Source: Candidatus Levyibacteriota bacterium (lineage in GTDB: Bacteria; Patescibacteriota; Microgenomatia; Levybacterales; UBA12049). From it: DNA of 64,000 nt. Position 1 is the first letter of the stretch; the number at the start of each line of letters is the position of its first letter. Location: contig CAWBPM010000003.1 in NCBI GenBank assembly GCA_963790825.1, positions 317,681 through 381,680 on the forward strand. The letters are read 5' to 3'. Position numbers and translations under genes: made by a program. This document shows, piece by piece, positions 1 through 64,000 of the stretch. The notes beneath the pieces are model-generated. The model worked only from the letters and a program-made list of their open reading frames with translations. It was not told the origin of the DNA and did no database searches.

Positions 1-267
1 TTGAATTATTTTTAACTCTCATATTGACTTGTAAAGTCTACCACCTGAAGAAGTCATTTCAAAAGTCCTTTTAAACTCAGGTTTGACAGGCTAAATTAGC
101 GGAATTTTTCGAGTTTTGAAATGAGTAAAAAGGGGTTCTAGCTTTACGTATATTTATCAATTTTCTTCTGAATCTTAATGGTTTCATTTCATAGCTCACA
201 TTTTATAGAAAATCTGGCAAGTGTAGATTTATTACCCTTAAACTTTCACAGTTTCATTTATATACTT

Positions 268-1029
268 TTAAATACAATTTTTAATAATGCCGTTCTCTTT
301 AAAACTAAAATATTCATCTGAAGTAACTATCAGATGATCTAGTATAGAAATACCCACTAGCTTACCTGCTTCTACAAGTCTATTTGTTGTGGATATATCT
401 TCCTGTGATGGTCTGTAGTCTTCAGATGGATGATTATGAGAAATAATAATCTGTGCGACATTTTCTTTTATAGCTTTTTTAAAAACTTCTCTTGGATGCA
501 CTAAACTGGAATTTAATGTGCCTACGCTAATTTCTTCATTAATTAATTTATTTCGTGTATCAAAATACAGAATAGTAAAGTGTTCTTCTTTTTTACTTCC
601 TATTTTTGATTGAAGGTATTCGGCAACTAACTTAGGAGAATTTAATAAAATTTTAGGAGATATTTTTTCCTTTGAGTATCGTTCGTAAATCGCTTTAAAT
701 AGAATCAATCCCAAAGCACTGGAACGCCCAATTCCCTTAATTGTAATTAGTTCAGTTATGTCTGCATCTAAAGCCCCTTTAAGGTTTTTGAATTTCTTTA
801 TAGCTTCTTTAGCCATGGGTTTACAATCTTTACGAGGTGTACCCAGAGTCAATAGCAATTCGATTATTTCGTAATCCAAAAAACCGTCTAGCCCAGCCTC
901 AATAAATTTTTCTCGAAGTCTTTTCCTATGCCCTTCGGCTGAATTTATTTTTTTGGTAATTAAATCAGAAGAATCGTTACTTTTCATTATTCTCTTGATC
1001 GACATTGAATGAAGCACCGCCAGCGTCAT
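268..1029 (-). CDS. radC: RadC-like JAB-domain protein (UPF0758). The likely true start is the internal Met near 987, because the upstream ORF ends at 977.
   Basis: C-terminal JAB/MPN motif ...IIISHNHPSEDYRPSQEDISTTNRL... (HNHPSG-type). N-terminal helix-hairpin-helix-like region. Overlaps the stop of the upstream DUF2075 gene, suggesting an operon. Confidence 0.8.
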   Translation of the reverse strand: MTLAVLHSMSIKRIMKSNDSSDLITKKINSAEGHRKRLREKFIEAGLDGFLDYEIIELLLTLGTPRKDCKPMAKEAIKKFKNLKGALDADITELITIKGIGRSSALGLILFKAIYERYSKEKISPKILLNSPKLVAEYLQSKIGSKKEEHFTILYFDTRNKLINEEISVGTLNSSLVHPREVFKKAIKENVAQIIISHNHPSEDYRPSQEDISTTNRLVEAGKLVGISILDHLIVTSDEYFSFKENGIIKNCI

Positions 1030-2902
1030 TATCGTATAAAGCAGAATTCATATTTTTGTTGTTTAAATGATTTTTAAAATATTCTTGTGTTTCTCTATCA
1101 ACTGAGTAAATGTAGCATCCCTTCATCCCTCTAGTCATAAGTGTCCTATATGTATTTTTAATAATCGTATCCACCATTATCTTTGCTGATTCTGGATTTT
1201 CTTTAAGCATATTCTTTATTCCTTTTACTGATTGATCTGTAGATGCACGCTTTGTCGCATCTGTAATAATCTTGCCGTTACGGATTATCATATCTGGACC
1301 GATTATTACCCCGACATAATCTAACTCCAATCCTTGAGAAGTGTGGATACAACCTACCTCTTTAACAGAATCAGGATGAATTATCCAAGCCTGACCGTGG
1401 GAGTTCAGATTCCAAGTAGCTTTATAATCTCCGATCACTATATCTTTTAATTCAGTATTATTCTTACTTATCCACTTCCAGCAATAACCGGCTAGTAATC
1501 TTGACTTATTGTTTTTCTGATTTAGGCCAATTATTTTTTCATGAAGAACACTGGGACTGTCTATAACTTTAAAGTCGAAATTAATATCTTCTAATGATTC
1601 ATTCGCCGTTTCTCTTATTTGTAATAGATTATCAATCCAAGCTAGATAACCGTCTGACCCATTACATCTAAACTGAGACTCTAATGTTAAAGATGTAACC
1701 TTTGCGTCAGCGTTTTTTGCCCAATTAATAATTTCCGATTTTTTACCTATATCTTTCAATGTAACTCTTTGATCCTCGTCAATAAAAAAAATACAAAGTT
1801 TGGAAGCATTTATTAACTCTTTTATTTGGTTTTCTCCTAGGTGACTAAATAAACCCGACTTTGCATTAAGTCTATGTGCTTCATCAACAATAAGCGAATC
1901 AAATGTATTAGCTCCGATATCATAAAATGAGCCCGATGAAGTAAATAAATTTGAAATACGGGTCTTTGTAAATTTCCCACTTAGTTTCACTTGGTAGACT
2001 TCTCGAGGTGCTGAATTTTTCGTAACGTATTGTGTTACGTCTCCTCTTTTTGTCAGTTCGGTAAGTAAATTTATCGCAACGACTGATTTTCCTGTACCAG
2101 GCCCTCCTTCCACTATTAGCACATTTTTATTAAAGTCAGACGATTCTTTTGCTAATTCAAGGGCAGTTTCGTATACAATTTTTTGATCGTCAATTAATAT
2201 AAATTCCTTATTGCCCTCAAGCATCGAAGCAAGGTTATCAGCTAATGCCTTAGATGGTCTAATTTTCCCATTCTCAATGTCATACAATATATTTGTTTTG
2301 TCACCAAATTTTACGAATCGTTTTATAAATAGTTGCAGTTTTAAGGCATCAGTTTTTAAAAATACAGGAGCCTTATCTGTGTATTCTTTATAAAAATTGT
2401 TATTAATAATTTCATAGCTGTCATAATTATGTAGGTATGCGCATGGAACTAAAGATATATTATTTTCCTGAACAGTACTGTTAAAGTCTTCTAATAATGT
2501 TGCGTATGACCAAACTTGATATGATGGGTGAGCAACTTCTCCATAAAAAGTTGTATTAAGAACGCCGTCTTTTTCAGATAAACTTACACCATCGCTCCAT
2601 TGTTTCAGCTCTACAATTACTGCTACTTTTCTATTCTCACTATTTGTGCCGGTAATTATAAAATCTATTCTTTTAGATGTTTGTGGAATCTTATATTCAA
2701 TTGCGATACCGGCATCATCGGGGATACTTGAATCGTTAATAACATTACTCATGTAAGGCATAGATTTACGCCATGAATTAATTTCACTTTTACCTGTCGA
2801 ATGTCCCATCTCTCGCACAAATGATGTAAGAATTTGTTGCTCTACTTGTCCAGACAATACATCGCTGAGGAAGTCTTTTTTGTTAGATGAATAAACAATC
2901 AT
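977..2902 (-). CDS. DUF2075-type (Schlafen/Nhi-like) P-loop NTPase with an N-terminal PD-(D/E)xK-like nuclease module
   Basis: N-terminus ...RIDFIITGTNS...VAVIVELKQW (D...ELK restriction-endonuclease-like core). Walker A GGPGTGKS, then DEAHRL (Walker B/DEAD-like). C-terminal GCIHTSQGLELDYVGVII...YRTLMTRGMKGCYIY, typical of DUF2075 helicase-like ATPases. Confidence 0.6.
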   Translation of the reverse strand: MIVYSSNKKDFLSDVLSGQVEQQILTSFVREMGHSTGKSEINSWRKSMPYMSNVINDSSIPDDAGIAIEYKIPQTSKRIDFIITGTNSENRKVAVIVELKQWSDGVSLSEKDGVLNTTFYGEVAHPSYQVWSYATLLEDFNSTVQENNISLVPCAYLHNYDSYEIINNNFYKEYTDKAPVFLKTDALKLQLFIKRFVKFGDKTNILYDIENGKIRPSKALADNLASMLEGNKEFILIDDQKIVYETALELAKESSDFNKNVLIVEGGPGTGKSVVAINLLTELTKRGDVTQYVTKNSAPREVYQVKLSGKFTKTRISNLFTSSGSFYDIGANTFDSLIVDEAHRLNAKSGLFSHLGENQIKELINASKLCIFFIDEDQRVTLKDIGKKSEIINWAKNADAKVTSLTLESQFRCNGSDGYLAWIDNLLQIRETANESLEDINFDFKVIDSPSVLHEKIIGLNQKNNKSRLLAGYCWKWISKNNTELKDIVIGDYKATWNLNSHGQAWIIHPDSVKEVGCIHTSQGLELDYVGVIIGPDMIIRNGKIITDATKRASTDQSVKGIKNMLKENPESAKIMVDTIIKNTYRTLMTRGMKGCYIYSVDRETQEYFKNHLNNKNMNSALYDNDAGGASFNVDQENNEK

Positions 2903-2905
2903 AAA

Positions 2906-3253
2906 TTATAATTCAGTATATTTTGTGTGTTTTCCTTTTGCTTTTTCGACAGGATATTTTTTTTTATTTTTTTTAAGTTTTTTTTCTAAGGCTATTGTAG
3001 GATCAATACTTAAGTCGTGACTAGCGAGTAAAACCCAATACAAAACATCTGCAAGTTCTTCACCAATTGCTTCTCTATTTTTCTTTATATACTCTTCCAT
3101 TTCTTTCTCGTTTTTCCATTGAAAATGTTCCATAAATTCTCCCGCTTCAAGTGAGAGAGATAGCGCAACGTCTTTAGGATTATGAAATTGTTTCCAATTT
3201 CTTGCATCGCGAAATTTTATTATTTTTTCTGTTAATTGTTTTATACTGGACAT
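2906..3253 (-). CDS. MazG-like nucleoside triphosphate pyrophosphohydrolase (all-alpha NTP-PPase)
   Basis: Motifs LSLEAGEFMEHF and GEELADVLYWVLLAS match the EExxE/D metal-binding helices of MazG/dUTPase-like NTP-PPases. Stop is 3 nt from the DUF2075 gene start. Confidence 0.65.
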   Translation of the reverse strand: MSSIKQLTEKIIKFRDARNWKQFHNPKDVALSLSLEAGEFMEHFQWKNEKEMEEYIKKNREAIGEELADVLYWVLLASHDLSIDPTIALEKKLKKNKKKYPVEKAKGKHTKYTEL

Positions 3254-3382
3254 AAATATTAAACCTGATCCGTATTATACGCTTTTTGGGGGAGGTTTGG
3301 AAAATTAACCCGCTATTAACTTTCAACTAATAACCAATAACTTCGTTTCTGTGAGCTTTGAAATCAAGCGGGGTAAAAATTA

Positions 3383-3436
3383 GTTGATGTCTTTATTGAC
3401 AATATCAACTAAATAGTATAATATGTTGATATTACT
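3383..3436 (+). promoter_or_regulatory. Sigma70-like promoter (TTGACA at 3396-3401; TATAAT/TAATAT at 3417-3424). It is overlapped by three GTTGAT/ATCAAC half-sites (3384-3389, 3404-3409, 3425-3430), an operator-like arrangement upstream of fic.
   Basis: Read directly: agttgatgtctttaTTGACAatatcaactaaatagTATAATatgttgatattactATG. Inverted repeat AATATCAAC(15 nt)GTTGATATT brackets the -10 element. Confidence 0.5.
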
Positions 3437-4618
3437 ATGGATAATGTCAACTCAGTGCAAATAGGCCGCTATGTCCAACAAAGTCATGGCTATAAAGCCT
3501 TTACTCCTTTTGAATTTCCGCCAAAAGGCGGTTTTATAATCAGCCCAAAATTATACAAAAAGCACGAAGAGGCTATAAGATTAGTCGGTAAATTAGATGG
3601 TATCACCAGACTCCTTCCGGATAAAGATTTTTTTCTGTTAATGTTTATAAAAAAAGATGCCACCTATTCTAGTCAGATTGAGGGTACAAAAGCTACATTG
3701 CAGGATGCAGTAGCTGAGCCAGTTACAGAAGAAAAGTCTCGACGACACCCGGACGTTGATGATATTATCCATTATATTGATGCTTTAAATTATGGCATTG
3801 AAAGAACTAAAACTTTACCAATCTCACTAAGACTTATAAGAGAAATCCACGAGCGATTGATGACTGGTGCACGTTCAACTCAGCATGCATATCCAGGAGA
3901 ATTTCGTCATTCCCAAAACTGGATAGGAGGGAAGACTCCAGCCGATGCTTCATTTGTTCCTCCTGCTCCAGTAGATATGCATAAGTCATTAAATGATCTG
4001 GAAAAATTTATCCATACAATAGATGAATATCCATCTTTAGTAAAAGCAGGACTAATCCATGCACAATTTGAAACAATTCATCCTTTTACAGACGGTAATG
4101 GCAGAACAGGAAGGATGTTAATTGCCATGTATATCCATCATGCCAGACTTTTAGAAATACCAGTTCTATACTTATCTAGCTATTTTAAAAAGTATCAAAA
4201 ACTTTACTACCAAAAACTGCAGGATTATCATGATGAAAATACACAGATGGAAGCCTGGCTGGAGTTTTTTTTGGAAGGTATTGCAGAAATTGCAAATGCT
4301 TCTATAGAAACATGTACAAAAATAACTGTCCTGAGAGACTCAGACTTTGCCAAAATGCAAAAACTTGGGAAAAAATCAGCACAGTCCACTTTGGAAATAA
4401 TCCGTAGATTATTTGGTCAGCCAATTGTGGGAGTTGCGGAAATAATGAAATGGACAGGTTTCAGTCCGCAAGGAGCATATAATGTTATTAAGCGGCTTGA
4501 AGACTTAAAAATTCTGGAACCTCTTGGTGATGCTACGTATGGACAAAAATACATTTATGCTGATTATTATGAAATCTTTGATGATACTTTTAGAGAAGCT
4601 AGGAGAAAAAATACATGA
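3437..4618 (+). CDS. fic: Fic/Doc family protein (AMPylase-type, class II with N-terminal inhibitory helix)
   Basis: Canonical Fic motif HPFTDGNGRTGR. N-terminal Fic_N-like region. Inhibitory S/TxxIEG motif (SSQIEGT). C-terminal winged-helix-like tail. Confidence 0.85.
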   Translation: MDNVNSVQIGRYVQQSHGYKAFTPFEFPPKGGFIISPKLYKKHEEAIRLVGKLDGITRLLPDKDFFLLMFIKKDATYSSQIEGTKATLQDAVAEPVTEEKSRRHPDVDDIIHYIDALNYGIERTKTLPISLRLIREIHERLMTGARSTQHAYPGEFRHSQNWIGGKTPADASFVPPAPVDMHKSLNDLEKFIHTIDEYPSLVKAGLIHAQFETIHPFTDGNGRTGRMLIAMYIHHARLLEIPVLYLSSYFKKYQKLYYQKLQDYHDENTQMEAWLEFFLEGIAEIANASIETCTKITVLRDSDFAKMQKLGKKSAQSTLEIIRRLFGQPIVGVAEIMKWTGFSPQGAYNVIKRLEDLKILEPLGDATYGQKYIYADYYEIFDDTFREARRKNT

Positions 4619-5292
4619 TTAAACTATCAAGATCAAAAATAGAATTACTATTTGATTGTCCAAGATGCTTCTGGCTCTATGCCGGGAAGGGAATAGCAAG
4701 ACCCTTTGGTGCTCCTTATACTATCAATAACGCGGTGGATTTCCTTCTGAAGAAAGAATTTGACGAGCATAGAAAAAATGGAACAGCTCATTGGTTAATA
4801 AAAAGAGAAGGAATAGATGCGATTCCGTTTATGCATGAAGATATCGATAAATGGAGGAATAATTTTACAGGAATTCAATATTACGATGGGGATACAGACT
4901 TTCTTGTTTTTGGTGCAGTAGATGATATTTGGGTTGATTCGAAAGGTAGTTTAATGGTTGTTGATTATAAAGCATCCGGCGCAAAAGAAGGCGAGCTACA
5001 TGACAGCTACAAACGCCAGATGGAGATTTATCAATGGATACTTCGAAAGAACGGTTTCAAGGTATTAAATAGAGGTTATTTTGTTTATTGCCGAGTAAAT
5101 AAAGATAATGGATTCGCAGACGGAAAATTAAGTTTTGACATAAAAGTGCAGCCGTATGACGGAGATGATTCCTGGGTCGAAAAAACTATTAAAGAAGCAA
5201 TTGAGTGCTTAAAGAGTGATAAAATACCTGATCCGGGTCTGGATTGTGATTTTTGTAAATACAGAGAGGCAGTTAGGCAGTTTGAAAAATAA
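4615..5292 (+). CDS. PD-(D/E)xK nuclease, Cas4/RecB-like, with 2+2 cysteines (possible Fe-S cluster)
   Basis: N-terminal CPRCFW. Motif II D (GAVDDIWVD). Motif III VVDYK. QxxxY motif (YKRQMEIYQWIL). C-terminal CDFCKY. Start overlaps the fic stop (ATGA). Confidence 0.6.
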   Translation: MIKLSRSKIELLFDCPRCFWLYAGKGIARPFGAPYTINNAVDFLLKKEFDEHRKNGTAHWLIKREGIDAIPFMHEDIDKWRNNFTGIQYYDGDTDFLVFGAVDDIWVDSKGSLMVVDYKASGAKEGELHDSYKRQMEIYQWILRKNGFKVLNRGYFVYCRVNKDNGFADGKLSFDIKVQPYDGDDSWVEKTIKEAIECLKSDKIPDPGLDCDFCKYREAVRQFEK

Positions 5293-5310
5293 GAAATTAT
5301 AATATAAACA

Positions 5311-6174
5311 ATGCAAAATAACTATACAGCTACAGAAAAAGACTTTAAAGCTATCGAGGAAGGAATACAAACAGTTTGGAGCCCGAAGTTATCATTTATT
5401 TTTAAAGATAAAGATATAATAAGGAATAGCGCAATTGTTGCTTTCGACAGTAAATATATTTACATCTGGACGACAAAAAAACTTGATAATGTAGATAAAA
5501 TTTACTGTTCATTAAAAAACTACTTCGCATATAAATGCCCACATAATATTGACATAGAGAATATTGACCGGATGGGATGGCGGGCCGGAATTTGGCCCCT
5601 TGAGCTAAATAATTTCTTACCACGGGAGCTTAAAAAAAACGATTTTGAAATTCCAAAACCCTGCGGAAGTATGCTTGGGGATTTTATCGTAAACCAAAAA
5701 AAGATCAGAGGAGAAAAAAATAATCCATATATAACTCATGATAGTTACTTAGCTACTATCGTCCACGAATTTGGACATATTTATTACAATCAACACAGAC
5801 TTTGGTGGTATTCAGACAAAACAGAAAATATTGGATATTTGCAGACTGCTTTAAATTTATATCTGGGTAAAAAAACGGGTAAAATTAAAGTCAGAATGCC
5901 ATCACCTACGTTCTTTAATGAAATTTTTGCTTTTTGCTCAGAATATTCTGCCGCAAAGATATTTTGGCAACAGCACAAAGAGAATCTGGATAAATTTGCC
6001 GTAGAATTAATAAAAAATATAATCAAAGAAGAAGAGCAAAAAAATTTAGATAATGAAGATTCCGTATTACAAATAGAAAACGCACACTATGGATCTTTTG
6101 TTTTGGGAAAGATCCTAATAGAAGAATCTCCTGCCTCATGGCCTCAAAAACTGTTACAACAACAAATATTATAA
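5311..6174 (+). CDS. hypothetical protein with HExxH zinc-metallopeptidase-like motif
   Basis: IVHEFGHIYYNQH (HExxH). No other recognisable domain. Third gene of the fic operon, 18-nt gap. Confidence 0.4.
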   Translation: MQNNYTATEKDFKAIEEGIQTVWSPKLSFIFKDKDIIRNSAIVAFDSKYIYIWTTKKLDNVDKIYCSLKNYFAYKCPHNIDIENIDRMGWRAGIWPLELNNFLPRELKKNDFEIPKPCGSMLGDFIVNQKKIRGEKNNPYITHDSYLATIVHEFGHIYYNQHRLWWYSDKTENIGYLQTALNLYLGKKTGKIKVRMPSPTFFNEIFAFCSEYSAAKIFWQQHKENLDKFAVELIKNIIKEEEQKNLDNEDSVLQIENAHYGSFVLGKILIEESPASWPQKLLQQQIL

Positions 6175-6193
6175 GAGTTTTGTTTCTTTTGCC
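6171..6193. repeat. AAGAGTTTTG-family intergenic repeat, copy D (aagagttttgtttcttttgcc)
   Basis: Shares aagagttttgtttcttttg with 12317-12335. The AAGAGTTTTG core also occurs at 8471, 9213 and 9271. Confidence 0.6.
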
Positions 6194-6225
6194 GTGTTCG
6201 CGCAGCTGACTTTTCGTCTCTTTAC

Positions 6226-6861
6226 TTATTGGTTCTTAAGAACCATTTCCCGGATTTGTTGTCGTCTGGGTTTGACATACCAGGTCGTCCAAACAAGTGT
6301 CAGGATTGAAATTGCGGTGAGGATAATCGGTGAAACTACCAGGACTACCGGAGTAGGTAATGAATAAACCATGATAACCCGTAAAATGAACTCGCCGACA
6401 TACGCCACTCCCCAAATGAGCGTTATTAAGCGGAACAGATCAAGTGCGATTTTCATTTGTAAAGATTTGCTAAATCTTTTTCTTTTTTCCGGATCTTTTC
6501 CTGCCACAAATTCACGGGCGAAATAAAACATTAACGGTCTTTTCGTCGGTAATGTTAAAAAACAGGCGATTCCGAGAAATCCGGTAAAGAACGATTCGCG
6601 GATCAGTAAAAGGCGGGGGCTGCCGCCAAGCAAAACTCCGGCAATACTAGTGAGTGTCCCGAGTAGTACTGTCGTCGAAATGACGTTCAGCGTATGATCT
6701 TTCATAAATTCGACTAATGTATCAAAAATTGGATACAGTGATGCCAGACTAAGCGCGATTACTTCTGATGCGGCGAAATATTTTTTAGCAATCGTGTACA
6801 TTGCGAAAGGAATGATGATGTTTAATAGTAAATCTTTTAGTGTATCCCGGAATTTTAGCAT
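6226..6861 (-). CDS. hypothetical integral membrane protein (higher GC than flanks)
   Basis: Multiple hydrophobic helices. No recognised motif. GC about 47% versus about 31% in the adjacent island. Confidence 0.5.
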   Translation of the reverse strand: MLKFRDTLKDLLLNIIIPFAMYTIAKKYFAASEVIALSLASLYPIFDTLVEFMKDHTLNVISTTVLLGTLTSIAGVLLGGSPRLLLIRESFFTGFLGIACFLTLPTKRPLMFYFAREFVAGKDPEKRKRFSKSLQMKIALDLFRLITLIWGVAYVGEFILRVIMVYSLPTPVVLVVSPIILTAISILTLVWTTWYVKPRRQQIREMVLKNQ

Positions 6862-7151
6862 GACCTACCCAGACTAGCATATTTGAAGCTATTTTCCTAG
6901 GACCGTTTCCATCTAAGAGGTCATTTGCCATAGAAACCAACCGCGTTTCCGTCCTTTGGTATTTGCATTTTAAAGCAGTGATTCTTTTACAGAGTATATA
7001 TCTAAGGTCGTTTTTCGTTCTTTTTGTGAGCATTGAAACAAAGCGCGTTAAAAATTATGAAATGAGTTGTCAGGGGGATTCCGGCGAATTGCCGGAGGGG
7101 GTGATATAACCCGATCAGTTCGCGAAAGCATTTTAGCTGACCGTTCACTGG

Positions 7152-7232
7152 CAAGAGAGCTTTGGTACTTTCTCGGCAGAAAGTATAGAAATAAAAAACG
7201 GGACGTTACTTAAAAATCCCCGAGGGGCGGAA
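7152..7232. repeat. Hairpin-containing intergenic repeat, copy A. 8-bp stem TACTTTCT-cggc-AGAAAGTA at 7166-7185, then a degenerate second module ending CGAGGGG.
   Basis: Direct comparison with 8432-8508 and 9170-9282. Confidence 0.6.
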
Positions 7233-7290
7233 GCGTTATATTTCTTATTCTATTGACAAGTCGTTGGGTTTGGGCCAAGATTAAATTGTA

Positions 7291-7869
7291 ATGGTAAAAC
7301 CTAATATCTATGCAGTTATTCTGGTCGGACTTTTAGCTGGATTAGCACAGTATACCGCTACAACTGCGTCTTTTTATCTGGTTGAGTTTTCAGGAATATT
7401 TTTCGGATTGTTCATGGGAACTTACTACTGTGTATTTTATAAACAGTCAGTCGCGAAAGCACTTTTATATATGCTAATTTCAGGCGTGTGTTTTTATGTA
7501 TCATGTTTGGTTTTTACTTTTATCAATCCCATATCATTCACATCTGGATATGATGAGACGAACTGGCTGAGATCAATAATGGCATTGTTGTGGGCTGGGG
7601 GAATCGGTGCTTTCGGTTTAGCCTTAGGTTTTCATTTTCTCTACAGCAAAATTACATCTCAGCGTTTCCTCGCGATTGTTGTAGTTGGGGGACTTCTAAG
7701 TTTTTTCTTTCTTTTAAATGGCGGTCCGATTTTCAATGAGTCAGGAAGCTCAAATCAATCCATACAGATTTTCTGGAGTTGGCTCTGGCTGTTTTTCGTC
7801 TGGCAAACCGGAGTGGCACTTACATTAACTTTTACGTTTCCCCAAAAGTCAGTAAATTCTAAATTCTAA
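7291..7869 (+). CDS. hypothetical integral membrane protein
   Basis: About 6 predicted TM helices. No motif. Confidence 0.5.
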   Translation: MVKPNIYAVILVGLLAGLAQYTATTASFYLVEFSGIFFGLFMGTYYCVFYKQSVAKALLYMLISGVCFYVSCLVFTFINPISFTSGYDETNWLRSIMALLWAGGIGAFGLALGFHFLYSKITSQRFLAIVVVGGLLSFFFLLNGGPIFNESGSSNQSIQIFWSWLWLFFVWQTGVALTLTFTFPQKSVNSKF

Positions 7870-7926
7870 CCCCCGGAGTTAAATAACTTCAAACCCCGGG
7901 TAGTTTCTACCTGGAAGGTGGAATAG

Positions 7927-8346
7927 CTACTGGTGAATGAATCTTTTTATTCCGAAACCGAATTGGGCAACCATTACCCAATATCCAATAAGAAGCATTA
8001 TGATATCTCCTCCGGATATAGTAGTAACGGAAATTTGCCAGAGAGATAGAAGTGTTGCTGCAATAAGATTTGCCAATCCCCAACGAAAGTTAACTTTCGG
8101 TTTTGTTTGTTGACCAAAAGGACTACGAGCAATAGTGTTTGACCGTCCCCAAATAAAATGAGGCATACCGTTCCCAAGAAAAGCACCGATTAAGAAATAC
8201 AAAAAGTAAGAGAGGAACATAATTAGACTGTAACAAATGTGCAGCGGATTATCAAGATAAATAATTTCCACCCTCCAGGTGGAATAGCAAGCTAAGTCTT
8301 GTGTTCCCATCGCGTTTCCATTCTTGGTAAATATAATATTGATCAT
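7927..8346 (-). CDS. hypothetical integral membrane protein
   Basis: Hydrophobic 139-aa ORF. No motif. Confidence 0.45.
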   Translation of the reverse strand: MINIIFTKNGNAMGTQDLACYSTWRVEIIYLDNPLHICYSLIMFLSYFLYFLIGAFLGNGMPHFIWGRSNTIARSPFGQQTKPKVNFRWGLANLIAATLLSLWQISVTTISGGDIIMLLIGYWVMVAQFGFGIKRFIHQ

Positions 8347-8431
8347 TCATTGAAAATTGCCATTGGTTCTGAGCGTAGCCAAGTTAAGCTTGGCGGAGTT
8401 GAAGGAAAAATTGGATTTTGAAAATTTATAT

Positions 8432-8508
8432 CCGCTTTCTCGGCAGAAAGTACAATAAAAAGGGTTGCAAAGAGTTTTGGGCGTCTTTTTAAAAAGACGC
8501 GAGGGGAA
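8432..8508. repeat. Hairpin-containing intergenic repeat, copy B. Hairpin 2 ctttct-cggc-agaaag at 8435-8450. AAGAGTTTTG at 8471-8480. Hairpin 1 gcgtcttttt/aaaaagacgc at 8481-8500. CGAGGGG at 8500-8506.
   Basis: Seen directly. Most complete copy of the unit. Confidence 0.65.
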
Positions 8509-8509
8509 T

Positions 8510-8782
8510 TTATTCATTTATCCGGGTGTAATTTTGAAGCAATATACTATACATTAATGCGTCTTCCGCAATTTTTTGTTTATCATCACCATCAAGAATT
8601 GTTTCCAGTTTCTCTAGGATTGTTTTTATATATGGTTTTATCTCTTCCTCATTAACCTCATTTCTTCGGGCGATTGCCTCTTGAGTGAAGCGTTTTGCCA
8701 TATTTATTGATCCTCTGTAATAGCCCAAGGCCACCCGTTTCAGATCCATACTTAAAGATTCTAATGCGATTTTATTATTCAT
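8510..8782 (-). CDS. hypothetical protein. Its stop overlaps the start of the upstream ORF by 8 nt.
   Basis: 90-aa ORF, translationally coupled with 8775..9116. Confidence 0.4.
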   Translation of the reverse strand: MNNKIALESLSMDLKRVALGYYRGSINMAKRFTQEAIARRNEVNEEEIKPYIKTILEKLETILDGDDKQKIAEDALMYSILLQNYTRINE

Positions 8783-9116
8783 ATAATTCCTTAAAGAAAA
8801 ATCGTGTTAACTTTTCAAATTTTTTCCTGATTGTTTTATCCTGAATTTCATTGCTTGTATTATTCAGAGCAGGCCGGATATTAATGAACGAGTTAAAATC
8901 AATAACTTTTGTCTCTAAATCTATGCCTCCGCCCCACAAATCATCTTGATTTGATCCGCTCTTTAACAATAGTTCTTCCGACTCAAAATGTCTGTCGCAT
9001 CCTGCAGAGCAAACTTTTTTCCCGATATCTATTACGGTTTTAATATATACATCAAACTGCTCGCGAAGTTTTTTAATTTCCTCTTTTGTATACGCATCGG
9101 ATTTGGTAATTATCAC
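8775..9116 (-). CDS. hypothetical protein (GTG start)
   Basis: 113-aa ORF overlapping the downstream 90-aa ORF. No confident family assignment. Confidence 0.4.
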   Translation of the reverse strand: MIITKSDAYTKEEIKKLREQFDVYIKTVIDIGKKVCSAGCDRHFESEELLLKSGSNQDDLWGGGIDLETKVIDFNSFINIRPALNNTSNEIQDKTIRKKFEKLTRFFFKELYE

Positions 9117-9169
9117 TGTCTTATTTTAGCAAATTATACTCTTTAAAACTATAAAGCCGTTTTTTCTTC

Positions 9170-9282
9170 TCAAAAAGTTTTGGGCCTCTTTTTAAAAAGA
9201 CGCAGGAAATATAAGAGTTTGCTCGCCTCGCTGCGAAGCAGGATACTTTCCCGGCAGAAAGTATAAAAATAAGAGTTTTGTC
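9170..9282. repeat. Hairpin-containing intergenic repeat, copy C, permuted order. Hairpin-1-like cctctttttaaaaagacgcagg at 9185-9206. AAGAGTTTG at 9213. Hairpin 2 tactttcc-cggc-agaaagta at 9245-9264. AAGAGTTTTG at 9271-9280.
   Basis: Seen directly. Confidence 0.6.
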
Positions 9283-9442
9283 CATTCTGCTCTAAACACA
9301 AAGATAACAGGGTCCGGCCCAAACCTTTAATCCAGAAAACCACATGTCCCGATGATTCCGCCATCCGGAACAAATCTGTTATGTGCCAGAATACGCTCCC
9401 GTTCAGCTTGACATTAATTTAATTTAATACAATAATCTCTAC

Positions 9443-10081
9443 ATGATTGAGGATCCCCTCTCCTTTACTATAGAACCTGAGAATTATGCCGAAACTGTTG
9501 TCAAACAAAACAGACAAATTGCGGAAAGTTTCCGCCTCAGTGTCTTAGCTGAAATTAAAAAGCGTAACTTAACTAAAGATGGAAATGAGATTGTAAGACA
9601 ACTGCTTGGGAGTGGCCAAGGTGGAGTTCTGGGAGTAATCAATAGTGAAGGACGTATGTTCCGACAAATGATGAAGACTATTCCTAATTCACACCCTGAT
9701 GCAATAGGAATAAATGTAGGAGGACTATCCGTATTTTATGCACTAGCCAACGGCAATAAAGCTAAATATAAAGAAGAAGGAGATGCTTTTGTTCGTGGAG
9801 TTGCCGGAAGAATGGGCTTTATTACACAGGACGATGATCCCTCCGCTTCAGAGCGAATAAGAATGGTCACAATTCCTGATGAGTTGGACCAGAAGCCTAA
9901 ATACAGCGTATCTATTCAGGATTTCCAATGGCTGGCGGGCACTCCATACTTAAGAGGACGGCAAATGTTTAAAGATAACAGACATCCCAGTCTGCCATAT
10001 GCCTTATCTACTTTTACTACTCTGGATATTGAACCGGATATGGTCTTTATCAGACGGTTACGCCTTCCATTCCTTTCTTGA
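9443..10081 (+). CDS. hypothetical protein
   Basis: 212-aa ORF. No motif. Confidence 0.4.
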   Translation: MIEDPLSFTIEPENYAETVVKQNRQIAESFRLSVLAEIKKRNLTKDGNEIVRQLLGSGQGGVLGVINSEGRMFRQMMKTIPNSHPDAIGINVGGLSVFYALANGNKAKYKEEGDAFVRGVAGRMGFITQDDDPSASERIRMVTIPDELDQKPKYSVSIQDFQWLAGTPYLRGRQMFKDNRHPSLPYALSTFTTLDIEPDMVFIRRLRLPFLS

Positions 10082-10096
10082 TGTTCCTGGCTTTGA

Positions 10097-10579
10097 CTAC
10101 GGTGTGACCTTACCCGCGCGTAGGATAGCCGAATTCAGTTCAACCGGGTATTCGACATCCAGGATCGTATCTCCACGTTCGGGGTAAAACTCATCCCAGC
10201 GACAGACTGACCTTACGATATGTGAACAATTAGGATCATCCATCTCCTGTAAAAGTTCCTCACCCCCTCCGGCAACAGCTTCTTCTCTGCTGAGTACCTC
10301 AGACCCTTTATAAAAATGGCGGGTGGTCTCATGATGCTCGGAACCGGCTATAGTTTCACCATCTATGGTACCTCTGTATATCCAGTATTTTTCCAGCGCA
10401 AATGTTGAGGCAGCTTGTTCGGCAATTTCATTAAGGGATTTTTCTCCAAGAAAAACTACTGTATCCGCTTGGGGACGACTAAGATTGTACCCTGTACCGC
10501 AAAGACGGACCGCCCAGACTTTTTGAACTTCGACACAGACCGGGTTGTTCGGCGGATTTTTTATTATTGATTCCTTCAT
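10097..10579 (-). CDS. hypothetical protein (about 50% GC)
   Basis: 160-aa ORF. No motif. Confidence 0.4.
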   Translation of the reverse strand: MKESIIKNPPNNPVCVEVQKVWAVRLCGTGYNLSRPQADTVVFLGEKSLNEIAEQAASTFALEKYWIYRGTIDGETIAGSEHHETTRHFYKGSEVLSREEAVAGGGEELLQEMDDPNCSHIVRSVCRWDEFYPERGDTILDVEYPVELNSAILRAGKVTP

Positions 10580-10782
10580 TTAATTTAATATATCGCGTGG
10601 ACAATATAACAAAAGCGCTATGAATTGTCAAAACTATAAGTCAAAGTGGGTGTAGTCTCCACCCTCCGGTGATTTAGCTTTGCACTTGTTTTAGAAGCTA
10701 AATTTTTGTAATTTGATATGCATGACGGGTAGTTTACCAGGCTGTGTGCGGATTGAAAGAAAAATGCTAAAATAGGGCTCAT

Positions 10783-11352
10783 ATGTTAGAAGGGTTTACT
10801 GAAAGTGAACGAAGAGCTTTAGAACGGCTCAGACGCAGGACGCAAGAATTGTCTCCAATTGAGAAAGAACGATTAAGGCAAAGAAAAGAGGGGTATAGTA
10901 GTCCCGTAAATACTAGGGATATTGATCCGCTTCGTGATGTAATAGCTGCTTATACTGCATTAAATACGTGGATGCGGAAAGAAGCCGGAGATATGACTAC
11001 TACTTCGGAGGGTGTGTTGATTAAAAAAAGCATTCAACGACAAACTCCGGCAGGAATGGTAGAAGTAGTGCAGCATTTTAACCAGCCATATAGCCCAATT
11101 TATGTCACTTCGATGACAACGGGAAGACAGGGCATTTCACAGGAAGACTCCTTTACGCTTAATAGTGCAAGTTTTTTCGATTTGCGGGAGAGAAAAAGCA
11201 GTACCGGAAAAGTAACTACTTACTCAGAAATGTATCTTGCTGTATCCGGAGACCTTTCAGCCCAAAATATGACGTATGGGCAACGAAAGGCAGTTTTTGC
11301 TATCCACCAAATAATTATTTCAATTGTAGCTCCTCATAATCCTTCCGGGTAA
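10783..11352 (+). CDS. hypothetical protein
   Basis: 189-aa ORF. No motif. Confidence 0.4.
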   Translation: MLEGFTESERRALERLRRRTQELSPIEKERLRQRKEGYSSPVNTRDIDPLRDVIAAYTALNTWMRKEAGDMTTTSEGVLIKKSIQRQTPAGMVEVVQHFNQPYSPIYVTSMTTGRQGISQEDSFTLNSASFFDLRERKSSTGKVTTYSEMYLAVSGDLSAQNMTYGQRKAVFAIHQIIISIVAPHNPSG

Positions 11353-11441
11353 AGAGCGGAAAAGAACAAAGAAAAAGTAACTTATAGCGTAATTTTCCCA
11401 TTTATGCTGATATATTTTCTAAAAAGGGTTTAATTTTATAA

Positions 11442-12317
11442 TTAGTAAGTCTTAAAAGAAGTCCTATTTTTTTTCACTCTCCTGTAAACTTCTATAGGAG
11501 TAACTTTGGGTATAGCGGCTGCTGCCAATACTGCCGCAGGAATTAGTCCTATTAATTTTTCCCTGGATACAATTCGGGACTTATCATCAATAAGCTCGCC
11601 TCTATTCGTATACCGGTTATACGCCGAATATAAATTAGCTACTATTTGCGCTGTGTCCAAAGCCGGCTGCCGTTCAGGCATGGCTCCACTGGCAGTATTC
11701 AGAAATATTCTTCCGATTCTGGAACCCGGAAAAGCCAGTACGTTAGTGCCCACTTCGCGCACTTCGTGTCCGTCAAGCCACATAGTCAATTCTCTGACTA
11801 TTGTAGGCAGAGATGTCGTGAGTGCAACGCCGTCTGCTGCCAGCATTCCCGGTAAATCGTTTCTTTCGGCTGCGGATTTGCTTCGCAATAATGCAAGGAA
11901 TGATTCCTGTAATCTGTCCGTGGTTACATCCAGTACTGCACCAAAAGCTTTATTATGCTTTCCCGGTGTTTCTTTCTCAATGATTCCGGCTACTCCTCCA
12001 TCAACTGCATCACAAGCATAGCCCAGCATTTGTAAAACTAAGCTTAACCACCACATGACCTTTCTGTCTTTTTTTGCTTTTTTATTTTCGCTTTCCATGA
12101 TTACTCCGCCAATACCGACGGAGACGAAGCCTGCAAGGGTAATTTCATTCGGTGTAGCGCCCGGGATTACTTCATGCAGATGCCGGCTTATTGAATTTAC
12201 CGGTCTTTTGAATATCTTTCTAAATGGAGAATTCTTTCCGGCATGTCCGGCGAAAGGTGATTCGGACTCAATTTTCTTCATGGCTGGTAATATACTATAA
12301 CTGAGAGAATTTTGCAA
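11442..12317 (-). CDS. CDP-alcohol phosphatidyltransferase family protein. The start is probably the internal Met near 12281.
   Basis: Signature D-x2-DG-x2-A(G)-x8-G-x3-D-x3-D: CDAVDGGVAG...GAVLDVTTD. Membrane helices. Confidence 0.55.
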   Translation of the reverse strand: MQNSLSYSILPAMKKIESESPFAGHAGKNSPFRKIFKRPVNSISRHLHEVIPGATPNEITLAGFVSVGIGGVIMESENKKAKKDRKVMWWLSLVLQMLGYACDAVDGGVAGIIEKETPGKHNKAFGAVLDVTTDRLQESFLALLRSKSAAERNDLPGMLAADGVALTTSLPTIVRELTMWLDGHEVREVGTNVLAFPGSRIGRIFLNTASGAMPERQPALDTAQIVANLYSAYNRYTNRGELIDDKSRIVSREKLIGLIPAAVLAAAAIPKVTPIEVYRRVKKNRTSFKTY

Positions 12318-12338
12318 AGAGTTTTGTTTCTTTTGTAG
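12312..12338. repeat. AAGAGTTTTG-family repeat, copy E (tttgcaaagagttttgtttcttttgtag)
   Basis: tttgcaaagagttttg is shared with 8466-8480. aagagttttgtttcttttg is shared with 6173-6191. Confidence 0.6.
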
Positions 12339-12370
12339 AAAAAGAACAGGAGAAATAGTAATTTAATAAC

Positions 12371-13108
12371 CTATCTCTTTTTTCTTCCCCCTCCCCGATT
12401 TCTTAAATTGATATAGACTTGCTGTATTACGCCCAAAAGCAACATCGTCCCGGCGTCAACCGAATTAGCATAATTAAATAAGGGAGGCTGGACTCCTGTT
12501 GCCATAATTGCGACGTCAATTACCGCGATACCTAAACATGCATTTCTTAAGAGTCTGGCTACGGTGACATCTTTACTTTCATCCTTCCTTTTCTTTGAAT
12601 TTACCACAGTTGTTTCGATATAAGGAAATAACACTGTCGTTGATTTTACACTTTCTCTTTCCGCTTTCCTTCTTTCAAGAGTTGCTTTGATTATTGTTTT
12701 TTGTTCCTCACTAACTTCAGGATCTATGGGTAGTCTATCTAAAATTGTAATCGCCGTATCAAAGTCGGGTGGAGTCAGTTCGGCTTTATGAAATTTAGCA
12801 AATTCTTTTATGTCCTTACTGTTATTTATAAGACGGGCACCTGCTTCTACTTGTTGTTTCAGTTGAAAATTTATTCTGCCTACCACAGAGGGATCGATTT
12901 GTAAATTTTGTCCGAGTACATCATACAAGGCTAATTTTGTTGTTCCGTAAAATTCGGGAGCTCGGGGTGTGGCTTTTTCCACAGCTAAATCGGCTGACCC
13001 GGAATTTACAGCAGTATTGTCTGATTGCCCACTCGACTGTCCTGTTGCATCCGGATGTGGTTCAATTAAATGTCGAGGGGAAAGACGACCATGTTCTACT
13101 AATGGCAT
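12371..13108 (-). CDS. hypothetical protein
   Basis: 245-aa ORF. C-terminal hydrophobic segment. No motif. Confidence 0.4.
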   Translation of the reverse strand: MPLVEHGRLSPRHLIEPHPDATGQSSGQSDNTAVNSGSADLAVEKATPRAPEFYGTTKLALYDVLGQNLQIDPSVVGRINFQLKQQVEAGARLINNSKDIKEFAKFHKAELTPPDFDTAITILDRLPIDPEVSEEQKTIIKATLERRKAERESVKSTTVLFPYIETTVVNSKKRKDESKDVTVARLLRNACLGIAVIDVAIMATGVQPPLFNYANSVDAGTMLLLGVIQQVYINLRNRGGGRKKR

Positions 13109-13196
13109 CTTGAGGGAATTATACTAGGGGTTGGTATAATTTGCAATTATCTCTTTTTATGAGACTTTTGCAGCTAATTTTTTTCGATTCATAATT

Positions 13197-14111
13197 TCAG
13201 ACGGTTTTTTCTATTTGCTTCTCTGTTTCAAACTTCCTATAAGCTTTAAGTTTAGTTTGCAAAACCTGTGAGATAAACTCACGGTAGTCAAGGGGATGGA
13301 AAGCGAGGATATTTTTCGTTATTGTTTCGCGTGTGACGTGAGGACGCATATATCGTTTCTGCAGAATTTTTGCACCAACTTCAAACAAACGCAATAAAAA
13401 CGTAGCGGATTTACTAAGTTTAGTTGACATCTTATGAACCATCTTTTTGCGCCTAATTTTTAAACAATTGGGCATCCAGAACGTTACCCAGGAGTTGGCT
13501 TTTATAAATTTTTTGTAGGTGTCGTCCCGATCAAAAAGCGGCAGGAGTTGTACTACTTCGTGCGCACTGTACATATCCTGCCGGTTCAGAGGAAGATGAA
13601 GTGCGGATTCGTCTATCAGCATGTTTAAACAAATCTTATTTGCAGTTTTTTTCCGACTCGTTCGTTTTCTGCGAAGTCCTTTCATCTGAAGTATGCTAAG
13701 CAGGCATAATCTGCTAATCCATAACGTCCCCCTAGCCGCAATAATAAATAAATCAATGTCATCCTCCGGCTCTGCATTTAACATCGCGACACTTCCGCTG
13801 ATGCCTATCAGTTTAACTGTGGGAATTTTGCCTAAAAAGCGAATAAGTTTCTTTGCTTGATATACTTTTTTCTTGCTTTCTTTCTGTCTTTCAGCCCGAA
13901 TCTGCAAGGTAATTGCCTGGTCCCGCGGCGCATACCACCCGCGGCGCCGAACAAGTAGGAATGATAGTGCGCTGAGCGAATCTGCTACATTCTTTTTTGT
14001 AAATTTGTGAGAACTTAAAACATAGCGCCAGATTTCAGATTGAGACAGCGGATAGCGAAACATACTGCTATAGACAATCGTCCTTAGAACTACTTGAGAA
14101 TTATTTTCCAT
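13197..14111 (-). CDS. hypothetical protein with Pol-beta-like nucleotidyltransferase motif
   Basis: GISGSVAMLNAEPEDDIDLFI (GS...DxD). Confidence 0.45.
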   Translation of the reverse strand: MENNSQVVLRTIVYSSMFRYPLSQSEIWRYVLSSHKFTKKNVADSLSALSFLLVRRRGWYAPRDQAITLQIRAERQKESKKKVYQAKKLIRFLGKIPTVKLIGISGSVAMLNAEPEDDIDLFIIAARGTLWISRLCLLSILQMKGLRRKRTSRKKTANKICLNMLIDESALHLPLNRQDMYSAHEVVQLLPLFDRDDTYKKFIKANSWVTFWMPNCLKIRRKKMVHKMSTKLSKSATFLLRLFEVGAKILQKRYMRPHVTRETITKNILAFHPLDYREFISQVLQTKLKAYRKFETEKQIEKTV

Positions 14112-15522
14112 ACTGATTTAGTACTTGTGTCACGCCGTTTGTCAGCGTTCCGACAGCCGACTGGGCAGAGGTATTGCCAAGCATTGAGCGAACAGCGTTG
14201 CCCAGATATCCATTTGCCTGGTCATTTAATCCGTCATCATAGGTATCGCTCGCGAAAAACGTAGAAACAGCAGTCGGCGCTTGTTCTACGAAAGGATACA
14301 CAAGCGGGTTATCCTTTACCAGCGGCGCCAAATCGACCCTAGCATACGGTTCGCCGAAGGCGCGGAGTTTTGATTCTTCAGTAAATATTTTTTGCTGCGT
14401 ATCTTTCTGCGCTAAATAATGCATGAGAAGCATGGCCGCACCGGGATTTTTACTTTTACTCGAAACTCCCTCCACCCAATAGCTGGCAACTGTAAATCTT
14501 CTTCCTCCCAGTAAACGCGGGACGGGATTGACATGGAATTTGAGATTAGGATTTATAGACTTCATGGTAAAGATATCCCAGGAGTAACCGAAGTACATCC
14601 CGACACTTCCGCTGGCAAAGGCTTGAATTGAAGGTTCACGATTCGGATCCCATACGCTATTTGCAAACTGCATATAGTAGGTTAAGGCATCAGCTGTGTA
14701 GCTTTGCGATGAAGCCATTGATTTTAGGTCAACTCCATTTTGCAAAAACAGCAGTGAAATAATATCCGGAGCATGGGTAATATTATCGTATGCACCGAGT
14801 GCCGCTCCTGCTGTTTTCGTATTTCCGGTAATCGGATCAGTAACCGTCAGACTGTGGGCGACTTTACTAAAATCATCCCAGGTATCCGGAATTTTCGCTC
14901 CTGCCGCTTGAAACATATCGTCATTAGTAAAAAGTTCAAGAGTATCAATTTCCAATGGAATTCCGAATATCGCACCGCTACGCGTAATATCGGTTTTGGT
15001 AACGGGATAGTAGTATTTTTGGAAATCCTGCGGAGTGATAACACTTGTCGGCATTGGCAGCAGGTAACCGGAAAGCATGGGAAGCCAGGTATTATGGTAG
15101 CGGAAAATATCCGGACCGTCACCATTATTAATTCTGGTTGTCAGACGATCGCGGTATTGTTTGATATCCTGCTCAACGTAATTAACGCTAATATGCGGAT
15201 TTGCCCTATGGAAATCAGCAAAAATTCCTTGCATTACGCTGCTGTTTTCCCAGAGTCCCCAATATGTCAAAGTAACATTATTATTCAAATTTGGTCCATT
15301 TTTGAGTAACATAACAGCGCCAAAAAAAATAAGGAGTAGAATAATAACGCCTACTACCCCGGCAATAATGATTTTCAGCTTTGAGGAGCCGGGAGCCGGA
15401 GGAGAAGTTGCCGGTGGCTGAGCGGGTACACCCGGAGAAGGATTTCCCGTACTTGGCGGATAAGAAGGAGGCGGTGGCGGAACCAGCGGTTTATTTTGAG
15501 TGAAAATAACATCTTCATTCAT
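14101..15522 (-). CDS. extracellular solute-binding protein (ABC transporter SBP family 1-like) with Pro-rich N-terminal linker and TM anchor
   Basis: N-terminal PPPPPSYPPSTGNPSPGVPAQPP then TM helix. Periplasmic-binding-protein-like length and composition. Overlaps the upstream gene by 11 nt. Confidence 0.5.
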   Translation of the reverse strand: MNEDVIFTQNKPLVPPPPPSYPPSTGNPSPGVPAQPPATSPPAPGSSKLKIIIAGVVGVIILLLIFFGAVMLLKNGPNLNNNVTLTYWGLWENSSVMQGIFADFHRANPHISVNYVEQDIKQYRDRLTTRINNGDGPDIFRYHNTWLPMLSGYLLPMPTSVITPQDFQKYYYPVTKTDITRSGAIFGIPLEIDTLELFTNDDMFQAAGAKIPDTWDDFSKVAHSLTVTDPITGNTKTAGAALGAYDNITHAPDIISLLFLQNGVDLKSMASSQSYTADALTYYMQFANSVWDPNREPSIQAFASGSVGMYFGYSWDIFTMKSINPNLKFHVNPVPRLLGGRRFTVASYWVEGVSSKSKNPGAAMLLMHYLAQKDTQQKIFTEESKLRAFGEPYARVDLAPLVKDNPLVYPFVEQAPTAVSTFFASDTYDDGLNDQANGYLGNAVRSMLGNTSAQSAVGTLTNGVTQVLNQYGK

Positions 15523-15577
15523 AATGAGTTATCTTCTATAGTATAATACGATTATAGCCTTCGCCGCAATTATCCTT

Positions 15578-17002
15578 ATGAAAAAAACAAAAATATATAT
15601 CATGGACACGGTTATCAATTATAAAAAAATTATTTATGTCTTTTTTTGGTTTTTTCTGGGAGTAATTCTTGGTCTTTTCTTCTTTTTCAGCTTTTTATTT
15701 ATTTATTACCAAAATACTTATGCAAATAAAGTTTATCCCGGTGTTTTTGTGAACGGTATGGATTTTGGCGGAAAGACACAAAATGAAGTCAGACAATTTT
15801 TTGCCGGGAGAAATGCTTCATTTTCAGATACAAAATTTGTCTTTTCTGATAATACACACATCGCATCCGCTTCTGCTAATTACCTGGAATTTGGCTACGA
15901 TCAGAATCTTATTTCCCAGCAAGTTTACACTATCGGCAGATCTGACAGTTTACTGTCTAATATCAGCCTTCTCGTACAAGCGTATATTAACGGCATCAAC
16001 CTTCCCCCGTCTTTCCATTACTCCGATAACCAGCTTACCCGCGTTCTTACACTGATTATTAAACAGATAAATATAAAACCTGTTGATGGACTGTTTACTT
16101 TTAGCGGTGGAAGGGTATCGGCTTTCCGTCTCGCCCAGGACGGACAGGAGGTAGACATAGCCAGTATACAAAATAAACTTATGGACAGTGCATCTCTTAT
16201 GGCAAGCGGCAGAGAGAAAACAATTCTTATTCCCCTAACGATTAATACACTAAAACCGGCAGTAGCGAATGACAAGGTAAATAATTTGGGTATTAAAGAA
16301 TTGCTGGCGAGCGGTACTTCGTTATTTTTTGGTTCAATTGCAAATCGTATTTATAACATTACCCTGGCTGCGACCCGATTAAACGGTGTGCTTATTCCGC
16401 CCAACCAGGTTTTTTCCTTTGATCAAGCACTGGGTGATATTTCGGCTTTCAGCGGGTATAAACAAGCTTATGTTATTCAAAATGGCCATACTGTTTTAGG
16501 AGACGGCGGCGGCGTCTGTCAGGTTTCAACTACGTTTTTCCGCGCAGTCCTAAATGCCGGTTTTCCTATCGTCGAACGCCATGCTCACGCTTACAGAGTG
16601 CATTATTACGAGGAGGATTCAGGTCCGGGCATTGATGCGGCTGTCTATTCTCCGACTGTTGATTTAAAGTTTAAAAATGACAGCGGAAATTATTTGTTAA
16701 TCCAATCAATTGTCGATCCGGCAAATGACAGATTAACATTCCAATTGTACGGAACTAAAGACGGGAGAGAAGTTACTATCGGTAATCCTGTTATTGTGTC
16801 CCAAACCCCGGCTCCGCCTCCCCTATACCAGGATGACCCGGCGCTTCCTAAGGGCACGGTCCAGCAAACAGATTTCCAAGCCGACGGTGCATCTGTTTAC
16901 TTTAAAAGGGAAGTTAAGCAAAACGGAAAAATAATTATTTCCGATAAATTTGTTTCAAATTACCAACCGTGGCAAGCGGTCTATTTGAGAGGAACACAAT
17001 AA
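15578..17002 (+). CDS. VanW family protein
   Basis: C-terminal VanW signature ...GDGGGVCQVSTTFFRAVLNAGFPIVERHAHAY... N-terminal TM. Confidence 0.7.
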   Translation: MKKTKIYIMDTVINYKKIIYVFFWFFLGVILGLFFFFSFLFIYYQNTYANKVYPGVFVNGMDFGGKTQNEVRQFFAGRNASFSDTKFVFSDNTHIASASANYLEFGYDQNLISQQVYTIGRSDSLLSNISLLVQAYINGINLPPSFHYSDNQLTRVLTLIIKQINIKPVDGLFTFSGGRVSAFRLAQDGQEVDIASIQNKLMDSASLMASGREKTILIPLTINTLKPAVANDKVNNLGIKELLASGTSLFFGSIANRIYNITLAATRLNGVLIPPNQVFSFDQALGDISAFSGYKQAYVIQNGHTVLGDGGGVCQVSTTFFRAVLNAGFPIVERHAHAYRVHYYEEDSGPGIDAAVYSPTVDLKFKNDSGNYLLIQSIVDPANDRLTFQLYGTKDGREVTIGNPVIVSQTPAPPPLYQDDPALPKGTVQQTDFQADGASVYFKREVKQNGKIIISDKFVSNYQPWQAVYLRGTQ

Positions 17003-17083
17003 GAATTTAGAATTCAGAATTGAAAATTTAACATATAATTATTTTCCTGCAAACTCTGAATTCTAAACTCTGAATTTTAAATT
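17003..17083. repeat. AT-rich imperfect palindrome built from GAATTTAGAATTCAGAATT / CTGAATTCTAAACTCTGAATTTT units. Probable bidirectional terminator between the VanW gene and the next gene.
   Basis: Read directly. Related motif at 52829-52951. Confidence 0.4.
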
Positions 17084-17569
17084 ATGAATAAGATTCTTTC
17101 AATTAAACAGGTAACTTCAGAGATTAAACACTTAAGAAAAAATGGCAAAAAAATAGTTCTGGCCGGCGGTTGTTTTGATATTCTCCATAATGGTCATATT
17201 GCTTTTCTTAAAATGGCGAAAAAACAAGGAGACGTACTATTCGTATTTCTGGAGAGCGATGAGAAAATCCGGCAATTAAAGGGAGCAGGCAGGCCGATTA
17301 ATTCACAACCGGTTCGCGCCAGTCTTCTGTCTTTTCTTTCAAGTGTTGATTATGTTCTTCCTTTACCCTTCTTTAAAGACAACCTCGCCTATGACAGGCT
17401 GGTAAAAAAAATAAAACCTGATATAATTGCAACAACCAAGGGAGAGGCGGCAAATATTCACATTAGGCGTCAGGCCGTAGCGGTCAATGCTCGGGTTTGC
17501 GAAGTAACGGAGCGAATTCCCAATCAGTCCAGCAGCCGTTTTGCCTCCTCTATTCCGGATAAAAAATAA
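17084..17569 (+). CDS. cytidylyl/adenylyltransferase-like protein (RfaE domain II / TagD-like)
   Basis: Nucleotidyltransferase HxGH motif in GGCFDILHNGHIAFL. Confidence 0.6.
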   Translation: MNKILSIKQVTSEIKHLRKNGKKIVLAGGCFDILHNGHIAFLKMAKKQGDVLFVFLESDEKIRQLKGAGRPINSQPVRASLLSFLSSVDYVLPLPFFKDNLAYDRLVKKIKPDIIATTKGEAANIHIRRQAVAVNARVCEVTERIPNQSSSRFASSIPDKK

Positions 17570-17571
17570 TC

Positions 17572-18084
17572 ATGAAACTAATTTTGGCTGTTTTTGCCAT
17601 TTTACTTTTTCTTTTAGCTACTTTTGTTTTTATTACCTATCATGGAGTGTTAAAAAATCCTAAAAATACTGCTACTACTCAGAAAATAACAGCTACTATG
17701 CCGCCTATAAAGATGACGACGGGAACGGTAACTATACGGGGACACGCATTTAGCGTGGAAACTGTCAGATCTACTCATGATCAGGAAATCGGTCTTTCCG
17801 GAAGAGATTCGCTACCCTCTACTCATGGTATGCTTTTTCTTTTCTCTTCCCCGTCAGATCTTCGCTTCTGGATGAAAAATATGAAGTTTCCTTTGGATAT
17901 CATTTTCATAAACGGCAATACAATTAATACTATCAGGCAAAACCTTGCTCCGGTCAGCTCAAGTGAGCAAAATCCCCCCATTTATATGCCTGTAAAAGTT
18001 TCGGATAAAGTGCTTGAGATAAATGCTAATCTTTCGCAAAAATACGGCTTTCAAGTTGGAGATAACGTATCTATACAACCATGA
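17572..18084 (+). CDS. DUF192 family protein
   Basis: ...GLSGRDSLPSTHGMLFLFSSPSDLRFWMKNMKFPLDIIFINGN matches the DUF192 core. N-terminal TM. Confidence 0.6.
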   Translation: MKLILAVFAILLFLLATFVFITYHGVLKNPKNTATTQKITATMPPIKMTTGTVTIRGHAFSVETVRSTHDQEIGLSGRDSLPSTHGMLFLFSSPSDLRFWMKNMKFPLDIIFINGNTINTIRQNLAPVSSSEQNPPIYMPVKVSDKVLEINANLSQKYGFQVGDNVSIQP

Positions 18085-19121
18085 TTATCCTCGGTATTGA
18101 AACATCGTGCGACGAAACGTCCACCGGTATTATTGAAGTAATAGGGAAAACTCGAAAGATTACTCTGCTTTCAAATGTCGTTGCTACTTCACTCGCACTT
18201 CATAGTAAAACAGGCGGCATTATTCCGGAAATTGCAGCCAGAGAACAAATTAAATATATGCTTCCTGTTTTAGACCAAGCCTTACAAGAAGCATTCCAAT
18301 TATCAATTCCTCCTATCGATGCCATCTCAGTAACCTATGGACCCGGACTCATCGGCTCCCTTCTTGTGGGAGTAGAAACAGCAAGAACTTTGAGCTATAT
18401 ATGGAAAAAACCGCTAATTCCTGTCAATCATATGCTCGGTCATATTTACGCAAACTGGATTGGTGAAAAAAATATCGAGTTTCCTGCAATCGCGCTTGTT
18501 GTATCGGGAGGACATACTGATCTTTTACTGCTTAAGAATCACAAGGATATAACCCTTCTGGGAGGGACCAGGGACGATGCTGCAGGCGAAGCCTTTGATA
18601 AGATCGCCAGACTTTTGGGTCTTCCCTATCCGGGCGGTCCGGTAATTGAAAGACTGGCTAAGATGGGAAATGCCAAACAGTTTCGTTTTCCCCGTCCTCT
18701 CTGGGATTCCGGAGATTATGATTTCTCTTTTTCCGGTCTTAAAACAGCAGTGCTTCGGGTGGTAATAAATCTTTCTTCTTCGCTATCCAAAGAAGGCAAA
18801 CTTGACGGGGAAACTGTTAATAATATAGCTGCTTCTGTTCTGGAAGCTGTCGTCGATGTTTTAACTAATAAAACGCTTAGAGCAGTAAGGCAATACCAGG
18901 TAAAATCGTTACTATTAGCAGGAGGAGTCGCTGCCAATCAAACCCTGAAAGAGAAATTCGAAGCGAAGATTACAGAACAGCAGTTACCGGTACAATTATT
19001 TGTTCCCGATAAAAATTTATGTACCGACAACGGTGCCATGATCGCAGCGGCAGCCTATTTTAATTATCATCCAATTCCCTGGCAAGATATTACTCCCGAT
19101 CCTGAATTATATTTCGAGTAG
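18081..19121 (+). CDS. tsaD: tRNA N6-adenosine threonylcarbamoyltransferase TsaD (Kae1/Gcp)
   Basis: MIILGIETSCDETS start. HxxH metal site (HMLGH). ASKH-fold Gcp signatures. Confidence 0.85.
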   Translation: MIILGIETSCDETSTGIIEVIGKTRKITLLSNVVATSLALHSKTGGIIPEIAAREQIKYMLPVLDQALQEAFQLSIPPIDAISVTYGPGLIGSLLVGVETARTLSYIWKKPLIPVNHMLGHIYANWIGEKNIEFPAIALVVSGGHTDLLLLKNHKDITLLGGTRDDAAGEAFDKIARLLGLPYPGGPVIERLAKMGNAKQFRFPRPLWDSGDYDFSFSGLKTAVLRVVINLSSSLSKEGKLDGETVNNIAASVLEAVVDVLTNKTLRAVRQYQVKSLLLAGGVAANQTLKEKFEAKITEQQLPVQLFVPDKNLCTDNGAMIAAAAYFNYHPIPWQDITPDPELYFE

Positions 19122-19139
19122 GCAAAGAGGTAATGATTT

Positions 19140-20117
19140 ATGTCAGTTGTAAAAGAAGCAGTTATTGGACTTGGAGAACGGGCACTTTTGACTCCGCAAA
19201 AAGAATTACTCAGAAGATTCCCGGGTATTGGAAATGGCTTTGTTCTAAGCGAGCAAACTGTTAAACATATGACAATACGTGTTTGCGGGGACAGTATTAT
19301 GTATCCATACGGTGTTCGGGGAAATGGATATAAAACGTTTAGTGACATACTAGCAGGGGCCGTTACTGCGAGTGGTATTGGGCAGTGGCAAAGCTATACT
19401 CATGCAGTTCCCGGCGCAGACAATGAGGAAATTATGGAGCAGTTGGAAAATCCTGAGACTAAAAAAGAGATCATTCAGGACAGAGGAAATGTGCTTGTTT
19501 TTCTGGGAGCAAACGGTAATCGCTTTAGAAGAATGATAAAAACAGAACAAGATTTTGCGACAATGAGATCGCTGGCGGACAATCCATTTCAGAGAGAAGC
19601 AGCGGGTAAATTAAAAGAATTTTTTGAGATAAAGGCTGACTTTGGCAGAACTTTTTCCCATATGCTTCGCGCTATTCATAAGATGAGCGAAGATCGTCTG
19701 CAAAGAGGAAACTCACAAATAATGCTTTTTATTGAATTACCATATGATTACGGTGAAGCTTCCGCCATTCATTGCGTTCCGCCCAACTCGGCAAATTTCC
19801 AAGAGACTCATGATATTAATCTTAAAGATTATCTTTACGGAAAAAAGTTCGGCTATGCACCGACTGTTGCGATGATTAAGCAAATCGGGAGACGGGTTTC
19901 CCGCTTTAAAGCCTCACCTTCCAAACTTCTCTTGGCTACACTTTCGACATTTGGCTTAGAAAAACACTGCACGCAAGATGAACATTTAGACCAAAGCGGG
20001 CATTACGAGCTGGCAAAGCGTACTGCGGAAAGAATTGCAATTATGGATAAATCGGGTACTATTCGGAAACTTTCTTCACTGCCTAAAATTCAGGAGGTCT
20101 TTGTAAATTCCGTCTGA
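19140..20117 (+). CDS. hypothetical protein, SGNH/GDSL-hydrolase-like
   Basis: Block I CGDSI. Block III VFLGANGN. C-terminal DQSGHY. Confidence 0.4.
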   Translation: MSVVKEAVIGLGERALLTPQKELLRRFPGIGNGFVLSEQTVKHMTIRVCGDSIMYPYGVRGNGYKTFSDILAGAVTASGIGQWQSYTHAVPGADNEEIMEQLENPETKKEIIQDRGNVLVFLGANGNRFRRMIKTEQDFATMRSLADNPFQREAAGKLKEFFEIKADFGRTFSHMLRAIHKMSEDRLQRGNSQIMLFIELPYDYGEASAIHCVPPNSANFQETHDINLKDYLYGKKFGYAPTVAMIKQIGRRVSRFKASPSKLLLATLSTFGLEKHCTQDEHLDQSGHYELAKRTAERIAIMDKSGTIRKLSSLPKIQEVFVNSV

Positions 20118-20168
20118 CAATATGATGTTTATCTTGACAAATCAGGATAAATCACACAAACTATAGAT

Positions 20169-20375
20169 ATGCTAAGAAAACTCGCCTCTTTTATGGAAGT
20201 AATCGGCCTATGCCTTTTTCTTCTTTCTGCCATGTATTACCTTTTACCAGCCAAAGAGCTCCTTTCATTTATACCGGGCTACATTGCCGGAAGCACACTT
20301 CATCATCCGCATGAAGCACTCTTAAGCCTCGGCGGGGGGCTTTTCCTCTTCTTCATTTCATTTTTTATAAAATAA
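20169..20375 (+). CDS. small hydrophobic membrane protein (68 aa)
   Basis: Two TM segments. Its last ~58 bp are duplicated at 21263-21321. Confidence 0.4.
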   Translation: MLRKLASFMEVIGLCLFLLSAMYYLLPAKELLSFIPGYIAGSTLHHPHEALLSLGGGLFLFFISFFIK

Positions 20376-20378
20376 ATT
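20321..20378 (+). repeat. Direct repeat copy 1 (about 58 bp), about 85% identical to 21263-21321
   Basis: cttaagcctcggcggggggcttttcctcttcttcatttcattttttataaaataaatt versus ttttaagcctgggcggcagcattctccttttcttcatttcgttttttattaaataaatt. Confidence 0.7.
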
Positions 20379-20400
20379 CTAGGTAAATTGAAGTCTTTAA

Positions 20401-21180
20401 CTAATGCGCCATTGCAGGAGGAATTGAAGATTTATTGATTGTATTTCTGAATGTTCGCCTTGAAATATCCGGCCTGATTGTATTGGTCCATGAGCCTGTG
20501 TTAGCAACAAAGACCATATAGCCCTGATCGTCCCGAATAATAAAATTACTCTTTGGATCAGACGGATCGTAGCTCGTAAAAGTGCTGGAACCGCTCGGGA
20601 TATATGATATATTATTCACTGTCAAACCGCTTGCCGTCATGCTTTGATATAAATCCGAAGCTCGTCCGACATAATCATTAAAAGGAGATATTGGAGCAGC
20701 GCTTATAAGATACCATGTTGACTGCGCAAATGTAATTGTTGTTGCCGGTGCAAGAGTACCTGTGAATGTTACATACGTCGCAACGTCGCTATAGAGAAGA
20801 TAACCTACTCCTGGTTGTAACGGAAAATCGGTTCCAACTTCTCCGATATTATCCTCATCTGCTATCAAATAACTCTGCTTCCATAACCCGCTTTTCATAG
20901 AATAGATTGACACATATTTTCCGTTTCCATTGGCTTTTATACTTTCCGTTAAACTTTTTGCACTAACAGGACTCGTGCTCACAACCGGTAATGCAAAAAT
21001 GCTCCAACCCTGTGATATGCTAACTGTTTTTATTCGAGGTCTCACAATTGTTGAAGCGTCTGAATTGAGCTGCGTTTGCCTCTGAACAACTAATACAGTG
21101 CCAAATGTCAGCATAATTAACGACATAAAAATAACGGATCCTAGTAATACTTCTGGTAGGGAATTTTTAGTCTTTACCAT
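20401..21180 (-). CDS. hypothetical secreted/cell-surface protein (N-terminal TM or signal, S/T-rich)
   Basis: N-terminal hydrophobic segment. No catalytic motif. Flanked by the direct repeat. Confidence 0.45.
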   Translation of the reverse strand: MVKTKNSLPEVLLGSVIFMSLIMLTFGTVLVVQRQTQLNSDASTIVRPRIKTVSISQGWSIFALPVVSTSPVSAKSLTESIKANGNGKYVSIYSMKSGLWKQSYLIADEDNIGEVGTDFPLQPGVGYLLYSDVATYVTFTGTLAPATTITFAQSTWYLISAAPISPFNDYVGRASDLYQSMTASGLTVNNISYIPSGSSTFTSYDPSDPKSNFIIRDDQGYMVFVANTGSWTNTIRPDISRRTFRNTINKSSIPPAMAH

Positions 21181-21262
21181 GGCTTATCTTCTATTATGAC
21201 CACATATAATTTACTGTGTCAATAGTTGCTAATAATTAAGCTATAATACGTGGCGATGGCAG

Positions 21263-21321
21263 TTTTAAGCCTGGGCGGCAGCATTCTCCTTTTCTTCATT
21301 TCGTTTTTTATTAAATAAATT
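21263..21321 (+). repeat. Direct repeat copy 2
   Basis: See 20321-20378. Confidence 0.7.
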
Positions 21322-21340
21322 TTCGTGATACAATACGCGT

Positions 21341-22363
21341 ATGACTGAGACTGCTCTTTTTCTTCTGGTAATTATACTTGGATTTGTTATTCTTTTCTTT
21401 TTCCTTAATAAACGTTTAAATGATTTGAAGAAACAAGATCCCAACCAAACGCTTCTCGAGTGGCTTAGGACTATACAAGCTTCCATGGATAATACAAATA
21501 AAACACTAAGTTCGGCTATGCAATCAAATTCATCCCACATGGTGCGTACTCTTCAGGAAAATTCCCGGCAGCTGAATGAGCGACTGGACAAAGCTGCAGA
21601 AGTGATTCGGGACGTCGGAAAAGAAGTGGGGCAGATGAGCGAGATCGGCAGAAGCATGCGGGATCTCCAGGATCTTCTGAAAAGCCCGAAACTTCGGGGA
21701 AATATCGGAGAAGAAGTGCTGAAAGATCTTATCGCTCAGATGTTTCCCAAAAACAGTTTCTTTCTGCAATATGAATTCCGCTCGGGAGATAAAGTCGACG
21801 CGGCGATAAAAACCGACGGTGGCATTCTGCCGATTGATTCGAAATTCCCCATGGAAAATTTTCAGAAGATGGTTAAGTCCGAAACAGAAAACGAACAGCT
21901 GCAATATCGGAAAGAATTTATTAAAGATGTGAAGAAGCATATTGATGCAATTGCGAAAAAATATATCTTGCCGGATGAAGGAACCATGGATTTTGCTCTG
22001 ATGTATGTCCCGAGTGAAGCGGTATTTTACGAGCTTTGTAATGATATCTCTCTTATGGATTATGCCAGAAAATTAAGGATTTATACGGTTTCTCCCAGTA
22101 CGCTATATGCTCATTTACAAACAATATTACTGTCTTTTGAAGGCAAAAAGATTGAAAGTAGGTCGAAAGAAGTTTTTCAGCTTCTCCGCGCGATCCAAAT
22201 TGATTACGATAAGTTAAATGAGAATATGCAAACATTGGGTAAACATCTAACGAATGCTTCTGCAAAATATACGGAGGTTAATCATGATTTTGCCCAAATC
22301 GGAAGCAAGATCCAATCCACCCGTTTTATTGAAGAAAAAGAAGTGAAAAAGGTCGGGGGGTAA
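21341..22363 (+). CDS. rmuC: DNA recombination protein RmuC homolog
   Basis: N-terminal TM, long coiled-coil, C-terminal RmuC-like region (...ALMYVPSEAVFYEL...). Confidence 0.55.
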   Translation: MTETALFLLVIILGFVILFFFLNKRLNDLKKQDPNQTLLEWLRTIQASMDNTNKTLSSAMQSNSSHMVRTLQENSRQLNERLDKAAEVIRDVGKEVGQMSEIGRSMRDLQDLLKSPKLRGNIGEEVLKDLIAQMFPKNSFFLQYEFRSGDKVDAAIKTDGGILPIDSKFPMENFQKMVKSETENEQLQYRKEFIKDVKKHIDAIAKKYILPDEGTMDFALMYVPSEAVFYELCNDISLMDYARKLRIYTVSPSTLYAHLQTILLSFEGKKIESRSKEVFQLLRAIQIDYDKLNENMQTLGKHLTNASAKYTEVNHDFAQIGSKIQSTRFIEEKEVKKVGG

Positions 22364-22415
22364 ATTCAAAGTCTTCTTCTTGTACTCTCCATAAATTCTC
22401 TCTATACTAAAAACA

Positions 22416-22841
22416 ATGAGGTTTACTGCTATGAATAAAAAAACGCTTCTACTGAGTATCTTAGCTGTATTATTAATTGTTGCCTCGATTGTTTTTATAG
22501 TTGAACAAATATCCAAAACAGCAAAGCAACCAATTTCCAAAGGCAGGGTTAATGAATTACTTATGCCGCACCCGATTCAAATTGTAAACGTTACCAAGTC
22601 CGGTTTTGATCCGGCTACGATCAGAATTAAAGCAGGAACAGTTATACTCTGGAAAAACCAAAGTGGTGAAATCGTAACAGTTAATTCCGACCCATACCCG
22701 ACAAATAAAAAATACCCTGCACTTAATCTTGGTGCTTTCGCAACCGGATCTTCAGTTCAGCTTTTGTTTAGCACTCCGGGTGTATACACATACCACGATC
22801 AGTATCATCCCGGCAGGGGAGGAAACGTCGTCGTCGAGTAA
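22416..22841 (+). CDS. hypothetical secreted protein, cupredoxin-like fold (no Cu ligands seen)
   Basis: Signal/TM. Beta-rich ...IRIKAGTVILWKNQSGEIVTVNSD... Confidence 0.35.
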   Translation: MRFTAMNKKTLLLSILAVLLIVASIVFIVEQISKTAKQPISKGRVNELLMPHPIQIVNVTKSGFDPATIRIKAGTVILWKNQSGEIVTVNSDPYPTNKKYPALNLGAFATGSSVQLLFSTPGVYTYHDQYHPGRGGNVVVE

Positions 22842-22887
22842 TATCCACACTTTTTCTTCGTGTTTTTTTATGCTAAGATAATATCCC

Positions 22888-25809
22888 ATGAAAGATTCTC
22901 TCCGCCTTAATCCGGAACAGCGACAAGCAGTACGCCACGGGGATGGACCACTTTTGATTATTGCCGGAGCCGGAACCGGAAAAACAACTGTTATAACGCA
23001 GCGGATCACGCATTTAATTCTTGAAAAACAGGTCCTGCCTTCTGAGATTCTGGCATTAACCTTTACTGAAAAAGCAGCCCGGGAAATGGAAGAGCGGGTA
23101 GATATCGCGCTTCCCTACGGCTATACACAGCTTTGGATTTCTACTTTCCACGCATTTTGCGACCGGATACTCAGAGATGAAGTAGTGCATATCGGCCTAA
23201 ACCCCGGATTCAGGCTGATGACAGAAGCTGAGGCAATGCTTTTTTTACGAAAAAATCTTTTCCAGCTGCATCTGGAATATTTCCGGCCGCTGGGCAACCC
23301 GTATAAATTCATCCAGGGACTTCTCACTCATTTTAATAGATTGAAAGATGATGATATTACGCCTGTTGATTATCTGTCTTTTGTAAAAAAGAAGGAGAAA
23401 GATCCTGCGCTTGATAGCGCGGAAATAAAAAAGTTACAGGAATTATCCCAAGCATACAGCACATATGAAACTCTTAAGACAAAGGAGGGCGTTATGGATT
23501 TTTCCGATCTGAACGCCAATGCCCTAAAGCTTTTTCGCGAACGTAAGAATATCTTATCAATTTACCAAAAAAAGTTTAAATATATTCTCGTCGATGAGTT
23601 TCAGGATACTAATTTCGCCCAAAATGAGCTGGCTATTCTTCTTGCCAGAAAAAGAAAAAATATTACCGTCGTCGGCGATGACGACCAGGCAATTTACCGT
23701 TGGCGGGGAGCGGCAATTGCCAATATAATTCAATTTAGACAGCATTATCCCGAGGGAAAAGTTATAGCTCTCACCAGAAATTACCGCTCGACTGAAGAAA
23801 TTTTAAAAAAATCCCATACACTTATCCAAGCGAACAATCCTGACCGGCTGGAAGTGCAGGAAAAAATAAATAAATCCCTGACTTCCGAGCGGGGAGTTCG
23901 CGGAGAGCCGATAGAATTCATTTTCGCAGACAGAGTGGAAAATGAAGCGGATCTGGTTGCGCAAAAAATTAAGTTGCTGGTAAAAAAGAAGCAATATACT
24001 TATAAAGATTTCGCGATTTTGGTTCGCGCAAATGATCATTCCCAGCCGTTCGTTAGGGCATTTGAACGGGAAAAAATTCCCTTTCAATTTTTAGGTCCCG
24101 GGCATTTATTTCATCAGGAAGAAATAAAAGACCTTATCGCCTATTTAAAAGTGCTGTACAACTTCGAAGATAATGCTTCGCTTTACCGGGTCCTGACATT
24201 TTCAATATTCAACCTCGAAGCCCGTGACGTTGCGTCTATTTTAAACTTTGCCAAAAAGAAAAACCTGCTGCTGTTTGAAGCACTTGAGCAAATCTCGGAT
24301 ACGTATTTGCCAGTTGAAACAAAAGAGAAAGTAACGCATCTGGTCGACATGATAAAAAGACATCTGAAAAAAGTACCGAAAAGTACCGGCGGACAAATGC
24401 TCTATTACTTCGTCGAAGATTCAGGGCTGCTTCGTAAGTATATTGAAGCTAAATCAGGAGTAGAGGAGAAGCAAGCGCAAAACGTGGCGAAACTTTTTGA
24501 GAGGTTAAAGTCATATGAGAGCGAGCATAGCGATGCATCGGTTTTTGCGGTTGTTGACTGGATTGATCTCTCCATGCAGCTGGGAGAAAGTCCGATGAGC
24601 TCGGATATGGATTGGTCCGAGAACAATGCAGTTAATATTCTAACTATCCATTCGAGTAAAGGACTCGAGTTTCCTGTTGTTTTCATTGTTAATCTGGTCA
24701 CGCAGCGTTTTCCAACCCGCGAGAGGAAAGAACAAATCCCGATTTCCGACGATTTGATTAAAGAGCAATTGCCGGAGGGCGATGCCACCCTGCAGGAAGA
24801 GCGAAGGCTTTTCTATGTCGCTATGACGCGGGCAAAAGACCTGCTTTTTTTAACCTCCGCCAATTACTATGGTGAGGGGAAAAGAGAGCGGAAAATATCA
24901 CCGTTTGTGTACGAGACGCTGGGAGTCGATTATGTAAATCTTCTCTTAACCAAACACAGGGAGAAAACTTCGGTTTCTCAACTGACTCTCCCTGCTATTT
25001 TCCAGGAAATTGATTCTTCCGGGGAACCTGATTTTCTCCAAGTCGGAAAGCCAAAAATAACGCCGATTTCTTATATCTCCTACTCCCAGATTCAGACATT
25101 TGATATGTGTCCCCTGCATTATAAATTAAGATATCTGTTGAAAATTCCCGGTATTCCTTCCTCTGCTTTAAGTTTCGGAACCAGCGTCCATGCTGTTCTT
25201 CGCGATATATACCAGCTGGCAATGCGGGGAGAAAAAGTAACGAAAGAACAAATCCCGGAATTTCTCTCCCGGGACTGGGTAAACCAGGGTTTTGAGAGTA
25301 AATCGCATCAACAAACAGCTTTACAGCAAGCCAAAAAAATTCTTTTTTCTTACTTTGAAGAAAATTTTCCGGTTAAAAATCAGGTGCTTGCTGTTGAAGC
25401 GCCGTTTTCTTTTTCTTTAGACGGACTTCGGGTTGGGGGAAGAATTGACCGGGTTGATAAACTGAAAAATAACAATATTGAAATTATTGATTATAAAACC
25501 GGCAACCGGACGCTTCCCGACGAAAAGAAACTTTTGACTGATTTACAAATGACATTTTACGGCTTGGCCGGAACAGAGGTCCATGACGAAATATTTGCCA
25601 GGCAGCCGGACGAGGTGCTTCTTTCGCTCTTTTTTTTGGAAGCAAATAAAAAAGTCACGACAATGCGGACAAAAGAGCAACTTGTTGAAGCAAAAAAACT
25701 CATTCTTCAGAAAGTGGAGGAGATCGAACACAGCGACTTCTTATGTAACGGCTCCCTAAACTGCAAGAATTGTGAATATAAAATGCTCTGCACTACCTTC
25801 GCAAGCTAG
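22888..25809 (+). CDS. UvrD/PcrA-family SF1 helicase fused to a C-terminal Cas4/RecB-like PD-(D/E)xK nuclease domain (AddA-like)
   Basis: Walker A AGAGTGKT. UvrD motifs (DEFQDT, VVGDDDQAIYRWRGA, TIHSSKGLEF, FYVAMTRAK). C-terminus CPLHYKLRY...RIDRVD...IIDYKTG...LQMTFY...CNGSLNCKNCEYKMLC. Confidence 0.85.
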   Translation: MKDSLRLNPEQRQAVRHGDGPLLIIAGAGTGKTTVITQRITHLILEKQVLPSEILALTFTEKAAREMEERVDIALPYGYTQLWISTFHAFCDRILRDEVVHIGLNPGFRLMTEAEAMLFLRKNLFQLHLEYFRPLGNPYKFIQGLLTHFNRLKDDDITPVDYLSFVKKKEKDPALDSAEIKKLQELSQAYSTYETLKTKEGVMDFSDLNANALKLFRERKNILSIYQKKFKYILVDEFQDTNFAQNELAILLARKRKNITVVGDDDQAIYRWRGAAIANIIQFRQHYPEGKVIALTRNYRSTEEILKKSHTLIQANNPDRLEVQEKINKSLTSERGVRGEPIEFIFADRVENEADLVAQKIKLLVKKKQYTYKDFAILVRANDHSQPFVRAFEREKIPFQFLGPGHLFHQEEIKDLIAYLKVLYNFEDNASLYRVLTFSIFNLEARDVASILNFAKKKNLLLFEALEQISDTYLPVETKEKVTHLVDMIKRHLKKVPKSTGGQMLYYFVEDSGLLRKYIEAKSGVEEKQAQNVAKLFERLKSYESEHSDASVFAVVDWIDLSMQLGESPMSSDMDWSENNAVNILTIHSSKGLEFPVVFIVNLVTQRFPTRERKEQIPISDDLIKEQLPEGDATLQEERRLFYVAMTRAKDLLFLTSANYYGEGKRERKISPFVYETLGVDYVNLLLTKHREKTSVSQLTLPAIFQEIDSSGEPDFLQVGKPKITPISYISYSQIQTFDMCPLHYKLRYLLKIPGIPSSALSFGTSVHAVLRDIYQLAMRGEKVTKEQIPEFLSRDWVNQGFESKSHQQTALQQAKKILFSYFEENFPVKNQVLAVEAPFSFSLDGLRVGGRIDRVDKLKNNNIEIIDYKTGNRTLPDEKKLLTDLQMTFYGLAGTEVHDEIFARQPDEVLLSLFFLEANKKVTTMRTKEQLVEAKKLILQKVEEIEHSDFLCNGSLNCKNCEYKMLCTTFAS

Positions 25810-25867
25810 GATTTATTCCCACTCCTTTATAAGTTGCTTTCTCCGATTCCGCTTGCTAAAATACCTA

Positions 25868-26300
25868 TAGTCCTAGGAAGAAGGATCGCTAGTACGTTCA
25901 GTTACATGAACGTACAGGAAAGTCCAGACAGATGTATGCCGGGGATGGAGCGTAAGCTCCGATGATAATCCCGATTTAATCGGGACTAAACACTGGTGCT
26001 TTTAGTTTAAAAAGACTGAAAGACTCTGCGAGAATTGACTCAAAGAGAGAGCCACAGAGACGAGCGGTAACCTAAAGCGTAAGCAATGGTTACTGAGTGA
26101 AACGAGGCAATCCCACCTGCTGCAACTTCCGAATGATGCGCAATGCCCTTCGTAGCTTTTTGCGAAGGAGGGCTACTACCTGTATACGGGAGCATCGAGG
26201 AGAAGGCATTTCGCCGAGTAGGCGGACGGGATGAGAAGATCATCATCGAGAGAGATTGCGGTCTAAAACAGAATCTGGCTTACCACCTTCCTAGGACCCT
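25868..26300 (+). ncRNA. rnpB: RNase P RNA (bacterial type)
   Basis: P4 strands GGAAAGTCCAGAC (25916-) and ACAGAATCTGGCTTACCACC (26270-). P1 pairing gtcctaggaag / cttcctaggac at the two ends. Followed by a T7 run (terminator). Confidence 0.75.
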
Positions 26301-26334
26301 TTTTTTAGAGCGTCTAGGGACTAGTATTTAGCGT

Positions 26335-26697
26335 CTAGCTGTTTTTCATTTTTGTCGTCATAGAATTTAACATACGTAAAACTTCTTCTAACAGTTGATC
26401 TACTTTTATAAAATATTTTGCTTTAGAGAATTGTAGTTCTTTTGTGATGATAATCTGTGTTTCGAGTTCAAGAGCAGAACCATATGAAACTGAAAGCGCA
26501 TAAGAATATTCTTTTCGTGATTTTCTTCCATAACCTTCAGCAATATTGGATGGAATAGATATTGCAGCTCTTCGCATCTGAGAAGTTATTCCATAAAGTT
26601 CTGATTTGGGGAATTTATTGGTGAGGACAAAAACTTCTTTAACAAGTTGGACTGATTTTTGCCAAACGATTAAATCTTTATAAGATCTGATATACAT
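26335..26697 (-). CDS. four-helix-bundle protein (23S rRNA intervening-sequence protein family)
   Basis: YKDLIVWQKS...FPKSELYGITSQMRRAAISIPSNIAEGYGRKS...GSALELETQ matches the family consensus. Confidence 0.8.
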   Translation of the reverse strand: MYIRSYKDLIVWQKSVQLVKEVFVLTNKFPKSELYGITSQMRRAAISIPSNIAEGYGRKSRKEYSYALSVSYGSALELETQIIITKELQFSKAKYFIKVDQLLEEVLRMLNSMTTKMKNS

Positions 26698-26751
26698 AAA
26701 TTAGCAGCTGTTATCTAGCTACTAGACGCTAATTTACTAAACGCTCGTTTT

Positions 26752-27024
26752 TTACCGGACTGCTTTCTTAAATGTCTTCCCCGGAGTAAAGCCCGGTGCC
26801 TTTCTCGCGTTAAGAGTAATTTTCGCACCTGTTTTTGGATTGCGCCCGACTCTTTGCACCCGATTTCGTACACTGAATGTGCCAAAACCGGTCAAAACTA
26901 CTTTTTCCCCACGCTTTAATGAATCACGAATAGTATTAAGCATAGTCTGTACAGAATCCCTTGCAGCTTTATTGGTTAGATTTGATTTTTTCGCAACTAT
27001 TTCTATAATGTCTTTTTTTGTCAA
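26752..27024 (-). CDS. hup: DNA-binding protein HU
   Basis: MTKKDIIE...LTGFGTFSVRNRVQRVGRNPKTGAKI. Typical HU arm. Confidence 0.85.
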   Translation of the reverse strand: MTKKDIIEIVAKKSNLTNKAARDSVQTMLNTIRDSLKRGEKVVLTGFGTFSVRNRVQRVGRNPKTGAKITLNARKAPGFTPGKTFKKAVR

Positions 27025-27137
27025 CTTTTTTTCGCCTCCTTTCGCACGTTTAGAAAATAATTTTTATATAATAAAACATCGATTAGATTAACAGTACAAT
27101 GAAAACGAAAACTTGTCAAGAGTTATAAAAAGAAAAA

Positions 27138-27773
27138 TTATTTTAATGAAGGAGAAACTACGGGACACCAACCGCTAATTGGTACAACGATTTCGCAGGC
27201 AGGTTTGGAATTTAAACATGCAGGTCTCGGTATGCAACTAGGCGTCCGTATAGGAAATTGTGATGGCGAAAATGTCGGGTGAAGTAGTGGGGAAATTGTT
27301 GGGAATTCCGATGGTAAATTGATTACTCCAGTACTAACCGTTATTTGCGCAGATGTTGCAATAAGAGTAGTTCCCGAAAAAAGACGATATTCATAGATAC
27401 CTGCTACGTTTGGCATGACAAACGTACATGTTCCGAAATGAATATTCCCGGGACCTTTTGAATTCTGACAGTCGCTTGTCAGCACTTTATTTAGATATCC
27501 TGAGTCGCTCGCTCCTTCTGCGTATAAGCCAATCCAATCGCTGCTAGTGGGACTGGACATAAACCAGATTGCATAGTCTTTGTTATTTGTAAATACATTT
27601 TCCGGTGTCGCATGAACAGCAGCCAGACTTCTCGTATAATTTGCATGGGAACTCTCCGTTTGTTGGTTTTGCGAAACAAGAACAGTTATCGGAACTACGA
27701 GAAGGAGTATGAGGAATGCAGCAATCTTAAAAACCTTGGCGTTATGAGAAGATGAACTTTCTCGAGTCAACAT
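27138..27773 (-). CDS. hypothetical secreted protein
   Basis: N-terminal TM. Cys-rich C-terminus. Confidence 0.4.
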   Translation of the reverse strand: MLTRESSSSHNAKVFKIAAFLILLLVVPITVLVSQNQQTESSHANYTRSLAAVHATPENVFTNNKDYAIWFMSSPTSSDWIGLYAEGASDSGYLNKVLTSDCQNSKGPGNIHFGTCTFVMPNVAGIYEYRLFSGTTLIATSAQITVSTGVINLPSEFPTISPLLHPTFSPSQFPIRTPSCIPRPACLNSKPACEIVVPISGWCPVVSPSLK

Positions 27774-27898
27774 ACCACTAGCATAAGAGAAGAGCTAGCT
27801 ATTGTCAAGGGAGGTTACAATTGATGTATCTGTCGTGAGTTTTATCCGAAAACTTTTTGATAATTTTATTATCTGTTTTGCCAGCTGATATTAATAGT

Positions 27899-28144
27899 CT
27901 AAATTTGTAATAACCGTGCTAATCTTGGACGATCAAACCCAATGATAACATGTTCTTTTTTCGCTTCGTCAGTAATAATCGTTACCGGAACGCCCATTTG
28001 TCCGGTTTTTTGGACCATTTCACCGGCTTTTTCCCAATTTTCATCCAGCAAAATATCTTCATATTGTACTCCATTTTTCCGTAAGTATTGTTTCTCCATG
28101 ATACAGAATGGACACCTTTTGGTAGAATAAACTTTGACGCTCAT
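27899..28144 (-). CDS. glutaredoxin/NrdH-like thiol-disulfide protein
   Basis: CPFC active site at the N-terminus. 81 aa. Confidence 0.7.
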   Translation of the reverse strand: MSVKVYSTKRCPFCIMEKQYLRKNGVQYEDILLDENWEKAGEMVQKTGQMGVPVTIITDEAKKEHVIIGFDRPRLARLLQI

Positions 28145-28416
28145 TTCTTTTCTCTCCCCACCTTTACAAACTCCTCAATTTCATGAGCAAGTTTGGCAGC
28201 TTTTATATTAATCAGTGAATAATAAACATACTTTCCTTCTTTTTCATCTCTGACTAAACCAGCATTTCGCAATTTCATCAGATGCTGAGACACCGCGGAT
28301 TGAGAAAGACCGCAATTGCCAATTAGTTCCTGAACATTCTTTCTGCCTTTGGAAAGGCAACAAAGAAGTTTTAATCTGACCGGATTTGCCAAAGCAGTAA
28401 CTACAGCGTATTCCAT
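28141..28416 (-). CDS. ArsR/SmtB family transcriptional regulator
   Basis: PVRLKLLCCL...LSQSAVSQHLMKLRNAGLV. 4-nt overlap with the glutaredoxin gene. Confidence 0.7.
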   Translation of the reverse strand: MEYAVVTALANPVRLKLLCCLSKGRKNVQELIGNCGLSQSAVSQHLMKLRNAGLVRDEKEGKYVYYSLINIKAAKLAHEIEEFVKVGREKK

Positions 28417-28438
28417 ATTGACATATTAGCATTTACTA

Positions 28439-28795
28439 ATGTATCATGTCAATATGATTGATTTATCAAATCAGAAAATTCCCCAAGTTAGTGCCAGTGA
28501 TGTTTATCGGGCGGTTACGGAGAAAAACGAATGCGTTATTTTAGATGTCCGCACTCCTCAGGAATATGCAAGGGGAAAAATTGCGGGAAGCATAAATGTT
28601 CCCCTTAGCGACATAGGGAAAAATATACAAAACATCATTCCTGATAAATCCGTAACTATTTATGTGTATTGTCTTAGCGGATCACGAAGTGTGCTTGCAG
28701 TGGATACTATGACACATATGGGGTATACTCATGTGTATAATATAATAAGCGGACTCTTAGCCTGGCGGGGTAGTAAATATCTCTTGGTAATATAA
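28439..28795 (+). CDS. rhodanese-domain protein
   Basis: ILDVRTPQEYARGKIAGSINVP...YVYCLSGSRS (active-site Cys loop). Confidence 0.7.
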   Translation: MYHVNMIDLSNQKIPQVSASDVYRAVTEKNECVILDVRTPQEYARGKIAGSINVPLSDIGKNIQNIIPDKSVTIYVYCLSGSRSVLAVDTMTHMGYTHVYNIISGLLAWRGSKYLLVI

Positions 28796-28799
28796 ATTT

Positions 28800-29240
28800 A
28801 TGTCCAAAATTATTTTTGTCATAATTGTCTTAACGGTTGCGGCTTTTAGTCTGGGAGAATTTGTTTCCTCAAGTCAGTATAAAGGAAATTCAAGTTCCGC
28901 TGTGTTAGACGAAACAAGTTCTTTTACTAATCTTTCTCCCGAAGAATTTCTTCAGTCACTTTCGACTGATCAATATAAACTGTTAGATGTCAGAACAGAG
29001 AGCGAATATGCTGCCGGGCATTTAAAAAATGCAATACAAATTGATTACTATCAAACGCAGAGATTTTCCGATTATTTAGATTCTTTAAATAAAAAAGCAA
29101 AGTATCTGATTTACTGCCGTACCGGACACCGCTCTGCTGCCGCGATGCAGATCATGAAAGAGAAAGGATTTCAAAACGTCTCGGATTTAGCCGGTGGATA
29201 TAACGCCTGGATCGCAAGCGGCTTACCGGTTGTGAAATAA
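28800..29240 (+). CDS. rhodanese-domain protein with N-terminal TM
   Basis: LLDVRTESEYAAGHLKNAIQID...IYCRTGHRSA. Confidence 0.7.
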   Translation: MSKIIFVIIVLTVAAFSLGEFVSSSQYKGNSSSAVLDETSSFTNLSPEEFLQSLSTDQYKLLDVRTESEYAAGHLKNAIQIDYYQTQRFSDYLDSLNKKAKYLIYCRTGHRSAAAMQIMKEKGFQNVSDLAGGYNAWIASGLPVVK

Positions 29241-29286
29241 AATTTTTATTACAATCTTTTTATTCGAAGGTTTTGGCTACAAAAAA

Positions 29287-29484
29287 TCAGCTGATTGTCA
29301 CGATTAAGATTTGGTGCTTCTCATTTCCTGAGCTGTCAATTTTGTTTAACACTATCTTAAATCCTACTTTCTCAACTAACTTAGTGAAAGCTTCTAAATA
29401 CTTTATGCTTTCGAACTGGTTCCGTCTCATTGCATAATCATCAGCAGCCTTTTCGTATCCTTGTTTAACAAAATCATTAGACAT
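29287..29484 (-). CDS. small hypothetical protein (65 aa)
   Basis: ORF only. Tandem with the GNAT gene. Confidence 0.25.
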   Translation of the reverse strand: MSNDFVKQGYEKAADDYAMRRNQFESIKYLEAFTKLVEKVGFKIVLNKIDSSGNEKHQILIVTIS

Positions 29485-29491
29485 ATATAAA

Positions 29492-29959
29492 TTATAGCTC
29501 CATCTGTAGCGTCACATCAAAATCACTAAATCCGCAGGCATGGTAAAAATGAATCGCTTTTTCGTTTTGAGCTGCTGCTTCCACTTTAAATCTGGTTGCA
29601 CCTTTTTCTTTCGCAAGTTTTCTTGCTTCCACCATTAATCTTTTGCCAACCCCATTTCTCCTATATGTTTCTTCTATAAACATATTATCCAGTTCTGCAA
29701 TCGGATTTTGTTTCCGAAATGGAAGATTATAAATTGATACGGCAATATATCCGATGATTTTTTTATCAACCTCGGCAACCAGCGCAATACCTTTTTCGCC
29801 CTCTATGGCTTTTTTAAATGCACCCCTTCCAACTTCCGAATATGTCCAATCTAGATTATATTCGTCGTTGAAAATAGTCTCGTAATCAAAAAGCATTTTA
29901 TTTAATCTTAGAATTTCTTCCAAGTCTCTCATTGTCGCTGGTCTTATTCGTATATCCAT
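29492..29959 (-). CDS. GNAT family N-acetyltransferase
   Basis: Motif A RRNGVGKRLMVEARKLAKEKG. ...FYHACGF. Confidence 0.7.
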   Translation of the reverse strand: MDIRIRPATMRDLEEILRLNKMLFDYETIFNDEYNLDWTYSEVGRGAFKKAIEGEKGIALVAEVDKKIIGYIAVSIYNLPFRKQNPIAELDNMFIEETYRRNGVGKRLMVEARKLAKEKGATRFKVEAAAQNEKAIHFYHACGFSDFDVTLQMEL

Positions 29960-30018
29960 ACCAGGATTATATCATTGATTCATCAAACCAGAGAGTTGTT
30001 TTAATTCTGGAAGATTAT

Positions 30019-31296
30019 TTATACCGAAGTTTCCGGGTAAACGGAGCGGAATTCGCGAATTGCAGTTACTTTTACTTCTCCCGGCACTGCCATGGACTTA
30101 CTGATTTCTTCTTGGAGTTTACGGGCAAGAATTGTAGTCTGGGCATCATCGAGTCTCCCGGGATTAATAATAACCCGAAGCTCCCGACCTGCTTCAAACG
30201 CGAATGCTCCTTCAACACCTTCATATTTCTTCGCCAGTTCTTCCATGTCTTTTAAGCGTTTGGCATAATTTTCAATGTCGGCAAACCGCGCTCCTGGCCT
30301 GGCAGCTGAAACTGCATCTGCAATGTGAACAATAATAGATTCTACGGAAGAAAACGGCTTATCTTCATGATGCTCTGCGACAATGTTAATAACAAGCTCT
30401 GGAAAATTATACTTTTTTAGAAGTTCAACGCCTAATTTTACATGGCTGCCGTCTCCTTCAACAATTTTTCCGATATCATGAAACAGTCCTGCCAGACGAA
30501 CGATATTTACATCCGCGCCAACTTCCTGCGCCAGGTGTACGGCTATTTTTCCAACCTCCAGAGAATGAACTGCCAGATTCTGACCGTAGGAAGTTCTGAA
30601 TTTAAATCTCCCAAGCATCGTATATAAATCAGCCGGTAAATTGTAAACATTCATTTCTGAGGCTATTTTTTCGCCTTCCGCGAACATGATTTTATCCAGT
30701 TCTTCTCTGGTCTGCTCAACTATTTCCTCAATTCTAAATGGTTGGATACGCGTATCTTTCAGAAGTTTTTCCAAGGAGCGCCTGGCAACTTCTCTTCGGA
30801 TTTGATCAAAACAGGAAAGGCGGATTATTCCTTCTTCGTCCAGATCGACATCAACTCCTGTAGCCTGTTCAAACGCCCGTATATTTCGCCCTTCTTTCCC
30901 GATAATTCTGCCTTTCATTTCTTCATCGGGTACTTTCACAATGGAAACAGTAAATTCCGCCACATAATTTAAAGCACCATGCTGGATGCTATCAACCAGA
31001 ATTTCCTGACCCTTTTTATCGGCAGTTCTTTTCGCTTCTTCTTCTTTTTCTTTAATAATCTTGGCAATCTGTTGCGTGGAATTTCTTTCAGTTTCCGTTA
31101 GAAGTTCGGATCTTGCTTCATCCTGCGTCAGACCTGAAGCTTTCTCAAGTTTCTGTACGTATTCTTTTCGCTTATTTTCAAGCTCTTCACGTCCGCGGTT
31201 TAGCTCCTCTGTTTTCTGTTCGAGTTTTTCCTGACGTTCCAAAAGCTTTTTTTCGAGTTCTAATAAATCCTGATGTGTACTGTTATTATCAGACAT
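30019..31296 (-). CDS. rny: ribonuclease Y (KH + HD domains). The N-terminal TM anchor is apparently absent.
   Basis: KH GKEGRNIRAFEQATGVDV. HD HSLEVGKIAVHLA...LFHDIGK. N-terminal coiled coil. Confidence 0.8.
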   Translation of the reverse strand: MSDNNSTHQDLLELEKKLLERQEKLEQKTEELNRGREELENKRKEYVQKLEKASGLTQDEARSELLTETERNSTQQIAKIIKEKEEEAKRTADKKGQEILVDSIQHGALNYVAEFTVSIVKVPDEEMKGRIIGKEGRNIRAFEQATGVDVDLDEEGIIRLSCFDQIRREVARRSLEKLLKDTRIQPFRIEEIVEQTREELDKIMFAEGEKIASEMNVYNLPADLYTMLGRFKFRTSYGQNLAVHSLEVGKIAVHLAQEVGADVNIVRLAGLFHDIGKIVEGDGSHVKLGVELLKKYNFPELVINIVAEHHEDKPFSSVESIIVHIADAVSAARPGARFADIENYAKRLKDMEELAKKYEGVEGAFAFEAGRELRVIINPGRLDDAQTTILARKLQEEISKSMAVPGEVKVTAIREFRSVYPETSV

Positions 31297-31420
31297 AAAA
31301 ATTGCAGCAATAGAGGAGGGCTTTTAGAGCCCCAGTAAAAGTGTACTATAATTAGCTTGATCTATGATTTGCATAAATCCCCAACAATTTCTATTGCCAC
31401 CAGTTATTATTATACGTTAC

Positions 31421-31888
31421 TTAAAAAGTATCGTCAATCGCTTTTTTAATAATCTCCCATCTAAATCCCCGACGAGCCAGGAATGCACCGGCTTTTTGAT
31501 ATAATTCTTGCTTTGTCAGTCCTGTATATCGATCTCTACGGCTCTTAAGTAGATTTTTAGCCAGCGTATAATCGTCAGGCTTCTCTGAGTCGTCTTCAAA
31601 AGAAGCAAATGCCTCCTCTATCGTGTCTTTATTTACTCCTTTTAGCCGAAGTTCGAATTCCACAACACTTCGACTTTTGGGCTTATAGGTAGTCCTGCTT
31701 CGTATCCACGACTTGGCAAATTCCAGGTCGCTCAGGAATTTTTGCTGCTTTAAAACGCTAATTACTTTTTCTATTACTTCCTCCGAGGCTTGATGTTTTA
31801 AGAGATTATCGCGAACTTCTTTCTCGGAGCGGGAACGAATAGATAAAAATCTGATCGCGAGATTAAGATACCTTTGGTAGTGTTCCAT
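31421..31888 (-). CDS. recX: regulatory protein RecX
   Basis: Three-helix-repeat protein of RecX size, immediately downstream of recA. Confidence 0.6.
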   Translation of the reverse strand: MEHYQRYLNLAIRFLSIRSRSEKEVRDNLLKHQASEEVIEKVISVLKQQKFLSDLEFAKSWIRSRTTYKPKSRSVVEFELRLKGVNKDTIEEAFASFEDDSEKPDDYTLAKNLLKSRRDRYTGLTKQELYQKAGAFLARRGFRWEIIKKAIDDTF

Positions 31889-31921
31889 AACTTTTAGCCA
31901 ATTATAGCATTAAAGAGGAAT

Positions 31922-33037
31922 TTAGGTTGATTTTGTGGAGTTATTATTTCCCGTTTCTTCGTCACTTTCTTCCATACCGACTGCCACCGGCATTGGGACG
32001 GCTCCGTCTTTTGATTTGGCCATAATTTCCGAAACAATTTTTTTCGTTTGATCCGGATTTTCTTTCAGCCAATCCATGGCAGCAAGTTTACCCTGTCCCA
32101 TCATCGTTTCGCCATATCTGTAAAACGCCCCTGATTTTTGAACAATTCCCATTTCAACGCCGACATCCATAATCCCGCCCTCCCGGGAAATTCCTGCTCC
32201 TGTAACATCAAATTCTGCCAATCTGAAAGGCGAGGATACTTTATTTTTTACCACCTTCACACGGTGCCGGGAACCTACTGCTCTATCTCCTTCCTTAATC
32301 GTTTCTATTTTACGAACATCCATACGAATAGTCGCGTAAAACTTAAGTGCAAGTCCGCCTGTTGTGGTTTCAGGATTACCAAACATCACGCCGATTTTCT
32401 GGCGCAATTGATTGGTAAAAATTACCACGGTTTTTGATTTCGAGATAACGCCGGTCAGTTTTCTTAATGCCTGTGACATAAGCCTTGCTTGGAGTCCCAT
32501 CACCGATTCTCCCATTTCTCCTTCAATCTCAGCTCGTGGAACGAGCGCTGCTACCGAGTCAATAACCAACACATCAACCGCTCCCGAACGAACCAAACTT
32601 TCGGTAATTTCAAGCGCCTGTTCTCCTGTATCCGGTTGGGAGATAAGAAGATCATCCAGTTTTACACCTAACCGCGCAGCCCACAATGGATCAAGCGCGT
32701 GCTCCGCGTCGATAAACGCAGCAATCCCGCCATGCTTTTGCGCTTGGGCAATTGTTGAGAGACAAACCGTAGTTTTTCCCGACGACTCAGGACCATAAAT
32801 TTCGATAATCCTGCCCCGCGGAAGTCCCCCGACACCAAGTGCTATATCTAAAGGCAAACAGCCGGTTGAAATAACTGAAATATCCAGTTTTTGTGCCGCT
32901 TCGCCAAAACGCATGATAGAACCCCTGCCATACTGTTTCTCAATTTGGTCCATGGCTATACGGATTGATTCTAATTTCGCGGAAGCGTCACTGGGGGCTT
33001 GCATTGTTTTCGCATTATTCGTGTGTGTCCGTGCCAT
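31922..33037 (-). CDS. recA: recombinase RecA
   Basis: Walker [11 protein letters not shown]1/L2 loop consensus. Typical length. Confidence 0.95.
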
Positions 33038-33140
33038 AATATGTGTAAAATATATACGAGATTATGCTAAAATACAAGATAGCAAAATCAGTTATCGGTT
33101 ATTAATTTTTTGCTTGAAAATGCAAATTAAAAATTTAAAA

Positions 33141-33211
33141 CGGGGAATAGTATAGCGGTAGTACGCCGCGCTGGGGGTGCGGTAGCGGGAGTTCAATTCT
33201 CCCTTCCCCGA
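33141..33211 (+). tRNA. tRNA-Pro (anticodon GGG), no encoded CCA
   Basis: Acceptor CGGGGAA/TTCCCCG. Anticodon stem ccgcg/tgcgg with loop cTGGGgg. T-arm gggag-TTCAATT-ctccc. Discriminator A. Confidence 0.75.
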
Positions 33212-33215
33212 CACT

Positions 33216-34364
33216 AGAAGCGTATCAAAAATGGCAGTTAGAAATTAAAAAAACGTTGGCAGGACAACGTCGTGTTTTTTAGTCATACTTACCCCTGTTT
33301 TCCCGTTCATGTATCTAAATTTACCTCTGCAATCAGTGTATTTAGTAAAACGTCGTTTCAGGATATATCCGTTAAACCATAATCTAGCATGAGTTAGGGA
33401 TTGGAATGAACGAAGCGAGAAAAGCCGGGCTTCAAGATGACCATTTAAGCCTTCAATCATATTTGAGGTAATAGGTGCTCGCGGTATATTCCTGTAGGCT
33501 GTAAGTTCCGGTTTGTATTTCTCAATATTTGTCAGTATAGATAGACAGAGAGGATCCGTATGATAGTCTTTGTAAAGAGCAAATAACTTTTTATTCATAG
33601 CATCATCTGATAGTTTTTCAGTGAGTATATCCTCAATTCTTCTCATAAAGGGTTTATAGGTAGTATCTGATCTGACCTTGAGGTTCCCTCTGATATTTTC
33701 TTTGAAATGGTTAAAGCAGGTTTGAATCTTAACCTCCGGAAAGCTGTTTCTGGCAGCCAGCTTAAGATTAGTATTATCATCACAAACTAATAATTCTATA
33801 TATCTATTTAGAATTCTAAAGATAGAGAAATACGTTGCCCAGGCTGAATAGTTTTCAGAAGGTGCAAGGATAAATACAGGGATATCATGTTTGAAATAAT
33901 CAATTCCCCAAAGCAGTGCATAATCATATTCAAATCCTTTGATATTAAAATACTTCCCATCGCAGACATAGATATTGGAAAATCTATTACAATACTTAAA
34001 GCTAAACTTATTATTATCAGGCAGCTTTAGCAGTGCTTCCTCACATACTCTCCAGGCTGTCATGGAAGAGGTATCATACTTTATAGCTAGTTTTCGAAAG
34101 GATAAACCATCCAAATGATCATTCAATATTGCTTTTGAATCCAGATGAATTGTCTTAATGGAAAAATATATTACGCACTTTTTACATTTATAGCGAATGG
34201 AGTTTCCTCGTTTTGTATGACGGATAACAGACCTTGTTGATTGACACGTGGGGCATTTGTATTTCTTCATACTGAAAGTACTTTACGTATACCCCATCTT
34301 TTACTTGTTTATATTGCAATGTCAAGTAATACTACCTATTGCAACTGCCATTTTTGATACGCTG
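33216..34364 (-). mobile_element. IS element (IS1595-family-like) with perfect 20-bp terminal inverted repeats (33220-33239 GCGTATCAAAAATGGCAGTT; 34343-34362 AACTGCCATTTTTGATACGC)
   Basis: TIRs read directly. A single transposase ORF lies inside. TCCCCGACACT (the tRNA 3-prime end) is present at both outer flanks (33205-33215 and 34365-34375). Confidence 0.7.
33245..34270 (-). CDS. transposase with N-terminal zinc ribbon (IS1595-like DDE family)
   Basis: CPTCQS...CKKC zinc finger. Acidic residues in VCDGKYFN, LVCDDNTNLK, FNHFKENIRG. Confidence 0.55.
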   Translation of the reverse strand: MKKYKCPTCQSTRSVIRHTKRGNSIRYKCKKCVIYFSIKTIHLDSKAILNDHLDGLSFRKLAIKYDTSSMTAWRVCEEALLKLPDNNKFSFKYCNRFSNIYVCDGKYFNIKGFEYDYALLWGIDYFKHDIPVFILAPSENYSAWATYFSIFRILNRYIELLVCDDNTNLKLAARNSFPEVKIQTCFNHFKENIRGNLKVRSDTTYKPFMRRIEDILTEKLSDDAMNKKLFALYKDYHTDPLCLSILTNIEKYKPELTAYRNIPRAPITSNMIEGLNGHLEARLFSLRSFQSLTHARLWFNGYILKRRFTKYTDCRGKFRYMNGKTGVSMTKKHDVVLPTFF

Positions 34365-34501
34365 TCCCCGACACTTCGACTCACAAGGAGAAGTGCCCTG
34401 AACCTGCCGAAGGACAATTTAAACTATAACTCTTCGATCTTATGAAAAATAAACTTCTTAAAAATATACGCCTGCAGTTATTAATTAGTATGAATTTTCA
34501 A

Positions 34502-35929
34502 TCAGGTATTAATGTGCTTTCCTTGGAGAGTTTGCCAAAGTATTTTTAGAGAGCCTCGCCATTTCTTCATCTTATATCTTCCCTTAACGTGAGTTTTTGT
34601 CCATACATCGGGAAATACATTTGAGGCTTTATATTTTTCTCTTAACTTTTTGTACCAATCGTAATCGTAAATCTGCCAGAATTCATTTTCTGTATAATAC
34701 TGATGAGCATAAAGCATTTTACGGCCATCCATCTTTTTTATTTCTGCTTCAAATTCTCTATTTATTCGAATTGGATCTTTAAGATATTTCTCTGTTTGAC
34801 CCCACACCCCAACATCAATTAAAAAATCGTCTGTGTCAATAAAATGGGGAGATAATTTTTGTAGAGTTTCGCTTGGTTTTATCGGACAGAGCCATATAGG
34901 CCAAATATCAACTGTTTTTGCAGAATATTCAAGGAAACCAGCTGTTTTATTCCATGGCAGATAAAAATCCTGCACTAACCAATCTTGGCCCATATTTACA
35001 GCGTGTAATCCATCAAATAATTTTCTTGTATTCATCAGTGGATTTAGTAGATATCTGATCAGTTTATTGTTCGGGATATGAAAGAAGGGAAATACGAATT
35101 CTCCTGTCCAAAATGCGCCACGATTGTATCTGAATAGATAATCAACAATAGGAATTAGCTCTTCGCTGTCTTTTAAAGAATTGGCAATATTTCTTGCCCG
35201 TTCATAAAACCAAAGATCTCTGGCTTTGGAGTATGTTTTTATTGCTAACGTCCCGTTTTCTACTAATTCTCCCGTAATTATAACTGAGCGATTTGGACTA
35301 AAAATAATACCTTCCAGAAAATCTATGTTTCTATCATCAAGAAGTTTATGTATTTTAGCCAAAGTTTCTTTATAACTATTCGTTACCGTATGTTTTACTC
35401 GCACGTACTTTGACGCTTTACTGAGACGTAGTTTAATTAGGCTTAAAAGACCTAGGCTTCCGTAAGCTCCGGAAATAGCAGAGAAAATATCTTGATTTTG
35501 TTTTGCAGATGCCTTAATAATTTCTCCGCTACCTAAAATAATTTCATACTCCTGAGCATTATCATTGAATTGTCCGAATCTAAATGACGAGCTTTCGAGA
35601 GCTGTTCCGTTAACTGCCCCTCCTACGCTAATCCCCGGAAATTCCATAACAACGGGAGGTATTAGACCGAAACGCAGTGTAGCGGCAACTAATTTATCCA
35701 TCGGAACATTTGGCTCTACGAGAACAAATCCGTCCTCAGCGTTAATCTCGATAACTTCATCTAAATGAGATATGTTTATCCAATGATATTCGTTCTGGCT
35801 GTTTTCCCTGGTCGAGTTACTATTACCGTGATAAAAACGAAGTTTTTTATCTTTTCTTGACTTACCGTATTCTTTTATTTGTCTTGCTATAGCCGCAATT
35901 TTTTTTTCATGTTTTTCTAATGATTTCAT
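34502..35929 (-). CDS. FAD-binding oxidoreductase (PCMH-type FAD domain; DprE1/GlcD/ALO-like)
   Basis: ...FPGISVGGAVNGTALESSS... FAD-binding region. About 475 aa. Confidence 0.55.
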   Translation of the reverse strand: MKSLEKHEKKIAAIARQIKEYGKSRKDKKLRFYHGNSNSTRENSQNEYHWINISHLDEVIEINAEDGFVLVEPNVPMDKLVAATLRFGLIPPVVMEFPGISVGGAVNGTALESSSFRFGQFNDNAQEYEIILGSGEIIKASAKQNQDIFSAISGAYGSLGLLSLIKLRLSKASKYVRVKHTVTNSYKETLAKIHKLLDDRNIDFLEGIIFSPNRSVIITGELVENGTLAIKTYSKARDLWFYERARNIANSLKDSEELIPIVDYLFRYNRGAFWTGEFVFPFFHIPNNKLIRYLLNPLMNTRKLFDGLHAVNMGQDWLVQDFYLPWNKTAGFLEYSAKTVDIWPIWLCPIKPSETLQKLSPHFIDTDDFLIDVGVWGQTEKYLKDPIRINREFEAEIKKMDGRKMLYAHQYYTENEFWQIYDYDWYKKLREKYKASNVFPDVWTKTHVKGRYKMKKWRGSLKILWQTLQGKHINT

Positions 35930-36026
35930 AAATACTATATTTATTTTATATAAAAAGTATAGCAGAGATACTCTGCGCTTTGAACATTGTGGTGTGAATA
36001 AAAATTAGTAATAAATAACGAAAGAT

Positions 36027-36515
36027 TTATGTGGAATGTGCTGTGGATTCAAGTTTGGTAAGCCTTTTCCCATGATCTTTTACTGTTATTTCCAATTCTC
36101 TTGTATGATGGACACCCACCTCATTATCTATTCTTAAATCATCAACTACTTTTACAAACCCATCGAGTGTCGTAATAACTCTGTCTATTTTTAAACTTAA
36201 TCGTTCTTCGACAGTGTCAATTTTTGCTTCAAGTCTTGATTCTACTCCGTCAATTTTTTTCTCAAGTCGGCTCTGACCATCTTCTATATTCCCTACTTTA
36301 CCCTCTATGTTTTCAATTCGTTCTTCAACCTGCAGGATTTCTCCCCGTAAATTTTTTTCGACTTGTTTCAATTCTGTTTTTGTGGAGAATTTTTTTAAAT
36401 CTTTTTTTGTGGCAAACTGTTTGAGATCGTCCTTAGTCGCAAAGTTTTTTAGACTTTTTTGAAGAGAAGAGATATCCTGTTTGGTTGCAGGTTGCAAGGT
36501 AGTTGCGTGATTCAT
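36027..36515 (-). CDS. coiled-coil protein with tandem KxFATKxDLKxF repeats
   Basis: KNFATKDDLKQFATKKDLKKFSTKTELKQ, then heptad-like EExIExxEGKV repeats. Confidence 0.4.
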   Translation of the reverse strand: MNHATTLQPATKQDISSLQKSLKNFATKDDLKQFATKKDLKKFSTKTELKQVEKNLRGEILQVEERIENIEGKVGNIEDGQSRLEKKIDGVESRLEAKIDTVEERLSLKIDRVITTLDGFVKVVDDLRIDNEVGVHHTRELEITVKDHGKRLTKLESTAHST

Positions 36516-36630
36516 AATGCAAATTAGTATATCACCGAGTATTCTGATCGTGTCAATAGATCAACAAACAGTATTTTGATAATGTTTCTCCTCACACAAC
36601 TTATTATTTCACCATATTAATACGCCCGGA

Positions 36631-37536
36631 TTGACAGGAAAGCCTTACCGTCTCTATGATGAAAGTACTATGGCTTCTTCGCATTTTACACATTTAAAAA
36701 AGAAGTGGCTCAGGAAACACCAAGTACTTCAGAAAAAATTATTGACCGCTCATAAAGATGTTTTGCGGAATCTTGACAGTAGGCAACACCTTATCGCAAC
36801 ATTGATGCTTGCAAGTACTCCATTTTTGAGTATTTCGCCGGCAATGGCAGAGGCTGCACTTAGCACATACCAGACAACAAATACAAATAATCAGACCACT
36901 CCTCCTCTGACACGTGAAAGTCTTAGTGCTCTACTAAGCAGTAAATTACCACCCGTTGTACGGGTATTAACTCCCAATGAAGAAAATGATATTGCCGCTT
37001 CTCTTTCTGCTAATCTGCATATGAAAATTACCGCCGAACTTCAAGGAATTCGTTTGAATAGAAGTTATGGAATCATCGGAAAAGAGCAGCATCTGCGAAG
37101 GTTTCCCGGAGATTCGATCTATGACCATATTGATTCTGAAAGCAATGTGCCGGTTTCAGACGGCGTAGCACCGGGGCTTGGCGCGTGGGGTTATTTCGCA
37201 TCCAGTAAAGAACAAATGACGATTGAGGATAGTTTACGGGAAAAATATTATATTGCTGTTCCGACGTTTCTTTCTCCCGGCTGGAATGAGCATATCGGTG
37301 AGTATGGTATTTTTTTTAAATATCGAAAAATGATTGTTATTAATCCGGATAACGGAAAAGCAATTGTTGCGGATATCGCAGATGCCGGACCTGCTCCGTT
37401 TACCGGCAAGAACCTCGGCGGTTCTCCTGAAGTGATGCAGTATCTGGAACGGGTTGACGGGGCAGGACGAGGACCGGTATTATATTTTTTTATCGATGAT
37501 CCGCATGATACAATTCCGTTAGGACCGGTCTTATGA
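36631..37536 (+). CDS. hypothetical protein with C-terminal RlpA-like double-psi beta-barrel-like segment
   Basis: ...KMIVINPDNGKAIVADIADAGPAPFTGKNLGGSPEVMQYL resembles DPBB/RlpA cores. Low certainty. Confidence 0.35.
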   Translation: MTGKPYRLYDESTMASSHFTHLKKKWLRKHQVLQKKLLTAHKDVLRNLDSRQHLIATLMLASTPFLSISPAMAEAALSTYQTTNTNNQTTPPLTRESLSALLSSKLPPVVRVLTPNEENDIAASLSANLHMKITAELQGIRLNRSYGIIGKEQHLRRFPGDSIYDHIDSESNVPVSDGVAPGLGAWGYFASSKEQMTIEDSLREKYYIAVPTFLSPGWNEHIGEYGIFFKYRKMIVINPDNGKAIVADIADAGPAPFTGKNLGGSPEVMQYLERVDGAGRGPVLYFFIDDPHDTIPLGPVL

Positions 37537-37883
37537 ACAAAACAATGAACAAACATTTTTATACCCATCTTATTTCTCTTGATTTAGTTAACCGTGAGTT
37601 ACTTAGTCTTACTATTTCTGAAGATGAGCGAGTAGAGTTAATTAGTATTATCCATTCCAGTCTTCACTATACGATTATCAATCTTGTACTTTCCCATTTG
37701 GAAACAAAAGACAAAAAAACTTTTTTAGCCCAGGCAGCGAAAAATGATCACACTAAAACCTGGACGTTTCTAAAAGCAAAAACAGAACACATGGAAGAGG
37801 AAATTATCAAAGCTGTAAAAAATTTGGAAAAGGAATTTCTACAAGATATCGAGGAGCTACGCAAAGAAAAGTCTCTAAAATAG
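37533..37883 (+). CDS. hypothetical protein (4-nt overlap with the upstream gene)
   Basis: ORF only. Confidence 0.35.
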   Translation: MNKTMNKHFYTHLISLDLVNRELLSLTISEDERVELISIIHSSLHYTIINLVLSHLETKDKKTFLAQAAKNDHTKTWTFLKAKTEHMEEEIIKAVKNLEKEFLQDIEELRKEKSLK

Positions 37884-38432
37884 TTTTGAGAAGAAGTTTT
37901 TGAGCGATTCAAGTTCTGTTTGAAAGAATGTTTTTAGATCATATTGTTTTGTCTCTGCCAGCTGTTTCTTTGCATTTGCTTTCGCTTTCGCCTGAGCAAT
38001 TTGTTGTTTAATCTTTGCCTCTTGAGAGCTAATTTGCTCTTTTGCTGCACCAGGCGTAAGAGTTGAGGCAGGACTTCCTGTAATTATTTGTGTACTTGAT
38101 GAATTATCGTTTGTATTGTCGACGTGAACTGTAGTATTGCCGTCATCCGATTTAATAGTCACATCCCCCGGAGTGTCGGATTCATAAACTTTTCCATTTT
38201 CATTAATATATGTATGTGTCGTTGAGTTATTAGTCGAAGTATTACTGGAACTTGAATTTACACTACTATTTACATTGACACTTGAATCTCCAGTTGTCGA
38301 AACGTTAACTGTTGAGGTAACTGCGAAAGCTTTTGAGGGAAGGAGAAACAGAAGTGACACAATGAGCATATAGCCTGATCGTCTCATATAATTGTTACTA
38401 TAACACATTATACGCAGTAGCCGCAAGGACAT
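37875..38432 (-). CDS. secreted Ser/Thr/Asn-rich low-complexity protein
   Basis: Signal/TM, then NSS/STN-rich tract. C-terminal coiled segment. Confidence 0.4.
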   Translation of the reverse strand: MSLRLLRIMCYSNNYMRRSGYMLIVSLLFLLPSKAFAVTSTVNVSTTGDSSVNVNSSVNSSSSNTSTNNSTTHTYINENGKVYESDTPGDVTIKSDDGNTTVHVDNTNDNSSSTQIITGSPASTLTPGAAKEQISSQEAKIKQQIAQAKAKANAKKQLAETKQYDLKTFFQTELESLKNFFSKLF

Positions 38433-38497
38433 TGTTGTAAATTATTAATGACCTTGCAAGAACCCGTACAGTTGCTGTAGTATAATACTCTTACCTA

Positions 38498-39337
38498 TTG
38501 ATTATGACAAGTGATAAATATAAATACTCAGCTACCTGGGTCTCATATTCGTCCATAAATGATTTTCTCAAATGTCCCAGGTTGTATTATTTACATAATA
38601 TATATCGGGATCCGAAAACCGGGCGGAAAATAAATCTGATTAATCCCTCACTTGCGCTTGGACAAATTATTCATGAGGTACTTGAGGATCTCTCGTTTTT
38701 AAAAACCGAAGACCGGATGAAAGAACCGCTTATTACCGTTTACGAAGCTGCTTGGGAAAAAATACAGGGTAAAAAAGGCGGGTTCACGGATAAATCCGAG
38801 GAGGAAACAATAAAAGAACACGGTAGGCAAATGTTGCAACGCATCCAAAATAATCCCGGACCGCTGCTTAGAAAAGCAATAAAAATCCGCAAAGATTTGC
38901 CAAATTACTACCTGTCTATAGAAGATGATATTATTCTCTGTGGAAAAATTGACTGGCTGGAGTATTTACCGGAGTCTGACAGTGTCCATGTGATTGATTT
39001 CAAAACCGGTAAACATGAAGAAAAAGCAGATTCGCTGCAATTGCCTATTTATCATCTCTTAGTTCATAATTGCCAAAAAAGAAATGTAACGAAAGCCAGT
39101 TATTGGTACCTGGATAAAGCCGATTCACCCAGCGAAGTTTCTCTGCCGGATCTGGAAGTTGCTAAAACTTCGGTATTAGATCTGGCACGCCGCGTAAAAC
39201 TCGCCAGAACGAATAAGGAGTTTCATTGCCCCACTTCCAAATGTCGGGAATGTGAGCCATATGAGGCAATCCTAAGAGGAGACGGGGAATTTGTCGGTGT
39301 AGGAGAATATAATCAGGATATCTACGTTAAAAACTAA
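38498..39337 (+). CDS. PD-(D/E)xK nuclease, Cas4-like, with 1+3 cysteine cluster (orphan; no cas genes nearby)
   Basis: N-terminal CPRLYY. IHEVLE. IDWLEY...VHVIDFKTGK. LQLPIYHLLV (QxxxY). C-terminal CPTSKCRECEPY. Confidence 0.6.
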   Translation: MIMTSDKYKYSATWVSYSSINDFLKCPRLYYLHNIYRDPKTGRKINLINPSLALGQIIHEVLEDLSFLKTEDRMKEPLITVYEAAWEKIQGKKGGFTDKSEEETIKEHGRQMLQRIQNNPGPLLRKAIKIRKDLPNYYLSIEDDIILCGKIDWLEYLPESDSVHVIDFKTGKHEEKADSLQLPIYHLLVHNCQKRNVTKASYWYLDKADSPSEVSLPDLEVAKTSVLDLARRVKLARTNKEFHCPTSKCRECEPYEAILRGDGEFVGVGEYNQDIYVKN

Positions 39338-39382
39338 ATTTGTAATTTTTAAATTTATTGTATAATACATTGTTTCCTATTT

Positions 39383-39979
39383 ATGAAAAAGAAAACTACT
39401 GCTTTTTGCTCGATTGAACCGACTTATCCCCAAAGTGGCTACATCACACTGCTTTTTATCACGAGCGATAATGAAATTACCAATATTTATCCCATGATGC
39501 CGATTTTTGAACAAGTTGATCAAATTACTCCTTCAATTATGGAAGTGGTTAAAAATATCGATAAAAACTATGACTATCGAATCCACGAAAATGCTGTTCT
39601 TATTCCAATTACTTATCATGCTCGCTTTCCCTTAAAGCGGGCATATTGGAAAAATCCTATCCAACATTTTGACGAGATAGACCGGCTGAAAATTTTTATG
39701 CCGGTAGTTCGTAATCCTGCATTTTATAAACTTCTCGTTACCCCGACATTTCTCGACGAAAAAAACCTCTGGCACTTGCACGCAACTCTGCCAATACTTA
39801 TTTCAAGTAAAGATGAGATCATTGAGCGTTTTATGTGCACGTCCGATCATCCGGTTGATGAGAGAGCTAAATCCGCAGCGCTTTATCTGCTTGGAACACC
39901 GGTGAAGTTTAATTGGAATACCAGGAAAATTACCGGTATTCATGTTGAACTGCAAAGAACCGAGGAAGAACGAAATTAA
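39383..39979 (+). CDS. hypothetical protein
   Basis: ORF only. Confidence 0.35.
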   Translation: MKKKTTAFCSIEPTYPQSGYITLLFITSDNEITNIYPMMPIFEQVDQITPSIMEVVKNIDKNYDYRIHENAVLIPITYHARFPLKRAYWKNPIQHFDEIDRLKIFMPVVRNPAFYKLLVTPTFLDEKNLWHLHATLPILISSKDEIIERFMCTSDHPVDERAKSAALYLLGTPVKFNWNTRKITGIHVELQRTEEERN

Positions 39980-39997
39980 CAAACAATACCAGGCGAT

Positions 39998-40669
39998 ATG
40001 CTGACTCTTTTATTATTTTTGGCTGTTTTATTGTTACTTTTTCTTTTGTCCCGTACGCTTACCAGGGAACTTTCACAGCTTTTTTTTCGTTTAATAAAAA
40101 GCGTAGGACTTACCAGCTATCTGATGGCGTTTCTTTTTTTACCCGGAACAATTATCCATGAGTTGGCGCATTTTTTTATGGCAAAGATTCTTTTTGTTTA
40201 TGCGGGGAAAATAGAGCTTTGGCCGAAAATGGAAGGAGACAGCCTAAAACTCGGCAGTGTACAAATCGGAAAAACAGATCCCTTTCGTAATATGCTTATC
40301 GGTGTTGCGCCTTTTTTACTGGGTACACTGCTTATTCTTTTAATACTTTTTTTCTCCGGTTCGTATCGCCTTTTTCAAAGCAATTTATATCTTTTTTTGC
40401 TTTTTTATCTGATTTTTGAGATTGGCAATACGATGTTTTCAAGCAGAAAAGATCTTGAAGGAACAGTAAAATTATTTTTCATTGTCATTATTTTTGCTGC
40501 TCTTTTCTTTCTTTTCGGTTTTCGCATTCCGCAGTTAAGTCTTGAGACCCGGTTTCCGGCAAATTTAGAGCAGGCACTTAATATCGGCAGTTGGTTTCTT
40601 CTTCTTCCTATCGGCATAGATCTGGTTATCATTATTTTCCTGAAGCTTTTCAACCGTTTATTAGTGTAA
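39998..40669 (+). CDS. hypothetical polytopic membrane protein with HExxH motif in the first TM region (putative intramembrane metalloprotease-like)
   Basis: IIHELAHFFMAK. About 6 TM helices. Confidence 0.35.
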   Translation: MLTLLLFLAVLLLLFLLSRTLTRELSQLFFRLIKSVGLTSYLMAFLFLPGTIIHELAHFFMAKILFVYAGKIELWPKMEGDSLKLGSVQIGKTDPFRNMLIGVAPFLLGTLLILLILFFSGSYRLFQSNLYLFLLFYLIFEIGNTMFSSRKDLEGTVKLFFIVIIFAALFFLFGFRIPQLSLETRFPANLEQALNIGSWFLLLPIGIDLVIIIFLKLFNRLLV

Positions 40670-40735
40670 ATATGTTGCTTCGAGTAACGGCGGGTATTTA
40701 CGATTTACCTTTCAGTAGTTTTTCAAATATCTTTA

Positions 40736-42463
40736 TTAGGGTGATTGAAACTGAAGAGGTTCATTATTCAGAATTTGCCTATAAATGTAATCAGTCGTTT
40801 CATCAGGAAGAAGTGTCTTGCCTTTTCCCGCTGCCACAAGCGCCTCTTTCTTATTATGTAGTCTATATTCGTTAATTGCCAGAACTCCCCACAGTCTCCC
40901 ATTAGTAGGATAGCTTTGCAGGGCTTCTTTAACGAGCTTTATCGCCTCCTTTGGATTATTGTGGAATGTGAGTAAATCTGCCAAATTTTCATATGACATA
41001 AGTAAAGCATTTGTGAACCTGGTACCTTTGGAGTGTTGTATCGCTTTATAATAATAATCTTCAGCTTTTTGTGGATCATTCAGACCGTCATATACTCTCG
41101 CGAGATCAAAAAGATTATCAGCGTAGGGATACATTTCTACTGACTTTTTGTAATGATTCAGTGCTTCATTGTATTGCTGCTGGGAGAAATAAGTATTAGC
41201 AAGAAATGTTTCCGTCTCGAAATTATCCTCTATTTTACTGTCATGAGTAAAAAGTGTAGTATCGTCATACCAATTGGCACTTCGTACCATTGTTCTTGCA
41301 GAGAAAACAACAAGGATTGCGACAATACTAATTGTAGCTATTTTGCTAAATTTCTTGTTTTGAGAAGTTATCTCATGTGTTCCAACACCGATTATTCCTA
41401 GTAAACCGACTATAGGAAAATAAAACCAGTGATCTGCAACTGTCATATTTAATGGGATAATCTGCAAATGGAAAAAAAGCCCTGCCAGAAACCATATAAG
41501 AAAGAAGAGAAATATCGGAAAGTCTTTTTTGTTTGTTTTCAATATGTATCTTCCGAGTAATGCTAGAAGAGAAAAGAATAATAAATCTAGAAAAAGCGGC
41601 AAGTAAAAGTTTTGAAAATCCATCGCTGTAACAACCCACTGTTGATTAACTGCCAGTTGTACAGGTAAAAAAAATGTTTTTATATAATAGAAAATAATTG
41701 CCGGAATATTGATTATACGCGCTATAAGCGTTAGCTTATCAATAGGAACCAAGACTGATTTCCCGATACCTATTCCCGTCCAAAACCTCATAAGGTAAAA
41801 AAGAAAGACTGGTATTGATAACGCAATGAAGGGCAAAATAAATTTCCTTTTGAACAAAAAACGATAGAGTAAAATAATAGTGAGAAATAAAATACCCGTT
41901 TCTTTTGAAAGTATTGATAGAAAAAGTAAACCACTTACTGCAATAAACCTGATAAGAGTTATTTTCTCTTTTAAGCTTAAAAGAAGTGCCATGCTGCCAA
42001 AAAGGAAAAAGAGAAGATTATCAAAAGCTCCAATGTAGGAGACGGACTCAACCTGTATTGGTAATACGAGAAACAACAGAGAAAGACATAAAGAAACTTT
42101 TTTAGTAAAAAATCGAGTGAAGATAAGAAATAGTAAGATAGAATTGACGCTATGTAGAGTTATTTGGATAAAATGATAAAAAAATGGTGCTGTACTAAAT
42201 AGCGCATATAAGATGGCACTGTAAAGAGCAGTAACAGGCCGATATTGTCCCAACTGGTTAAATGTATTTTGTAAGCTAAATATAGCAAAAGTATGCCCCC
42301 AAGGATTATTGATAATTAACGTATTGTCTTCCCAAACAAACCCGTTAAAAAGTATATTGAAGTAAACAATAAATCCAACGATGATAATAATACGAATCGC
42401 TTTAAAGGTAGTTAGAGGAATAAAGAATTGCTTAAAAGTTAATTCCTGTTTTTGCTCTTGCAT
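40736..42463 (-). CDS. TPR-repeat membrane protein, GT39/PMT/ArnT-like N-terminal polytopic domain (paralog 1 of 3)
   Basis: N-terminus MQEQKQELTFKQFFIPLTTFKAIRIIIIVGFIVYFNILFNGFVWED is nearly identical to the 43494..45236 and 55922..57667 products. About 11 TM helices. C-terminal TPR-like repeats. Confidence 0.6.
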   Translation of the reverse strand: MQEQKQELTFKQFFIPLTTFKAIRIIIIVGFIVYFNILFNGFVWEDNTLIINNPWGHTFAIFSLQNTFNQLGQYRPVTALYSAILYALFSTAPFFYHFIQITLHSVNSILLFLIFTRFFTKKVSLCLSLLFLVLPIQVESVSYIGAFDNLLFFLFGSMALLLSLKEKITLIRFIAVSGLLFLSILSKETGILFLTIILLYRFLFKRKFILPFIALSIPVFLFYLMRFWTGIGIGKSVLVPIDKLTLIARIINIPAIIFYYIKTFFLPVQLAVNQQWVVTAMDFQNFYLPLFLDLLFFSLLALLGRYILKTNKKDFPIFLFFLIWFLAGLFFHLQIIPLNMTVADHWFYFPIVGLLGIIGVGTHEITSQNKKFSKIATISIVAILVVFSARTMVRSANWYDDTTLFTHDSKIEDNFETETFLANTYFSQQQYNEALNHYKKSVEMYPYADNLFDLARVYDGLNDPQKAEDYYYKAIQHSKGTRFTNALLMSYENLADLLTFHNNPKEAIKLVKEALQSYPTNGRLWGVLAINEYRLHNKKEALVAAGKGKTLLPDETTDYIYRQILNNEPLQFQSP

Positions 42464-42566
42464 AATACAATCTTATAATAGCAAAAATCTCGGGTCAGGG
42501 TTTAATACCTGTCGGTGGTTTTTTGTAATAATACTTTGTTTAAATACCATGAGTAGATTTTTGTTC
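42464..42566 (-). pseudogene. Remnant of a map 3-prime end: translation ...VFKQSIITKNHRQVLNP versus the Map C-terminus ...VFERSIAITKNGTRILTP
   Basis: DNA 42473-42535 aligns with 57675-57737 (upstream of paralog 3 and overlapping the real map 3-prime end). Confidence 0.55.
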
Positions 42567-42572
42567 ATGGTT

Positions 42573-43487
42573 TTATTTTCCGCTTGTAAAGCGGGCGAAA
42601 ATGCCGGTTGAAAGTAACCGTTTTCCGCTTTTTTCCTGAAGCGCAATTTCTCCGACTTCTATTTCTCCGGGGATATCACCAACTGCATCTTGCAAAACAT
42701 TCTCTAGCATTAAGCTACTCATAGACATAGCATAGGCATTGATGATAATAAAAAGCGGGTGGCTTGACAGAATCTTCCGCGTATCATGCAACAGTTTAGG
42801 GAAACTGACCGGAAAATTCCACACTTCACCATCCGGTCCGTGTCCATAAATTGGCGGATCCATAATAAGACCATCATATATATTCCCCCGTCTTACTTCG
42901 CGCTCGACAAATTTTACCACATCGTCCAGGATCCAACGGATTGGCTTATTTGTAAGATTTGACGCTTCCTGGTTTTCTCTGGCCCAATTGATTGCAGGGC
43001 GCGAGGCATCGACGTGTGTTACCTCAGCTCCCATAGACGCGCAAACCAAACTCGCAATTCCCGTATAACCAAACAGATTCAATATTTTTATTTTTTTATC
43101 TTGCGGCTGTGCGTTTTTAATTCTCTCCCGTATAAAATCCCACTGTATAACTTGCTCCGGGAATATTCCCGTATGTTTAAACGCTGTAAGCCGGGCAAAA
43201 AATGTTATTTCCTGATATTTCATTAGCCATTTTTCAGGCAGCGGGTTTTTTTGCAGCCATTTTCCTTTTGCTCCTTTTTCGTCTGTCTTTACATAAACAG
43301 CATCTGCGCTGTCCCATTCTTTTTGCGGTAAAGTCGGCAGCCAGATACACTGCGGATCAGGCCGACTTAAAAGAAATTTACCAAACTTCTCAAGCCGTCT
43401 TCCGTTTCCGCTATCGAGAAGAGAATAGCCATCTAAACCAGGGGTTGTAAGAATAGTCATATTATTATTTCTATAATAACAGATCAA
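42573..43487 (-). CDS. class I SAM-dependent methyltransferase (RlmI/YwbD-like, COG1092)
   Basis: SAM motif I LNLFGYTGIASL. DASRPAINWAREN. Motif IV-like MDPPIYGHG. Confidence 0.6.
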   Translation of the reverse strand: MICYYRNNNMTILTTPGLDGYSLLDSGNGRRLEKFGKFLLSRPDPQCIWLPTLPQKEWDSADAVYVKTDEKGAKGKWLQKNPLPEKWLMKYQEITFFARLTAFKHTGIFPEQVIQWDFIRERIKNAQPQDKKIKILNLFGYTGIASLVCASMGAEVTHVDASRPAINWARENQEASNLTNKPIRWILDDVVKFVEREVRRGNIYDGLIMDPPIYGHGPDGEVWNFPVSFPKLLHDTRKILSSHPLFIIINAYAMSMSSLMLENVLQDAVGDIPGEIEVGEIALQEKSGKRLLSTGIFARFTSGK

Positions 43488-43493
43488 TAGAAC

Positions 43494-45236
43494 CTATTGT
43501 TGTATTTTAATTTCTTGATTATTTGTAATCTGCTTTAGGACATATAGCGCCTCTGAGTTAGGAGATAGTTGATATGCTTTGGTCGCAATTTCAAGAGCAT
43601 TTTGTCTATTATGTAAATAATATTCACAATAAGCCAAGTATAACTGCGGTCTTTGAGATTGGGGATAACGCCCAACCCCTTCTTCATAAACTATTCTTGC
43701 TTCGTCTAATCGTCCTTCATTAACATACAGTTGTCCAAGTTTTTCATATCCCATCTCTAGTCCTCCAACCTCAACGGCCTTTTTAAAATTTTTCTCTGCA
43801 AGTTTTAAATTCCCTTTAGAGTAATAGGTTGCTCCAATATTAATCCAATTTCTCTCTTCTGAAGGATTAAGACTGGCAGCCTTGTTAAAATATTTTAAAG
43901 CCTCGTCATATTTTCCCATGCTCAGGTATTCATTGCCAAGTAAGCCATTAAGATAGACGTTATCTTTCTCAAGTACAATATCATGCGTATACAAAGAATA
44001 ACCGGTTCTCCAATTTTCGTTACGTACGATCGTTCTTACTGAAAGAATCAATAAAATTATTAAACTTAGCATTATAAGAATTTTTTGTTTAATTTTAATT
44101 CTTTCGATACATATCCCAATTAATCCAAGAAGTCCAATGACGGGGAAGTAAAACCATCGATCAGCCACTGTAAAGTCCAGGGGTATAATTTGCATAAGAA
44201 GTAATGACCCAATAAGAAACCAGAAAGAGAAAAAGAGAAATGTGGAAAATGTTTTTTTTGACATTCGATATGAATAAAGACCGAGAAATGCTATACAAGC
44301 AAAAAATCCTACATCTACTAATAAAGGGATATAAAACTCGACTGGGGTTATTGATGTAACAAGCCAATCTTGATGAGTAATTAGTGTCTTTGGGGAAAAA
44401 AATATTCCTAAATAATAAAAAATAACTTTTGGAATATTTATGAATCTAATATCTGCTGCTGCCCGAGAAATTGACGAAGGTTCTATAGCAAATGACACAT
44501 ATTGAGCAGCTTGCTTAAAAAAGAGATAGATTCCTACAGCTATACTTACTGCAATAAGATAGTTAAGAAACTGTTTTCTATCAAACAAAAGCAATCTAAA
44601 GAATAGAAGCAGAATAAATAAAACACCAGTAACTTTTGACATTAAAGATAAAAAGATAAGTAAGGATATGAGAATAATTTTTTTCCAAGAAGTATGTTTT
44701 CCCTCAGATCTTTGATAGTAAAATAATGCTAATAATCCAAAAAAAAGGAAAAGCACATCCTGTAAACTAGAGATATATGCTACAGTTTCCTGGTTTATCG
44801 GGTGAACTAAAAATATGAGAGATAAAAATAGAGAAATCCTTTTAGAAAAGAATGATAAAAATAATGAAAATAGTAATAATGTATTAACTATATGCAATAA
44901 AAGCTGGAAAGAATGGAAAAAAAACGCAATGTTACCAAAGAAGGTATATAAAAATGAAAAAAAGATAAGCATAAGCGGTCTATAATACCACCCAGTTAAT
45001 ATTCCTCCACCGCTGCTTACGCTTGAATTTGTTTGGAATAGAAGTATAGGAATATTACTGATCGAATGTATCGTTGAATTTGTAAGTATTTGTGTACCAT
45101 CATCAGCCACAAACCCATTAAAAAGCATGTTGAAGTAAACTAGAAATCCAACGATTACGATAATATGAATCACTCTGAGAGTAGTTAGGGGGATAAAGAG
45201 ACGCTTGAAGGAAAATTTGTGTCTTTGCTCTTGCAT
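43494..45236 (-). CDS. TPR-repeat membrane protein, GT39/PMT-like (paralog 2 of 3)
   Basis: MQEQRHKFSFKRLFIPLTTLRVIHIIVIVGFLVYFNMLFNGFVADD. Polytopic. C-terminal TPRs. Confidence 0.6.
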   Translation of the reverse strand: MQEQRHKFSFKRLFIPLTTLRVIHIIVIVGFLVYFNMLFNGFVADDGTQILTNSTIHSISNIPILLFQTNSSVSSGGGILTGWYYRPLMLIFFSFLYTFFGNIAFFFHSFQLLLHIVNTLLLFSLFLSFFSKRISLFLSLIFLVHPINQETVAYISSLQDVLFLFFGLLALFYYQRSEGKHTSWKKIILISLLIFLSLMSKVTGVLFILLLFFRLLLFDRKQFLNYLIAVSIAVGIYLFFKQAAQYVSFAIEPSSISRAAADIRFINIPKVIFYYLGIFFSPKTLITHQDWLVTSITPVEFYIPLLVDVGFFACIAFLGLYSYRMSKKTFSTFLFFSFWFLIGSLLLMQIIPLDFTVADRWFYFPVIGLLGLIGICIERIKIKQKILIMLSLIILLILSVRTIVRNENWRTGYSLYTHDIVLEKDNVYLNGLLGNEYLSMGKYDEALKYFNKAASLNPSEERNWINIGATYYSKGNLKLAEKNFKKAVEVGGLEMGYEKLGQLYVNEGRLDEARIVYEEGVGRYPQSQRPQLYLAYCEYYLHNRQNALEIATKAYQLSPNSEALYVLKQITNNQEIKIQQ

Positions 45237-45429
45237 ATTCTAATGGTATCATATCATTCCTTTATTATGGGCCGCGTAGTTAATAAGCAAAGGAATAAAT
45301 AAGTTAAGTCCCCATCCGATCAGTTCGAAAAATTCCGACTTTTAAAAAATAAAGCCTGAGTTAAGAAAGGCACTAACTACTTAACCAGTTGAAAAAAAGG
45401 GGAGATATGGTATACAATTAATTCTTATT

Positions 45430-45900
45430 ATGCGGAAAAAAATTATTATTGGTATAATCATTTTAGTAGTTGTAATCTTGGTGGTGTATGTAGCTTTATT
45501 TGCTCCATCCATCAATATTTCAGATAACACTGGCTCTATTACTCCAACTATTATGCAAGGAAACAGTACCGCAAATGATAAAGTAAAGATTGAAGACTTA
45601 AAAGTCGGCAGCGGACAAATGGTAAAATCCGGCGATACGATAGTAGTTAATTATAAAGGTACATTGACTAACGGTAAGCAATTTGACAGTTCTTATGATC
45701 GTCATCAGCCGTTTACCACTCAAATTGGCGTTGGACGAGTAATAAAAGGCTGGGACGAGGGAATTTTGGGCATGAAAGTAGGAGGTATTCGCCGCCTTAC
45801 TATTCCGCCAAGTCTGGGATACGGTTCGCAAGGCGCCGGGGCGGATATTCCTCCGAACGCGACACTTATTTTTGAAGTTGAACTCGTAAGTATTAAATAA
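45430..45900 (+). CDS. FKBP-type peptidyl-prolyl cis-trans isomerase, membrane-anchored
   Basis: ...GDTIVVNYKGTLTNGKQFDSSYDRHQPFTTQIGVGRVIKGWDEGILGMKVGGIRRLTIPPSLGYG... Confidence 0.8.
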   Translation: MRKKIIIGIIILVVVILVVYVALFAPSINISDNTGSITPTIMQGNSTANDKVKIEDLKVGSGQMVKSGDTIVVNYKGTLTNGKQFDSSYDRHQPFTTQIGVGRVIKGWDEGILGMKVGGIRRLTIPPSLGYGSQGAGADIPPNATLIFEVELVSIK

Positions 45901-45948
45901 TCAGCTTCCTCTGTTGTGTTTTCCCTAATCTTATAGTATAATTAGTTT

Positions 45949-46263
45949 ATGATAAAATCTGAATTACTTAATCAACCAGAAAAGAATGTAGGGAATCCTA
46001 TTATTCACTTACATCCTGAACTTAAGAGAACTGGCAGACTAGAACCTCTAAATATTAACCTTTATGATCCACTAACCTATAGCAGCGCTACAGGAGGAAT
46101 AATTTATTTACTGGCTTCCAATAATCTTAGCCGCGCAGGTGGAATACCCGAAGCTCTGCTTGCAACTGCCGCTTTAGTTCATGCAGTAATTCGTCCAATG
46201 ATAAGAGAAACTATGATTTTTTCCCAGAAAGATCAGTTTCAAAGTAATCTTAAAGATAAATAA
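45949..46263 (+). CDS. hypothetical protein
   Basis: ORF only. Confidence 0.3.
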   Translation: MIKSELLNQPEKNVGNPIIHLHPELKRTGRLEPLNINLYDPLTYSSATGGIIYLLASNNLSRAGGIPEALLATAALVHAVIRPMIRETMIFSQKDQFQSNLKDK

Positions 46264-46330
46264 TTATCTCATTTCAACCGAGTCGATTTTCGGAAAATAC
46301 AAACGTATTTCTTCCCGGAATCTATCTACG

Positions 46331-47359
46331 TTGAGTAAACTTAAGTCTTTGACATTTTTCCCTGCCTCATGTAGCATGCAAGCTGATATGAAAAATACGA
46401 ATTTTTGGCTTAAGTTAGTAAAGCCGATTTTGGCCCTGGCGCCTATGGAAGATGTGACAGATACGGTCTACCGGCAAATTATTGCACAAGCCGGAAAACC
46501 CGATGTGTTTTTTACAGAATTCACGAGTGTTGAAGGAATTTGTTCAAAAGGACGAGACCATATAATTAAACGCTTGCAATTTAGCGAAAAAGAACGGCCG
46601 ATTGTCGCACAAATCTGGGGGCTAAAACCTGAAAATTTTTATCAATCTGCAAAGTTGATACATGAATTAGGCTTTGACGGTATTGATTTAAATATGGGTT
46701 GCCCTGAAAAATCAGTGATTAAACGGGGATCATGTGGTGCGCTTATCAAAAATCCTGCACTTGCAAAAGAAATTATCCAGGCAACGAAAGAAGGAGCTGG
46801 TGGACTTCCTGTTAGTGTTAAAACAAGAATCGGTTTTGAGGAAATCCAAACCGAAGAATGGGTTGAATTTTTGTTGTCGCAAAATATCCAAGCGTTAACT
46901 TTGCATTTAAGAACTGTTAAAGAAGAATCAGAAGTTCCTACTCATTGGGAAGAAATTACAAAAGCAGTACGAATTCGAAATGATAAAAAATTATCAACTT
47001 TGATTTTAGGGAATGGCGATATAAAAAGCCGTGAGGAAGCGTTGGAAAAAGTAAATTTGTATGGTATTGACGGCGTGATGATCGGCAGAGGTATTTTTCA
47101 TAATCTTTGGCTGTTTAATAAAGAGATAAATATTTCAGATATTACTCCTCAAATGAAACTCACTATGCTTTTGGAACATGCCAAGCTTTTTCAAAAAACC
47201 TGGGGAAAGACGAAAAATTTCTCCGTTCTTAAACGTTTTTTTAAAGCGTATGTATCCGGTTTTACCCACGCGGCAGAACTGAGAGTAAAACTCATGGAGA
47301 CAAAAAATATTGAAGAAGTAATATCCTTCCTCGAAACAGTTCTAAAAAACCAAGTTTAG
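46331..47359 (+). CDS. dus: tRNA-dihydrouridine synthase (Dus family). The true start is probably an internal Met at 46376 or 46388.
   Basis: LAPMEDVTDTVYR. DLNMGCPEKSVIKRGSCGALIKNP (catalytic Cys loop). TIM-barrel FMN-binding pattern. Confidence 0.8.
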   Translation: MSKLKSLTFFPASCSMQADMKNTNFWLKLVKPILALAPMEDVTDTVYRQIIAQAGKPDVFFTEFTSVEGICSKGRDHIIKRLQFSEKERPIVAQIWGLKPENFYQSAKLIHELGFDGIDLNMGCPEKSVIKRGSCGALIKNPALAKEIIQATKEGAGGLPVSVKTRIGFEEIQTEEWVEFLLSQNIQALTLHLRTVKEESEVPTHWEEITKAVRIRNDKKLSTLILGNGDIKSREEALEKVNLYGIDGVMIGRGIFHNLWLFNKEINISDITPQMKLTMLLEHAKLFQKTWGKTKNFSVLKRFFKAYVSGFTHAAELRVKLMETKNIEEVISFLETVLKNQV

Positions 47360-47361
47360 TC

Positions 47362-48183
47362 TCAAAAAAGTACCTTTTCCTTCCCTAAATTATTATAGAG
47401 AGTAATCCACTCTTTAAGTGTTAAATGGCTTGGTTTTATATCTTTCGCCAACGAAAGTTTTTGAAAAACTTTGCTTATCGTACCCTTAGAGAAAAATTTT
47501 TGCAAATTTTGTTTAGCAGGTAATCCCTGTCCGAAACCGTAAGTCACAAACTGTTGATACTTTTTCTTTTCAGACATTGGCAGTAAAGGATTTTCTTTCA
47601 AGGTAAAACGAAATATTACTGTTCTTACTTTTGGTATTGGAGTAAAGTCGGTCTGATTGAAATGGTGATAAATTGAGAAATCAAACCATGGTTTGTGCAT
47701 AACAGAGAATTGGTTTTCCTTATATGGGGCTGCCAGGCGGTATGCAAGTTCTTTCATCATTACCAGATAACAATCTTGTGGAGGATTAGTATTATCAATA
47801 AGTTTACGAGTGATTTTCCCTTCAATAGTAAAGGGAATATTTGCAAATACTTTATAGGGAAACTTTGGCAGAGGTCTGTCTAAAAAATCTTCATGATATA
47901 AGGTGAGATTTTCTGCACTATTAAATTTACTGCTAAGATAGTTGTACCAATGCGTATCCAATTCTACTGCGATAACATGTCTTGCTTGTCGAATTAGTTG
48001 TTCTGTGATAATTCCTTTACCTGGACCGATTTCGAGAACAAGATCATTTTTAGTAATAGAGGAATTGCCTACAAGTTTACTTACTAACTTGCGGCTGTGA
48101 AGAAAGTTTTGTGATAGAAGCTTCCGCTGTAAGTTGTACATAGCGGAACCTCCCTGTGAACATGTTAGCCATAATTCACTCAC
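47362..48183 (-). CDS. rRNA adenine N6-methyltransferase, Erm-like (KsgA/Erm superfamily). The probable start is Met-15, about 48141.
   Basis: QNFLHS. LEIGPGKG. VIAVELD. KVFANIPF. FTPIPKVRTVIFRF. The C-terminal domain resembles Erm rather than KsgA. Confidence 0.6.
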   Translation of the reverse strand: MSELWLTCSQGGSAMYNLQRKLLSQNFLHSRKLVSKLVGNSSITKNDLVLEIGPGKGIITEQLIRQARHVIAVELDTHWYNYLSSKFNSAENLTLYHEDFLDRPLPKFPYKVFANIPFTIEGKITRKLIDNTNPPQDCYLVMMKELAYRLAAPYKENQFSVMHKPWFDFSIYHHFNQTDFTPIPKVRTVIFRFTLKENPLLPMSEKKKYQQFVTYGFGQGLPAKQNLQKFFSKGTISKVFQKLSLAKDIKPSHLTLKEWITLYNNLGKEKVLF

Positions 48184-48216
48184 AATTATATCATATCAGG
48201 AGTTATTTACAAAATT

Positions 48217-49423
48217 CCCGAGTTCTAGAAACGATCGCACCCCCCTGTAAGGTTTAATTAGGTACAATTCACTTCCTGAGGTAAGAGAGGGGGTGAATTA
48301 TGAAACACAAAAAGATAACGCAAACGGAACGGGAATTGTTAGGCCAGTGGAAGAAGGAAGGAGTAGCGAATAAAGAAATCGCCAGAAGACTGTCTCGTCC
48401 CGTCTTGACTATTCGTCGTGAGTTGAAAAGGAATAAAACCAAAGTTGCTGTTGGCAAAGAGTGGGAATGGATCTACGAACCAATCCATGCCCAGCATGTC
48501 GCGATGGAACGGAAACAAAATGCATGGTTGGCTAAAGAGCCGTTGAAAAACAAAAAAGTATACAAATACGTCATTGACCATCTTCGCGAGAGTTGGAGCC
48601 CTGAACAAATATCAGGAAGGCTCAAACATGAAGATCATCCGGATGATAAGTCGTGGCATATCTGTATGGAAACCATATACGCTTTTATCTACAAAGAAAA
48701 AACTGATATAACAAAACAAGGAATTAAACAACAAAGCATATTTAATAAACATCTGGCTGGAAAAGACAGAACGGTGGTAACAGTAACGGACTTTGACCGA
48801 CCATTATACGAGTATTTGAGGCGGAAACAGACAAGACGACGGAAAAGAAACGGCAGGAAAGTTCATAGGTCACATATACCTGATCGCGTCAGTATTCATA
48901 AAAGGCCATTGATTGTCGCCAGACGAAAACAATTTGGTCACTGGGAAGGAGACAGTATTGTTGGAGATAAACACGCCTCAGGGTTACATACAGAATATGA
49001 ACGGGTTTCAAGCCTTACCCGATTTGAGCGGATGGTTCGGATAACAGCGGCAGATACAGTTATTGCCGGTAAGAAAATATTTAGTCCCTTCCCTGAAAAA
49101 GCAAGGCGATCAACAACGCTTGATAACGGACCGGAAAACCATGGACATACAGAGCTTAAGAAAGACCTATCCATGCAGACATATTTTGCAGATCCATATT
49201 CCTCCTGGCAACGAGGAGGAAATGAGAATGCAAATCTTTGGATCAGATACTACTTTCCAAAAGGGACTGATTTTAGTACAATCTCAGATGAAGAATTAAA
49301 AGACGTTCAGGATGAAATAAACAACCGTCCCAGAAAACGTCTTAAATTCAGAACGCCTCAGGAAGTATTTTCTGAGTACCTCAATAAACCCTAAAGGGGT
49401 GCATTAGTTCCTAGAATACGGGA
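48217..49423 (+). mobile_element. IS30-family insertion sequence (about 1.2 kb) with about 27-bp imperfect terminal IRs. IR-L 48217-48245 cccgagttctagaaacgatcgcacccc. IR-R 49397-49423 ggggtgcattagttcctagaatacggg. Possible 3-bp TSD ATT.
   Basis: IRs read directly. A single IS30 transposase ORF lies inside. Confidence 0.7.
48300..49394 (+). CDS. IS30 family transposase
   Basis: N-terminal HTH. DDE region HWEGDSIVG...TLDNGPE...GGNENANLWIRYYFPKG... Confidence 0.85.
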   Translation: MKHKKITQTERELLGQWKKEGVANKEIARRLSRPVLTIRRELKRNKTKVAVGKEWEWIYEPIHAQHVAMERKQNAWLAKEPLKNKKVYKYVIDHLRESWSPEQISGRLKHEDHPDDKSWHICMETIYAFIYKEKTDITKQGIKQQSIFNKHLAGKDRTVVTVTDFDRPLYEYLRRKQTRRRKRNGRKVHRSHIPDRVSIHKRPLIVARRKQFGHWEGDSIVGDKHASGLHTEYERVSSLTRFERMVRITAADTVIAGKKIFSPFPEKARRSTTLDNGPENHGHTELKKDLSMQTYFADPYSSWQRGGNENANLWIRYYFPKGTDFSTISDEELKDVQDEINNRPRKRLKFRTPQEVFSEYLNKP

Positions 49424-49439
49424 TTTGTGGTTATCTATT

Positions 49440-50429
49440 TTACTTTGCTGCTTTTTCCAACATTTTTTCTAACTTCCCAATACTACTATCGTCGTAGACG
49501 GAAACAGCCAGGACTTCTTTTTTCAATTTTTTAAGCAAATTTAACTTTTTTTCAATTTCCTCCGGCTCTGCCAGATCGGTTTTTGTAAGTAAGATTATTT
49601 CGGATTTTTCCAAAAGCAATTTATTATATTCTGCAAATTCTTTTCGCACGACCTCGTAGGTCTTTATGGGATCTATATTTTCTACATCAATACAATGAAC
49701 CAATAATTTAGTTTTTTCAATATGTTTCAGAAATTTAATCCCCAGTCCCCGGCCATGACTAGCACCCTCAATAAGACCCGGAATATCGGCAATAATGATT
49801 CCTCCCATCATCCCGAGATTCGGCTCAAGCGTCGTAAACGGATAGTTGGCAATTTTCGGATGAGCATGGGTCAGAAGACTTAGTAAACTGCTTTTTCCGG
49901 CATTTGGCAGTCCGATAAGTCCGATATCGGCGATAAGCCTGAGTTCCAGATGCAGCTTTTTTTCCACACCGGGTTCTCCATATTCAAATTCTGTCGGTGT
50001 TTGGTTTGTTGCGGATTTAAATTCATTATTTCCCCGTCCTCCTTTTCCACCTTTAGCCAATAAAATTTGCTTTTTCGTATCTAAAATCTCATGTGTATTT
50101 CCGTTTTCTTCACTAATACAGGTTCCAACTGGAATCCGAATTGTGAGACTTTGACCGTTCCTGCCATAGAGGTTCTTTCTTTTTCCGCTCACTCCATCTT
50201 CTGCTTTCCATACTTTTTTATACCGGAATATCTGAAGCCCCATGATATCATCTATTCCTTGGACGAAAAGATCGCCGCCGTTTCCGCCGTTTCCACCGTC
50301 TGGACCACCCCTCGGATTTCCTTCATTTTGCCGAAACGTTGCTGCGCCGTTTCCGCCGTTTCCCGCTTTTACCGTAATTGTGACATCATCAATAAGCATA
50401 ATGCGTATTGTATACTCCTCCATAAACAA
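49440..50429 (-). CDS. obg: GTPase Obg (short form without C-terminal OCT/TGS domain)
   Basis: Gly-rich Obg fold (GGNGGNGG...). G1 GLPNAGKSS. G3 DIPG. G4 TKTD. Confidence 0.9.
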   Translation of the reverse strand: MFMEEYTIRIMLIDDVTITVKAGNGGNGAATFRQNEGNPRGGPDGGNGGNGGDLFVQGIDDIMGLQIFRYKKVWKAEDGVSGKRKNLYGRNGQSLTIRIPVGTCISEENGNTHEILDTKKQILLAKGGKGGRGNNEFKSATNQTPTEFEYGEPGVEKKLHLELRLIADIGLIGLPNAGKSSLLSLLTHAHPKIANYPFTTLEPNLGMMGGIIIADIPGLIEGASHGRGLGIKFLKHIEKTKLLVHCIDVENIDPIKTYEVVRKEFAEYNKLLLEKSEIILLTKTDLAEPEEIEKKLNLLKKLKKEVLAVSVYDDSSIGKLEKMLEKAAK

Positions 50430-50655
50430 AATACAATATACTTTTATTATAAGTTGGAAAGATATTGTTGACTAAGCCGAAAATAGTCTATAATAAAAGT
50501 ACTATATGCCGGCAGAATTCAAATTCCTAAACCAGCTTGGTTTTATTTCACTAATTTTTTTCTTACTTTCTCATCTTCTAAAAAATAAAATACATACAAA
50601 TTGTTCGGATAAGATTCTTGTTTAGAAAAAGATCAGCGTTTATTTTATAACTATT

Positions 50656-51351
50656 ATGGCTTGTTTTGAAAGACAAGAAGCATATACAGCTAGTAGTAAG
50701 TCTTCAGTTTCTTCTTTTTATCTTCACCCATCTCCGCGCGAAGTTATTAAATCCCGTGCACTTCGGAAAAGATTAAGATATACCATTAAAAAATCTCTTT
50801 CTGTTTCTGAGTCAGAAGATCAACGGTTTATTATTCATGAATACGAAACCCAGAGACATGCGATATGGAAACTGCGTGTACCCAAGTCGCTTAATCTGCT
50901 TAGTATAGCGGGTAGGGAAAATTTTTATTCGGCAAATATTGAACAGGATATGGAGAAAAGGCAGAAATTCCATATGCTTTATAAAACTGATAGTATGAAG
51001 CGGAAACATGATAGGGTAATTCAATTTGTAGCTGCTAATTGTGAAACTATTGTTCATGACATCTTTCCCAACACTGATACCTCAAAAAATCCTGTAGTTT
51101 GTATGACGGAAGTTGATTGCGGTATGTATAGAAGCCAGATTGACACGGTTATTTTAAACGGACATATTTTAATATTTGAAATCGGTAATATGGCCAGTAA
51201 AAATGAACAGCTACTCAGACAAAGACGAGAATTAGCAGAAGTATATAGTTTACCTAAATATATGGTACTACCATATATTATCAATTACCAAACTACTGAT
51301 AATACTAACTATACTTTAACATTGCAAGAACCGGTTATGAATAGAATATAA
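50656..51351 (+). CDS. hypothetical protein
   Basis: ORF only. Confidence 0.35.
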   Translation: MACFERQEAYTASSKSSVSSFYLHPSPREVIKSRALRKRLRYTIKKSLSVSESEDQRFIIHEYETQRHAIWKLRVPKSLNLLSIAGRENFYSANIEQDMEKRQKFHMLYKTDSMKRKHDRVIQFVAANCETIVHDIFPNTDTSKNPVVCMTEVDCGMYRSQIDTVILNGHILIFEIGNMASKNEQLLRQRRELAEVYSLPKYMVLPYIINYQTTDNTNYTLTLQEPVMNRI

Positions 51352-51365
51352 AAAAAAGAAAACTG

Positions 51366-51854
51366 TTAGCGTTTTGGAGATTGCATTTTTCGTCTCGCTT
51401 TTCCTTTCATGCCGACTTTTCTCCGTTCCCTGACTCTACTGTCCCTTGTGAGAAAGCCTTTTTTCTTTAGAATCAAGTGAAACTCATCGTTATTCAGTTT
51501 ATCTAAAGCACGAGCTATGCCGCTTATTACCGCGTCAAGCTGTCCTGAGTGTCCGCCGCCTTTGACTTTAATCAGAAATGTATATTTATTTGTCGTATTG
51601 GTAATCCGCATCGGCTCGGCATACATCCGGCGCATAACCTTACTTGGAAAACAATCTGAGATAGGCTTATTGTTAACCAAGATATCGCCTTTTCTAACTT
51701 CGGTTGTATTCCAGGAGAGTTCATCCCGAACGTGCTCATACAGCCGAACACGTGCAACTGCCTCGCGTCTTCTGCCGATTGCCGAAATATAGTCTTTTTT
51801 CGTAACTTTCTCTTTTGTAGGTTCGTTTGCTTGTATTACTTGTTTATCAGGCAT
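51366..51854 (-). CDS. rpsI: 30S ribosomal protein S9
   Basis: GRRREAVARV...GGGHSGQ...C-terminal KARRKMQSPKR. Confidence 0.95.
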   Translation of the reverse strand: MPDKQVIQANEPTKEKVTKKDYISAIGRRREAVARVRLYEHVRDELSWNTTEVRKGDILVNNKPISDCFPSKVMRRMYAEPMRITNTTNKYTFLIKVKGGGHSGQLDAVISGIARALDKLNNDEFHLILKKKGFLTRDSRVRERRKVGMKGKARRKMQSPKR

Positions 51855-51860
51855 AGTATT

Positions 51861-52301
51861 TTATACTGCAATTTCTGCATGTGTTGTTTGGGTTTTAAAT
51901 TTATCCGTATATGTATGCTCTGTATCTGGAAAAACAAAGAGCCTTTTAAGCATTGGATCTCTCAGCCTATTTTGGGGCAACATGCCTTTTACGGCACGTT
52001 TTATAATTTCCTCAGGCCGGCGTTCCCGTAACTCCTTTAGTGTTTCTGATTTAAATCCACCCGGATAACCGGAATGCCTAAAATAACTTTTTTGCTCTTC
52101 TTTTTTTCCGGTTACTTTTATTTTCTTCGCGTTGACGACTACGACATAATCACCACAATCCAGATTACGCACAAAATATGCTTTACCTTTTCCCATCAAA
52201 AGTTCTGCTATTTTTGTCGCACTTCTCCCCAATATTTTGTCATTTACATCAATCAGATGCCATACTCGTTTTATATCGCTTTGTTTGGTTGATACTGTCA
52301 T
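51861..52301 (-). CDS. rplM: 50S ribosomal protein L13
   Basis: KRVWHLIDVNDKILGRSATKIAELL... Confidence 0.95.
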   Translation of the reverse strand: MTVSTKQSDIKRVWHLIDVNDKILGRSATKIAELLMGKGKAYFVRNLDCGDYVVVVNAKKIKVTGKKEEQKSYFRHSGYPGGFKSETLKELRERRPEEIIKRAVKGMLPQNRLRDPMLKRLFVFPDTEHTYTDKFKTQTTHAEIAV

Positions 52302-52302
52302 A

Positions 52303-52827
52303 TTATTTAGTATGTTTTTCTTCCTTTTTGCTTTTCGTTTCTTTTTTCTCCGTCTTAGATGTCGGTTTTTTCACTTGTTTTTTTGCAATAACTGAAACTT
52401 TCGCTTCTTTTTTCACTACATCATTATTTTCCTTATCTTTCCCTTCCAGCGATTTTTCTGCCCTTACCGGCATTTCTGTCCACTCTAAAATCGCCATTGA
52501 TGCATCATCATTAAACCTGCGTCCCAGTTTAATAACCCGCGTATAGCCTCCTTGCCTATTGGCAAAACGAGGAGCTATCTCGTCAACCATTTTCACAACG
52601 GCTGACTCAATTAAATCCGCTCTTAAAAGTCCCCTCGCGTGCTGGCTGTTTTTTTTCACTTTTGTTACCAACTTGTCAGCTTCAGATTTAATTGCTTTTG
52701 CTTTTTGTTCAGTCGTTTGAATCCTATTATGAAGCACAAGCTCTGATAAGAGCCCTTTAAATAATGATTTTCTTTCGTTTGTATCCCTTTTGAATTTTTT
52801 ACCAAAAACATTTTTTCTCATATACAA
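52303..52827 (-). CDS. rplQ: 50S ribosomal protein L17 (with Lys-rich C-terminal extension)
   Basis: RDTNERKSLFKGLLSELVLHNRIQTTEQKAKA...GGYTRVIKLGRR. Confidence 0.9.
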   Translation of the reverse strand: MYMRKNVFGKKFKRDTNERKSLFKGLLSELVLHNRIQTTEQKAKAIKSEADKLVTKVKKNSQHARGLLRADLIESAVVKMVDEIAPRFANRQGGYTRVIKLGRRFNDDASMAILEWTEMPVRAEKSLEGKDKENNDVVKKEAKVSVIAKKQVKKPTSKTEKKETKSKKEEKHTK

Positions 52828-52828
52828 A

Positions 52829-52951
52829 AAATCCTAAATTCTAATATCTAAATCATAAATAAATTCTAGATAAAAACTTGCAAATTTTTGAGATTTGGTT
52901 ATTTTAATTTTGATATTATCTGGAATTTAGGATTTGGAATTTAGGATTTTT
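52829..52951. repeat. AT-rich inverted/tandem repeat: aaatcctaaattctaa (52829-52844) versus 2x ggaatttaggattt (52922-52951), in the rpoA-rplQ spacer
   Basis: Read directly. Motif GAATTTAGRATT is related to 17003-17083. Confidence 0.4.
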
Positions 52952-52980
52952 ATTAGTCTTCCTAGTGTTTTTCCAAACAA

Positions 52981-53940
52981 CTAAACAGTTAATGATACAC
53001 CTTTTTGTCGGAGTTTTTCTTCAATCACCATGATTGATTTTCCGCCCATATTACGCATTGATATCAAATCTTTTCTGGGAGTGGTAAGGAGTTGCTCTAC
53101 AGTCTCAACTCCACCGTTTCGAAGACTATTATAAATCCTGGTTGGCAAATCTAATTCGTCAATCGTCATATGAAGGGTTTCTTGGGGAATAGAAGATGTT
53201 TGTGCGGCTTTTTCTTCAACTATTGCTGCTTTCGGCTGGTAAATCTGGAGGAAATAAGAAGCTAGTGTTTTACTTGCTTCGTCAAGCGCAACACGCGGAG
53301 CGACAGCGCCATTTGTCCAGATCTTTATAATTAACTTATCAAGATTGGTTTGTCTTCCCACACGGGTTGCTTCAACAGCATACGTAACACGCTTGATCGG
53401 AGTAAAAATCGCATCTGTCGGAATAACTCCCAAGGTTGCTGCTTTTTTCTCTTCTAAAAGTGCGTAGCTAAAGCCGCGCTCAACGGTCATTTCTACCTCA
53501 AGTCTAGATTTATCGCCTGAAAGTGTACCGAGATATTGATCTTTATTAACGACTTCAACGCCGCCTTCCACCTCAAGGTCTTCTGCGGTAATTTCTTTTG
53601 CTCCTCTAATCGAAAGTCTGATAATACCGCTATTTTGTTCATCCGGCAAGCGGAGGCTTAACTCTTTAATATTAAGTAAAAAGTCAACAACGTTTTCTTT
53701 GAGGCCGGGAACTGTTGAAAAACGATGTTTTACACCGTTAATTTTTACCGAAGTAACTGCAGCACCCGAAATAGAAGTATAGAGTACACGACGAAGCGCA
53801 TGCCCTATAGTATATCCATAGCCCGGGGCAAGCGGTTCAATGGCAAATTCTCCAAAGTCCGGAGTCAATGTAATATCCTTAACGGTAAAGTTTAAATCTT
53901 GCATAACGCGTATTGTACCATTATCTGGAATAATATTCAA
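52981..53940 (-). CDS. rpoA: DNA-directed RNA polymerase subunit alpha. The start is possibly the internal Met at about 53904, which would avoid overlap with rpsD.
   Basis: N-terminal and C-terminal RpoA domains (...YGYTIGHALRRVL... and the C-terminal HhH region). Confidence 0.9.
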   Translation of the reverse strand: MNIIPDNGTIRVMQDLNFTVKDITLTPDFGEFAIEPLAPGYGYTIGHALRRVLYTSISGAAVTSVKINGVKHRFSTVPGLKENVVDFLLNIKELSLRLPDEQNSGIIRLSIRGAKEITAEDLEVEGGVEVVNKDQYLGTLSGDKSRLEVEMTVERGFSYALLEEKKAATLGVIPTDAIFTPIKRVTYAVEATRVGRQTNLDKLIIKIWTNGAVAPRVALDEASKTLASYFLQIYQPKAAIVEEKAAQTSSIPQETLHMTIDELDLPTRIYNSLRNGGVETVEQLLTTPRKDLISMRNMGGKSIMVIEEKLRQKGVSLTV

Positions 53941-54526
53941 TAATCTGTTGCGTATTGAACGGAACTTCTACATCTTCGCGCTTTGGCATACGCGTTAGCT
54001 TCCCGGCAATGCCTTTTTTGGTCAGAAACGGCAAGAGTACGCCCGAATCTTCTTCCATGAGTTTCACAATGTGCGTATTTTTTTGCATCTTGGGTGAGAG
54101 TGTTATAACATCTGTCTCCTGCACTTGATAAGATGGGATGTTTAAGCGTTTACCATTCACCTGAATATGCCCATGTGATACAAGTTGTCTGGACATAAAA
54201 CGCGTTTTGGCAAATCCTAGCCGGTAAACAACATTATCAAGCCGTGTTTCAAGGAGCGATAGCAGAAGCTCTCCTGTGTCGCCCTTTTGCTTGGCAACCA
54301 TGTCAACTAGGCGTTTAAACTGTTTTTCTAAAATTCCATACATTGCTTTGGCTTTTTGTTTTTCTCGAAGTTGTGTACCGAATTCCGACAAACGTCTCTT
54401 CCGTTTCGCGCCATGCATGCCGGGAGGCGTATTGAGCCGACGCATAAGACTACTTGACGTTTTATCAAGAATATTGACTCCTTCACGACGCGCTAATTTA
54501 TGTTTTGGTCCGGTATATCTCGCCAT
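53921..54526 (-). CDS. rpsD: 30S ribosomal protein S4
   Basis: MARYTGPKHKLARREG... Confidence 0.95.
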   Translation of the reverse strand: MARYTGPKHKLARREGVNILDKTSSSLMRRLNTPPGMHGAKRKRRLSEFGTQLREKQKAKAMYGILEKQFKRLVDMVAKQKGDTGELLLSLLETRLDNVVYRLGFAKTRFMSRQLVSHGHIQVNGKRLNIPSYQVQETDVITLSPKMQKNTHIVKLMEEDSGVLLPFLTKKGIAGKLTRMPKREDVEVPFNTQQIIEYYSR

Positions 54527-54529
54527 AGA

Positions 54530-54931
54530 TTAAGTTCTCCGTCTGTTTTTACTCCGCGGTCCGTTATGCGGAATCGGCGTAATGTCGGCAATTGAAATAA
54601 TTGACAATCCGCCGCTCTTAATTGCCCGAAGGGACGAATCTCGTCCCGAACCGGGACCTTTTACAAATACATCCACTGTCTTCATACCCCTGTTAATTGC
54701 CTTTTTTACTGCATCTTCTACGGCTAAAGTTGCGGCATAAGGAGTAGATTTTCTGGCGCCCTTAAAACCGCGTGCGCCTGATGAGCTCCAAGAAATTGTA
54801 CTTCCTGTCTGATCAGTAATTGTTACTAAGGTATTATTGAATGTTGCGGTAATATATACATGTCCATGTTCAGAAGTCTGAATTGATGATTTCTTTGCTG
54901 ATTTTGTATCTTTGGTTGTCTTAACTGCCAT
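54530..54931 (-). CDS. rpsK: 30S ribosomal protein S11
   Basis: ...[17 protein letters not shown]...[10 protein letters not shown]... Confidence 0.95.
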
Positions 54932-54944
54932 ATATATTTTGATT

Positions 54945-55358
54945 TTATTTCCCTGCTTCTTTCGTTTTTGCAGCTGTCTCTATTTTCGCTGCAAGATCTT
55001 TTTTAATAGCACCAATTGTTACTCTCTTGCCTCGTTTTGTACGCGCATTTGACCTTGTCCGCTGTCCGTGAGACGGTAAATTCTTACTATGCCTTGTCCC
55101 GCGGTAAGAGCCGGTGTCTTTCAGTCTTCGAATATTTCCCAGTACATCTGCGCGTAAATCTCCCTCCAATTTATGGGCTGATAATACGTCTGAGATACGT
55201 TTTACTTCCTCTTCGCTAAGCTCATGCGTCCTTTTTGACGGGTCTATTTGCGCTTTTGTTAATACACCACGAACATTACTTCTTCCAATCCCATAGAGAT
55301 AGGTTAAAGCAATATCAACTCGTTTTCCATCCGGTATTGTTACACCTGCTACTCGCAT
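54945..55358 (-). CDS. rpsM: 30S ribosomal protein S13
   Basis: [27 protein letters not shown]... Confidence 0.95.
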
Positions 55359-55363
55359 AATTA

Positions 55364-55477
55364 TTAACCTTGTCGCTGCTTATGTTTCGGCGTTACGCAC
55401 GTAACAAACAATACGCCTTCACGCTTCACTATTTTACATTTAATACACCGTTTTTTAATACTGGCTTGTACTTTCAT
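55364..55477 (-). CDS. rpmJ: 50S ribosomal protein L36 (37 aa; not in the supplied ORF track)
   Basis: Manual translation of the minus strand: [37 protein letters not shown] (C-x2-C...C...H zinc ribbon). Confidence 0.8.
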
Positions 55478-55481
55478 AATT

Positions 55482-55700
55482 TTATCGATAACGGAAAGTT
55501 ATTCTGCCTTTCCCCGTATCATAGGGTGTCATCTCAACTTTTACTCTGTCTCCAGGTAAAATCTTAATAAAATGCATCCGCATTTTTCCCGAAAGGTGAC
55601 AAAGAATTACCGTTCCATCTTCTAATTCGACTCGAAATAACGTATTCGGCAATGCTTCTCTTACTACTCCGTCTTTTTCAGTTGACCCAAGGTGTGCCAT
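55482..55700 (-). CDS. infA: translation initiation factor IF-1
   Basis: ...[51 protein letters not shown]... Confidence 0.9.
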
Positions 55701-55921
55701 ACCACAAAAAAATAAGACTATCTGTCTTAGCCTCGATTGTTTATATCGCTTTTATGTTGCTAAGTCAAGTACCTAGTTCTTAAATCGTGCAATTATTATA
55801 GCAAACCAGCCGCAAAAGAGCAAGAATTGTTATTAGAAAAGAAGCAGTACTAATAATTATTTCTTATATTTCTGGTACGTATTGGATTTGTCTAATATAT
55901 AACTCGAAATATAGCTTCAGA

Positions 55922-57667
55922 CTAGTTGGTAATATTTAAGTTAAGCGGTTGATTATTGCTGACTCTGTTGTAGACAGTTTGAGAAATATCGGAAGGAGCT
56001 AGGGTATAGGCTTTTTTTGCCGCAATTAATGCCAGGTTTACTTTTCGTAATTTATATTCTAGGTATGCTTTGTAGAGCCACATCCTAGGAGAACTTGGAT
56101 AATCTTGTATTCCTATTTCAGTAATATGTTCGGCGGATTTCATTTCATTAAATCGTATTAATTCCTCAACATATCCAATGTAAGTTTCTTCCCCGTGGGA
56201 ATGGTTTCCAATATTATAGCCTTTAGAGATAATTGCCATATGATAATAAAAGAGCGCTTGTTTTGAATCATTTAGGTGTTGATAGACAAGGGCGAGGTTT
56301 GCATAACTTATCTCCTCCGGAAATAAGTTAATGGATTTTTCCAGATGAGGAAGTGCTTGTTTGTAATCTCCTGCGAATCCAAGTTCTGCGCCCAATGTAT
56401 TTTCAATGTCAAAGTTATCTTCAATTTTGGCATCATGACTATACAGGGTAATTGCGTCATGCCAATTAGTATTTCTCACCACAGTTCTAATAGAAAGAAT
56501 GAGAATAATAGCAATACAAACTACAAAAATTGCGTTTGATTTCGTAACACCCTGGACACTTTGATGCTTTTGCACAATAACACCCAGCATTCCCAGTAGT
56601 CCTACCATGGGAAAATAAAACCACCTGTCGGCAACAGTCATATCCAGCGGAACGATTTGAGAAACCATTAAGATACCTAAAGCAAACCATACAAAAAAGA
56701 AGCAATATAATTTAAATCTTTCTTTGTCATTCTTATAAATGTTTAACATAAATAAACAGAGAATCAGGAAAAATATGAAATCCATAAAAAGAGGCAGGTA
56801 AAAGCTTTGCAGGCTAAGAGAGGTAACCAGCCAATGCTGTTCAATAACAAGTTTTGCAGGATAAAAAAATGTTTTAATATAGTACCATATTACCTCCGGC
56901 ACATTAAGTAATCTTTGTGGTAAGGAGAGGCGCATAATTGGAACAAATTCTATTTTCTCAAAGTACACATTGCCTATAAAAAAACGGATAAATAAATAAA
57001 GAGCAACTACAAGTCCGGATAAAGCTGTAAATAATTGCAAATCTTTTTTGAAAAAATATCGATAGAGTAAAATCATAATTACAAATAGTATTGCCGTTTC
57101 CTTTGTGAGAAGTGACAGCAAAAGAAGTCCAAAAATAATTACAATGTCACGGCGAATTAACTTACTTTTTCTACTCAGCAGCAATGCTGACATTCCTGAT
57201 GAAAAAAATAGGACGGTAATAGAATTATCTATATATGACACCGACTCAACATTTATAGGATGAACTAAAAAAATAAGAGATAGAAATAAAGCCAATGACT
57301 TTTTAAAATAGGCCTTAAAAAAAAAGAAGAGTAGAATACTATTAATTATCTGAAGTGTCATTTGAAGCAGGTGATAAAAAAATACGTTGTTATTAAATAG
57401 AGAGTAAAGTATGGCAAAATAAACCGCCGGTATTGGTCGATAATATGAACCGTAATTAAAGTCGTTGACCCCAAATAACAAGGGGATGTTAATTGCATGG
57501 ACTAGTGGATTATTTGAAATAAATGCTATATCATCCCACACAAACCCGTTAAAAAGCATGTTGAAGTAAACTATAAATCCGACGATAACAATAATATGGA
57601 TTGCTTTAAGAGTGGTTAGAGGAACGAAGAGATGCTTTAAGGAAAAGTCCTGTCTTTGGTCTTGCAT
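55922..57667 (-). CDS. TPR-repeat membrane protein, GT39/PMT-like (paralog 3 of 3), inserted between map and infA
   Basis: MQDQRQDFSLKHLFVPLTTLKAIHIIVIVGFIVYFNMLFNGFVWDD. Polytopic. C-terminal TPRs. Confidence 0.6.
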   Translation of the reverse strand: MQDQRQDFSLKHLFVPLTTLKAIHIIVIVGFIVYFNMLFNGFVWDDIAFISNNPLVHAINIPLLFGVNDFNYGSYYRPIPAVYFAILYSLFNNNVFFYHLLQMTLQIINSILLFFFFKAYFKKSLALFLSLIFLVHPINVESVSYIDNSITVLFFSSGMSALLLSRKSKLIRRDIVIIFGLLLLSLLTKETAILFVIMILLYRYFFKKDLQLFTALSGLVVALYLFIRFFIGNVYFEKIEFVPIMRLSLPQRLLNVPEVIWYYIKTFFYPAKLVIEQHWLVTSLSLQSFYLPLFMDFIFFLILCLFMLNIYKNDKERFKLYCFFFVWFALGILMVSQIVPLDMTVADRWFYFPMVGLLGMLGVIVQKHQSVQGVTKSNAIFVVCIAIILILSIRTVVRNTNWHDAITLYSHDAKIEDNFDIENTLGAELGFAGDYKQALPHLEKSINLFPEEISYANLALVYQHLNDSKQALFYYHMAIISKGYNIGNHSHGEETYIGYVEELIRFNEMKSAEHITEIGIQDYPSSPRMWLYKAYLEYKLRKVNLALIAAKKAYTLAPSDISQTVYNRVSNNQPLNLNITN

Positions 57668-57698
57668 AGCACGACCTTATCATAGCAAAAATCTCAGG

Positions 57699-58457
57699 CT
57701 AGGGAGTTAGTATCCTGGTACCGTTTTTTGTAATTGCGATGCTTCGCTCGAAGACGGCAGAGAGACTGCTGTCTTCGGTCACAATTGTCCAACCGTCACG
57801 GTTAGCAGAATAGACAACTTCAGATCCTCCCATATTGTAAATAACCTCAATTGCAATTGTCATACCGACTTTTAGAAGCGGTGTTTTTTCAATTGGTTGA
57901 TCCAAAAAGCCCGGCACTTCAGGATCTTCATGCAGTTCCCGGCCTACGCCGTGACCGATAAGGCTTCTAGTTACCGAATAATGATTATCCTTCTCAATAA
58001 TATCCTGAATCGTTTTTGAGATATGACCGATACGGTTTCCTACTTTTGCTTGTTTTACTCCCTCGGCAAGTGCTAATTTTCCGACTTGCAAAAACTTTTC
58101 AACATCTGGTGGTATTTTTCCCACGGCGACTGTCTCACACATATCCGTATGCAGTCCGCCGTAAAATACTCCACAATCAATATCGACAATATCGCCCACT
58201 TTTAGTTTCCTCTGCGTCGGAATTCCATGCACCACGACATCGTTAGTACAAATACATGTTGCGTGGTGATATCCTTTCACTTTTTTAAACCCCGGGAATC
58301 CACCTTTTTTTGTAATTAATCTATCTGCCAACTGGTCGAGCTCTAATTCAGTCACACCAGGCCGTACAGCGCGACATACTTCCCACATAGTTTGGGAAAG
58401 TATTTTTCCACCTATTATCATTGCTTCAATTTGTTCCGCTGTTTTAATATGAATCAT
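57699..58457 (-). CDS. map: type I methionine aminopeptidase
   Basis: Metal-ligand pattern D...D...H...E...E. ...HGVGRELHEDP... About 252 aa. Confidence 0.9.
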   Translation of the reverse strand: MIHIKTAEQIEAMIIGGKILSQTMWEVCRAVRPGVTELELDQLADRLITKKGGFPGFKKVKGYHHATCICTNDVVVHGIPTQRKLKVGDIVDIDCGVFYGGLHTDMCETVAVGKIPPDVEKFLQVGKLALAEGVKQAKVGNRIGHISKTIQDIIEKDNHYSVTRSLIGHGVGRELHEDPEVPGFLDQPIEKTPLLKVGMTIAIEVIYNMGGSEVVYSANRDGWTIVTEDSSLSAVFERSIAITKNGTRILTP

Positions 58458-58504
58458 AGTTTTTTCTTATTATAATTGAATGGATAAGAACCATCGTTCA
58501 TGTA

Positions 58505-59201
58505 TTATACAGGATATAATCTCCTTTTTTGTAACTCTTTCATGGCTAATTTTACCGTCTGTCCTTCTGATAATTTTGAATCATCAAGAATGAAATATCT
58601 ATATTGTTTGGGATTTGCAACAAGAGGAAACTTTGGACGTTTCATGTCTCGTTCGTCTCGCTTTTTGATATCATTCGCAATGTCTGCCAGAGAAATATTG
58701 GTAATTCCTTTTTCTTTCCATTGGTCTAAACGTCTTTGTGCGCGGACGCTTAAATCTGCTGTTAAATATATTTTCATCGCAGCATCGGGAAATATTGCTG
58801 TTCCAGCGTTTCTTCCTTCAATAAGAACAATACTGCCTTGGTTTACTTTCTCTTTTGCGATTAATCGCTGTCTTCTTACCATTTCCACCTGAACATCGTC
58901 AAATACCGCAACCTGAGAAGATCCATTTGAAACCTCTGTTGTACGAATTACCTTACTTACATCCTCTTTATTCAGTAACACTCGTTTTCCCAGAAGAACA
59001 ATTTTAATATGCTTCATCGCGTCTACTACTTCTTTTTTACTCGTTAGATTAATCTTATTTCTAAGACAGAAGAGTGCTAAACAGCGGAAAAAAATTCCCG
59101 TATCAAGATAAAAACCGCTTAATTTTGAGGCTAAAAAGGGGAGTTAGGGTGCCTTTTCCTGAGGCAACAGGTCCGTCAATCGCAATTACAAATCCTTGCA
59201 T
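58505..59201 (-). CDS. cmk: cytidylate kinase, interrupted by an apparent +1 frameshift in an A5/T5 homopolymer at about 59134-59142
   Basis: N-terminal MQGFVIAIDGPVASGKGTLTPL (P-loop) in one frame (59201 to about 59140). Continuation ASKLSGFYLDTGIFFRCLAL...MKHIKIVLLGKRV... runs into the 170-aa ORF in the other frame. Confidence 0.65.
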
Positions 59202-59205
59202 ATGT

Positions 59206-59751
59206 TTATTTTTTAATTTTTGACAGAATTTCTTTGTGAATGTGTTCAATGCTTTGTTCGCCATCAATTTCATGAAGCTTATGTTGTTTTTTGTAGAATT
59301 CTATCACCGGCTCGGTATGTGTATGGAAAAGCTCGATCCGTTTCAGAATTGCTTTCAACGTTACGTCATTACGTGTCTCTCCCTCATTTTCTCTGCCCGC
59401 CAACCGCCATAGCGCTTCCTTATCCGATACCCTTAGATAGAACACGTAATCGATATGATTTTTAAATTGCTCTGCTTGCTTTACGGTTCTAGGAAAACCA
59501 TCAAGAATAAATCCATCTGCATATTCAGAGTGATGCAAATACTCAGTTACTATCGTAAGCGTTTTATGATCAGGAACCAGGTAACCGGCACTTGTCAGCT
59601 TTTTAATATACTGACCAAGCGGCGTATGTTCCTGAGACAAAATACGGAAAATATTACCGGTTGAGAGATAAGGAATATGCAACTTTTCAGAGAGTAAATT
59701 CCCCTGTGTTGATTTCCCGGAACCTTGTATGCCGATGATAATTATTTTCAT
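59206..59751 (-). CDS. adk: adenylate kinase (short form)
   Basis: MKIIIIGIQGSGKSTQGNLL. LID region absent or short. Confidence 0.9.
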   Translation of the reverse strand: MKIIIIGIQGSGKSTQGNLLSEKLHIPYLSTGNIFRILSQEHTPLGQYIKKLTSAGYLVPDHKTLTIVTEYLHHSEYADGFILDGFPRTVKQAEQFKNHIDYVFYLRVSDKEALWRLAGRENEGETRNDVTLKAILKRIELFHTHTEPVIEFYKKQHKLHEIDGEQSIEHIHKEILSKIKK

Positions 59752-59752
59752 G

Positions 59753-61042
59753 TTATTTATTTAAAAAACCTTCGTAATTACGCGTGACCAGACTCGCCTC
59801 AACTGCTTTAAATGTCTCCAGAACTACGCTTACAACGATAAGAATTCCTGTCCCGCCGAGAAGTAAAGTCTGTATGCCGGTAACAGCCCGGGCAATTGAG
59901 GGAAAAATTGCAATAATGCCTAAAAATATCGCGCCTGCCAGAGTAATTCTGGTTAAAATATAGTTGAGATACTTGGAGGTTTCTGTTCCCGGTCTGACAC
60001 CCGGAATAAAGCCACCATACTTTTGGATTTCATCGGCAATTTTTTTCGGATTGAAAATAACTGCCGTATAGAAATAGGTAAAGCCAACTACAAGTATGAA
60101 ATAGATAACGTTATATGAAATACTATTCTGGTTAAACCAGACGGATAGGAATTGGCCGACCGAGCTAAGCATGGCGTTTTTTGACGCTACAAAGTAGCTA
60201 CCGAGCAAGGAAGGCAGCAAAACGAGTGATACCGCAAAGATAATCGGTATTACCCCCGCCTGATTCAATCTGAGAGGCAAATGTGTAGATTCTCCTCCAT
60301 AGAGTTTGTTTCCCCGCATACGTTTCGCGTAATGCACGGTAATTTGCCTGGTCGCTTCATTAACAAGAATAATTGAAGAGATTACCACTAGACCCAAAAC
60401 AGCAAAGACAATAATATTAAAGGTACTTTGGCTAGTAGAAGCAGATGCTGTCTGGCCGAAAGCCACGGGAATTCTCCCCACAATACCGGCAAAAATAAGC
60501 AGTGATATGCCGTTTCCGACACCGTATTCGGTGATAAGCTCGCCAAACCAGACTAAAAGTATAGTACCGGCAGTCATAGTGAGAAGAAACGTTAATAGGT
60601 GAAGGGGATCAAGATTCGTAATAATTCCTTGACTGTGAAGAAGCGCATACATTCCGACAGCTTGCAGTGCAGCCAGGGGAACGCTTAAAAATCGGGTATA
60701 TTGGTTAATTTTTCGCCTGCCTGATTCCCCTTCTTTCTGCAATTCTTCCAGTTTTGGAAATACCATCGTTAACAGCTGGAGAATAATTGAAGCATTGATA
60801 TAAGGATTAAGTCCTAAAGCCATGATTGAGAAATTGGCCAAGGTTCCGCCGGAAAAAATATCTAAAAGTCCCAGGAATTGATTCTGGGAAAAAAGATTTT
60901 TCAATTGCGCCACATTTACACCCGACACCGGGATATGTGCAAAGATACGGAAAACGAAAAAGATCATTAGTGTAAATAGGATTTTCTTCCGAACCTCAGG
61001 GGTTTGGTAAATATTTCGGATAATAGAAAAAAATTTGTTCAT
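59753..61042 (-). CDS. secY: preprotein translocase subunit SecY
   Basis: 10-TM profile with conserved SecY segments (...[11 protein letters not shown]...). 429 aa. Confidence 0.9.
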
Positions 61043-61485
61043 GAAGCTAAGTCAACTTTTCCTCCAGCTTGTTCAATTTTAGATCGTGCGCCTTTAGAAA
61101 TCGGGAGTGTTACGGTTAATGCTTTTGTTATTTCTCCATCGCCTAGAATTTTCACTCCGAATTTATTTGCTTCCTTTTCCTCGACAATCCGATTTGCAAT
61201 AAGCGTTTTTATATTAACACTACTGCCTACGGGCAGAAGATTAAGTACTTTAACATTAACAGTTATTGGCTTTCTTTTAAACGTGTTATTTTTCCCTTTT
61301 CCCCTCCTAAAAGGAAGACGTTTAATTAAAGGGAGTGCTCCTCCCTCAAAAGATAGCTTAATTTTCGTCCGGGCTTTCTGTCCTTTTGTTCCGCGTCCGG
61401 CAGTTTTTACTCTTCCCGAACCATGACCTTGTCCTAGTCTGCGTTTCTTTTTGCTTGTTATTTTTTTTAAATCGGTTAAATTCAT
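61039..61485 (-). CDS. rplO: 50S ribosomal protein L15
   Basis: MNLTDLKK...[25 protein letters not shown]. Confidence 0.95.
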
Positions 61486-61489
61486 ATGT

Positions 61490-61987
61490 TTATTTTTGTT
61501 TTAGCTGATCGCGTTCCTGATATCTCTTGCTTAGAAGACGGAGTGCTTCGAGTGTCGCATAGACATTACTGGCTTGATTCTTGGTTCCCAAAACTTTGGA
61601 TGAAATATTTTGAATACCTGCAGCTGATACAACACTTCTTATTGCACCGCCTGCAATAACACCCGAACCGACCGGTGCGGGCTTGAGCATAATCTTTGCC
61701 GCGCCAAGCTTCAGATCAATTCGGAAGGGAATGGTTCCTTTAATAATCGGTACTTCAATTAAATGTTTTCTGGCTAAAAGAATTCCTTTTCTGATAGCAT
61801 TTGACACATCAGGGGCTTTACCAAGTCCGACGCCGACTTTGCCATTTTTGTCCCCTACCACTGCGAGGGCTGAAAATCCAATTTTGTTTCCTCCTTTAGT
61901 TTTTTTAGAAACCCGGTTAATCTTTACTACTTGCTCTGCGAAATTATCTTTCGGCTGATTATAATCTGTATTTCTTGGTCTATCCAT
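61490..61987 (-). CDS. rpsE: 30S ribosomal protein S5
   Basis: ...VVKINRVSKKTKGGNKIGFSALAVVGDKNGKVGVGLGKA... Confidence 0.95.
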   Translation of the reverse strand: MDRPRNTDYNQPKDNFAEQVVKINRVSKKTKGGNKIGFSALAVVGDKNGKVGVGLGKAPDVSNAIRKGILLARKHLIEVPIIKGTIPFRIDLKLGAAKIMLKPAPVGSGVIAGGAIRSVVSAAGIQNISSKVLGTKNQASNVYATLEALRLLSKRYQERDQLKQK

Positions 61988-61988
61988 A

Positions 61989-62342
61989 TTAGAATATCAA
62001 TCCTCCTTCTCTTGCGCCGTCTGCAACGCCCTTTATTCTTCCGTGATATGCATAAGATCCCTTATCAAATACCACTTTTGTAATTTTCTTTGCCGTTGCC
62101 CTCTTGGCTAAATATTTCCCGAGCTCCAAGGCTTGTTTTGTTTTTGTTGTATCTTTCCCGGACATTTTCTCTATTTCTTTATATGATACTCCCAGCAAGG
62201 TCTTTCTCGCTATGTCATCAATTAATTGAGCATATATCCCTTTATTTGAACGAAATACCGTAAGCCTAGGCATTTTTGCTGTCCCTTTAATTTTTTTTCT
62301 GATTCTTATTTGTCTTTTTATTTTTTGTGCATGTTTATTCAT
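61989..62342 (-). CDS. rplR: 50S ribosomal protein L18
   Basis: ...PRLTVFRSNKGIYAQLIDD... Confidence 0.9.
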   Translation of the reverse strand: MNKHAQKIKRQIRIRKKIKGTAKMPRLTVFRSNKGIYAQLIDDIARKTLLGVSYKEIEKMSGKDTTKTKQALELGKYLAKRATAKKITKVVFDKGSYAYHGRIKGVADGAREGGLIF

Positions 62343-62343
62343 A

Positions 62344-62913
62344 TTATTTTACTCCGACTGCCTTGGCTGCTTTCCCGGCTTTTCTGCGGATTTGTTCACC
62401 CTTATATTTAATTCCTTTCCCCTTATAAGGTTCAGGTGCCTTAATGTCTCGTATTTTTGCAGCGACTTGCCCAACCAGTGCTTTATCCATTCCTGAGATA
62501 CTAATAACGTTTTCTGACACGGAAATGGTAATGCCTGTAGGTGTTTTAAATTTAACCGGATGTGAATACCCTAACGATAATACCAGGTCAGATCCCTGCA
62601 TCAGAGCACGGTATCCGACACCTGATAATTCCAGTTTTTTCTCAAAATTTATATCCACACCTTTTACAATATTTGCCAGATTTGCGCGAGTTAAACCAAA
62701 AAGCGCCCGTGTCTCAGGATCGTTTGTTTGCTTCTGCTTCACTGCTAATTTCCCTTCCTGAAATAATACCTCCAGACTCTGCGGTACGGTATACATGCCC
62801 TCACCTTTAGGACCATGAATATTTACGTTCTGACCGGTAATTGCTACCGTTATTCCGTCTTTTACAATAATTGGCATTTTTCCTATTTTTGACATAATTT
62901 TTTTAAATAACAA
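62344..62913 (-). CDS. rplF: 50S ribosomal protein L6 (likely start MSKIGKMPI at about 62895)
   Basis: MSKIGKMPIIV...two L6 alpha/beta repeats. Confidence 0.9.
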   Translation of the reverse strand: MLFKKIMSKIGKMPIIVKDGITVAITGQNVNIHGPKGEGMYTVPQSLEVLFQEGKLAVKQKQTNDPETRALFGLTRANLANIVKGVDINFEKKLELSGVGYRALMQGSDLVLSLGYSHPVKFKTPTGITISVSENVISISGMDKALVGQVAAKIRDIKAPEPYKGKGIKYKGEQIRRKAGKAAKAVGVK

Positions 62914-62997
62914 ATTCTAATTTCCTTTCGGCATGAGCTCAAGGCAGAATGCTAAATCCTAAACATTTTTTTAATTTGTTTAGAATTTCTTCTAAAG

Positions 62998-63387
62998 TTA
63001 CCATATTTGGAAAAGAAGCTCTCCTCCGACTCCTTTTTTCGCTGCCTCCTTTCCTGTCATAATTCCCTGACTGGTTGAGAGAATCGTAGTCATGGATCTA
63101 TTTTGACTCTTTCCCAGCATTTTCATTCCTGTATATACACGAAGTGACGGCTTGGAAACAATTGCGACGCCGCCAATTACTGTTTTTCGCTGTACCAACC
63201 TAAGCATAGCTTTCAGCTGTTTCTTTCCTTCTATTGTTTCTAAAGTTATACTTGCGAGAAAGCCTTCTTTAACAAGTACTTTTCCAATCTGTAAATTAAT
63301 ATTGGAATAGGGCATTTTAACCTCACTGCGCCGTGCTCTTGCTGCATTTTTAATTCGTATAATAAAATCTGCTACATGATATTCCAT
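62998..63387 (-). CDS. rpsH: 30S ribosomal protein S8
   Basis: ...DFIIRIKNAARAR... Confidence 0.95.
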   Translation of the reverse strand: MEYHVADFIIRIKNAARARRSEVKMPYSNINLQIGKVLVKEGFLASITLETIEGKKQLKAMLRLVQRKTVIGGVAIVSKPSLRVYTGMKMLGKSQNRSMTTILSTSQGIMTGKEAAKKGVGGELLFQIW

Positions 63388-63399
63388 ATATTTTTTCCT

Positions 63400-63597
63400 T
63401 TACCAACTTGATTTAAATACTCCCGGTAACTCACCTTTCATAGCGCGTTCGCGAAAACAAAGCCTGCATAGGCCAAATCTACGCATGTACCCACGACTTC
63501 TGCCGCAAATACCACAACGGTTTACCATCCGCACCTCAAAACGTTGTTTTCTCTTAAATTTAACTATATCTGATGTTTTTGCCATAACGCTTTGCAA
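63400..63597 (-). CDS. rpsN: 30S ribosomal protein S14 type Z (zinc-binding)
   Basis: [23 protein letters not shown] (C4 zinc ribbon). 65 aa. Confidence 0.9.
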
Positions 63598-63637
63598 TTA
63601 TAATGAGTGCTGAGCTTAAATACAAGCTTCACCCCCT

Positions 63638-64000
63638 CTATTTACTCTCTCCTTTCGCAAACGGCATACCGAGTGTTTCAAGCAGACTCATTCCTTCTTC
63701 AGGTGTTTTTGCAGTTGTGACAATAACGATTTCCATTCCTTGCGTGCGGTCAACTGTCGCTATGTCAACTTCAGGGAAAACTGCATATTCACTAAGACCC
63801 AGCGTATAATTGCCTTTTGTATCAAAACTCGTCCGGCTCACACCACGAAAATCTTTCAAACGAGGCATGACAATATTTGTCAGTTTTTCAAAGAATGCGT
63901 ACATACGCTTCCCCCGAAGTGTTACTACAACACCGATTGGATCACCTTGACGAAGCTTAAATGTTGCGATTGATTTTTTAGCATGGGTGATTTTCGGTTT
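63638..64000 (-). CDS. rplE: 50S ribosomal protein L5 (5-prime partial; continues beyond the window end)
   Basis: The upstream in-frame translation ...[38 protein letters not shown]... continues past the Met reported in the ORF track, to the window edge. Confidence 0.85.

Follow-up and report, generated by a model that had tools for sequence, protein, structure and literature searches.

A low-GC block in a Patescibacteria chromosome as a probable composite defence island that includes a conserved MazG-like/nuclease-helicase/RadC cassette

Within the 64-kb stretch of DNA analysed here (the window), positions 1-6174 and about 1.3 kb to their left probably form a composite, horizontally acquired defence island of independently mobile modules in a CPR/Patescibacteria chromosome; just as probably, this block is neither one system nor an integrase-borne element. 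The preliminary description saw in it two divergent three-gene operons. Judged by gene order in related loci, the left trio (MazG-like protein, PD-(D/E)XK-DUF2075 nuclease-helicase and RadC, in that order) is a genuine conserved and widespread cassette, whereas the right arm is a local juxtaposition and not a conserved operon. All six family assignments made earlier (MazG-like, DUF2075, RadC, Fic, Cas4-like and HExxH) were confirmed (Table 1). The proposal of a defence or conflict locus is partly borne out by the foreign composition of the block and by modules that recur at high identity in unrelated contexts rich in restriction-modification (R-M) or defence genes; an anti-phage function, however, is what we infer from these sequences.

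Table 1. Features of the low-GC block, in window coordinates
Feature	Position	Strand	Evidence
Spacer downstream of RadC	1..267	.	Low-GC block goes on to its left on contig L001
RadC, third gene of left cassette	268..1029	-	Pfam RadC PF04002 1.1e-43, UPF0758_N 1.2e-09
PD-(D/E)XK nuclease + DUF2075/SLFN-g3-type P-loop helicase, short form without S24	977..2902	-	SLFN-g3_helicase 2.1e-105, residues 259-602
MazG-like all-alpha NTP pyrophosphohydrolase, first gene of left cassette	2906..3253	-	Pfam MazG-like 9.4e-18
Divergent control region, 183 bp	3254..3436	.	Promoter scan, inverted repeats I3-I5
SoFic-type class II Fic AMPylase	3437..4618	+	PADLOC SoFic 1e-104, Pfam Fic + Fic_N
Solo Cas4-like PD-(D/E)XK nuclease	4615..5292	+	PDDEXK_1 3.8e-12, weak Cas_Cas4 8.4e-06
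HExxH gluzincin-type metallopeptidase (predicted)	5311..6174	+	H152, E153, H156, E204 invariant in family

The block had been put at roughly 30% GC against 40% or more in the rest of the window. It is indeed AT-richer, but the values are 33.6% in 1-6200 and 39.0% in 6201-64000, and the contrast (5.4 points) is about half of that claimed. Composition is clearly not uniform: no other 6.2-kb stretch of the window is as low in GC as positions 1-6200 (sliding mean 38.7%, sd 1.9), and none deviates as much in tetranucleotide usage, where the distance to the rest is 0.226, compared with 0.10-0.16 elsewhere. GC content at third codon positions (GC3) is 0.20-0.30 in the six block genes (mean 0.257) versus 0.344 in the 57 other window ORFs (Mann-Whitney p=1.9e-4), and the low GC3 tail holds all eight consecutive block genes, including two that lie left of the window (p=1.6e-5). 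The right edge is sharp, with GC3 passing from 0.285 in the HExxH gene to 0.42 in the next gene (6226-6861).

A second, weaker low-GC patch (35.3% GC) is found at 39-47 kb, and single genes elsewhere in the window have GC3 values of 0.25-0.27. The modest contrast, this patch, these genes and the lack of insertion scars at the block would all suit an explanation without any island, in which an AT-rich genome shows ordinary local GC heterogeneity and six unrelated resident genes came together by chance. We regard that as very improbable, given that the block is the window extreme by both measures, that eight genes in a row share the low GC3, and that the modules have relatives at 82-90% identity in differing genomic contexts. 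Moreover, the other low-GC patches likewise carry accessory-type genes, namely a Mutator-family transposase and TPR paralogues.

As had been suspected, the left edge lies beyond the window start. The public contig L001, which is 100% identical to window positions 1-6120, reaches 3346 bp left of window position 1, and on it the low-GC block runs on to about -1300. This extension contains a 154-aa ORF and then a 294-aa restriction-endonuclease fragment (GC3 of 0.21 and 0.25), beyond which GC3 is 0.37 in the next gene, encoding a lipoprotein. The 294-aa ORF matches RE_endonuc (PF19778, 3.5e-37) over residues 188-287 and PHROG 11902 at positions 704-984 of 1000; by these alignments, all that is left of a restriction enzyme of some 1000 aa is its C-terminal endonuclease part, a decayed fragment. 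An integrase or att site, which the preliminary description proposed to look for on the left, was not found in the 3346 bp. From 3.3 kb left to 5 kb right of the block there are no integrase, recombinase, structural, replication or conjugation genes, searches at the block for an att site, a tRNA, a boundary or flanking repeat and an insertion scar found none, and no gene flanking the block recurs in any related locus retrieved. The first copy of the repeat AAGAGTTTTG does coincide with the right boundary, as described earlier, at 6173-6182, where it overlaps the HExxH stop codon. The repeat does not mark the island, however: its four copies in the window (0.4 expected) are all on the right side (6173-12326), embedded in longer intergenic motifs, and because both the block itself and the 3.3 kb to its left lack it, we rejected it as an att-type boundary repeat.

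These data also bear on the possibility that a mobile element (a prophage, ICE or plasmid) once integrated here and decayed, leaving the block as a remnant whose cargo serves the element in anti-defence or takeover. On that view, RadC and MazG would be present as in phage/ICE polyvalent proteins, Fic would be a toxin and the Cas4-like protein a phage-type exonuclease. On the one hand, the block is low in GC and its restriction gene is truncated; RadC (7.9e-40), the MazG-like protein (1.1e-15), Fic (1.4e-77) and the Cas4-like protein (1e-14) have PHROGs matches; some elements have a RadC-type JAB domain joined to the ArdC anti-restriction module in a single protein; and a record named Microcystis phage Mwe-JY31 contains a full-length DUF2075 homologue with a small ORF upstream. 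On the other hand, the mobility genes, tRNA and boundary repeats sought around the block are missing, a search of 2.9 million IMG/VR viral contigs gave no helicase relative, a close full-length relative (56.5% identity) is present in just one of 50,697 phage records (three other matches are at 31% or less), and most cassette loci are on large chromosomal contigs. We therefore consider such an origin improbable, and the composite island remains our preferred reading.

The left cassette is defined by its recurrence. Of 82 related loci, 77 have a MazG-like gene immediately before the DUF2075 gene, at a gap of -32 to +72 nt where the ORF call allowed measurement; in the window, the stop codon of the former is 3 nt from the start codon of the latter. 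The closest database homologues of RadC share contigs with the closest DUF2075 homologues. Cassette loci span CPR, Desulfobacterota, Bacteroidota, Elusimicrobia, Kiritimatiellia, Fibrobacteres and others, and further relatives (50-56% identity) are carried by bacterial and archaeal plasmids. The distribution is patchy, the flanks hold no conserved gene and the context differs in nearly every locus; 111 cassette neighbours match 139 Pfam families, the top ones being RhuM, ResIII, HNH_2, nSTAND3-TPR, PLDc_2, SWI2_SNF2 and DUF3427. Our literature search found no paper describing the MazG-like/nuclease-helicase cassette with RadC.

The nuclease-helicase belongs to a family of 772 clusters (50% identity level, E<=1e-30); the Pfam family DUF2075 is now named SLFN-g3_helicase. 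An N-terminal PD-(D/E)XK nuclease (D80, E98, K100) precedes a Walker A motif (267-273) and a DEAH box (340-343), and the catalytic residues are kept in at least 95% of 82 relatives. A sequence search of solved structures gave no relative. PADLOC, which recognized Fic over its full length, returned only partial matches for the helicase, to PDC-S41 (3e-18), AbiO and Nhi, and none for the MazG-like protein. The architecture is shared with Nhi and Nhi-like anti-phage proteins, and the Nhi-like architecture is that of a validated defence protein. The MazG-like protein resembles dCTP pyrophosphatase 1 (DCTPP1), its nearest solved structures being 4qgp (3.7e-20) and DCTPP1/RS21-C6 (1.5e-17); the metal-binding residues E36, E39, E42, E66 and D69 are kept in at least 90% of 77 cassette copies. 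RadC passes the NCBIfam equivalog NF000642 (217.9 bits, cut-off 180), and its JAMM residues (HPRE178-181, H198xH200 and PS..D207-211) recur in 90% or more of the 18 RadCs of the related loci. Translation of the window RadC probably begins at M9 or M15, since relatives align from residue 13-31.

A LexA-like S24 autopeptidase domain is fused to the C-terminus of the helicase in 30 of the 82 loci. These proteins are long (767-832 aa); Peptidase_S24 was detected in all eight tested (23-80 bits), the GxSM serine motif is present in 29 of the 30 and a LexA-type K(V/I)AAG site in most. A RadC gene adjoins the DUF2075 gene in 17 loci, CPR in every informatively labelled case, either after the helicase, which is the S24 position (14 loci), or between the MazG-like and helicase genes (3 loci). 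The two modules never co-occur among the 82 loci (Fisher p=3e-4 on 16 ORF-called loci, uncorrected for phylogeny), an exclusivity that could stem from no more than one or two evolutionary events. Because 35 loci have neither module, the cassette does not require a peptidase switch. The window RadC shares 53-85% identity with cassette RadCs and about 40% with further RadC paralogues found in the cassette loci. The RadC-bearing cassette gives a testable clue to RadC function.

We suggest that in this cassette (module A, 268-3253) the helicase would load on DNA that is foreign or aberrant (replication intermediates, for instance) and its nuclease would degrade that DNA, while the MazG pyrophosphatase would hydrolyse a pool of (d)NTPs, perhaps dCTP or a modified form of it. 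The enzyme is probably under the control of a peptidase module: in many lineages, cleavage of the S24 fusion at K(V/I)AAG would couple activation to RecA-coated single-stranded DNA, and in CPR lineages a separate RadC (an HhH DNA-binding module with a JAB metallo-domain) may be a stand-in switch. The role of RadC, the MazG substrate and the order of events are what we infer from these patterns.

The same genes could instead make module A a DNA-repair or house-cleaning operon, with the low-GC block accessory but serving genome maintenance rather than immunity: the MazG-like protein would sanitise the dNTP pool, the nuclease-helicase would process damaged or stalled replication intermediates, and RadC or the LexA-like S24 domain would supply the link to the SOS/RecA response. 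DCTPP1-like enzymes are house-cleaning enzymes. The helicase is 57-87% identical across phyla with many invariant positions, unusually high for an immune gene; the window RadC passes the canonical equivalog; an AAG cleavage site in an S24/LexA-type domain is the hallmark of SOS-controlled proteins; on contig L003 the cassette sits among the core genes ruvX, yceG, rpoB and rpoC; and comparative work has placed RadC-type JAB domains in DNA-repair contexts. Nevertheless, we find a maintenance role unlikely. The cassette is patchily distributed in ever-changing contexts, restriction, STAND, PLD and RhuM genes are enriched among its neighbours, its relatives are found on plasmids and across domains at >50% identity, and in this window its composition is foreign and its neighbours include SoFic-type and restriction genes. 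In addition, published genetics reportedly finds no DNA-repair phenotype for radC.

Returning to the island of mobile modules, the control region between the arms measures 183 bp, as described before, and has a promoter-like site facing each way. The minus-strand site (3303-3274) points at the MazG-like gene, upstream of which no conservation was found among cassette loci. On the Fic side, a predicted -35/-10 pair (3396-3424) is flanked and interleaved by three GTTGAY/RTCAAC half-sites (3380-3388, 3401-3412 and 3425-3433). Nucleotide homology to contig L170 starts at 3371, and the 60 nt upstream of Fic are kept in all four genomic contexts, the window and three others that hold Fic copies about 89% identical, one of them within a type I R-M operon. 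By this conservation, 3371-3436 is Fic's own portable predicted promoter-operator.

The PADLOC SoFic match spans model positions 5-359 of 361, and the nearest solved structure is SoFic of Shewanella oneidensis (4e-27). Both the active site (HPFTDGNGRTGR, residues 215-226) and the N-terminal inhibitory motif SSQIEG (78-83) are intact. The protein scores far under the NCBIfam SoFic equivalog cut-off (140.7 vs 550 bits), and a substantial share of genomes has matches to SoFic-type models. Auto-inhibited Fic moves with its promoter-operator (module B, 3371-4618), probably repressing itself via its C-terminal winged-helix domain and probably AMPylating a target upon infection.

The start codon of the Cas4-like gene overlaps the Fic stop codon (ATGA), and the nuclease (module C, 4615-5292) would here be translationally coupled to Fic. 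Full-length Fic is near the Cas4-like gene in only one of 80 Cas4-like loci. The cysteines C15, C18, C211 and C214 are invariant in a CxxC...CxxC arrangement (75 full-length relatives), with DYK at 117-119 and QMEIY at 135-139, and the score is under the TIGR00372 cut-off (39.4 vs 65 bits). Metagenome contigs yielded 327 relatives. Neighbours of the 80 are mostly co-directional and about a third have R-M or defence domains; adjacent genes include HsdR, HsdM, Eco57I/MmeI/TaqI_C, type III Res and GmrSD, as well as OLD-TOPRIM, AAA_21, Trypsin_2/Trypco2 and Cap15. Its place at the 3' end of restriction operons (types I, IIG and III) and of other defence genes hints at an accessory nuclease that would process DNA ends or serve as a back-up.

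The HExxH peptidase is a bystander, though compositionally it is within the low-GC block. It has no significant Pfam match, and its gene has its own promoter-like site (5274-5303). In the three other contexts sampled, its relatives are linked to neither Fic nor the Cas4-like gene, and radical-SAM genes adjoin. The family is small, with members so far in CPR only, and the nearest homologue (71% identical) is on a 1.2-kb contig.

The first 6.2 kb of the window is compositionally set apart from the rest. The GC contrast claimed for it in the preliminary description is real, but only about half as large as estimated (33.6% for 1-6.2 kb versus 39.0% for the remainder). This is the lowest-GC 6.2-kb stretch of the window (sliding mean 38.7%, sd 1.9), and its tetranucleotide distance to the remainder is the largest in the window (0.226, against 0.10-0.16 elsewhere). 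GC3 of the six genes in the block is 0.20-0.30, compared with 0.344 in the 57 other open reading frames (ORFs; Mann-Whitney p=1.9e-4), and the right edge is sharp: GC3 rises from 0.285 in the gene for the HExxH protein to 0.42 in the next gene. The block thus deviates in composition as integrative islands, prophages and ICEs do. Chance heterogeneity sits more easily with the reduced GC contrast than with the tetranucleotide and third-position values, and we regard it as highly improbable.

The block extends beyond the window. An exact-protein look-up retrieved a 100%-identical public contig, L001 (9466 bp), which corresponds to window 1-6120 and reaches 3346 bp further left. There, low GC runs on through a 154-aa ORF and then a 294-aa ORF, up to a lipoprotein gene (GC3 0.37) beyond the left end of the block; the block is therefore about 7.5 kb long and holds eight ORFs. 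The 294-aa ORF matches PF19778 at its residues 188-287 and PHROG 11902 at positions 704-984 of 1000, and because only the C-terminal endonuclease part of a type III-like restriction enzyme of about 1000 aa remains, it is probably a decayed gene. In another related contig (L134), a homologue of the 154-aa ORF, 46% identical, has a RadC gene on one side and a Cas4-like gene on the other; the ORF may thus travel with these modules. L001, an independent Logan assembly of run ERR11594402, ends at window 6120. The compositional boundary, at 6174, lies 54 nt further on, and the break could be strain-level variation at the junction or merely low coverage.

The sequence AAGAGTTTTG, the first copy of which had been noted to coincide with the island boundary, is over-represented (4 copies versus 0.4 expected). 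However, every copy lies within 6173-12326, to the right of the block and inside longer intergenic motifs, and none is found on the left side; we therefore rejected it as a boundary repeat, and it is not an insertion scar. In the ORFs scanned between 3.3 kb left of the window and window position 11.4 kb, no integrase or recombinase was detected. A search for att-like direct repeats showed that the zones around the two candidate boundaries share nothing but chance 9-mers. No tRNA gene adjoins the block, the sole tRNA gene of the window being at 33,141, and a search for close relatives that share the flanks gave none: the flanking genes (VC0807-family, the 7291 and 7927 ORFs, Lipoprotein_21 and a 302-aa ORF) had no match in the approximately 175 fetched loci.

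Coordinates of the features discussed (window positions unless a related contig is named)
Feature	Coordinates	Strand	Remark
RadC	268-1029	minus	left arm
DUF2075 nuclease-helicase	977-2902	minus	left arm
MazG-like protein	2906-3253	minus	left arm
Divergent control region	3254-3436
Fic	3437-4618	plus	right arm
Cas4-like nuclease	4615-5292	plus	right arm
HExxH protein	5311-6174	plus	right arm
Restriction-endonuclease fragment and 154-aa ORF region	L001 6117-7421		left of window position 1
DUF2075 fragment	L170 8362-9081		upstream of Fic copy, one ORF between
Cas4-like gene at the tail of R-M operons, example loci	L090 300-8413; L099 1143-6666; L172 220-8477
Second DUF2075 paralogue in tandem	L063 10001-13782
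Intergenic motif family	7166-7194, 8433-8479, 9244-9280, 6171-6192, 12315-12336, 8468-8500, 9171-9203	plus	all within 6-12.3 kb
Mutator-family transposase and tRNA-Pro GGG region	33141-34270		PF00872, 5.9e-08
TPR-repeat proteins, 575-581 aa	40736-42463, 43494-45236, 55922-57667	minus

Profile searches bore out all the gene families named in the preliminary description, and the 183-bp divergent spacer also holds, with a promoter-like site in each direction. Of the two three-gene operons described, the left arm proved to be a conserved cassette, whereas the right arm is a juxtaposition. As in defence islands, at least two recognised defence-type genes lie within a few kb: a match to the SoFic model, a nuclease-helicase with Nhi-like architecture, the restriction-endonuclease fragment, and a Cas4-like protein from a family with relatives in restriction-modification (R-M) operons. 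We think it probable that the block is a composite defence island of independently mobile modules, which would act against phages. It might instead be what is left of the cargo of a mobile element, acting in anti-defence; the deviating composition would suit such cargo, the scan for an integrase or recombinase gave it nothing, and we consider it quite unlikely. A composite defence island is as such an ordinary kind of thing. Bacteria of the Candidate Phyla Radiation (CPR), with their tiny genomes, are generally assumed to devote little to immunity; in this CPR genome, about 7.5 kb is taken up by three or more stacked, mobile modules of defence type.

The Fic protein matches the PADLOC SoFic model (PDLC03963) over its full length (1e-104; residues 18-382 against model positions 5-359 of 361), including the Fic_N, Fic and C-terminal domains. 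Its catalytic motif HxFx(D/E)GNGRxxR is present as HPFTDGNGRTGR at residues 215-226 (Pfam Fic, 3.4e-19). The closest solved structure is SoFic from Shewanella oneidensis (4e-27; 3eqx, 3zcn), with which it has the Fic_N and Fic domains and this active site in common; the class II inhibitory SxxxEG motif is also kept. Against the model for orthologues of S. oneidensis SoFic (NF046030), it scored 140.7 bits, the cut-off being 550, and it is therefore a member of the SoFic family, not an orthologue. Unlike stand-alone SoFic, the window Fic is translationally coupled to the Cas4-like nuclease.

Copies of this Fic, approximately 89% identical, are found in three other places, on the related contigs L170, L172 and L173. 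In L170 and L173, a DUF2075 fragment is followed by one unassigned ORF, the Fic gene and a 61-aa remnant, which corresponds to residues 1-56 of the Cas4-like protein. The L172 copy is embedded in a type I R-M operon with the order HsdM-Fic-HsdS-...-HsdR. In other bacteria, PrrC-like guard genes occupy the hsdM-hsdS interval; the SoFic-type gene of L172 is thus at a site where such guards sit elsewhere. The 60 nt upstream of the Fic start are conserved in all four contexts and contain a -35/-10 pair and three GTTGAY/RTCAAC half-sites; Fic therefore moves with its own predicted promoter-operator, and it may regulate its own expression. We did not find an upstream operator-like array of this kind discussed in the SoFic literature that we examined. 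The portable promoter-operator offers a concrete lead on how defence genes are regulated.

The Cas4-like nuclease has the PD-(D/E)XK core, the DxK and QxxxY motifs and the four bracketing cysteines of Cas4, solo Cas4 and AddB 'iron-staple' nucleases. Residues C15, C18, C211 and C214 (CxxC...CxxC) are invariant in 75 relatives, and the RecB-type motifs DYK (117-119) and QxxxY (QMEIY in the window protein, 135-139) are invariant or nearly so. However, its cysteines are arranged 2+2, whereas the usual arrangement in Cas4 and AddB is 1+3, and it reached only 39.4 bits against the Cas4 model TIGR00372 (threshold at least 65 bits). The scan of ORFs reaching from L001 to window 11.4 kb detected no cas genes, a search of window 1-14 kb gave no CRISPR repeat array, and the Pfam matches listed for the immediate neighbours of 80 Cas4-like relatives include no Cas family. 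This protein is not a Cas4.

Its family, with 327 relatives in metagenome contigs, is found at the 3' end of restriction operons, not in CRISPR loci. Immediate neighbours are mostly co-directional and often abutting, and about a third carry R-M or defence domains: HsdR, HsdM and HsdS; Eco57I, MmeI and TaqI_C; type III Res with methylase; GmrSD and HNH; OLD-TOPRIM and AAA_21; Trypsin_2 with Trypco2; and Cap15, RhuM and Bro-N. In CPR-type metagenome contigs (L090-L169), type I, IIG and III R-M operons repeatedly have the Cas4-like gene as their last or penultimate member; an overlap of this gene with the end of that for the R subunit is common, and in several loci a gene for a trypsin-like peptidase comes next. 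A full-length Fic lies near the Cas4-like gene in a single one of the 80 fetched loci, and the helicase-RadC cassette lies within 4 kb of it in two, to which the genome locus L004 adds another. The position at the tails of restriction operons is a concrete lead on how defence genes combine.

The third protein of the right arm, the HExxH protein, is one of a family that comprises 117 sequences and lacks any Pfam domain. Residues H152, E153, H156 and E204 are invariant, and the AlphaFold2 model has a pLDDT of 94. The gene has a promoter-like site of its own. The contexts of its homologues differ from one another: in three of them it adjoins a radical-SAM/SPASM gene and a small ORF, and in none does it adjoin Fic or the Cas4-like gene. 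The nearest homologue, 71% identical, is on a 1.2-kb contig.

The left arm is built around the MazG-like protein and the nuclease-helicase. The helicase gene is directly preceded by a MazG-like gene in 77 of 82 loci, with a gap of -32 to +72 nt where the ORF calls allowed it to be measured; neighbouring ORFs in these fetched loci were predicted with a simple ORF caller, with some assignments corrected by tblastn, and at least one of the five exceptions is cut by a contig end. Catalytic residues are conserved in both partners. In the helicase (641 aa), the PD-(D/E)XK motif (D80, E98, K100) is kept in at least 95% of 82 relatives, Walker A and DEAH are intact, and residues 259-602 match SLFN-g3_helicase (2e-105); its AlphaFold2 model, from a 14-sequence alignment, was unusable (pLDDT 45). 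The MazG-like protein scored 64.7 bits against the NTP pyrophosphohydrolase family PF12643 (cut-off 27), with the ExxE...ExxD motif present and E36, E39, E42, E66 and D69 intact; the metal ligands are kept in at least 90% of 77 relatives. Its closest solved structures are 4qgp and dCTP pyrophosphatase 1 (DCTPP1/RS21-C6; 1.5e-17); with DCTPP1 and other all-alpha MazG-family pyrophosphatases it has the ExxE...ExxD ligands in common, and a nucleoside triphosphate would be its predicted substrate. Unlike DCTPP1, the window protein is only 115 aa long and shares an operon with a nuclease-helicase.

Homologues of the helicase number in the thousands (772 clusters at 50% identity and E<=1e-30). Among the best 120, identity is 68-87% and many CPR lineages are represented: Levy-, Davies-, Woese-, Roizman-, Gottesman-, Andersen- and Moranbacteria and Paceibacterota. 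When one genome was scanned for each species, at least 581 relatives were returned; the best 80 show 56-86% identity, and some of them are from Desulfobacterota, Geobacter, Bacteroidota, Elusimicrobia, Kiritimatiellia and Fibrobacteres. Plasmid-borne relatives with 50-56% identity occur in the archaea Methanosphaera (plasmid pNP174; L176) and Halalkalicoccus (NC_014298.1) and in Hymenobacter, Marivirga and Halomonas; the family thus spans the boundary between Bacteria and Archaea at more than 50% identity. None was found in the viral contigs of IMG/VR. A 22-kb record deposited as Microcystis phage Mwe-JY31 (L175) also carries a helicase relative, with a 110-aa ORF at the usual position of the MazG-like gene.

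The flanks of the cassette vary by locus, with 111 neighbours matching 139 Pfam families. The commonest neighbour domains (RhuM, ResIII, HNH_2, a second DUF2075 protein, nSTAND3-TPR, PLDc_2, SWI2_SNF2 and DUF3427) are typical defence-island content. We found no conserved third gene beside the short or S24-bearing helicase forms, and a comparison of nine cassette loci showed no promoter conserved ahead of the MazG-like gene (mean identity 34%). A pyrophosphohydrolase paired with a nuclease-helicase might also make up a DNA-repair or house-cleaning operon; with such variable, defence-rich surroundings, we consider this reading of the cassette unlikely. A second, divergent DUF2075 paralogue (34% identity) is present in some loci, either in tandem with the first (L063) or as a fragment (L170).

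Among known defence systems, the closest likeness is to Nhi from Staphylococcus epidermidis (SERP2475) and Nhi-like proteins, which have the same architecture, an N-terminal PD-(D/E)XK nuclease followed by a DUF2075 (PF09848) helicase in one polypeptide. According to the Nhi paper, the DUF2075-type helicase belongs to superfamily 1B. However, the window helicase does not match the Nhi or AbiO models over their full length: the PADLOC models Nhi (49 bits, 7e-14) and AbiO (4e-16) match residues 231-444 only, in the helicase core, and PDC-S41 matches residues 18-290 only. Millman et al. (2022) themselves report no sequence identity between Nhi and their Nhi-like protein. Furthermore, Nhi and Nhi-like proteins are single-gene systems, whereas the window family is nearly always paired with a MazG-like gene and often has an S24 domain or an adjacent RadC gene. 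No PADLOC model matched the MazG-like protein. In the 8 million papers that we searched, a collection that is incomplete, so that a prior description is possible, no full text had MazG and DUF2075 together, nothing relevant linked Nhi with MazG or a dCTP pyrophosphatase with anti-phage activity, and no paper described the S24 or RadC variants of the cassette.

The cassette exists in three variants: plain, S24-fused and RadC-linked. In 30 of the 82 loci, the helicase is 767-832 aa long, compared with about 620 aa otherwise, and the additional C-terminal 170 aa are a LexA-like Peptidase_S24 domain in all eight long forms tested (23-80 bits). The GxSM serine motif is present in all but one of the 30 long forms, and most have the GK(V/I)VL lysine motif downstream and a (V/I)AAG site resembling the LexA cleavage site. 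The domain is of the LexA/UmuD/CI type and predicted to be self-cleaving; its fusion to a nuclease-helicase, in place of a DNA-binding repressor domain, is unusual. The window helicase itself has no S24 domain.

A RadC gene adjoins the cassette in 17 loci, and each of those with an informative organism label is from CPR. In 14 of them, it follows the helicase gene, overlapping or abutting it, in the place that the S24 domain takes in the fused forms; in the remaining loci (L028, L031 and L056), it lies between the MazG-like and helicase genes. S24 and RadC are found together in none of the loci (Fisher p=3e-4 on 16 ORF-called loci, uncorrected for phylogeny). The RadC forms cluster phylogenetically, so that the pattern may go back to a very small number of independent events. 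The S24 form also occurs within CPR (L032, L079). In 35 of the 82 loci, neither module is present, and any such switch would therefore be optional.

The window RadC scored 217.9 bits against the RadC family model NF000642 (cut-off 180), and its JAMM motif is intact, with E181, H198, H200, S208 and D211 present and conserved. Cassette RadCs form a group of their own and are 53-85% identical to it, except for two from Saccharibacteria (L013, L016) at about 35%; many are on contigs equal in size to those bearing the closest helicases. In L004 and L007, another RadC-type gene, about 40% identical to the window RadC, lies within 5 kb of the cassette, and in L004 it is an extra copy beside the cassette RadC.

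RadC is near-ubiquitous, and ever since its 'DNA repair' name proved misleading, what it does has been a long-standing question. That it alternates with a peptidase here suggests a function in proteolysis or regulation. A comparable case is known: the RadC-type JAB domain is fused to DinG helicases and alternates there with a 3'-5' exonuclease (Iyer et al. 2011; DinG review 2025), and from this alternation Iyer et al. (2011) suggested a nuclease role. RadC-like DinG resembles the cassette in that a RadC-type JAB is tied to a helicase whose relatives carry another catalytic domain in the same place. However, DinG belongs to superfamily 2 and has RadC fused to it, whereas in the cassette RadC is a separate gene beside a DUF2075-type helicase and alternates with a peptidase. 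Through the S24/RadC alternation, it becomes directly testable whether RadC acts as a nuclease, as a peptidase or as neither.

We tentatively propose, as a possibility that we hold to be rather doubtful, that the MazG-like protein and the nuclease-helicase make up a widespread two-gene immune or DNA-damage-triggered suicide system, the on-switch of which is an interchangeable peptidase module, S24 or RadC. In many phyla, the fused LexA-like S24 autopeptidase would sense RecA-coated single-stranded DNA and so couple activation to RecA; in CPR, RadC would stand in for it, supplying the peptidase switch in trans. If this were true, the first concrete molecular role of RadC would be to license a partner nuclease-helicase as a JAB peptidase guided by DNA. 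The cassette is found in at least 581 species-representative genomes and spans Bacteria and Archaea.

Elsewhere in the window, a family of intergenic motifs consists of the palindrome TACTTTCyCGGCAGAAAGTA, an A/T-rich -10-like stretch and then AAGAGTTTTG, followed in two places by the GC-rich hairpin GCGTCTTTTTAAAAAGACGC. These motifs may serve the genes for small membrane proteins next to them as common promoter-operator or terminator elements. The Mutator-family transposase is 33 nt downstream of the sole tRNA gene and opens a second lower-GC stretch (33-37 kb, about 36%). The three TPR-repeat proteins are possibly paralogues, and two of them (GC3 0.31 and 0.26) account for a low-GC patch at 39-47 kb.

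Follow-up and report, generated by a model that had tools for sequence, protein, structure and literature searches.

What would a cell gain from a cassette that sets a MazG-like enzyme beside a nuclease-helicase and adds RadC to both? The question is raised by three genes on the minus strand of a 64,000-nt stretch of DNA (the window), which an earlier note, made from the letters alone, had proposed to be a candidate nucleotide-depletion and nuclease-helicase defence module. The first gene (2906..3253) encodes a MazG-like protein of 115 aa, the second (977..2902, counting in the stop codon at 977-979) a 641-aa protein and the third (268..987) a RadC protein of 239 aa when read from the ATG at 987. 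The genes are as tightly coupled as had been claimed, all on the minus strand, with 3 nt (TTT) between the TAA stop of the MazG-like gene and the ATG of the 641-aa ORF, and with RadC overlapping the stop of the 641-aa gene by 11 nt (ATGAAAAGTAA). The longest RadC ORF runs from 1029 to 268 (253 aa), but the ATG at 987 is the likelier start since homologues are 230-238 aa long and begin at or just past the upstream stop; an AGAG is found 5 nt upstream of this ATG. On the other side of the cassette, a divergent intergenic region of 183 nt separates the MazG-like gene from a SoFic gene and holds the best sigma-70-like promoter match (3274..3303, minus strand; TTTCCA-18-TATAAT, 10/12 matches). Scans for promoters and terminators gave no excess over the shuffled expectation, and this candidate promoter is therefore backed by its position only.

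The 115-aa protein is, judging from its homologies, a dNTP pyrophosphatase of the DCTPP1 (dCTP pyrophosphatase 1) type. It matches the Pfam family PF12643 MazG-like (9e-18, 64.7 bits for a cut-off of 27) and, in phmmer searches of the PDB, both the pyrophosphatase 4qgp (4e-20) and, over aa 12-115, mouse/human dCTP pyrophosphatase 1 (1.5e-17), an alignment that takes in the C-terminal KYT[DE]L. With DCTPP1/RS21-C6 and the archaeal 4QGP it has in common the all-alpha MazG-like fold, the metal ligands, the FQWK motif and the KYT[DE]L motif. Among 94 homologues, the metal-binding ExxE...ExxD residues and the substrate-pocket residues F/R/W/FH/K are each at least 95% conserved. Mammalian DCTPP1 prefers 5-modified dCTP, and the substrates of the window enzyme would be dCTP-type nucleotides, possibly 5-modified. 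DCTPP1 is a stand-alone house-cleaning enzyme, whereas translation of the window gene is coupled to that of the nuclease-helicase gene. Depletion of (d)NTPs, the role put forward in the earlier note, is just one of several that are possible, since the protein is of the DCTPP1 type.

The 641-aa protein has an Nhi-like architecture, that is, a predicted N-terminal PD-(D/E)xK domain of the restriction-endonuclease fold (aa 1-160; 2423..2902, minus strand) followed by an SF1B helicase/ATPase core (aa 256-615; 1058..2137, minus strand), which corresponds to DUF2075, now SLFN-g3_helicase. This is the combination of nuclease-like core, Walker NTPase and DUF2075 that had been read from the sequence, and the motifs quoted for it fall where expected (IDFII at aa 79-83, VELK at 97-100, GGPGTGKS at 266-273, DEAHR at 340-344 and GCYIY at 595-599). 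The helicase part matches PF09848 in Pfam (2e-105, aa 259-602), and Foldseek pairs it with RecD2, SLFN11, nsp13, Dna2, Dda and Upf1 in the PDB. In the AlphaFold2 model (pLDDT 72), the N-terminal region takes up a nuclease fold rather than a non-nuclease one. The 641-aa protein has no phmmer match among PDB sequences and aa 1-250, scanned alone with Pfam, have none at E<=1, so the nuclease assignment rests on the predicted fold and on conserved residues. The predicted nuclease residues are E69, D80, E98 and K100, the last three of which are invariant, as are Walker A/B, Q378, R412, QG523-524 and R591 in the helicase. Homologues are numerous (at least 8000 with E<=1e-10), and the nuclease and SF1B catalytic motifs are all invariant among relatives down to 32% identity. 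No modified-base reader domain (SRA, PUA/EVE, DUF3427, etc.) was identified in the 641-aa protein.

The pyrophosphatase and the nuclease-helicase constitute a core that is conserved across phyla and is mostly translationally coupled. Of 80 genome loci, 67 have the MazG-like gene beside the DUF2075 gene and 65 have it upstream on the same strand (63 directly upstream), with a modal gap of -4 nt; in 65 loci other than that of the window, a gap of -4 nt occurs 21 times and one of 2-3 nt 13 times, so that the tight spacing is no accident of the source genome. Hosts of the pair include Patescibacteria, Bacteroidota, Desulfobacterota, Verrucomicrobiota, Proteobacteria and Elusimicrobiota, among others, and the pairing is retained at 32-36% identity (loci L094, L106, L129, L147 and L148). 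Two plasmids, one archaeal (Halalkalicoccus, L160) and one from Marivirga (L157), carry it too, as does a record bearing the name Microcystis phage Mwe-JY31 (L159). Sequence identity is at least 56% between phyla and 50% for the archaeal plasmid, and 12 intact loci of the 80-locus census are without any MazG-like gene. The linkages to MazG and to RadC both recur widely and are not unique to the source genome. The three-gene unit of the earlier note thus stands in that all three genes are linked, but they are unequal partners, the core being the MazG-like and DUF2075 genes and RadC being confined to a clade of Patescibacteria.

This core pair is already known, and the RadC and S24 add-ons (see below) are the new part. 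Table S2 of Millman et al. (2022) lists a candidate system, 'Pyrophosphatase', made of a nucleotide pyrophosphatase of ~100 aa and a DUF2075 protein of ~640 aa, with two constructs, SG192 from Bacillus firmus LK28, which is marked 'x' for observed defence in B. subtilis, and SG193 from B. thuringiensis Lr3/2, which is marked 'cloning failed'. By BLASTP, the SG192 proteins are 55% (DUF2075; E 2e-148, over the 399 aa shown) and 47% (pyrophosphatase; E 7e-30) identical to those of the window, which places the window core in the same family. The Millman candidate is without RadC and without S24, and appears in the supplementary table only, with no mechanism, name or distribution. In the literature searched, no paper names DUF2075 and MazG together, the link to Millman et al. 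(2022) coming solely from that table. The statement that the trio matches no named system accordingly holds for the three genes, but not for their two-gene core, which is a listed candidate for which no defence was observed.

Two better-known families resemble the 641-aa protein. Nhi from S. epidermidis (Bari et al., 2022) and Nhi-like from B. cereus FSL H8-0482 (Millman et al., 2022) have the same nuclease-helicase layout, with an N-terminal PD-(D/E)xK domain and a C-terminal SF1/DUF2075 domain in a single chain, so that the suspected Nhi-like resemblance is borne out as one of architecture. The Nhi-like nuclease-DUF2075 protein defends (10.1101/2022.05.11.491447), and phages that lose a DNA methylase escape it (10.1101/2022.08.27.505566). 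Nhi and Nhi-like both have proven anti-phage activity and work as single genes, whereas here a pyrophosphatase partner is near-universal (67/80) and RadC or S24 is common. In sequence they are only distantly related to the window protein. Homology to Nhi does not extend over the full length, the PADLOC Nhi model covering aa 232-444 only (49 bits, 7e-14), and the B. cereus Nhi-like protein is 25% identical to that of the window over 242 aa (E 1e-7). Other PADLOC matches are likewise partial, with AbiO (4e-16), like Nhi, confined to the helicase core and PDC-S41 (3e-18, 63 bits, 657-position model) aligning best between aa 18-290 and model positions 15-268. The likeness to Schlafens that was also suspected holds for the helicase, since group III members (SLFN5/11/13/14) have a C-terminal PF09848 domain and SLFN11 is among the top structural matches, but not for the N-terminus, where the Schlafen/AlbA_2 RNase domain is missing and a PD-(D/E)xK DNase fold is predicted instead. 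Bacterial Schlafens reported in 2025-26 are defined by that RNase domain and are a separate family (PMC13056530). The replication-stress response of SLFN11 does have a parallel in the LexA-type domain of the window protein's relatives. As for type IV restriction enzymes, they are tied to the window protein by neighbourhood (SauUSI-like) and by the Nhi-like analogy only.

To our knowledge, RadC is near-universal in bacteria and its function has been unknown for decades. The window RadC is a full-length member, with an HhH-type N-domain and a JAB/JAMM domain (PF04002 1e-43, plus PF20582), a match to 2qlc in the PDB (1e-29) and NCBIfam scores above the equivalog cut-offs (PRK00024, 217.9 bits for a cut-off of 180; TIGR00608, 197.8 for 133.85), much like canonical RadC (YicR/YsxA). 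It differs from the latter in belonging to a distinct clade (at least 52% identity) whose members accompany the pyrophosphatase and DUF2075 genes and in which the JAMM motif HNHPS...PS..D is at least 95% conserved (38 linked RadCs). In a reverse neighbourhood test, 29 of 38 close RadC relatives (at least 52% identity) lie beside MazG or DUF2075, versus 2 of the 21 that are more distant (p=1e-6), and the trio comes in three gene orders and four unrelated flanking contexts, one trio being inserted between EF-Tu and EF-G with TIR and Bro-N genes adjoining. These results reject the view of RadC as a mere housekeeping neighbour, and RadC is a third member specific to Patescibacteria. There is a precedent for RadC-helicase pairing in RadC-like DinG, in which RadC domains are fused to a helicase (PMC11981726), and RadC was seen adjacent to PIF1 too. 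In the Patescibacteria trio, RadC has a defined set of genetic partners, which makes the RadC question directly testable.

In other lineages, a different module is found. In 36 of the 80 loci (~45%), the C-terminus of the helicase is extended by a self-cleaving S24 domain of the LexA type, with PF00717 scores of 27.7-39.4 bits for a cut-off of 23.3. Across these 36 S24-fusion relatives, an A-G cleavage site, a serine in GxSM and a lysine are conserved, and they align with A84-G85, S119 and K156 of LexA. The S24 domain is predicted to respond to RecA-ssDNA filaments, and the fusion predicts a RecA-dependent on-switch for a nuclease-helicase, of which we found no description in the literature searched. 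The domain is absent from the 641-aa protein of the window, which ends in a disordered tail (aa 616-641, pLDDT ~31; 980..1057, minus strand). The motif Y-x2-[IV]-x2-G-x-S-[ILV]-N-x-D in this tail is conserved in the Patescibacteria clade of at least 68% identity and absent elsewhere, nuclease-helicases of other clades having a shorter C-terminus, or the S24 domain where the motif would be. Loss of MazG is commoner with S24 (10/36 versus 2/43 without it, p=0.009). Mutual exclusion of S24 and the MazG-like gene, which the 13 MazG-less loci might suggest, is ruled out by 26 loci that carry both.

The cassette moves between genomes as a unit. Its flanks differ in every genome examined, plasmid copies included, its distribution is patchy (at least ~600 stretches fit the search pattern among 185,579 species genomes) and the window segment has a GC content of 32-34% versus roughly 35-43% elsewhere. 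Near it in the window are genes for SoFic (PADLOC, 1e-104) and for a Cas4-like nuclease, as well as an RE_endonuc gene. At other loci, the 146 immediate neighbours, counted with no matched control set, include Fic (6), HNH_2 (6), RhuM (5) and nSTAND3 (3), and SauUSI-like PLD-helicase-DUF3427 enzymes lie near the cassette in 8-9 loci. DUF2075 NTPases have been recorded beside DUF3427 modification-dependent enzymes before (PMC6765204). Neighbours such as TIR, STAND, HNH, RhuM, Fic/SoFic and SauUSI-like genes are typical of defence islands. A phage origin is rejected, relatives being rare both in 2.9 million viral contigs (only 2 at full length) and in 50,697 phage records (4 matching, 3 near full length).

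We hold with middling confidence that this is a mobile DNA-acting cassette, the most likely purpose of which is defence against foreign DNA. Established are the folds, the conserved catalytic residues, the linkage across phyla and onto an archaeal plasmid, the joint mobility of the genes and their surroundings, which are those of a defence island. A defence role is plausible, albeit unproven, and remains our inference, given that Millman et al. (2022) tested the two-gene core and observed no defence. The nuclease-helicase would load on target DNA, translocate with ATP and cut. The pyrophosphatase could serve two purposes, (i) depriving the invader of the (modified) dCTP that it needs, and (ii) blocking the re-incorporation into host DNA of modified dCMP from degradation or salvage, which would otherwise turn the nuclease on the cell's own chromosome. 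An interchangeable peptidase-like third module, S24 in many lineages or, in Patescibacteria, RadC as a protein of its own with a DNA-binding HhH domain and a JAMM metalloenzyme domain, would couple the enzyme to DNA status. The substrates, the trigger, any physical complex and phage protection itself are likewise what we infer. If functional, the cassette would make a dCTP-type pyrophosphatase an enzymatic accessory to Nhi-like immunity proteins and would tie foreign-DNA degradation to nucleotide-pool control. A doubtful elaboration of this defence reading is a DNA-status-gated restriction machine, in which the nuclease-helicase would be set free by S24 self-cleavage prompted by the RecA filament or, in Patescibacteria, by RadC acting on the conserved C-terminal tail, and would be combined with destruction of modified dCTP by the DCTPP1-like enzyme, stopping both invader DNA synthesis and the re-entry of modified bases into the host genome. 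If true, prokaryotes would have their own counterpart to the SLFN11 response to replication stress, and RadC its first concrete biochemical role.

Several points speak against defence: (i) SG192, the sole family member tested, gave none in B. subtilis (although this may stem from the phage panel rather than from missing function), (ii) the sequences are conserved to a degree unusual in defence genes (at least 56% across phyla), (iii) no DNA-modification reader domain was identified, (iv) the Nhi and AbiO models match the helicase core only, with Nhi-like at 25% identity, (v) the neighbour census is without a matched control set and (vi) RadC, the LexA-type domain and a house-cleaning pyrophosphatase fit DNA repair and nucleotide-pool hygiene equally well. 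The last point leads to the strongest rival, possible although clearly less probable than defence, which is a repair and nucleotide-hygiene module with no part in immunity. The nuclease-helicase would handle damaged or imported DNA, the DCTPP1-like enzyme would clear non-canonical dCTP, and the LexA-type domain or RadC would tie their activity to DNA damage or else, in the case of Patescibacteria, to the uptake of DNA and the salvage of nucleotides. Such a module would suit the very high conservation and the negative SG192 assay, a full-length RadC above its equivalog cut-off, an S24 domain with all the LexA-type catalytic features, the DCTPP1 homology and two cassettes that sit among housekeeping genes (L153 and L155), but not the patchy distribution, the ever-different flanks and plasmid copies, the low GC of the window segment or the recurrent Fic, type IV restriction, RhuM, TIR and STAND neighbours.

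The coupling to a small upstream partner also recalls toxin-antitoxin (TA) or abortive-infection modules, in which a self-toxic nuclease-helicase would be restrained by the pyrophosphatase and/or by S24 or RadC until infection or damage frees it. The SG193 cloning failure, the position of S24, where autoinhibition is possible, and the TA and SocA_Panacea genes near the cassette in some loci agree with this. However, a pure antitoxin would not usually keep an active site as fully intact as that of the partner is in 94 homologues, 12 intact loci do without the pyrophosphatase, and SG192 was clonable with no reported phenotype, all of which makes such a module improbable. Very improbable is a mobile-element cargo that serves the element rather than the host, by processing element DNA or countering host restriction, since the prevalence of RadC-like JAB proteins in mobile elements, the Bro-N, Y1 transposase, RhuM and GIY-YIG genes among cassette neighbours, the plasmid copies and the one record named phage, and the RadC-like/DinG fusions and RadC beside PIF1 are set against the scarcity of viral and phage relatives, plasmid matches mostly typed non-mobilizable, and a window locus at which no integrase, tRNA or repeat boundary was found. 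As for relatives of atypical length, none of the seven scanned is a pyrophosphatase-helicase fusion, and the fusion partner in one relative is a PIF1 helicase.

The cassette lies near the start of the window as three minus-strand ORFs arranged head to tail: a MazG-like gene encoding 115 aa (3253..2906; Pfam PF12643, 9e-18), a gene encoding 641 aa (2902..977), of which residues 259-602 match SLFN-g3_helicase, formerly DUF2075 (PF09848, 2e-105), and radC (PF04002, 1e-43, with UPF0758_N). The first two are separated by 3 nt. Although the longest RadC ORF begins at 1029, translation most probably begins at the ATG at 987, giving a protein of 239 aa whose gene overlaps the upstream stop by 11 nt, since homologues are 230-238 aa long and begin at the upstream stop. 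This RadC scores 218 bits against an NCBIfam equivalog cut-off of 180. The earlier note, which proposed these genes as a three-gene nucleotide-depletion/nuclease-helicase defence operon, was right in every detail of what it observed, as judged by ORF layout, Pfam and NCBIfam, while its interpretation is supported in part. GC content is 32-34% over the segment 1-6 kb and about 33% to 43% (mostly 35-43%) in later 2-kb windows, and elsewhere the window holds ordinary chromosomal genes (those for SecY, RNase Y and an AddA-like helicase-nuclease).

The 115-aa protein is close to dCTP pyrophosphatase 1 (DCTPP1, i.e. RS21-C6; 1.5e-17) and to the archaeal pyrophosphatase 4QGP (4e-20), a likeness that takes in the C-terminal KYT[DE]L, and its ExxE...ExxD metal ligands and aromatic/basic pocket residues are at least 95% conserved in 94 homologues. 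On these sequence grounds it is a DCTPP1-type enzyme, predicted to be active; the same similarity, ligands and pocket rule out a generic MazG or a degenerate adaptor. Mammalian DCTPP1 prefers 5-modified dCTP.

The nearest relatives of the 641-aa protein, among the matches listed, are from Patescibacteria (Levy-, Davies-, Woese- and Gottesmanbacteria). Its residues 1-250 have no match in Pfam or in the sequences of solved structures. An AlphaFold2 model of the whole protein (62 homologues as input, pLDDT 72) and a second model of residues 1-256 (pTM 0.70) both predict an alpha-beta-beta-beta-alpha-beta core, that is, a restriction-endonuclease fold. The PD-(D/E)xK-like N-terminus suspected in the earlier note is thus borne out by both models and by E69, D80 and E98-x-K100, which, together with H125 and Q129, are invariant across 83 aligned family members, of which six are only 32-36% identical. 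In the helicase, Walker A, Walker B (DEAHR), Q378, R412, Q523-G524 and R591 are invariant in the same alignment. Because catalytic residues are invariant, the family as a whole is predicted to retain both nuclease and helicase activity. The N-domain family comprises about 1950 clusters at 50% identity, is N-terminal in every case, and has full-length members in two size classes (about 620-650 aa or about 790-815 aa). One member, P0238 (1068 aa), has a PIF1 helicase fused on.

Linkage was surveyed at 80 genome loci from many phyla, with relatives 56-86% identical to the 641-aa protein. A pyrophosphatase gene lies upstream on the same strand in 65 (directly upstream in 63), most commonly with a gap of -4 nt (21 loci) or 2-3 nt (13 loci); RadC intervenes in 2 of these 65. 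With two more loci where it lies downstream, the pyrophosphatase adjoins or accompanies the DUF2075 gene at 67 of 80, so that this linkage is not unique to the window genome. Pairing is still seen at 32-36% identity (L094, L106, L129, L147, L148), and the core pair also occurs on a haloarchaeal plasmid, a Marivirga plasmid and a record named Microcystis phage Mwe-JY31. In viral contigs, the DUF2075 nuclease-helicase family is almost never present.

At 36 of the 80 loci the protein is longer, its C-terminal ~170 aa exceeding the Pfam threshold for Peptidase_S24, with the LexA-like A-G cleavage site, GxSM serine and lysine all kept; such a LexA-type fusion predicts regulation of a kind that was not expected. 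The census counts 41 loci with the pyrophosphatase only, 26 with both, 10 with S24 only and three with neither (one a pseudogene), and pyrophosphatase loss is commoner among S24 carriers (p=0.009). In Patescibacteria-clade proteins, the site of S24 is occupied by a conserved motif, Y-x2-[IV]-x2-G-x-S-[ILV]-N-x-D, in the disordered tail (aa 616-641; window 980-1057; alignment A1), which reads ...YDNDAGGASFNVD in the window protein and might serve for docking or processing. Tandem DUF2075 paralogues, about 34% identical to each other, were seen at L048 (10001-13782) and on the Marivirga plasmid (L157, 6001-9736), where both copies look degraded. The Microcystis record (L159, PP438423.1), 22 kb long and deposited as a phage genome, encodes both members of the pair, at 56% and 50% identity; none of its genes has an annotation beyond hypothetical, and it may be a defence-carrying element, not a typical phage.

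RadC is found at only six of the 80 loci, all Patescibacteria-like. For RadC at least 52% identical to the window's, a pyrophosphatase or DUF2075 gene is also present in 29 of 38 metagenome loci, most exceptions being truncated contigs, against 2 of 21 for more distant RadC (p=1e-6). Three gene orders occur (MazG-DUF2075-RadC, MazG-RadC-DUF2075 and RadC-MazG-DUF2075), and the trio is found in four more Patescibacteria genomes, each time in a different, unrelated setting: (i) beside rpoB, (ii) beside GreA, (iii) among GIY-YIG, DUF3800 and PDDEXK genes and (iv) between EF-Tu and EF-G, with Bro-N and TIR genes adjacent. At four loci, the DUF2075 protein found with the RadC and pyrophosphatase genes is of another subfamily, only 33-36% identical. 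The reverse linkage, the three orders and the unrelated settings show that RadC is genuinely part of the cassette, a third member specific to its clade that travels with the core pair, beyond the window genome, and lead us to reject a housekeeping neighbour. The JAMM motif is conserved in linked RadC, and none of the RadC-linked proteins has S24, a pattern confounded by phylogeny. This linkage provides a testable partner set for a long-uncharacterised protein. In Patescibacteria locus L156 (4187-13027), the trio with Bro-N, TIR_2, RHH_1 and RNase H-like exonuclease genes splits an otherwise conserved EF-Tu / EF-G-S7-S12 ribosomal neighbourhood. In Andersenbacteria (L082-L085, about 4429-6469), the gene immediately upstream of one for a PIF1 SF1B helicase encodes a more distant RadC (41% identical), and the MazG-DUF2075 pair is 3 kb away; this may be a second partnership with a helicase, between RadC and PIF1.

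The two-gene core is not new: predicted earlier from defence-island statistics, it is the candidate 'Pyrophosphatase' in Table S2 of Millman et al. 2022, tested once, without effect. Construct SG192 (Bacillus firmus LK28) pairs a pyrophosphatase of 98 aa with a DUF2075 protein of 643 aa, and its entry for observed defence is 'x'; SG193 is entered as 'cloning failed'. With identities of 55% and 47% to their window counterparts, the SG192 proteins place both pairs in the same family. The earlier note's remark that it did not recognise a named system stands for the trio and needs amending for the core. Our literature search found no description of the RadC and S24 variants; nor did that search find DUF2075 together with MazG in one paper. 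Nhi and Nhi-like, proven anti-phage proteins, have the nuclease-plus-DUF2075 architecture of the window protein, although their kinship with it is only distant; phages that lose a DNA methylase escape Nhi-like (10.1101/2022.08.27.505566).

We put at roughly even the chances that the cassette is a mobile, DNA-targeting one, of Nhi-like architecture, with a dCTP-type pyrophosphatase partner and an interchangeable S24 or RadC, which would act as peptidase-like regulator of the nuclease-helicase. We observe here the folds, motifs, linkage, mobility and neighbourhood of the cassette; we infer its substrates, its trigger, complex formation and the protection it would give. The main rival, a repair or nucleotide-hygiene function, is rather improbable; it finds support in how very strongly the family is conserved, in the SOS-type domain and in the negative outcome for SG192. 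A toxin-antitoxin or abortive-infection mode and service to a mobile element are minor alternatives.

For a DNA-targeting cassette, the neighbour census (146 immediate neighbours, 80 loci), having no matched control, is supportive rather than quantitative. Recurrent neighbours are Fic (6), HNH_2 (6), RhuM/PDC-S23 (5), PDC-S05 (5-6), nSTAND3 (3) and additional paralogues of DUF2075 (3). The window's cassette is divergent from an adjacent SoFic-type Fic gene (PADLOC, 1e-104) and a 225-aa Cas4-like PD-(D/E)xK nuclease gene (PF12705, 4e-12), together at 3437-5292 on the plus strand and overlapping by 4 nt (ATGA). Descriptions of SoFic present it as acting alone in defence, which would make coupling to a nuclease unusual. 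The next plus-strand gene, a 287-aa ORF (5311-6174), has a weak zincin-like match. At L154, a 225-aa PDDEXK_1 gene is likewise present, 4.5 kb from the cassette. Downstream of radC, just past the window start, a 275-aa RE_endonuc gene (PF19778; L001, 6594-7421) and an unassigned 154-aa ORF carry the low-GC island beyond coordinate 1.

SauUSI-like PLD-helicase-DUF3427 type IV enzymes occur at 8-9 of the 80 loci, often directly adjacent, in agreement with an earlier remark on DUF2075 NTPases next to DUF3427 modification-dependent enzymes (PMC6765204). A larger cluster, in the order HNH_2 endonuclease (with an N-terminal HKP-LLLA-type domain), (MazG-like) DUF2075 and ~1040-aa SauUSI-like enzyme, recurs at L012 (4566-11526), L045 (9672-15980) and L070 (8511-15031), which suggests a composite island against modified DNA. 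In unrelated genomes (L036, L050 and L051, e.g. L051 9145-9927), a 260-aa membrane-anchored NERD-like protein directly adjoins the module.

Follow-up and report, generated by a model that had tools for sequence, protein, structure and literature searches.

Hairpin repeats in a Levyibacteriota genome as partial copies of the 3′ end of a predicted structured RNA

A 64,000-nucleotide stretch of a Candidatus Levyibacteriota genome (the window; contig CAWBPM010000003.1, positions 317,681 to 381,680) carries a cluster of short, hairpin-containing intergenic repeats within about 6 kb, and the question it raises is what these repeats are. A sequence-only reading had offered a cis-regulatory or 5′-UTR element, a MITE-like mobile repeat and a small structured RNA family as candidates. 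All the elements that it described were present, with exact motifs above shuffle expectation. Hairpin 1 (CTTTCYCGGCAGAAAGTA, H1) starts at 7168, 8435 and 9246 (three matches versus 0.03 expected) and the exact core AAGAGTTTTG lies at 6173, 8470, 9271 and 12317 (four versus 0.42 expected); all of these copies are on the + strand, and for neither motif did any of 100 shuffles equal the count. Hairpin 2 (GCSTCTTTTTAAAAAGACGC, H2) starts at 8481 and 9184 (0.04 expected). With one mismatch allowed, the core gave nine matches versus 9.8 expected; this is no enrichment, and weight therefore rests only on the exact copies. The repeats are direct and nested, with H1 repeating H1, H2 repeating H2, and a perfect 19-bp repeat (AAGAGTTTTGTTTCTTTTG; 6173–6191 identical to 12317–12335) placed around the whole 6.1-kb array. 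Of the three hairpins reported with an 8-bp stem at 7166, 8435 and 9245, the one at 8435 differs in the two outermost bases and so comprises only CTTTCT/AGAAAG and one G–U pair. As had been noted, the hairpins are not followed by T-runs; A-rich tails follow instead.

We traced the repeats in other genomes by pattern searches. Searching with the hairpin-1 pattern brought up MAG contigs that match window positions 7020–7186 over ~170 nt upstream of the hairpin, and a core pattern gave 26 metagenome loci, judged true, with the architecture of the window RNA. The family is represented on four MAG and 26 metagenome contigs, and the intact window gene shares ~170 nt with L001, L002, L007 and L009. 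In a MAFFT alignment of 29 full-length copies, 93.5% of cells were paired versus 39–46% with partners slid, double changes were seen in 23 of the 33 pairs, and the covariation score was 0.50 versus 0.07–0.09, a value that none of 500 shuffles reached. Pairing in the closing helix P1 is retained across at least ten different sequences, and lone sequences fold into the same shape (z = −5.9 and −4.2). Conserved structure with compensatory changes in independent genomes is what marks a structured RNA family. The sequence-only reading would have been refuted by copies confined to 6 kb and lacking covariation; instead, related sequences proved to be widespread in other genomes and covariation strong. 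The helices contain 27 G–U versus 10 A–C pairs, an excess that favours transcription from the + strand. Searches of the window and eight long loci against Rfam 15 found tRNA as the sole family and nothing at gathering threshold for the new RNA; at E ≤ 10, positions 6900–7300 and the L020 copy gave just chance-level matches (miRNA, CRISPR-DR and lysM models). We conclude that this predicted ~175-nt RNA is widespread in Patescibacteria and outside all families catalogued in Rfam 15.

The intact gene in the window occupies 7018–7195 on the + strand and matches our covariance model R1 over its full length (1–181; 121.8 bits, E 1.4e-23). The RNA is a long rod of four helices (P1–P4) that its own 5′ end closes and that carries a three-way junction at its apex. 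P1 pairs 7018–7024 with 7153–7159 (TTCTTTT/AAGAGAG), and the conserved junction, CAGGGGGATTCC-hairpin-GGAGGGGGTGATATAACCC, spans 7071–7112; downstream on the same strand lie a GCTTTG linker (7159–7164), the terminal hairpin H1 (7166–7185) and an A-rich tail from 7186. Across the family, a GAG(C)UUUUG linker, the terminal stem-loop and an A-rich tail follow the rod in this order, and together with the 3′ strand of P1 (..AAGAG) the linker, as (C)TTTTG in DNA, the stem-loop and the tail make up the 3′-terminal module. Loop lengths range from 2 to >40 nt and the apical hairpin of the junction from 4 to 12 bp. The strands of the three-way junction are purine-rich and nearly invariant (CAGGGGGAAUCC ... 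GAAGGGGGAGGACAAUCCCCC), and because the junction and the internal loops are invariant they suggest a candidate site for protein or ligand binding. Upstream of P1, −10-like boxes can be read at several loci.

At least six further copies of the 3′ end, all 5′-truncated and all on the + strand, begin at 6173, 8432, 8465, 9154, 9220 and 12303. Four of them were matched (E = 3e-6 to 3e-3) by R2, a 3′-module model that draws solely on other genomes and includes no window sequences, and R2 had no significant match elsewhere in the 64 kb. The longest (9154–9216; R2 32.4 bits, E 3e-6; R1 22.6 bits) comprises the 3′ strands of P2 and P1, the linker, H2 (9184–9203, one stem mismatch) and the tail, and is 94% identical to 8468–8500. 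The copy at 12303–12360 (27.8 bits, E 5e-5) has the P1 3′ strand TTTGCAAAGAG, the linker, a third hairpin type, H3 (about 12326–12347), and a purine-rich tail; its minus strand offers TTGCAA, the −35-like hexamer of a promoter-like site, TTGCAA-17-TATATT, that precedes the gene at 11442–12281. The copy at 9220–9277 (26.9 bits, E 8e-5) ends in H1 (9244–9263, one loop-proximal mismatch) and an A-rich tail, with 93% identity to 7166–7194, and that at 8465–8513 (20.3 bits, E 0.003) consists of the P1 3′ strand TTGCAAAGAG, a TTTTG linker, H2 (8481–8500) and GAGGGG. H2-type hairpins with their linker (AGTTTTGGGCGTCTTTT..AAAAGACGC) are the terminal hairpins of intact RNAs in L011 and L016. The segment at 9173–9206, taken by the sequence-only reading for a permuted module, is a second, longer 3′ fragment adjoining a third.

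The other copies on the + strand are shorter or more decayed. Positions 8432–8461 hold only H1 and its A-rich tail, with 18 nt identical to 7168–7185 (12.1 bits, weak alone). The 19-nt remnant at 6173–6191, the core plus the 5′ arm of H3, starts within the stop codon of the ORF at 5311–6174 and is missed by R2 because the hairpin is absent there. A core-only remnant (AAGAGTTTTG plus 9 nt, without a hairpin) at 9271–9289 is 79% identical to the 19-mer, and a degenerate second 3′ module at 7200–7227 (GGGACGTTACTTAAAAATCCCCGAGGGG) is colinear with the hairpin-2 plus GAGGGG segment at 8479–8506. Fragment stems contain mismatches, and these last three remnants (6173–6191, 7200–7227 and 9271–9289) fold no better than shuffled sequence. 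Every fragment retains the 3′ end while the 5′ cut varies (30–65 nt); scans with R1 and R2 found no 5′ or core fragments in the window. All significant fragments lie within 5.2 kb of the intact gene, between blocks of two to four unrelated genes; the modules bound blocks at 7200–8431, 8514–9153 and 9290–12302, and one fragment (6173) is upstream of the intact gene and the others downstream. A small structured RNA family was the closest of the earlier candidates, but within the window it shrinks to one complete RNA (7018–7195) and to 3′ fragments of 30–65 nt, which do not amount to small RNAs of their own. We conclude that the window repeats are non-random yet not an independent repeat family: both hairpin types and the AAGAGTTTTG core belong to the 3′-terminal module of one predicted ~175-nt structured RNA.

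How did these copies arise? Our preferred reading, to which we give a probability of roughly 45%, takes them for scars left by repeated insertion or recombination events at the RNA gene's 3′ end. DNA would repeatedly have entered or recombined there, each event duplicating or displacing the 3′ module, much as tRNA and tmRNA genes experience. On this view the fragments would be recombination scars in slow decay, not independent regulatory elements. An intact gene accompanied by partial 3′ copies that lie in direct orientation around foreign DNA is found in the window, and four other loci are alike. In L002 a fragment lies downstream of the intact gene with one small gene between, in L034 and L021 extra tandem modules immediately follow the intact gene, and in L015 a 64-bit fragment that hardly differs from the intact gene's 3′ end lies upstream of it. 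Several findings count against insertion. The gene blocks are too small for autonomous elements, the 6173 and L015 fragments are upstream rather than downstream of the intact gene, and the DUF5674 pair in one block is a conserved Patescibacteria operon, no obvious accessory cassette. The 5′ limits of the fragments vary, an outcome not expected of a single site-specific recombinase. A Pfam and NCBIfam scan of the ORFs from 268 to 17002 found no integrase or transposase, and a tyrosine recombinase adjoins the RNA at one of ~25 loci (L027). Searches found no empty-site genome for comparison, no homologue of the flanking gene at 12371–13108 outside its own genome, no synteny with the window at loci with VC0807 homologues and no phage or viral contigs with the 3′ module.

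The fragments could instead be stubs of former tandem, complete RNA genes whose 5′ and core parts were deleted, with no insertion at all. Genomes carry several paralogous RNA subtypes, frequently two per locus, and H1, H2 and H3 also occur as ends of intact genes elsewhere; the L015 fragment, upstream and nearly identical to its neighbour's 3′ end, would fit a truncated tandem duplicate. Random decay, however, should leave 5′ and core pieces too, and none was found. Intact pairs elsewhere are head-to-head, never same-orientation tandem arrays of four to six, and the nested direct repeats and the perfect 19-bp repeat 6.1 kb apart are left unexplained. We regard such decay as rather unlikely.

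It is less probable still that the 3′ module is kept in its own right, as a transcript-end or stability hairpin, an insulator or a promoter source for minus-strand genes. In its favour, four of the five loci lie just past a gene's 3′ end, tandem modules after intact RNA genes recur (L034 and L021), and the copy at 12312 supplies the −35-like TTGCAA with TATATT 17 nt downstream, just before the ATG at 12281. Against it, T-runs follow the hairpins on neither strand, the stems are decaying to the point that three remnants do not fold, and the other 52 kb of the window, with many gene ends, has no significant module. The same idea, put forward by the sequence-only reading as a cis-regulatory or 5′-UTR element, was not supported. 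The modules correspond to the RNA on the + strand and so run antisense to the minus-strand genes that they precede; four of the five loci are found at the 3′ end of a gene or in the gap between two genes of like direction; and in three other genomes the conserved DUF5674 operon stands without a module. A mobile element of MITE-like or HUH type (IS200/IS605, IS91 or REP kind), formed by the ~180-nt unit or by its hairpin end and leaving fragments through abortive or one-ended transposition, is very improbable: the fragments are 3′-anchored and 5′-truncated with a subterminal hairpin and a short conserved tail, copies show a strand bias and head-to-head pairs in some genomes look like inverted ends, but a transposase accompanies none of ~25 loci, copies within a genome are only ~60–70% alike and covary like RNA helices rather than being near-identical, loop lengths vary widely, the neighbours are housekeeping genes, terminal inverted repeats are absent, and the window has no significant or dispersed copy outside 6.1–12.4 kb.

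Patescibacteria (CPR) account for a large part of the diversity of bacteria and have tiny genomes, and to our knowledge almost none of their non-coding RNAs has been characterized experimentally. Here the ~175-nt RNA offers a concrete candidate for a new class: its loops are near-invariant, its helices covary strongly, it exists as several paralogues and Rfam has no match for it. It could form part of a ribonucleoprotein, sense a ligand or act as a regulator. From the array of 3′ fragments, its gene would also seem to be a hot spot for accessory-gene entry into streamlined genomes, which, if true, would extend the paradigm of tRNA and tmRNA integration sites to another RNA. A broader reading, which we consider unlikely, joins an undescribed, widespread class of Patescibacteria non-coding RNA (with several paralogues per genome, often in head-to-head pairs, and an invariant purine-rich three-way junction that binds a protein or ligand) to a stem-loop that acts as a folded-hairpin recombination site and captures blocks of one to four genes without a linked integrase; if true, an RNA gene would here underlie a site of gene capture resembling an integron. 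Both the RNA class and the hot spot are directly testable with existing metagenomes and metatranscriptomes.

Among known systems, intrinsic terminators share a stem-loop at the end of a transcription unit, but here the stem is AU-rich rather than GC-rich, with a U-rich tract before the hairpin and an A-rich one after it, on either strand; a terminator scan listed none of the + strand modules, and their A-rich tails led us to reject this assignment. REP/BIME and other intergenic palindromic repeats are likewise short intergenic stem-loops in clusters, whereas the window copies are confined near one RNA gene, are homologous to its 3′ end, and come with no RAYT gene and not in hundreds. A MITE or IS-derived repeat, which should show terminal inverted repeats, a target-site duplication and many near-identical dispersed copies, was rejected, as family members are diverged and covary and the window has no significant copy outside 6.1–12.4 kb. 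Integron attC arrays also place short gene blocks between imperfect hairpin sites with a short conserved core beside the stem. They differ in that the 64 kb holds no intI, attI or Pc, and the scanned ORFs no tyrosine recombinase; window genes run in both orientations with promoter-like sites of their own, and in place of the RYYYAAC/GTTRRRY core pair there is GAG(C)TTTTG at an RNA gene end. Lacking intI, attI, co-oriented promoterless cassettes and attC cores, the array was not classed as an integron. In shape, 6S RNA comes closest: shared features are a length of about 175–190 nt, a form that is mostly a rod closed by the 5′ end, an unpaired region ~45 nt from the start and, in some genomes, a second paralogue. 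The apex here is a three-way junction with a short hairpin, as opposed to the long apical stem and large central bubble of 6S RNA; the loops are almost invariant in sequence and an extra 3′ stem-loop lies outside the rod. The RNA has no match to RF00013 even at E ≤ 10, and 6S RNA was rejected as its identity. For the arrangement, the nearest parallel is integration at tRNA and tmRNA 3′ ends, with attL and attR around islands. The RNA here is neither tRNA nor tmRNA, its vicinity lacks an integrase, the blocks measure just 0.7–3 kb, fragment lengths are variable and one fragment is upstream. In both, however, partial copies of the 3′ end come in direct orientation after a complete small-RNA gene, with unrelated, mostly poorly characterized genes between them, and the tandem and nested repeats here suggest successive events.

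The repeat elements named in the sequence-only reading were all present in the window as described. Hairpin 1 (CTTTCYCGGCAGAAAGTA) lies at 7168, 8435 and 9246, on the + strand every time (3 observed versus 0.03 expected), and hairpin 2 (GCSTCTTTTTAAAAAGACGC) at 8481 and 9184. The exact core AAGAGTTTTG has four copies, on the + strand only, between 6173 and 12326 (0.42 expected; 0 of 100 shuffles reached four); with one mismatch permitted, the core motif was not enriched in the window. A 19-mer, AAGAGTTTTGTTTCTTTTG, is identical at 6173–6191 and 12317–12335, and this perfect 19-bp direct repeat encloses the entire 6.1-kb array. A k-mer census found no further copies of the hairpins, core or 19-mer in the 64 kb.

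We scanned hairpin 1 with two flanking bases across one genome per species and obtained nine matches. Four of these (contigs L001, L002, L007 and L009) resemble the window well beyond the hairpin: a further ~170 nt on its upstream side can be aligned with positions 7020–7186. L007 is labelled Patescibacteria and the other three uncultured Gammaproteobacteria, and the GC content of all four is 36–39%. Searching with a second pattern, derived from the conserved core (GGGGAATCC-N8-38-GGGGAGGACAATCC), brought up 27 metagenome loci, and 26 of these keep the architecture of a ~175-nt RNA. Helix P1 joins the 5′ end of the RNA to a stretch ~125 nt downstream, and its sequence varies (GTGAGC/GCTCAC, GCGAGC/GCTCGC, TTGATCAC/GTGATCAA, CTTGTCGC/GCGACAAG) while the pairing is kept. 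Beyond P1 the rod comprises helices P1b, P2, P3 and P4, its internal loops are conserved, and at its end lies a three-way junction where near-invariant single strands CAGGGGGAAUCC and GAAGGGGGAGGACAAUCCCCC enclose a variable hairpin. The 3′ strand of P1 is followed by a GAG(C)UUUUG linker, a terminal stem-loop (usually GUACUUUU..AAAAGUAC; GGCGUCUUUU..AAAAGACGC in loci L011 and L016) and a purine-rich tail (AAAGAAA). Several diverged subtypes exist, and intact genes are often paired: two different subtypes stand head-to-head in L002 (1277–1672), L016 (3524–3872), L018 (1743–2164) and L030 (73–453); their 5′ ends are 15–30 nt apart, so each promoter would have to sit within the partner gene.

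The fold is supported by covariation. RNAalifold on a plain MAFFT alignment of 23 sequences gave 33 pairs, with compensatory double changes in 23 of them. Paired cells amounted to 93.5%, compared with 39–46% when partners were slid by 1–3 columns, and the covariation score was 0.50, compared with 0.07–0.09 when slid; none of 500 shuffles reached the observed values. G-U pairs outnumbered A-C pairs (27 versus 10), which favours the strand as drawn (the + strand in the window). Single representatives adopt the same fold, with z-scores of −5.9 and −4.2.

Scanned with a covariance model for the entire RNA (R1), the window gave a single full-length copy, at 7018–7195 (+; 121.8 bits, E = 1.4e-23), and no more than partial matches at the remaining repeat loci; the hairpin modules and core are thus parts of one RNA. 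Hairpins 1 and 2 are two variants of its terminal stem-loop (H1 and H2), both of which also terminate intact RNAs in other genomes. The 'AAGAG' motif corresponds to the last bases of the P1 3′ strand, and '(C)TTTTG' is the linker. For the 3′-terminal module we used a second model (R2), which covers the last ~65 nt, was built from 27 RNAs of other genomes only to avoid circularity, and was scored at every window position with filters off. Its five significant matches are all on the + strand: the end of the intact gene at 7135–7199 (54 bits), and 9154–9216 (32.4 bits, E = 3e-6), 12303–12360 (27.8 bits, E = 5e-5), 9220–9277 (26.9 bits, E = 8e-5) and 8465–8513 (20.3 bits, E = 0.003). Elsewhere in the 64 kb R2 had no significant match save a marginal one at 6443–6481 inside an ORF (16.6 bits, E = 0.03), which is taken to be chance. 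The hairpin alone at 8432–8461 and the core alone at 6173 and 9271 are too short for an R2 score and are linked through 18–19-nt identities. All fragments retain the 3′ end, with a 5′ cut point that differs from one to the next (about 30 to 65 nt), and the R1 and R2 scans found no 5′ or core fragments of the RNA in the window. Several fragments carry a mismatch in the stem, and three remnants fold no better than shuffled sequence. We conclude, with a probability of about 0.9, that the window repeats are 3′-end fragments of the ~175-nt RNA. The sequence-only reading, which had proposed a cis-regulatory or 5′-UTR element, a MITE-like repeat or a small structured RNA, was partly right; its two hairpin modules and shared core belong to the 3′ end of one RNA. 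In one sense the short repeats are ordinary, being pieces of a gene. Separately, a 16-nt stretch of the RNA core, TTGCCGGAGGGGGTGA (7089–7104), recurs perfectly on the minus strand at 10260–10275, inside the ORF at 10097–10579; we estimate, from 16-mer frequency and the length of the region, that ~0.01 matches of this kind would be expected there. The stretch may be left over from an inverted RNA copy, or the match may be due to chance.

The array begins with the 19-mer remnant at 6173 (+), followed by a VC0807-family gene, the RNA gene with H1 and then a degenerate H2 (7018–7227, +), two genes, H1 at 8432 with P1 3′ strand, linker and H2 at 8465 (+), a DUF5674 gene pair, the P2 3′ strand and H2 at 9154 with H1 at 9220 and core at 9271 (+), four genes, and finally P1 3′ strand, linker and a third stem-loop variant, H3, at 12303 (+), which includes the second 19-mer. 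Copies of H1 flank copies of H2, which in turn flank the gene pair, giving nested direct repeats. Fragments also accompany intact genes in other genomes: in L015 a 3′ fragment scoring 64 bits lies ~270 nt upstream of the intact gene, and one small ORF separates the two, L002 has one ~500 nt downstream past a small gene that, judged by eye, looks TfoX-like, and L034 and L021 have extra modules immediately after the intact gene. All fragments point the same way as the closest intact gene. Among viral contigs, the core and hairpin-1 patterns gave no match, and of 70 loci retrieved with two shorter patterns none matched the RNA model.

Repeated insertion or recombination at the 3′ end of the RNA gene fits the data best: it would account for why only 3′ ends survive, why all share one orientation, why unlike module types sit side by side and why direct repeats are nested. 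Judging by the fragment array, this 3′ end may be a hot spot for recombination. DNA would have repeatedly inserted or recombined there, each event duplicating or displacing the 3′ module, as at tRNA and tmRNA genes; the same product could also arise with no dedicated recombinase if recombination, for instance following DNA uptake, were anchored on the strongly conserved ~30-nt 3′ module. We put this insertion-scar mechanism forward tentatively, at slightly short of even odds. Counting against insertion, no integrase was found within 17 kb, and a tyrosine recombinase lies beside the RNA in only one of about 25 loci (L027). The reading is also weakened by the small gene blocks, the variable 5′ limits of the fragments, the two fragments upstream of their intact gene, and the DUF5674 pair within one block, an operon conserved among Patescibacteria. 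In three other genomes no module stands beside the DUF5674 homologues; in an empty-site search, VC0807 homologues in other loci were not syntenic with the window and the right-flank protein was an orphan. The GC profile does not break clearly at the array and is low only to the left of 6.2 kb.

Alternatively, the array may be a former tandem series of complete RNA genes decayed to 3′ stubs, which would fit L015 but leaves the absence of 5′ and core remnants unexplained; moreover, intact pairs elsewhere are head-to-head, not tandem. For individual copies it is possible that the modules are stand-alone functional hairpins (transcript ends, insulators or promoter donors). The 12312 copy, the only module overlapping a good promoter-like site in the promoter scan, gives that site a TTGCAA −35-like hexamer, yet the modules have no U-tracts, are decaying and do not occur in the other 52 kb of the window. 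A MITE or HUH-transposon origin has little support: the covariation resembles that of an RNA, and neither a transposase nor near-identical dispersed copies are present.

With 38.5% GC, the window is part of a bacterial chromosome and has genes for RecA, RNase Y, TsaD, Obg and SecY as well as one tRNA-Pro; from 6.2 to 13.1 kb the genes are small and of mixed orientation, and most are uncharacterised. The DUF5674 pair, at 8510–9116 (−), consists of the DUF5674 gene and a ~90-aa gene overlapping it. The DUF5674 protein has thousands of 73–80% identical relatives, the named ones being 'Patescibacteria group bacterium' records (>3000 homologues; best 120 at 72–82% identity), and on that ground we took the source to belong to the Patescibacteria (CPR). 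The pair recurs in all three other genomes fetched (L040, L041 and L042), in a different neighbourhood each time, and the ~90-aa protein weakly resembles sigma-70 region 4. A low-GC (31–36%) block at 1–6170, ending at the 19-mer remnant, encodes RadC, a Schlafen-like/DUF2075 helicase, a MazG-like protein, Fic/DOC, a Cas4-like PD-(D/E)XK nuclease and a weak zincin-like protein, and looks like a defence or accessory island. A Mutator-family transposase gene adjoins tRNA-Pro(GGG) at 33141–34270, a protein with an HTH_38 domain (IS30-like N-terminus) is encoded at 48300–49394, and the 14-mer GGAAAATAAAACCA occurs at or near gene boundaries at 41415 (+), 42568 (−) and 56610 (+). Good sigma-70-like promoter matches at 9408–9436, 10603–10631, 12289–12317 and 13118–13146 lie ~5–25 nt upstream of start codons that have no evident Shine-Dalgarno, a sign that 5′ leaders in this organism may be very short or lacking. 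A terminator reading of the modules was rejected, as they were not terminator-like in the promoter/terminator scan. An independent Logan assembly contig (L039, ERR11594402) is 100% identical to window 7172–12116 and ends exactly in the terminal-hairpin loop of the intact RNA gene (7172), which may be an assembly branch point from other 3′-module copies in the genome or population.

The neighbours of the RNA are variable and mostly housekeeping by Pfam (guaA in three loci, GreA, transketolase, MgsA, a CofE-like ligase), and all-against-all BLASTP found no common neighbour in about 25 loci, only guaA in three. By its surroundings, then, the RNA resembles a chromosomal gene for a non-coding RNA rather than a component of a mobile element or the leader of one gene family. 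GMP synthase (guaA) adjoins it in three independent loci (L012, L016/L029 and L024), downstream and co-oriented in two, which could be inherited synteny or a functional link. The invariant purine-rich junction and internal loops suggest a specific protein or ligand partner. Rfam 15 gave no family at gathering thresholds for the window and related loci, nor at E ≤ 10 for the isolated element; ARAGORN found only the tRNA-Pro in the window, distant from the locus; and literature searches by sequence words and by CPR/ncRNA topic found no description. In Patescibacteria the RNA appears to form a structured family that is well supported and uncatalogued, and we lean towards its being truly undescribed. 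SRP RNA, RNase P RNA, tmRNA, T-box, group II intron domain V, tracrRNA/IscB omega-RNA, TnpB omega-RNA and Y RNA were dropped for absence of their signature motifs. Although the ~175-nt RNA fails the 6S family tests, 6S RNA is its nearest counterpart in overall shape.
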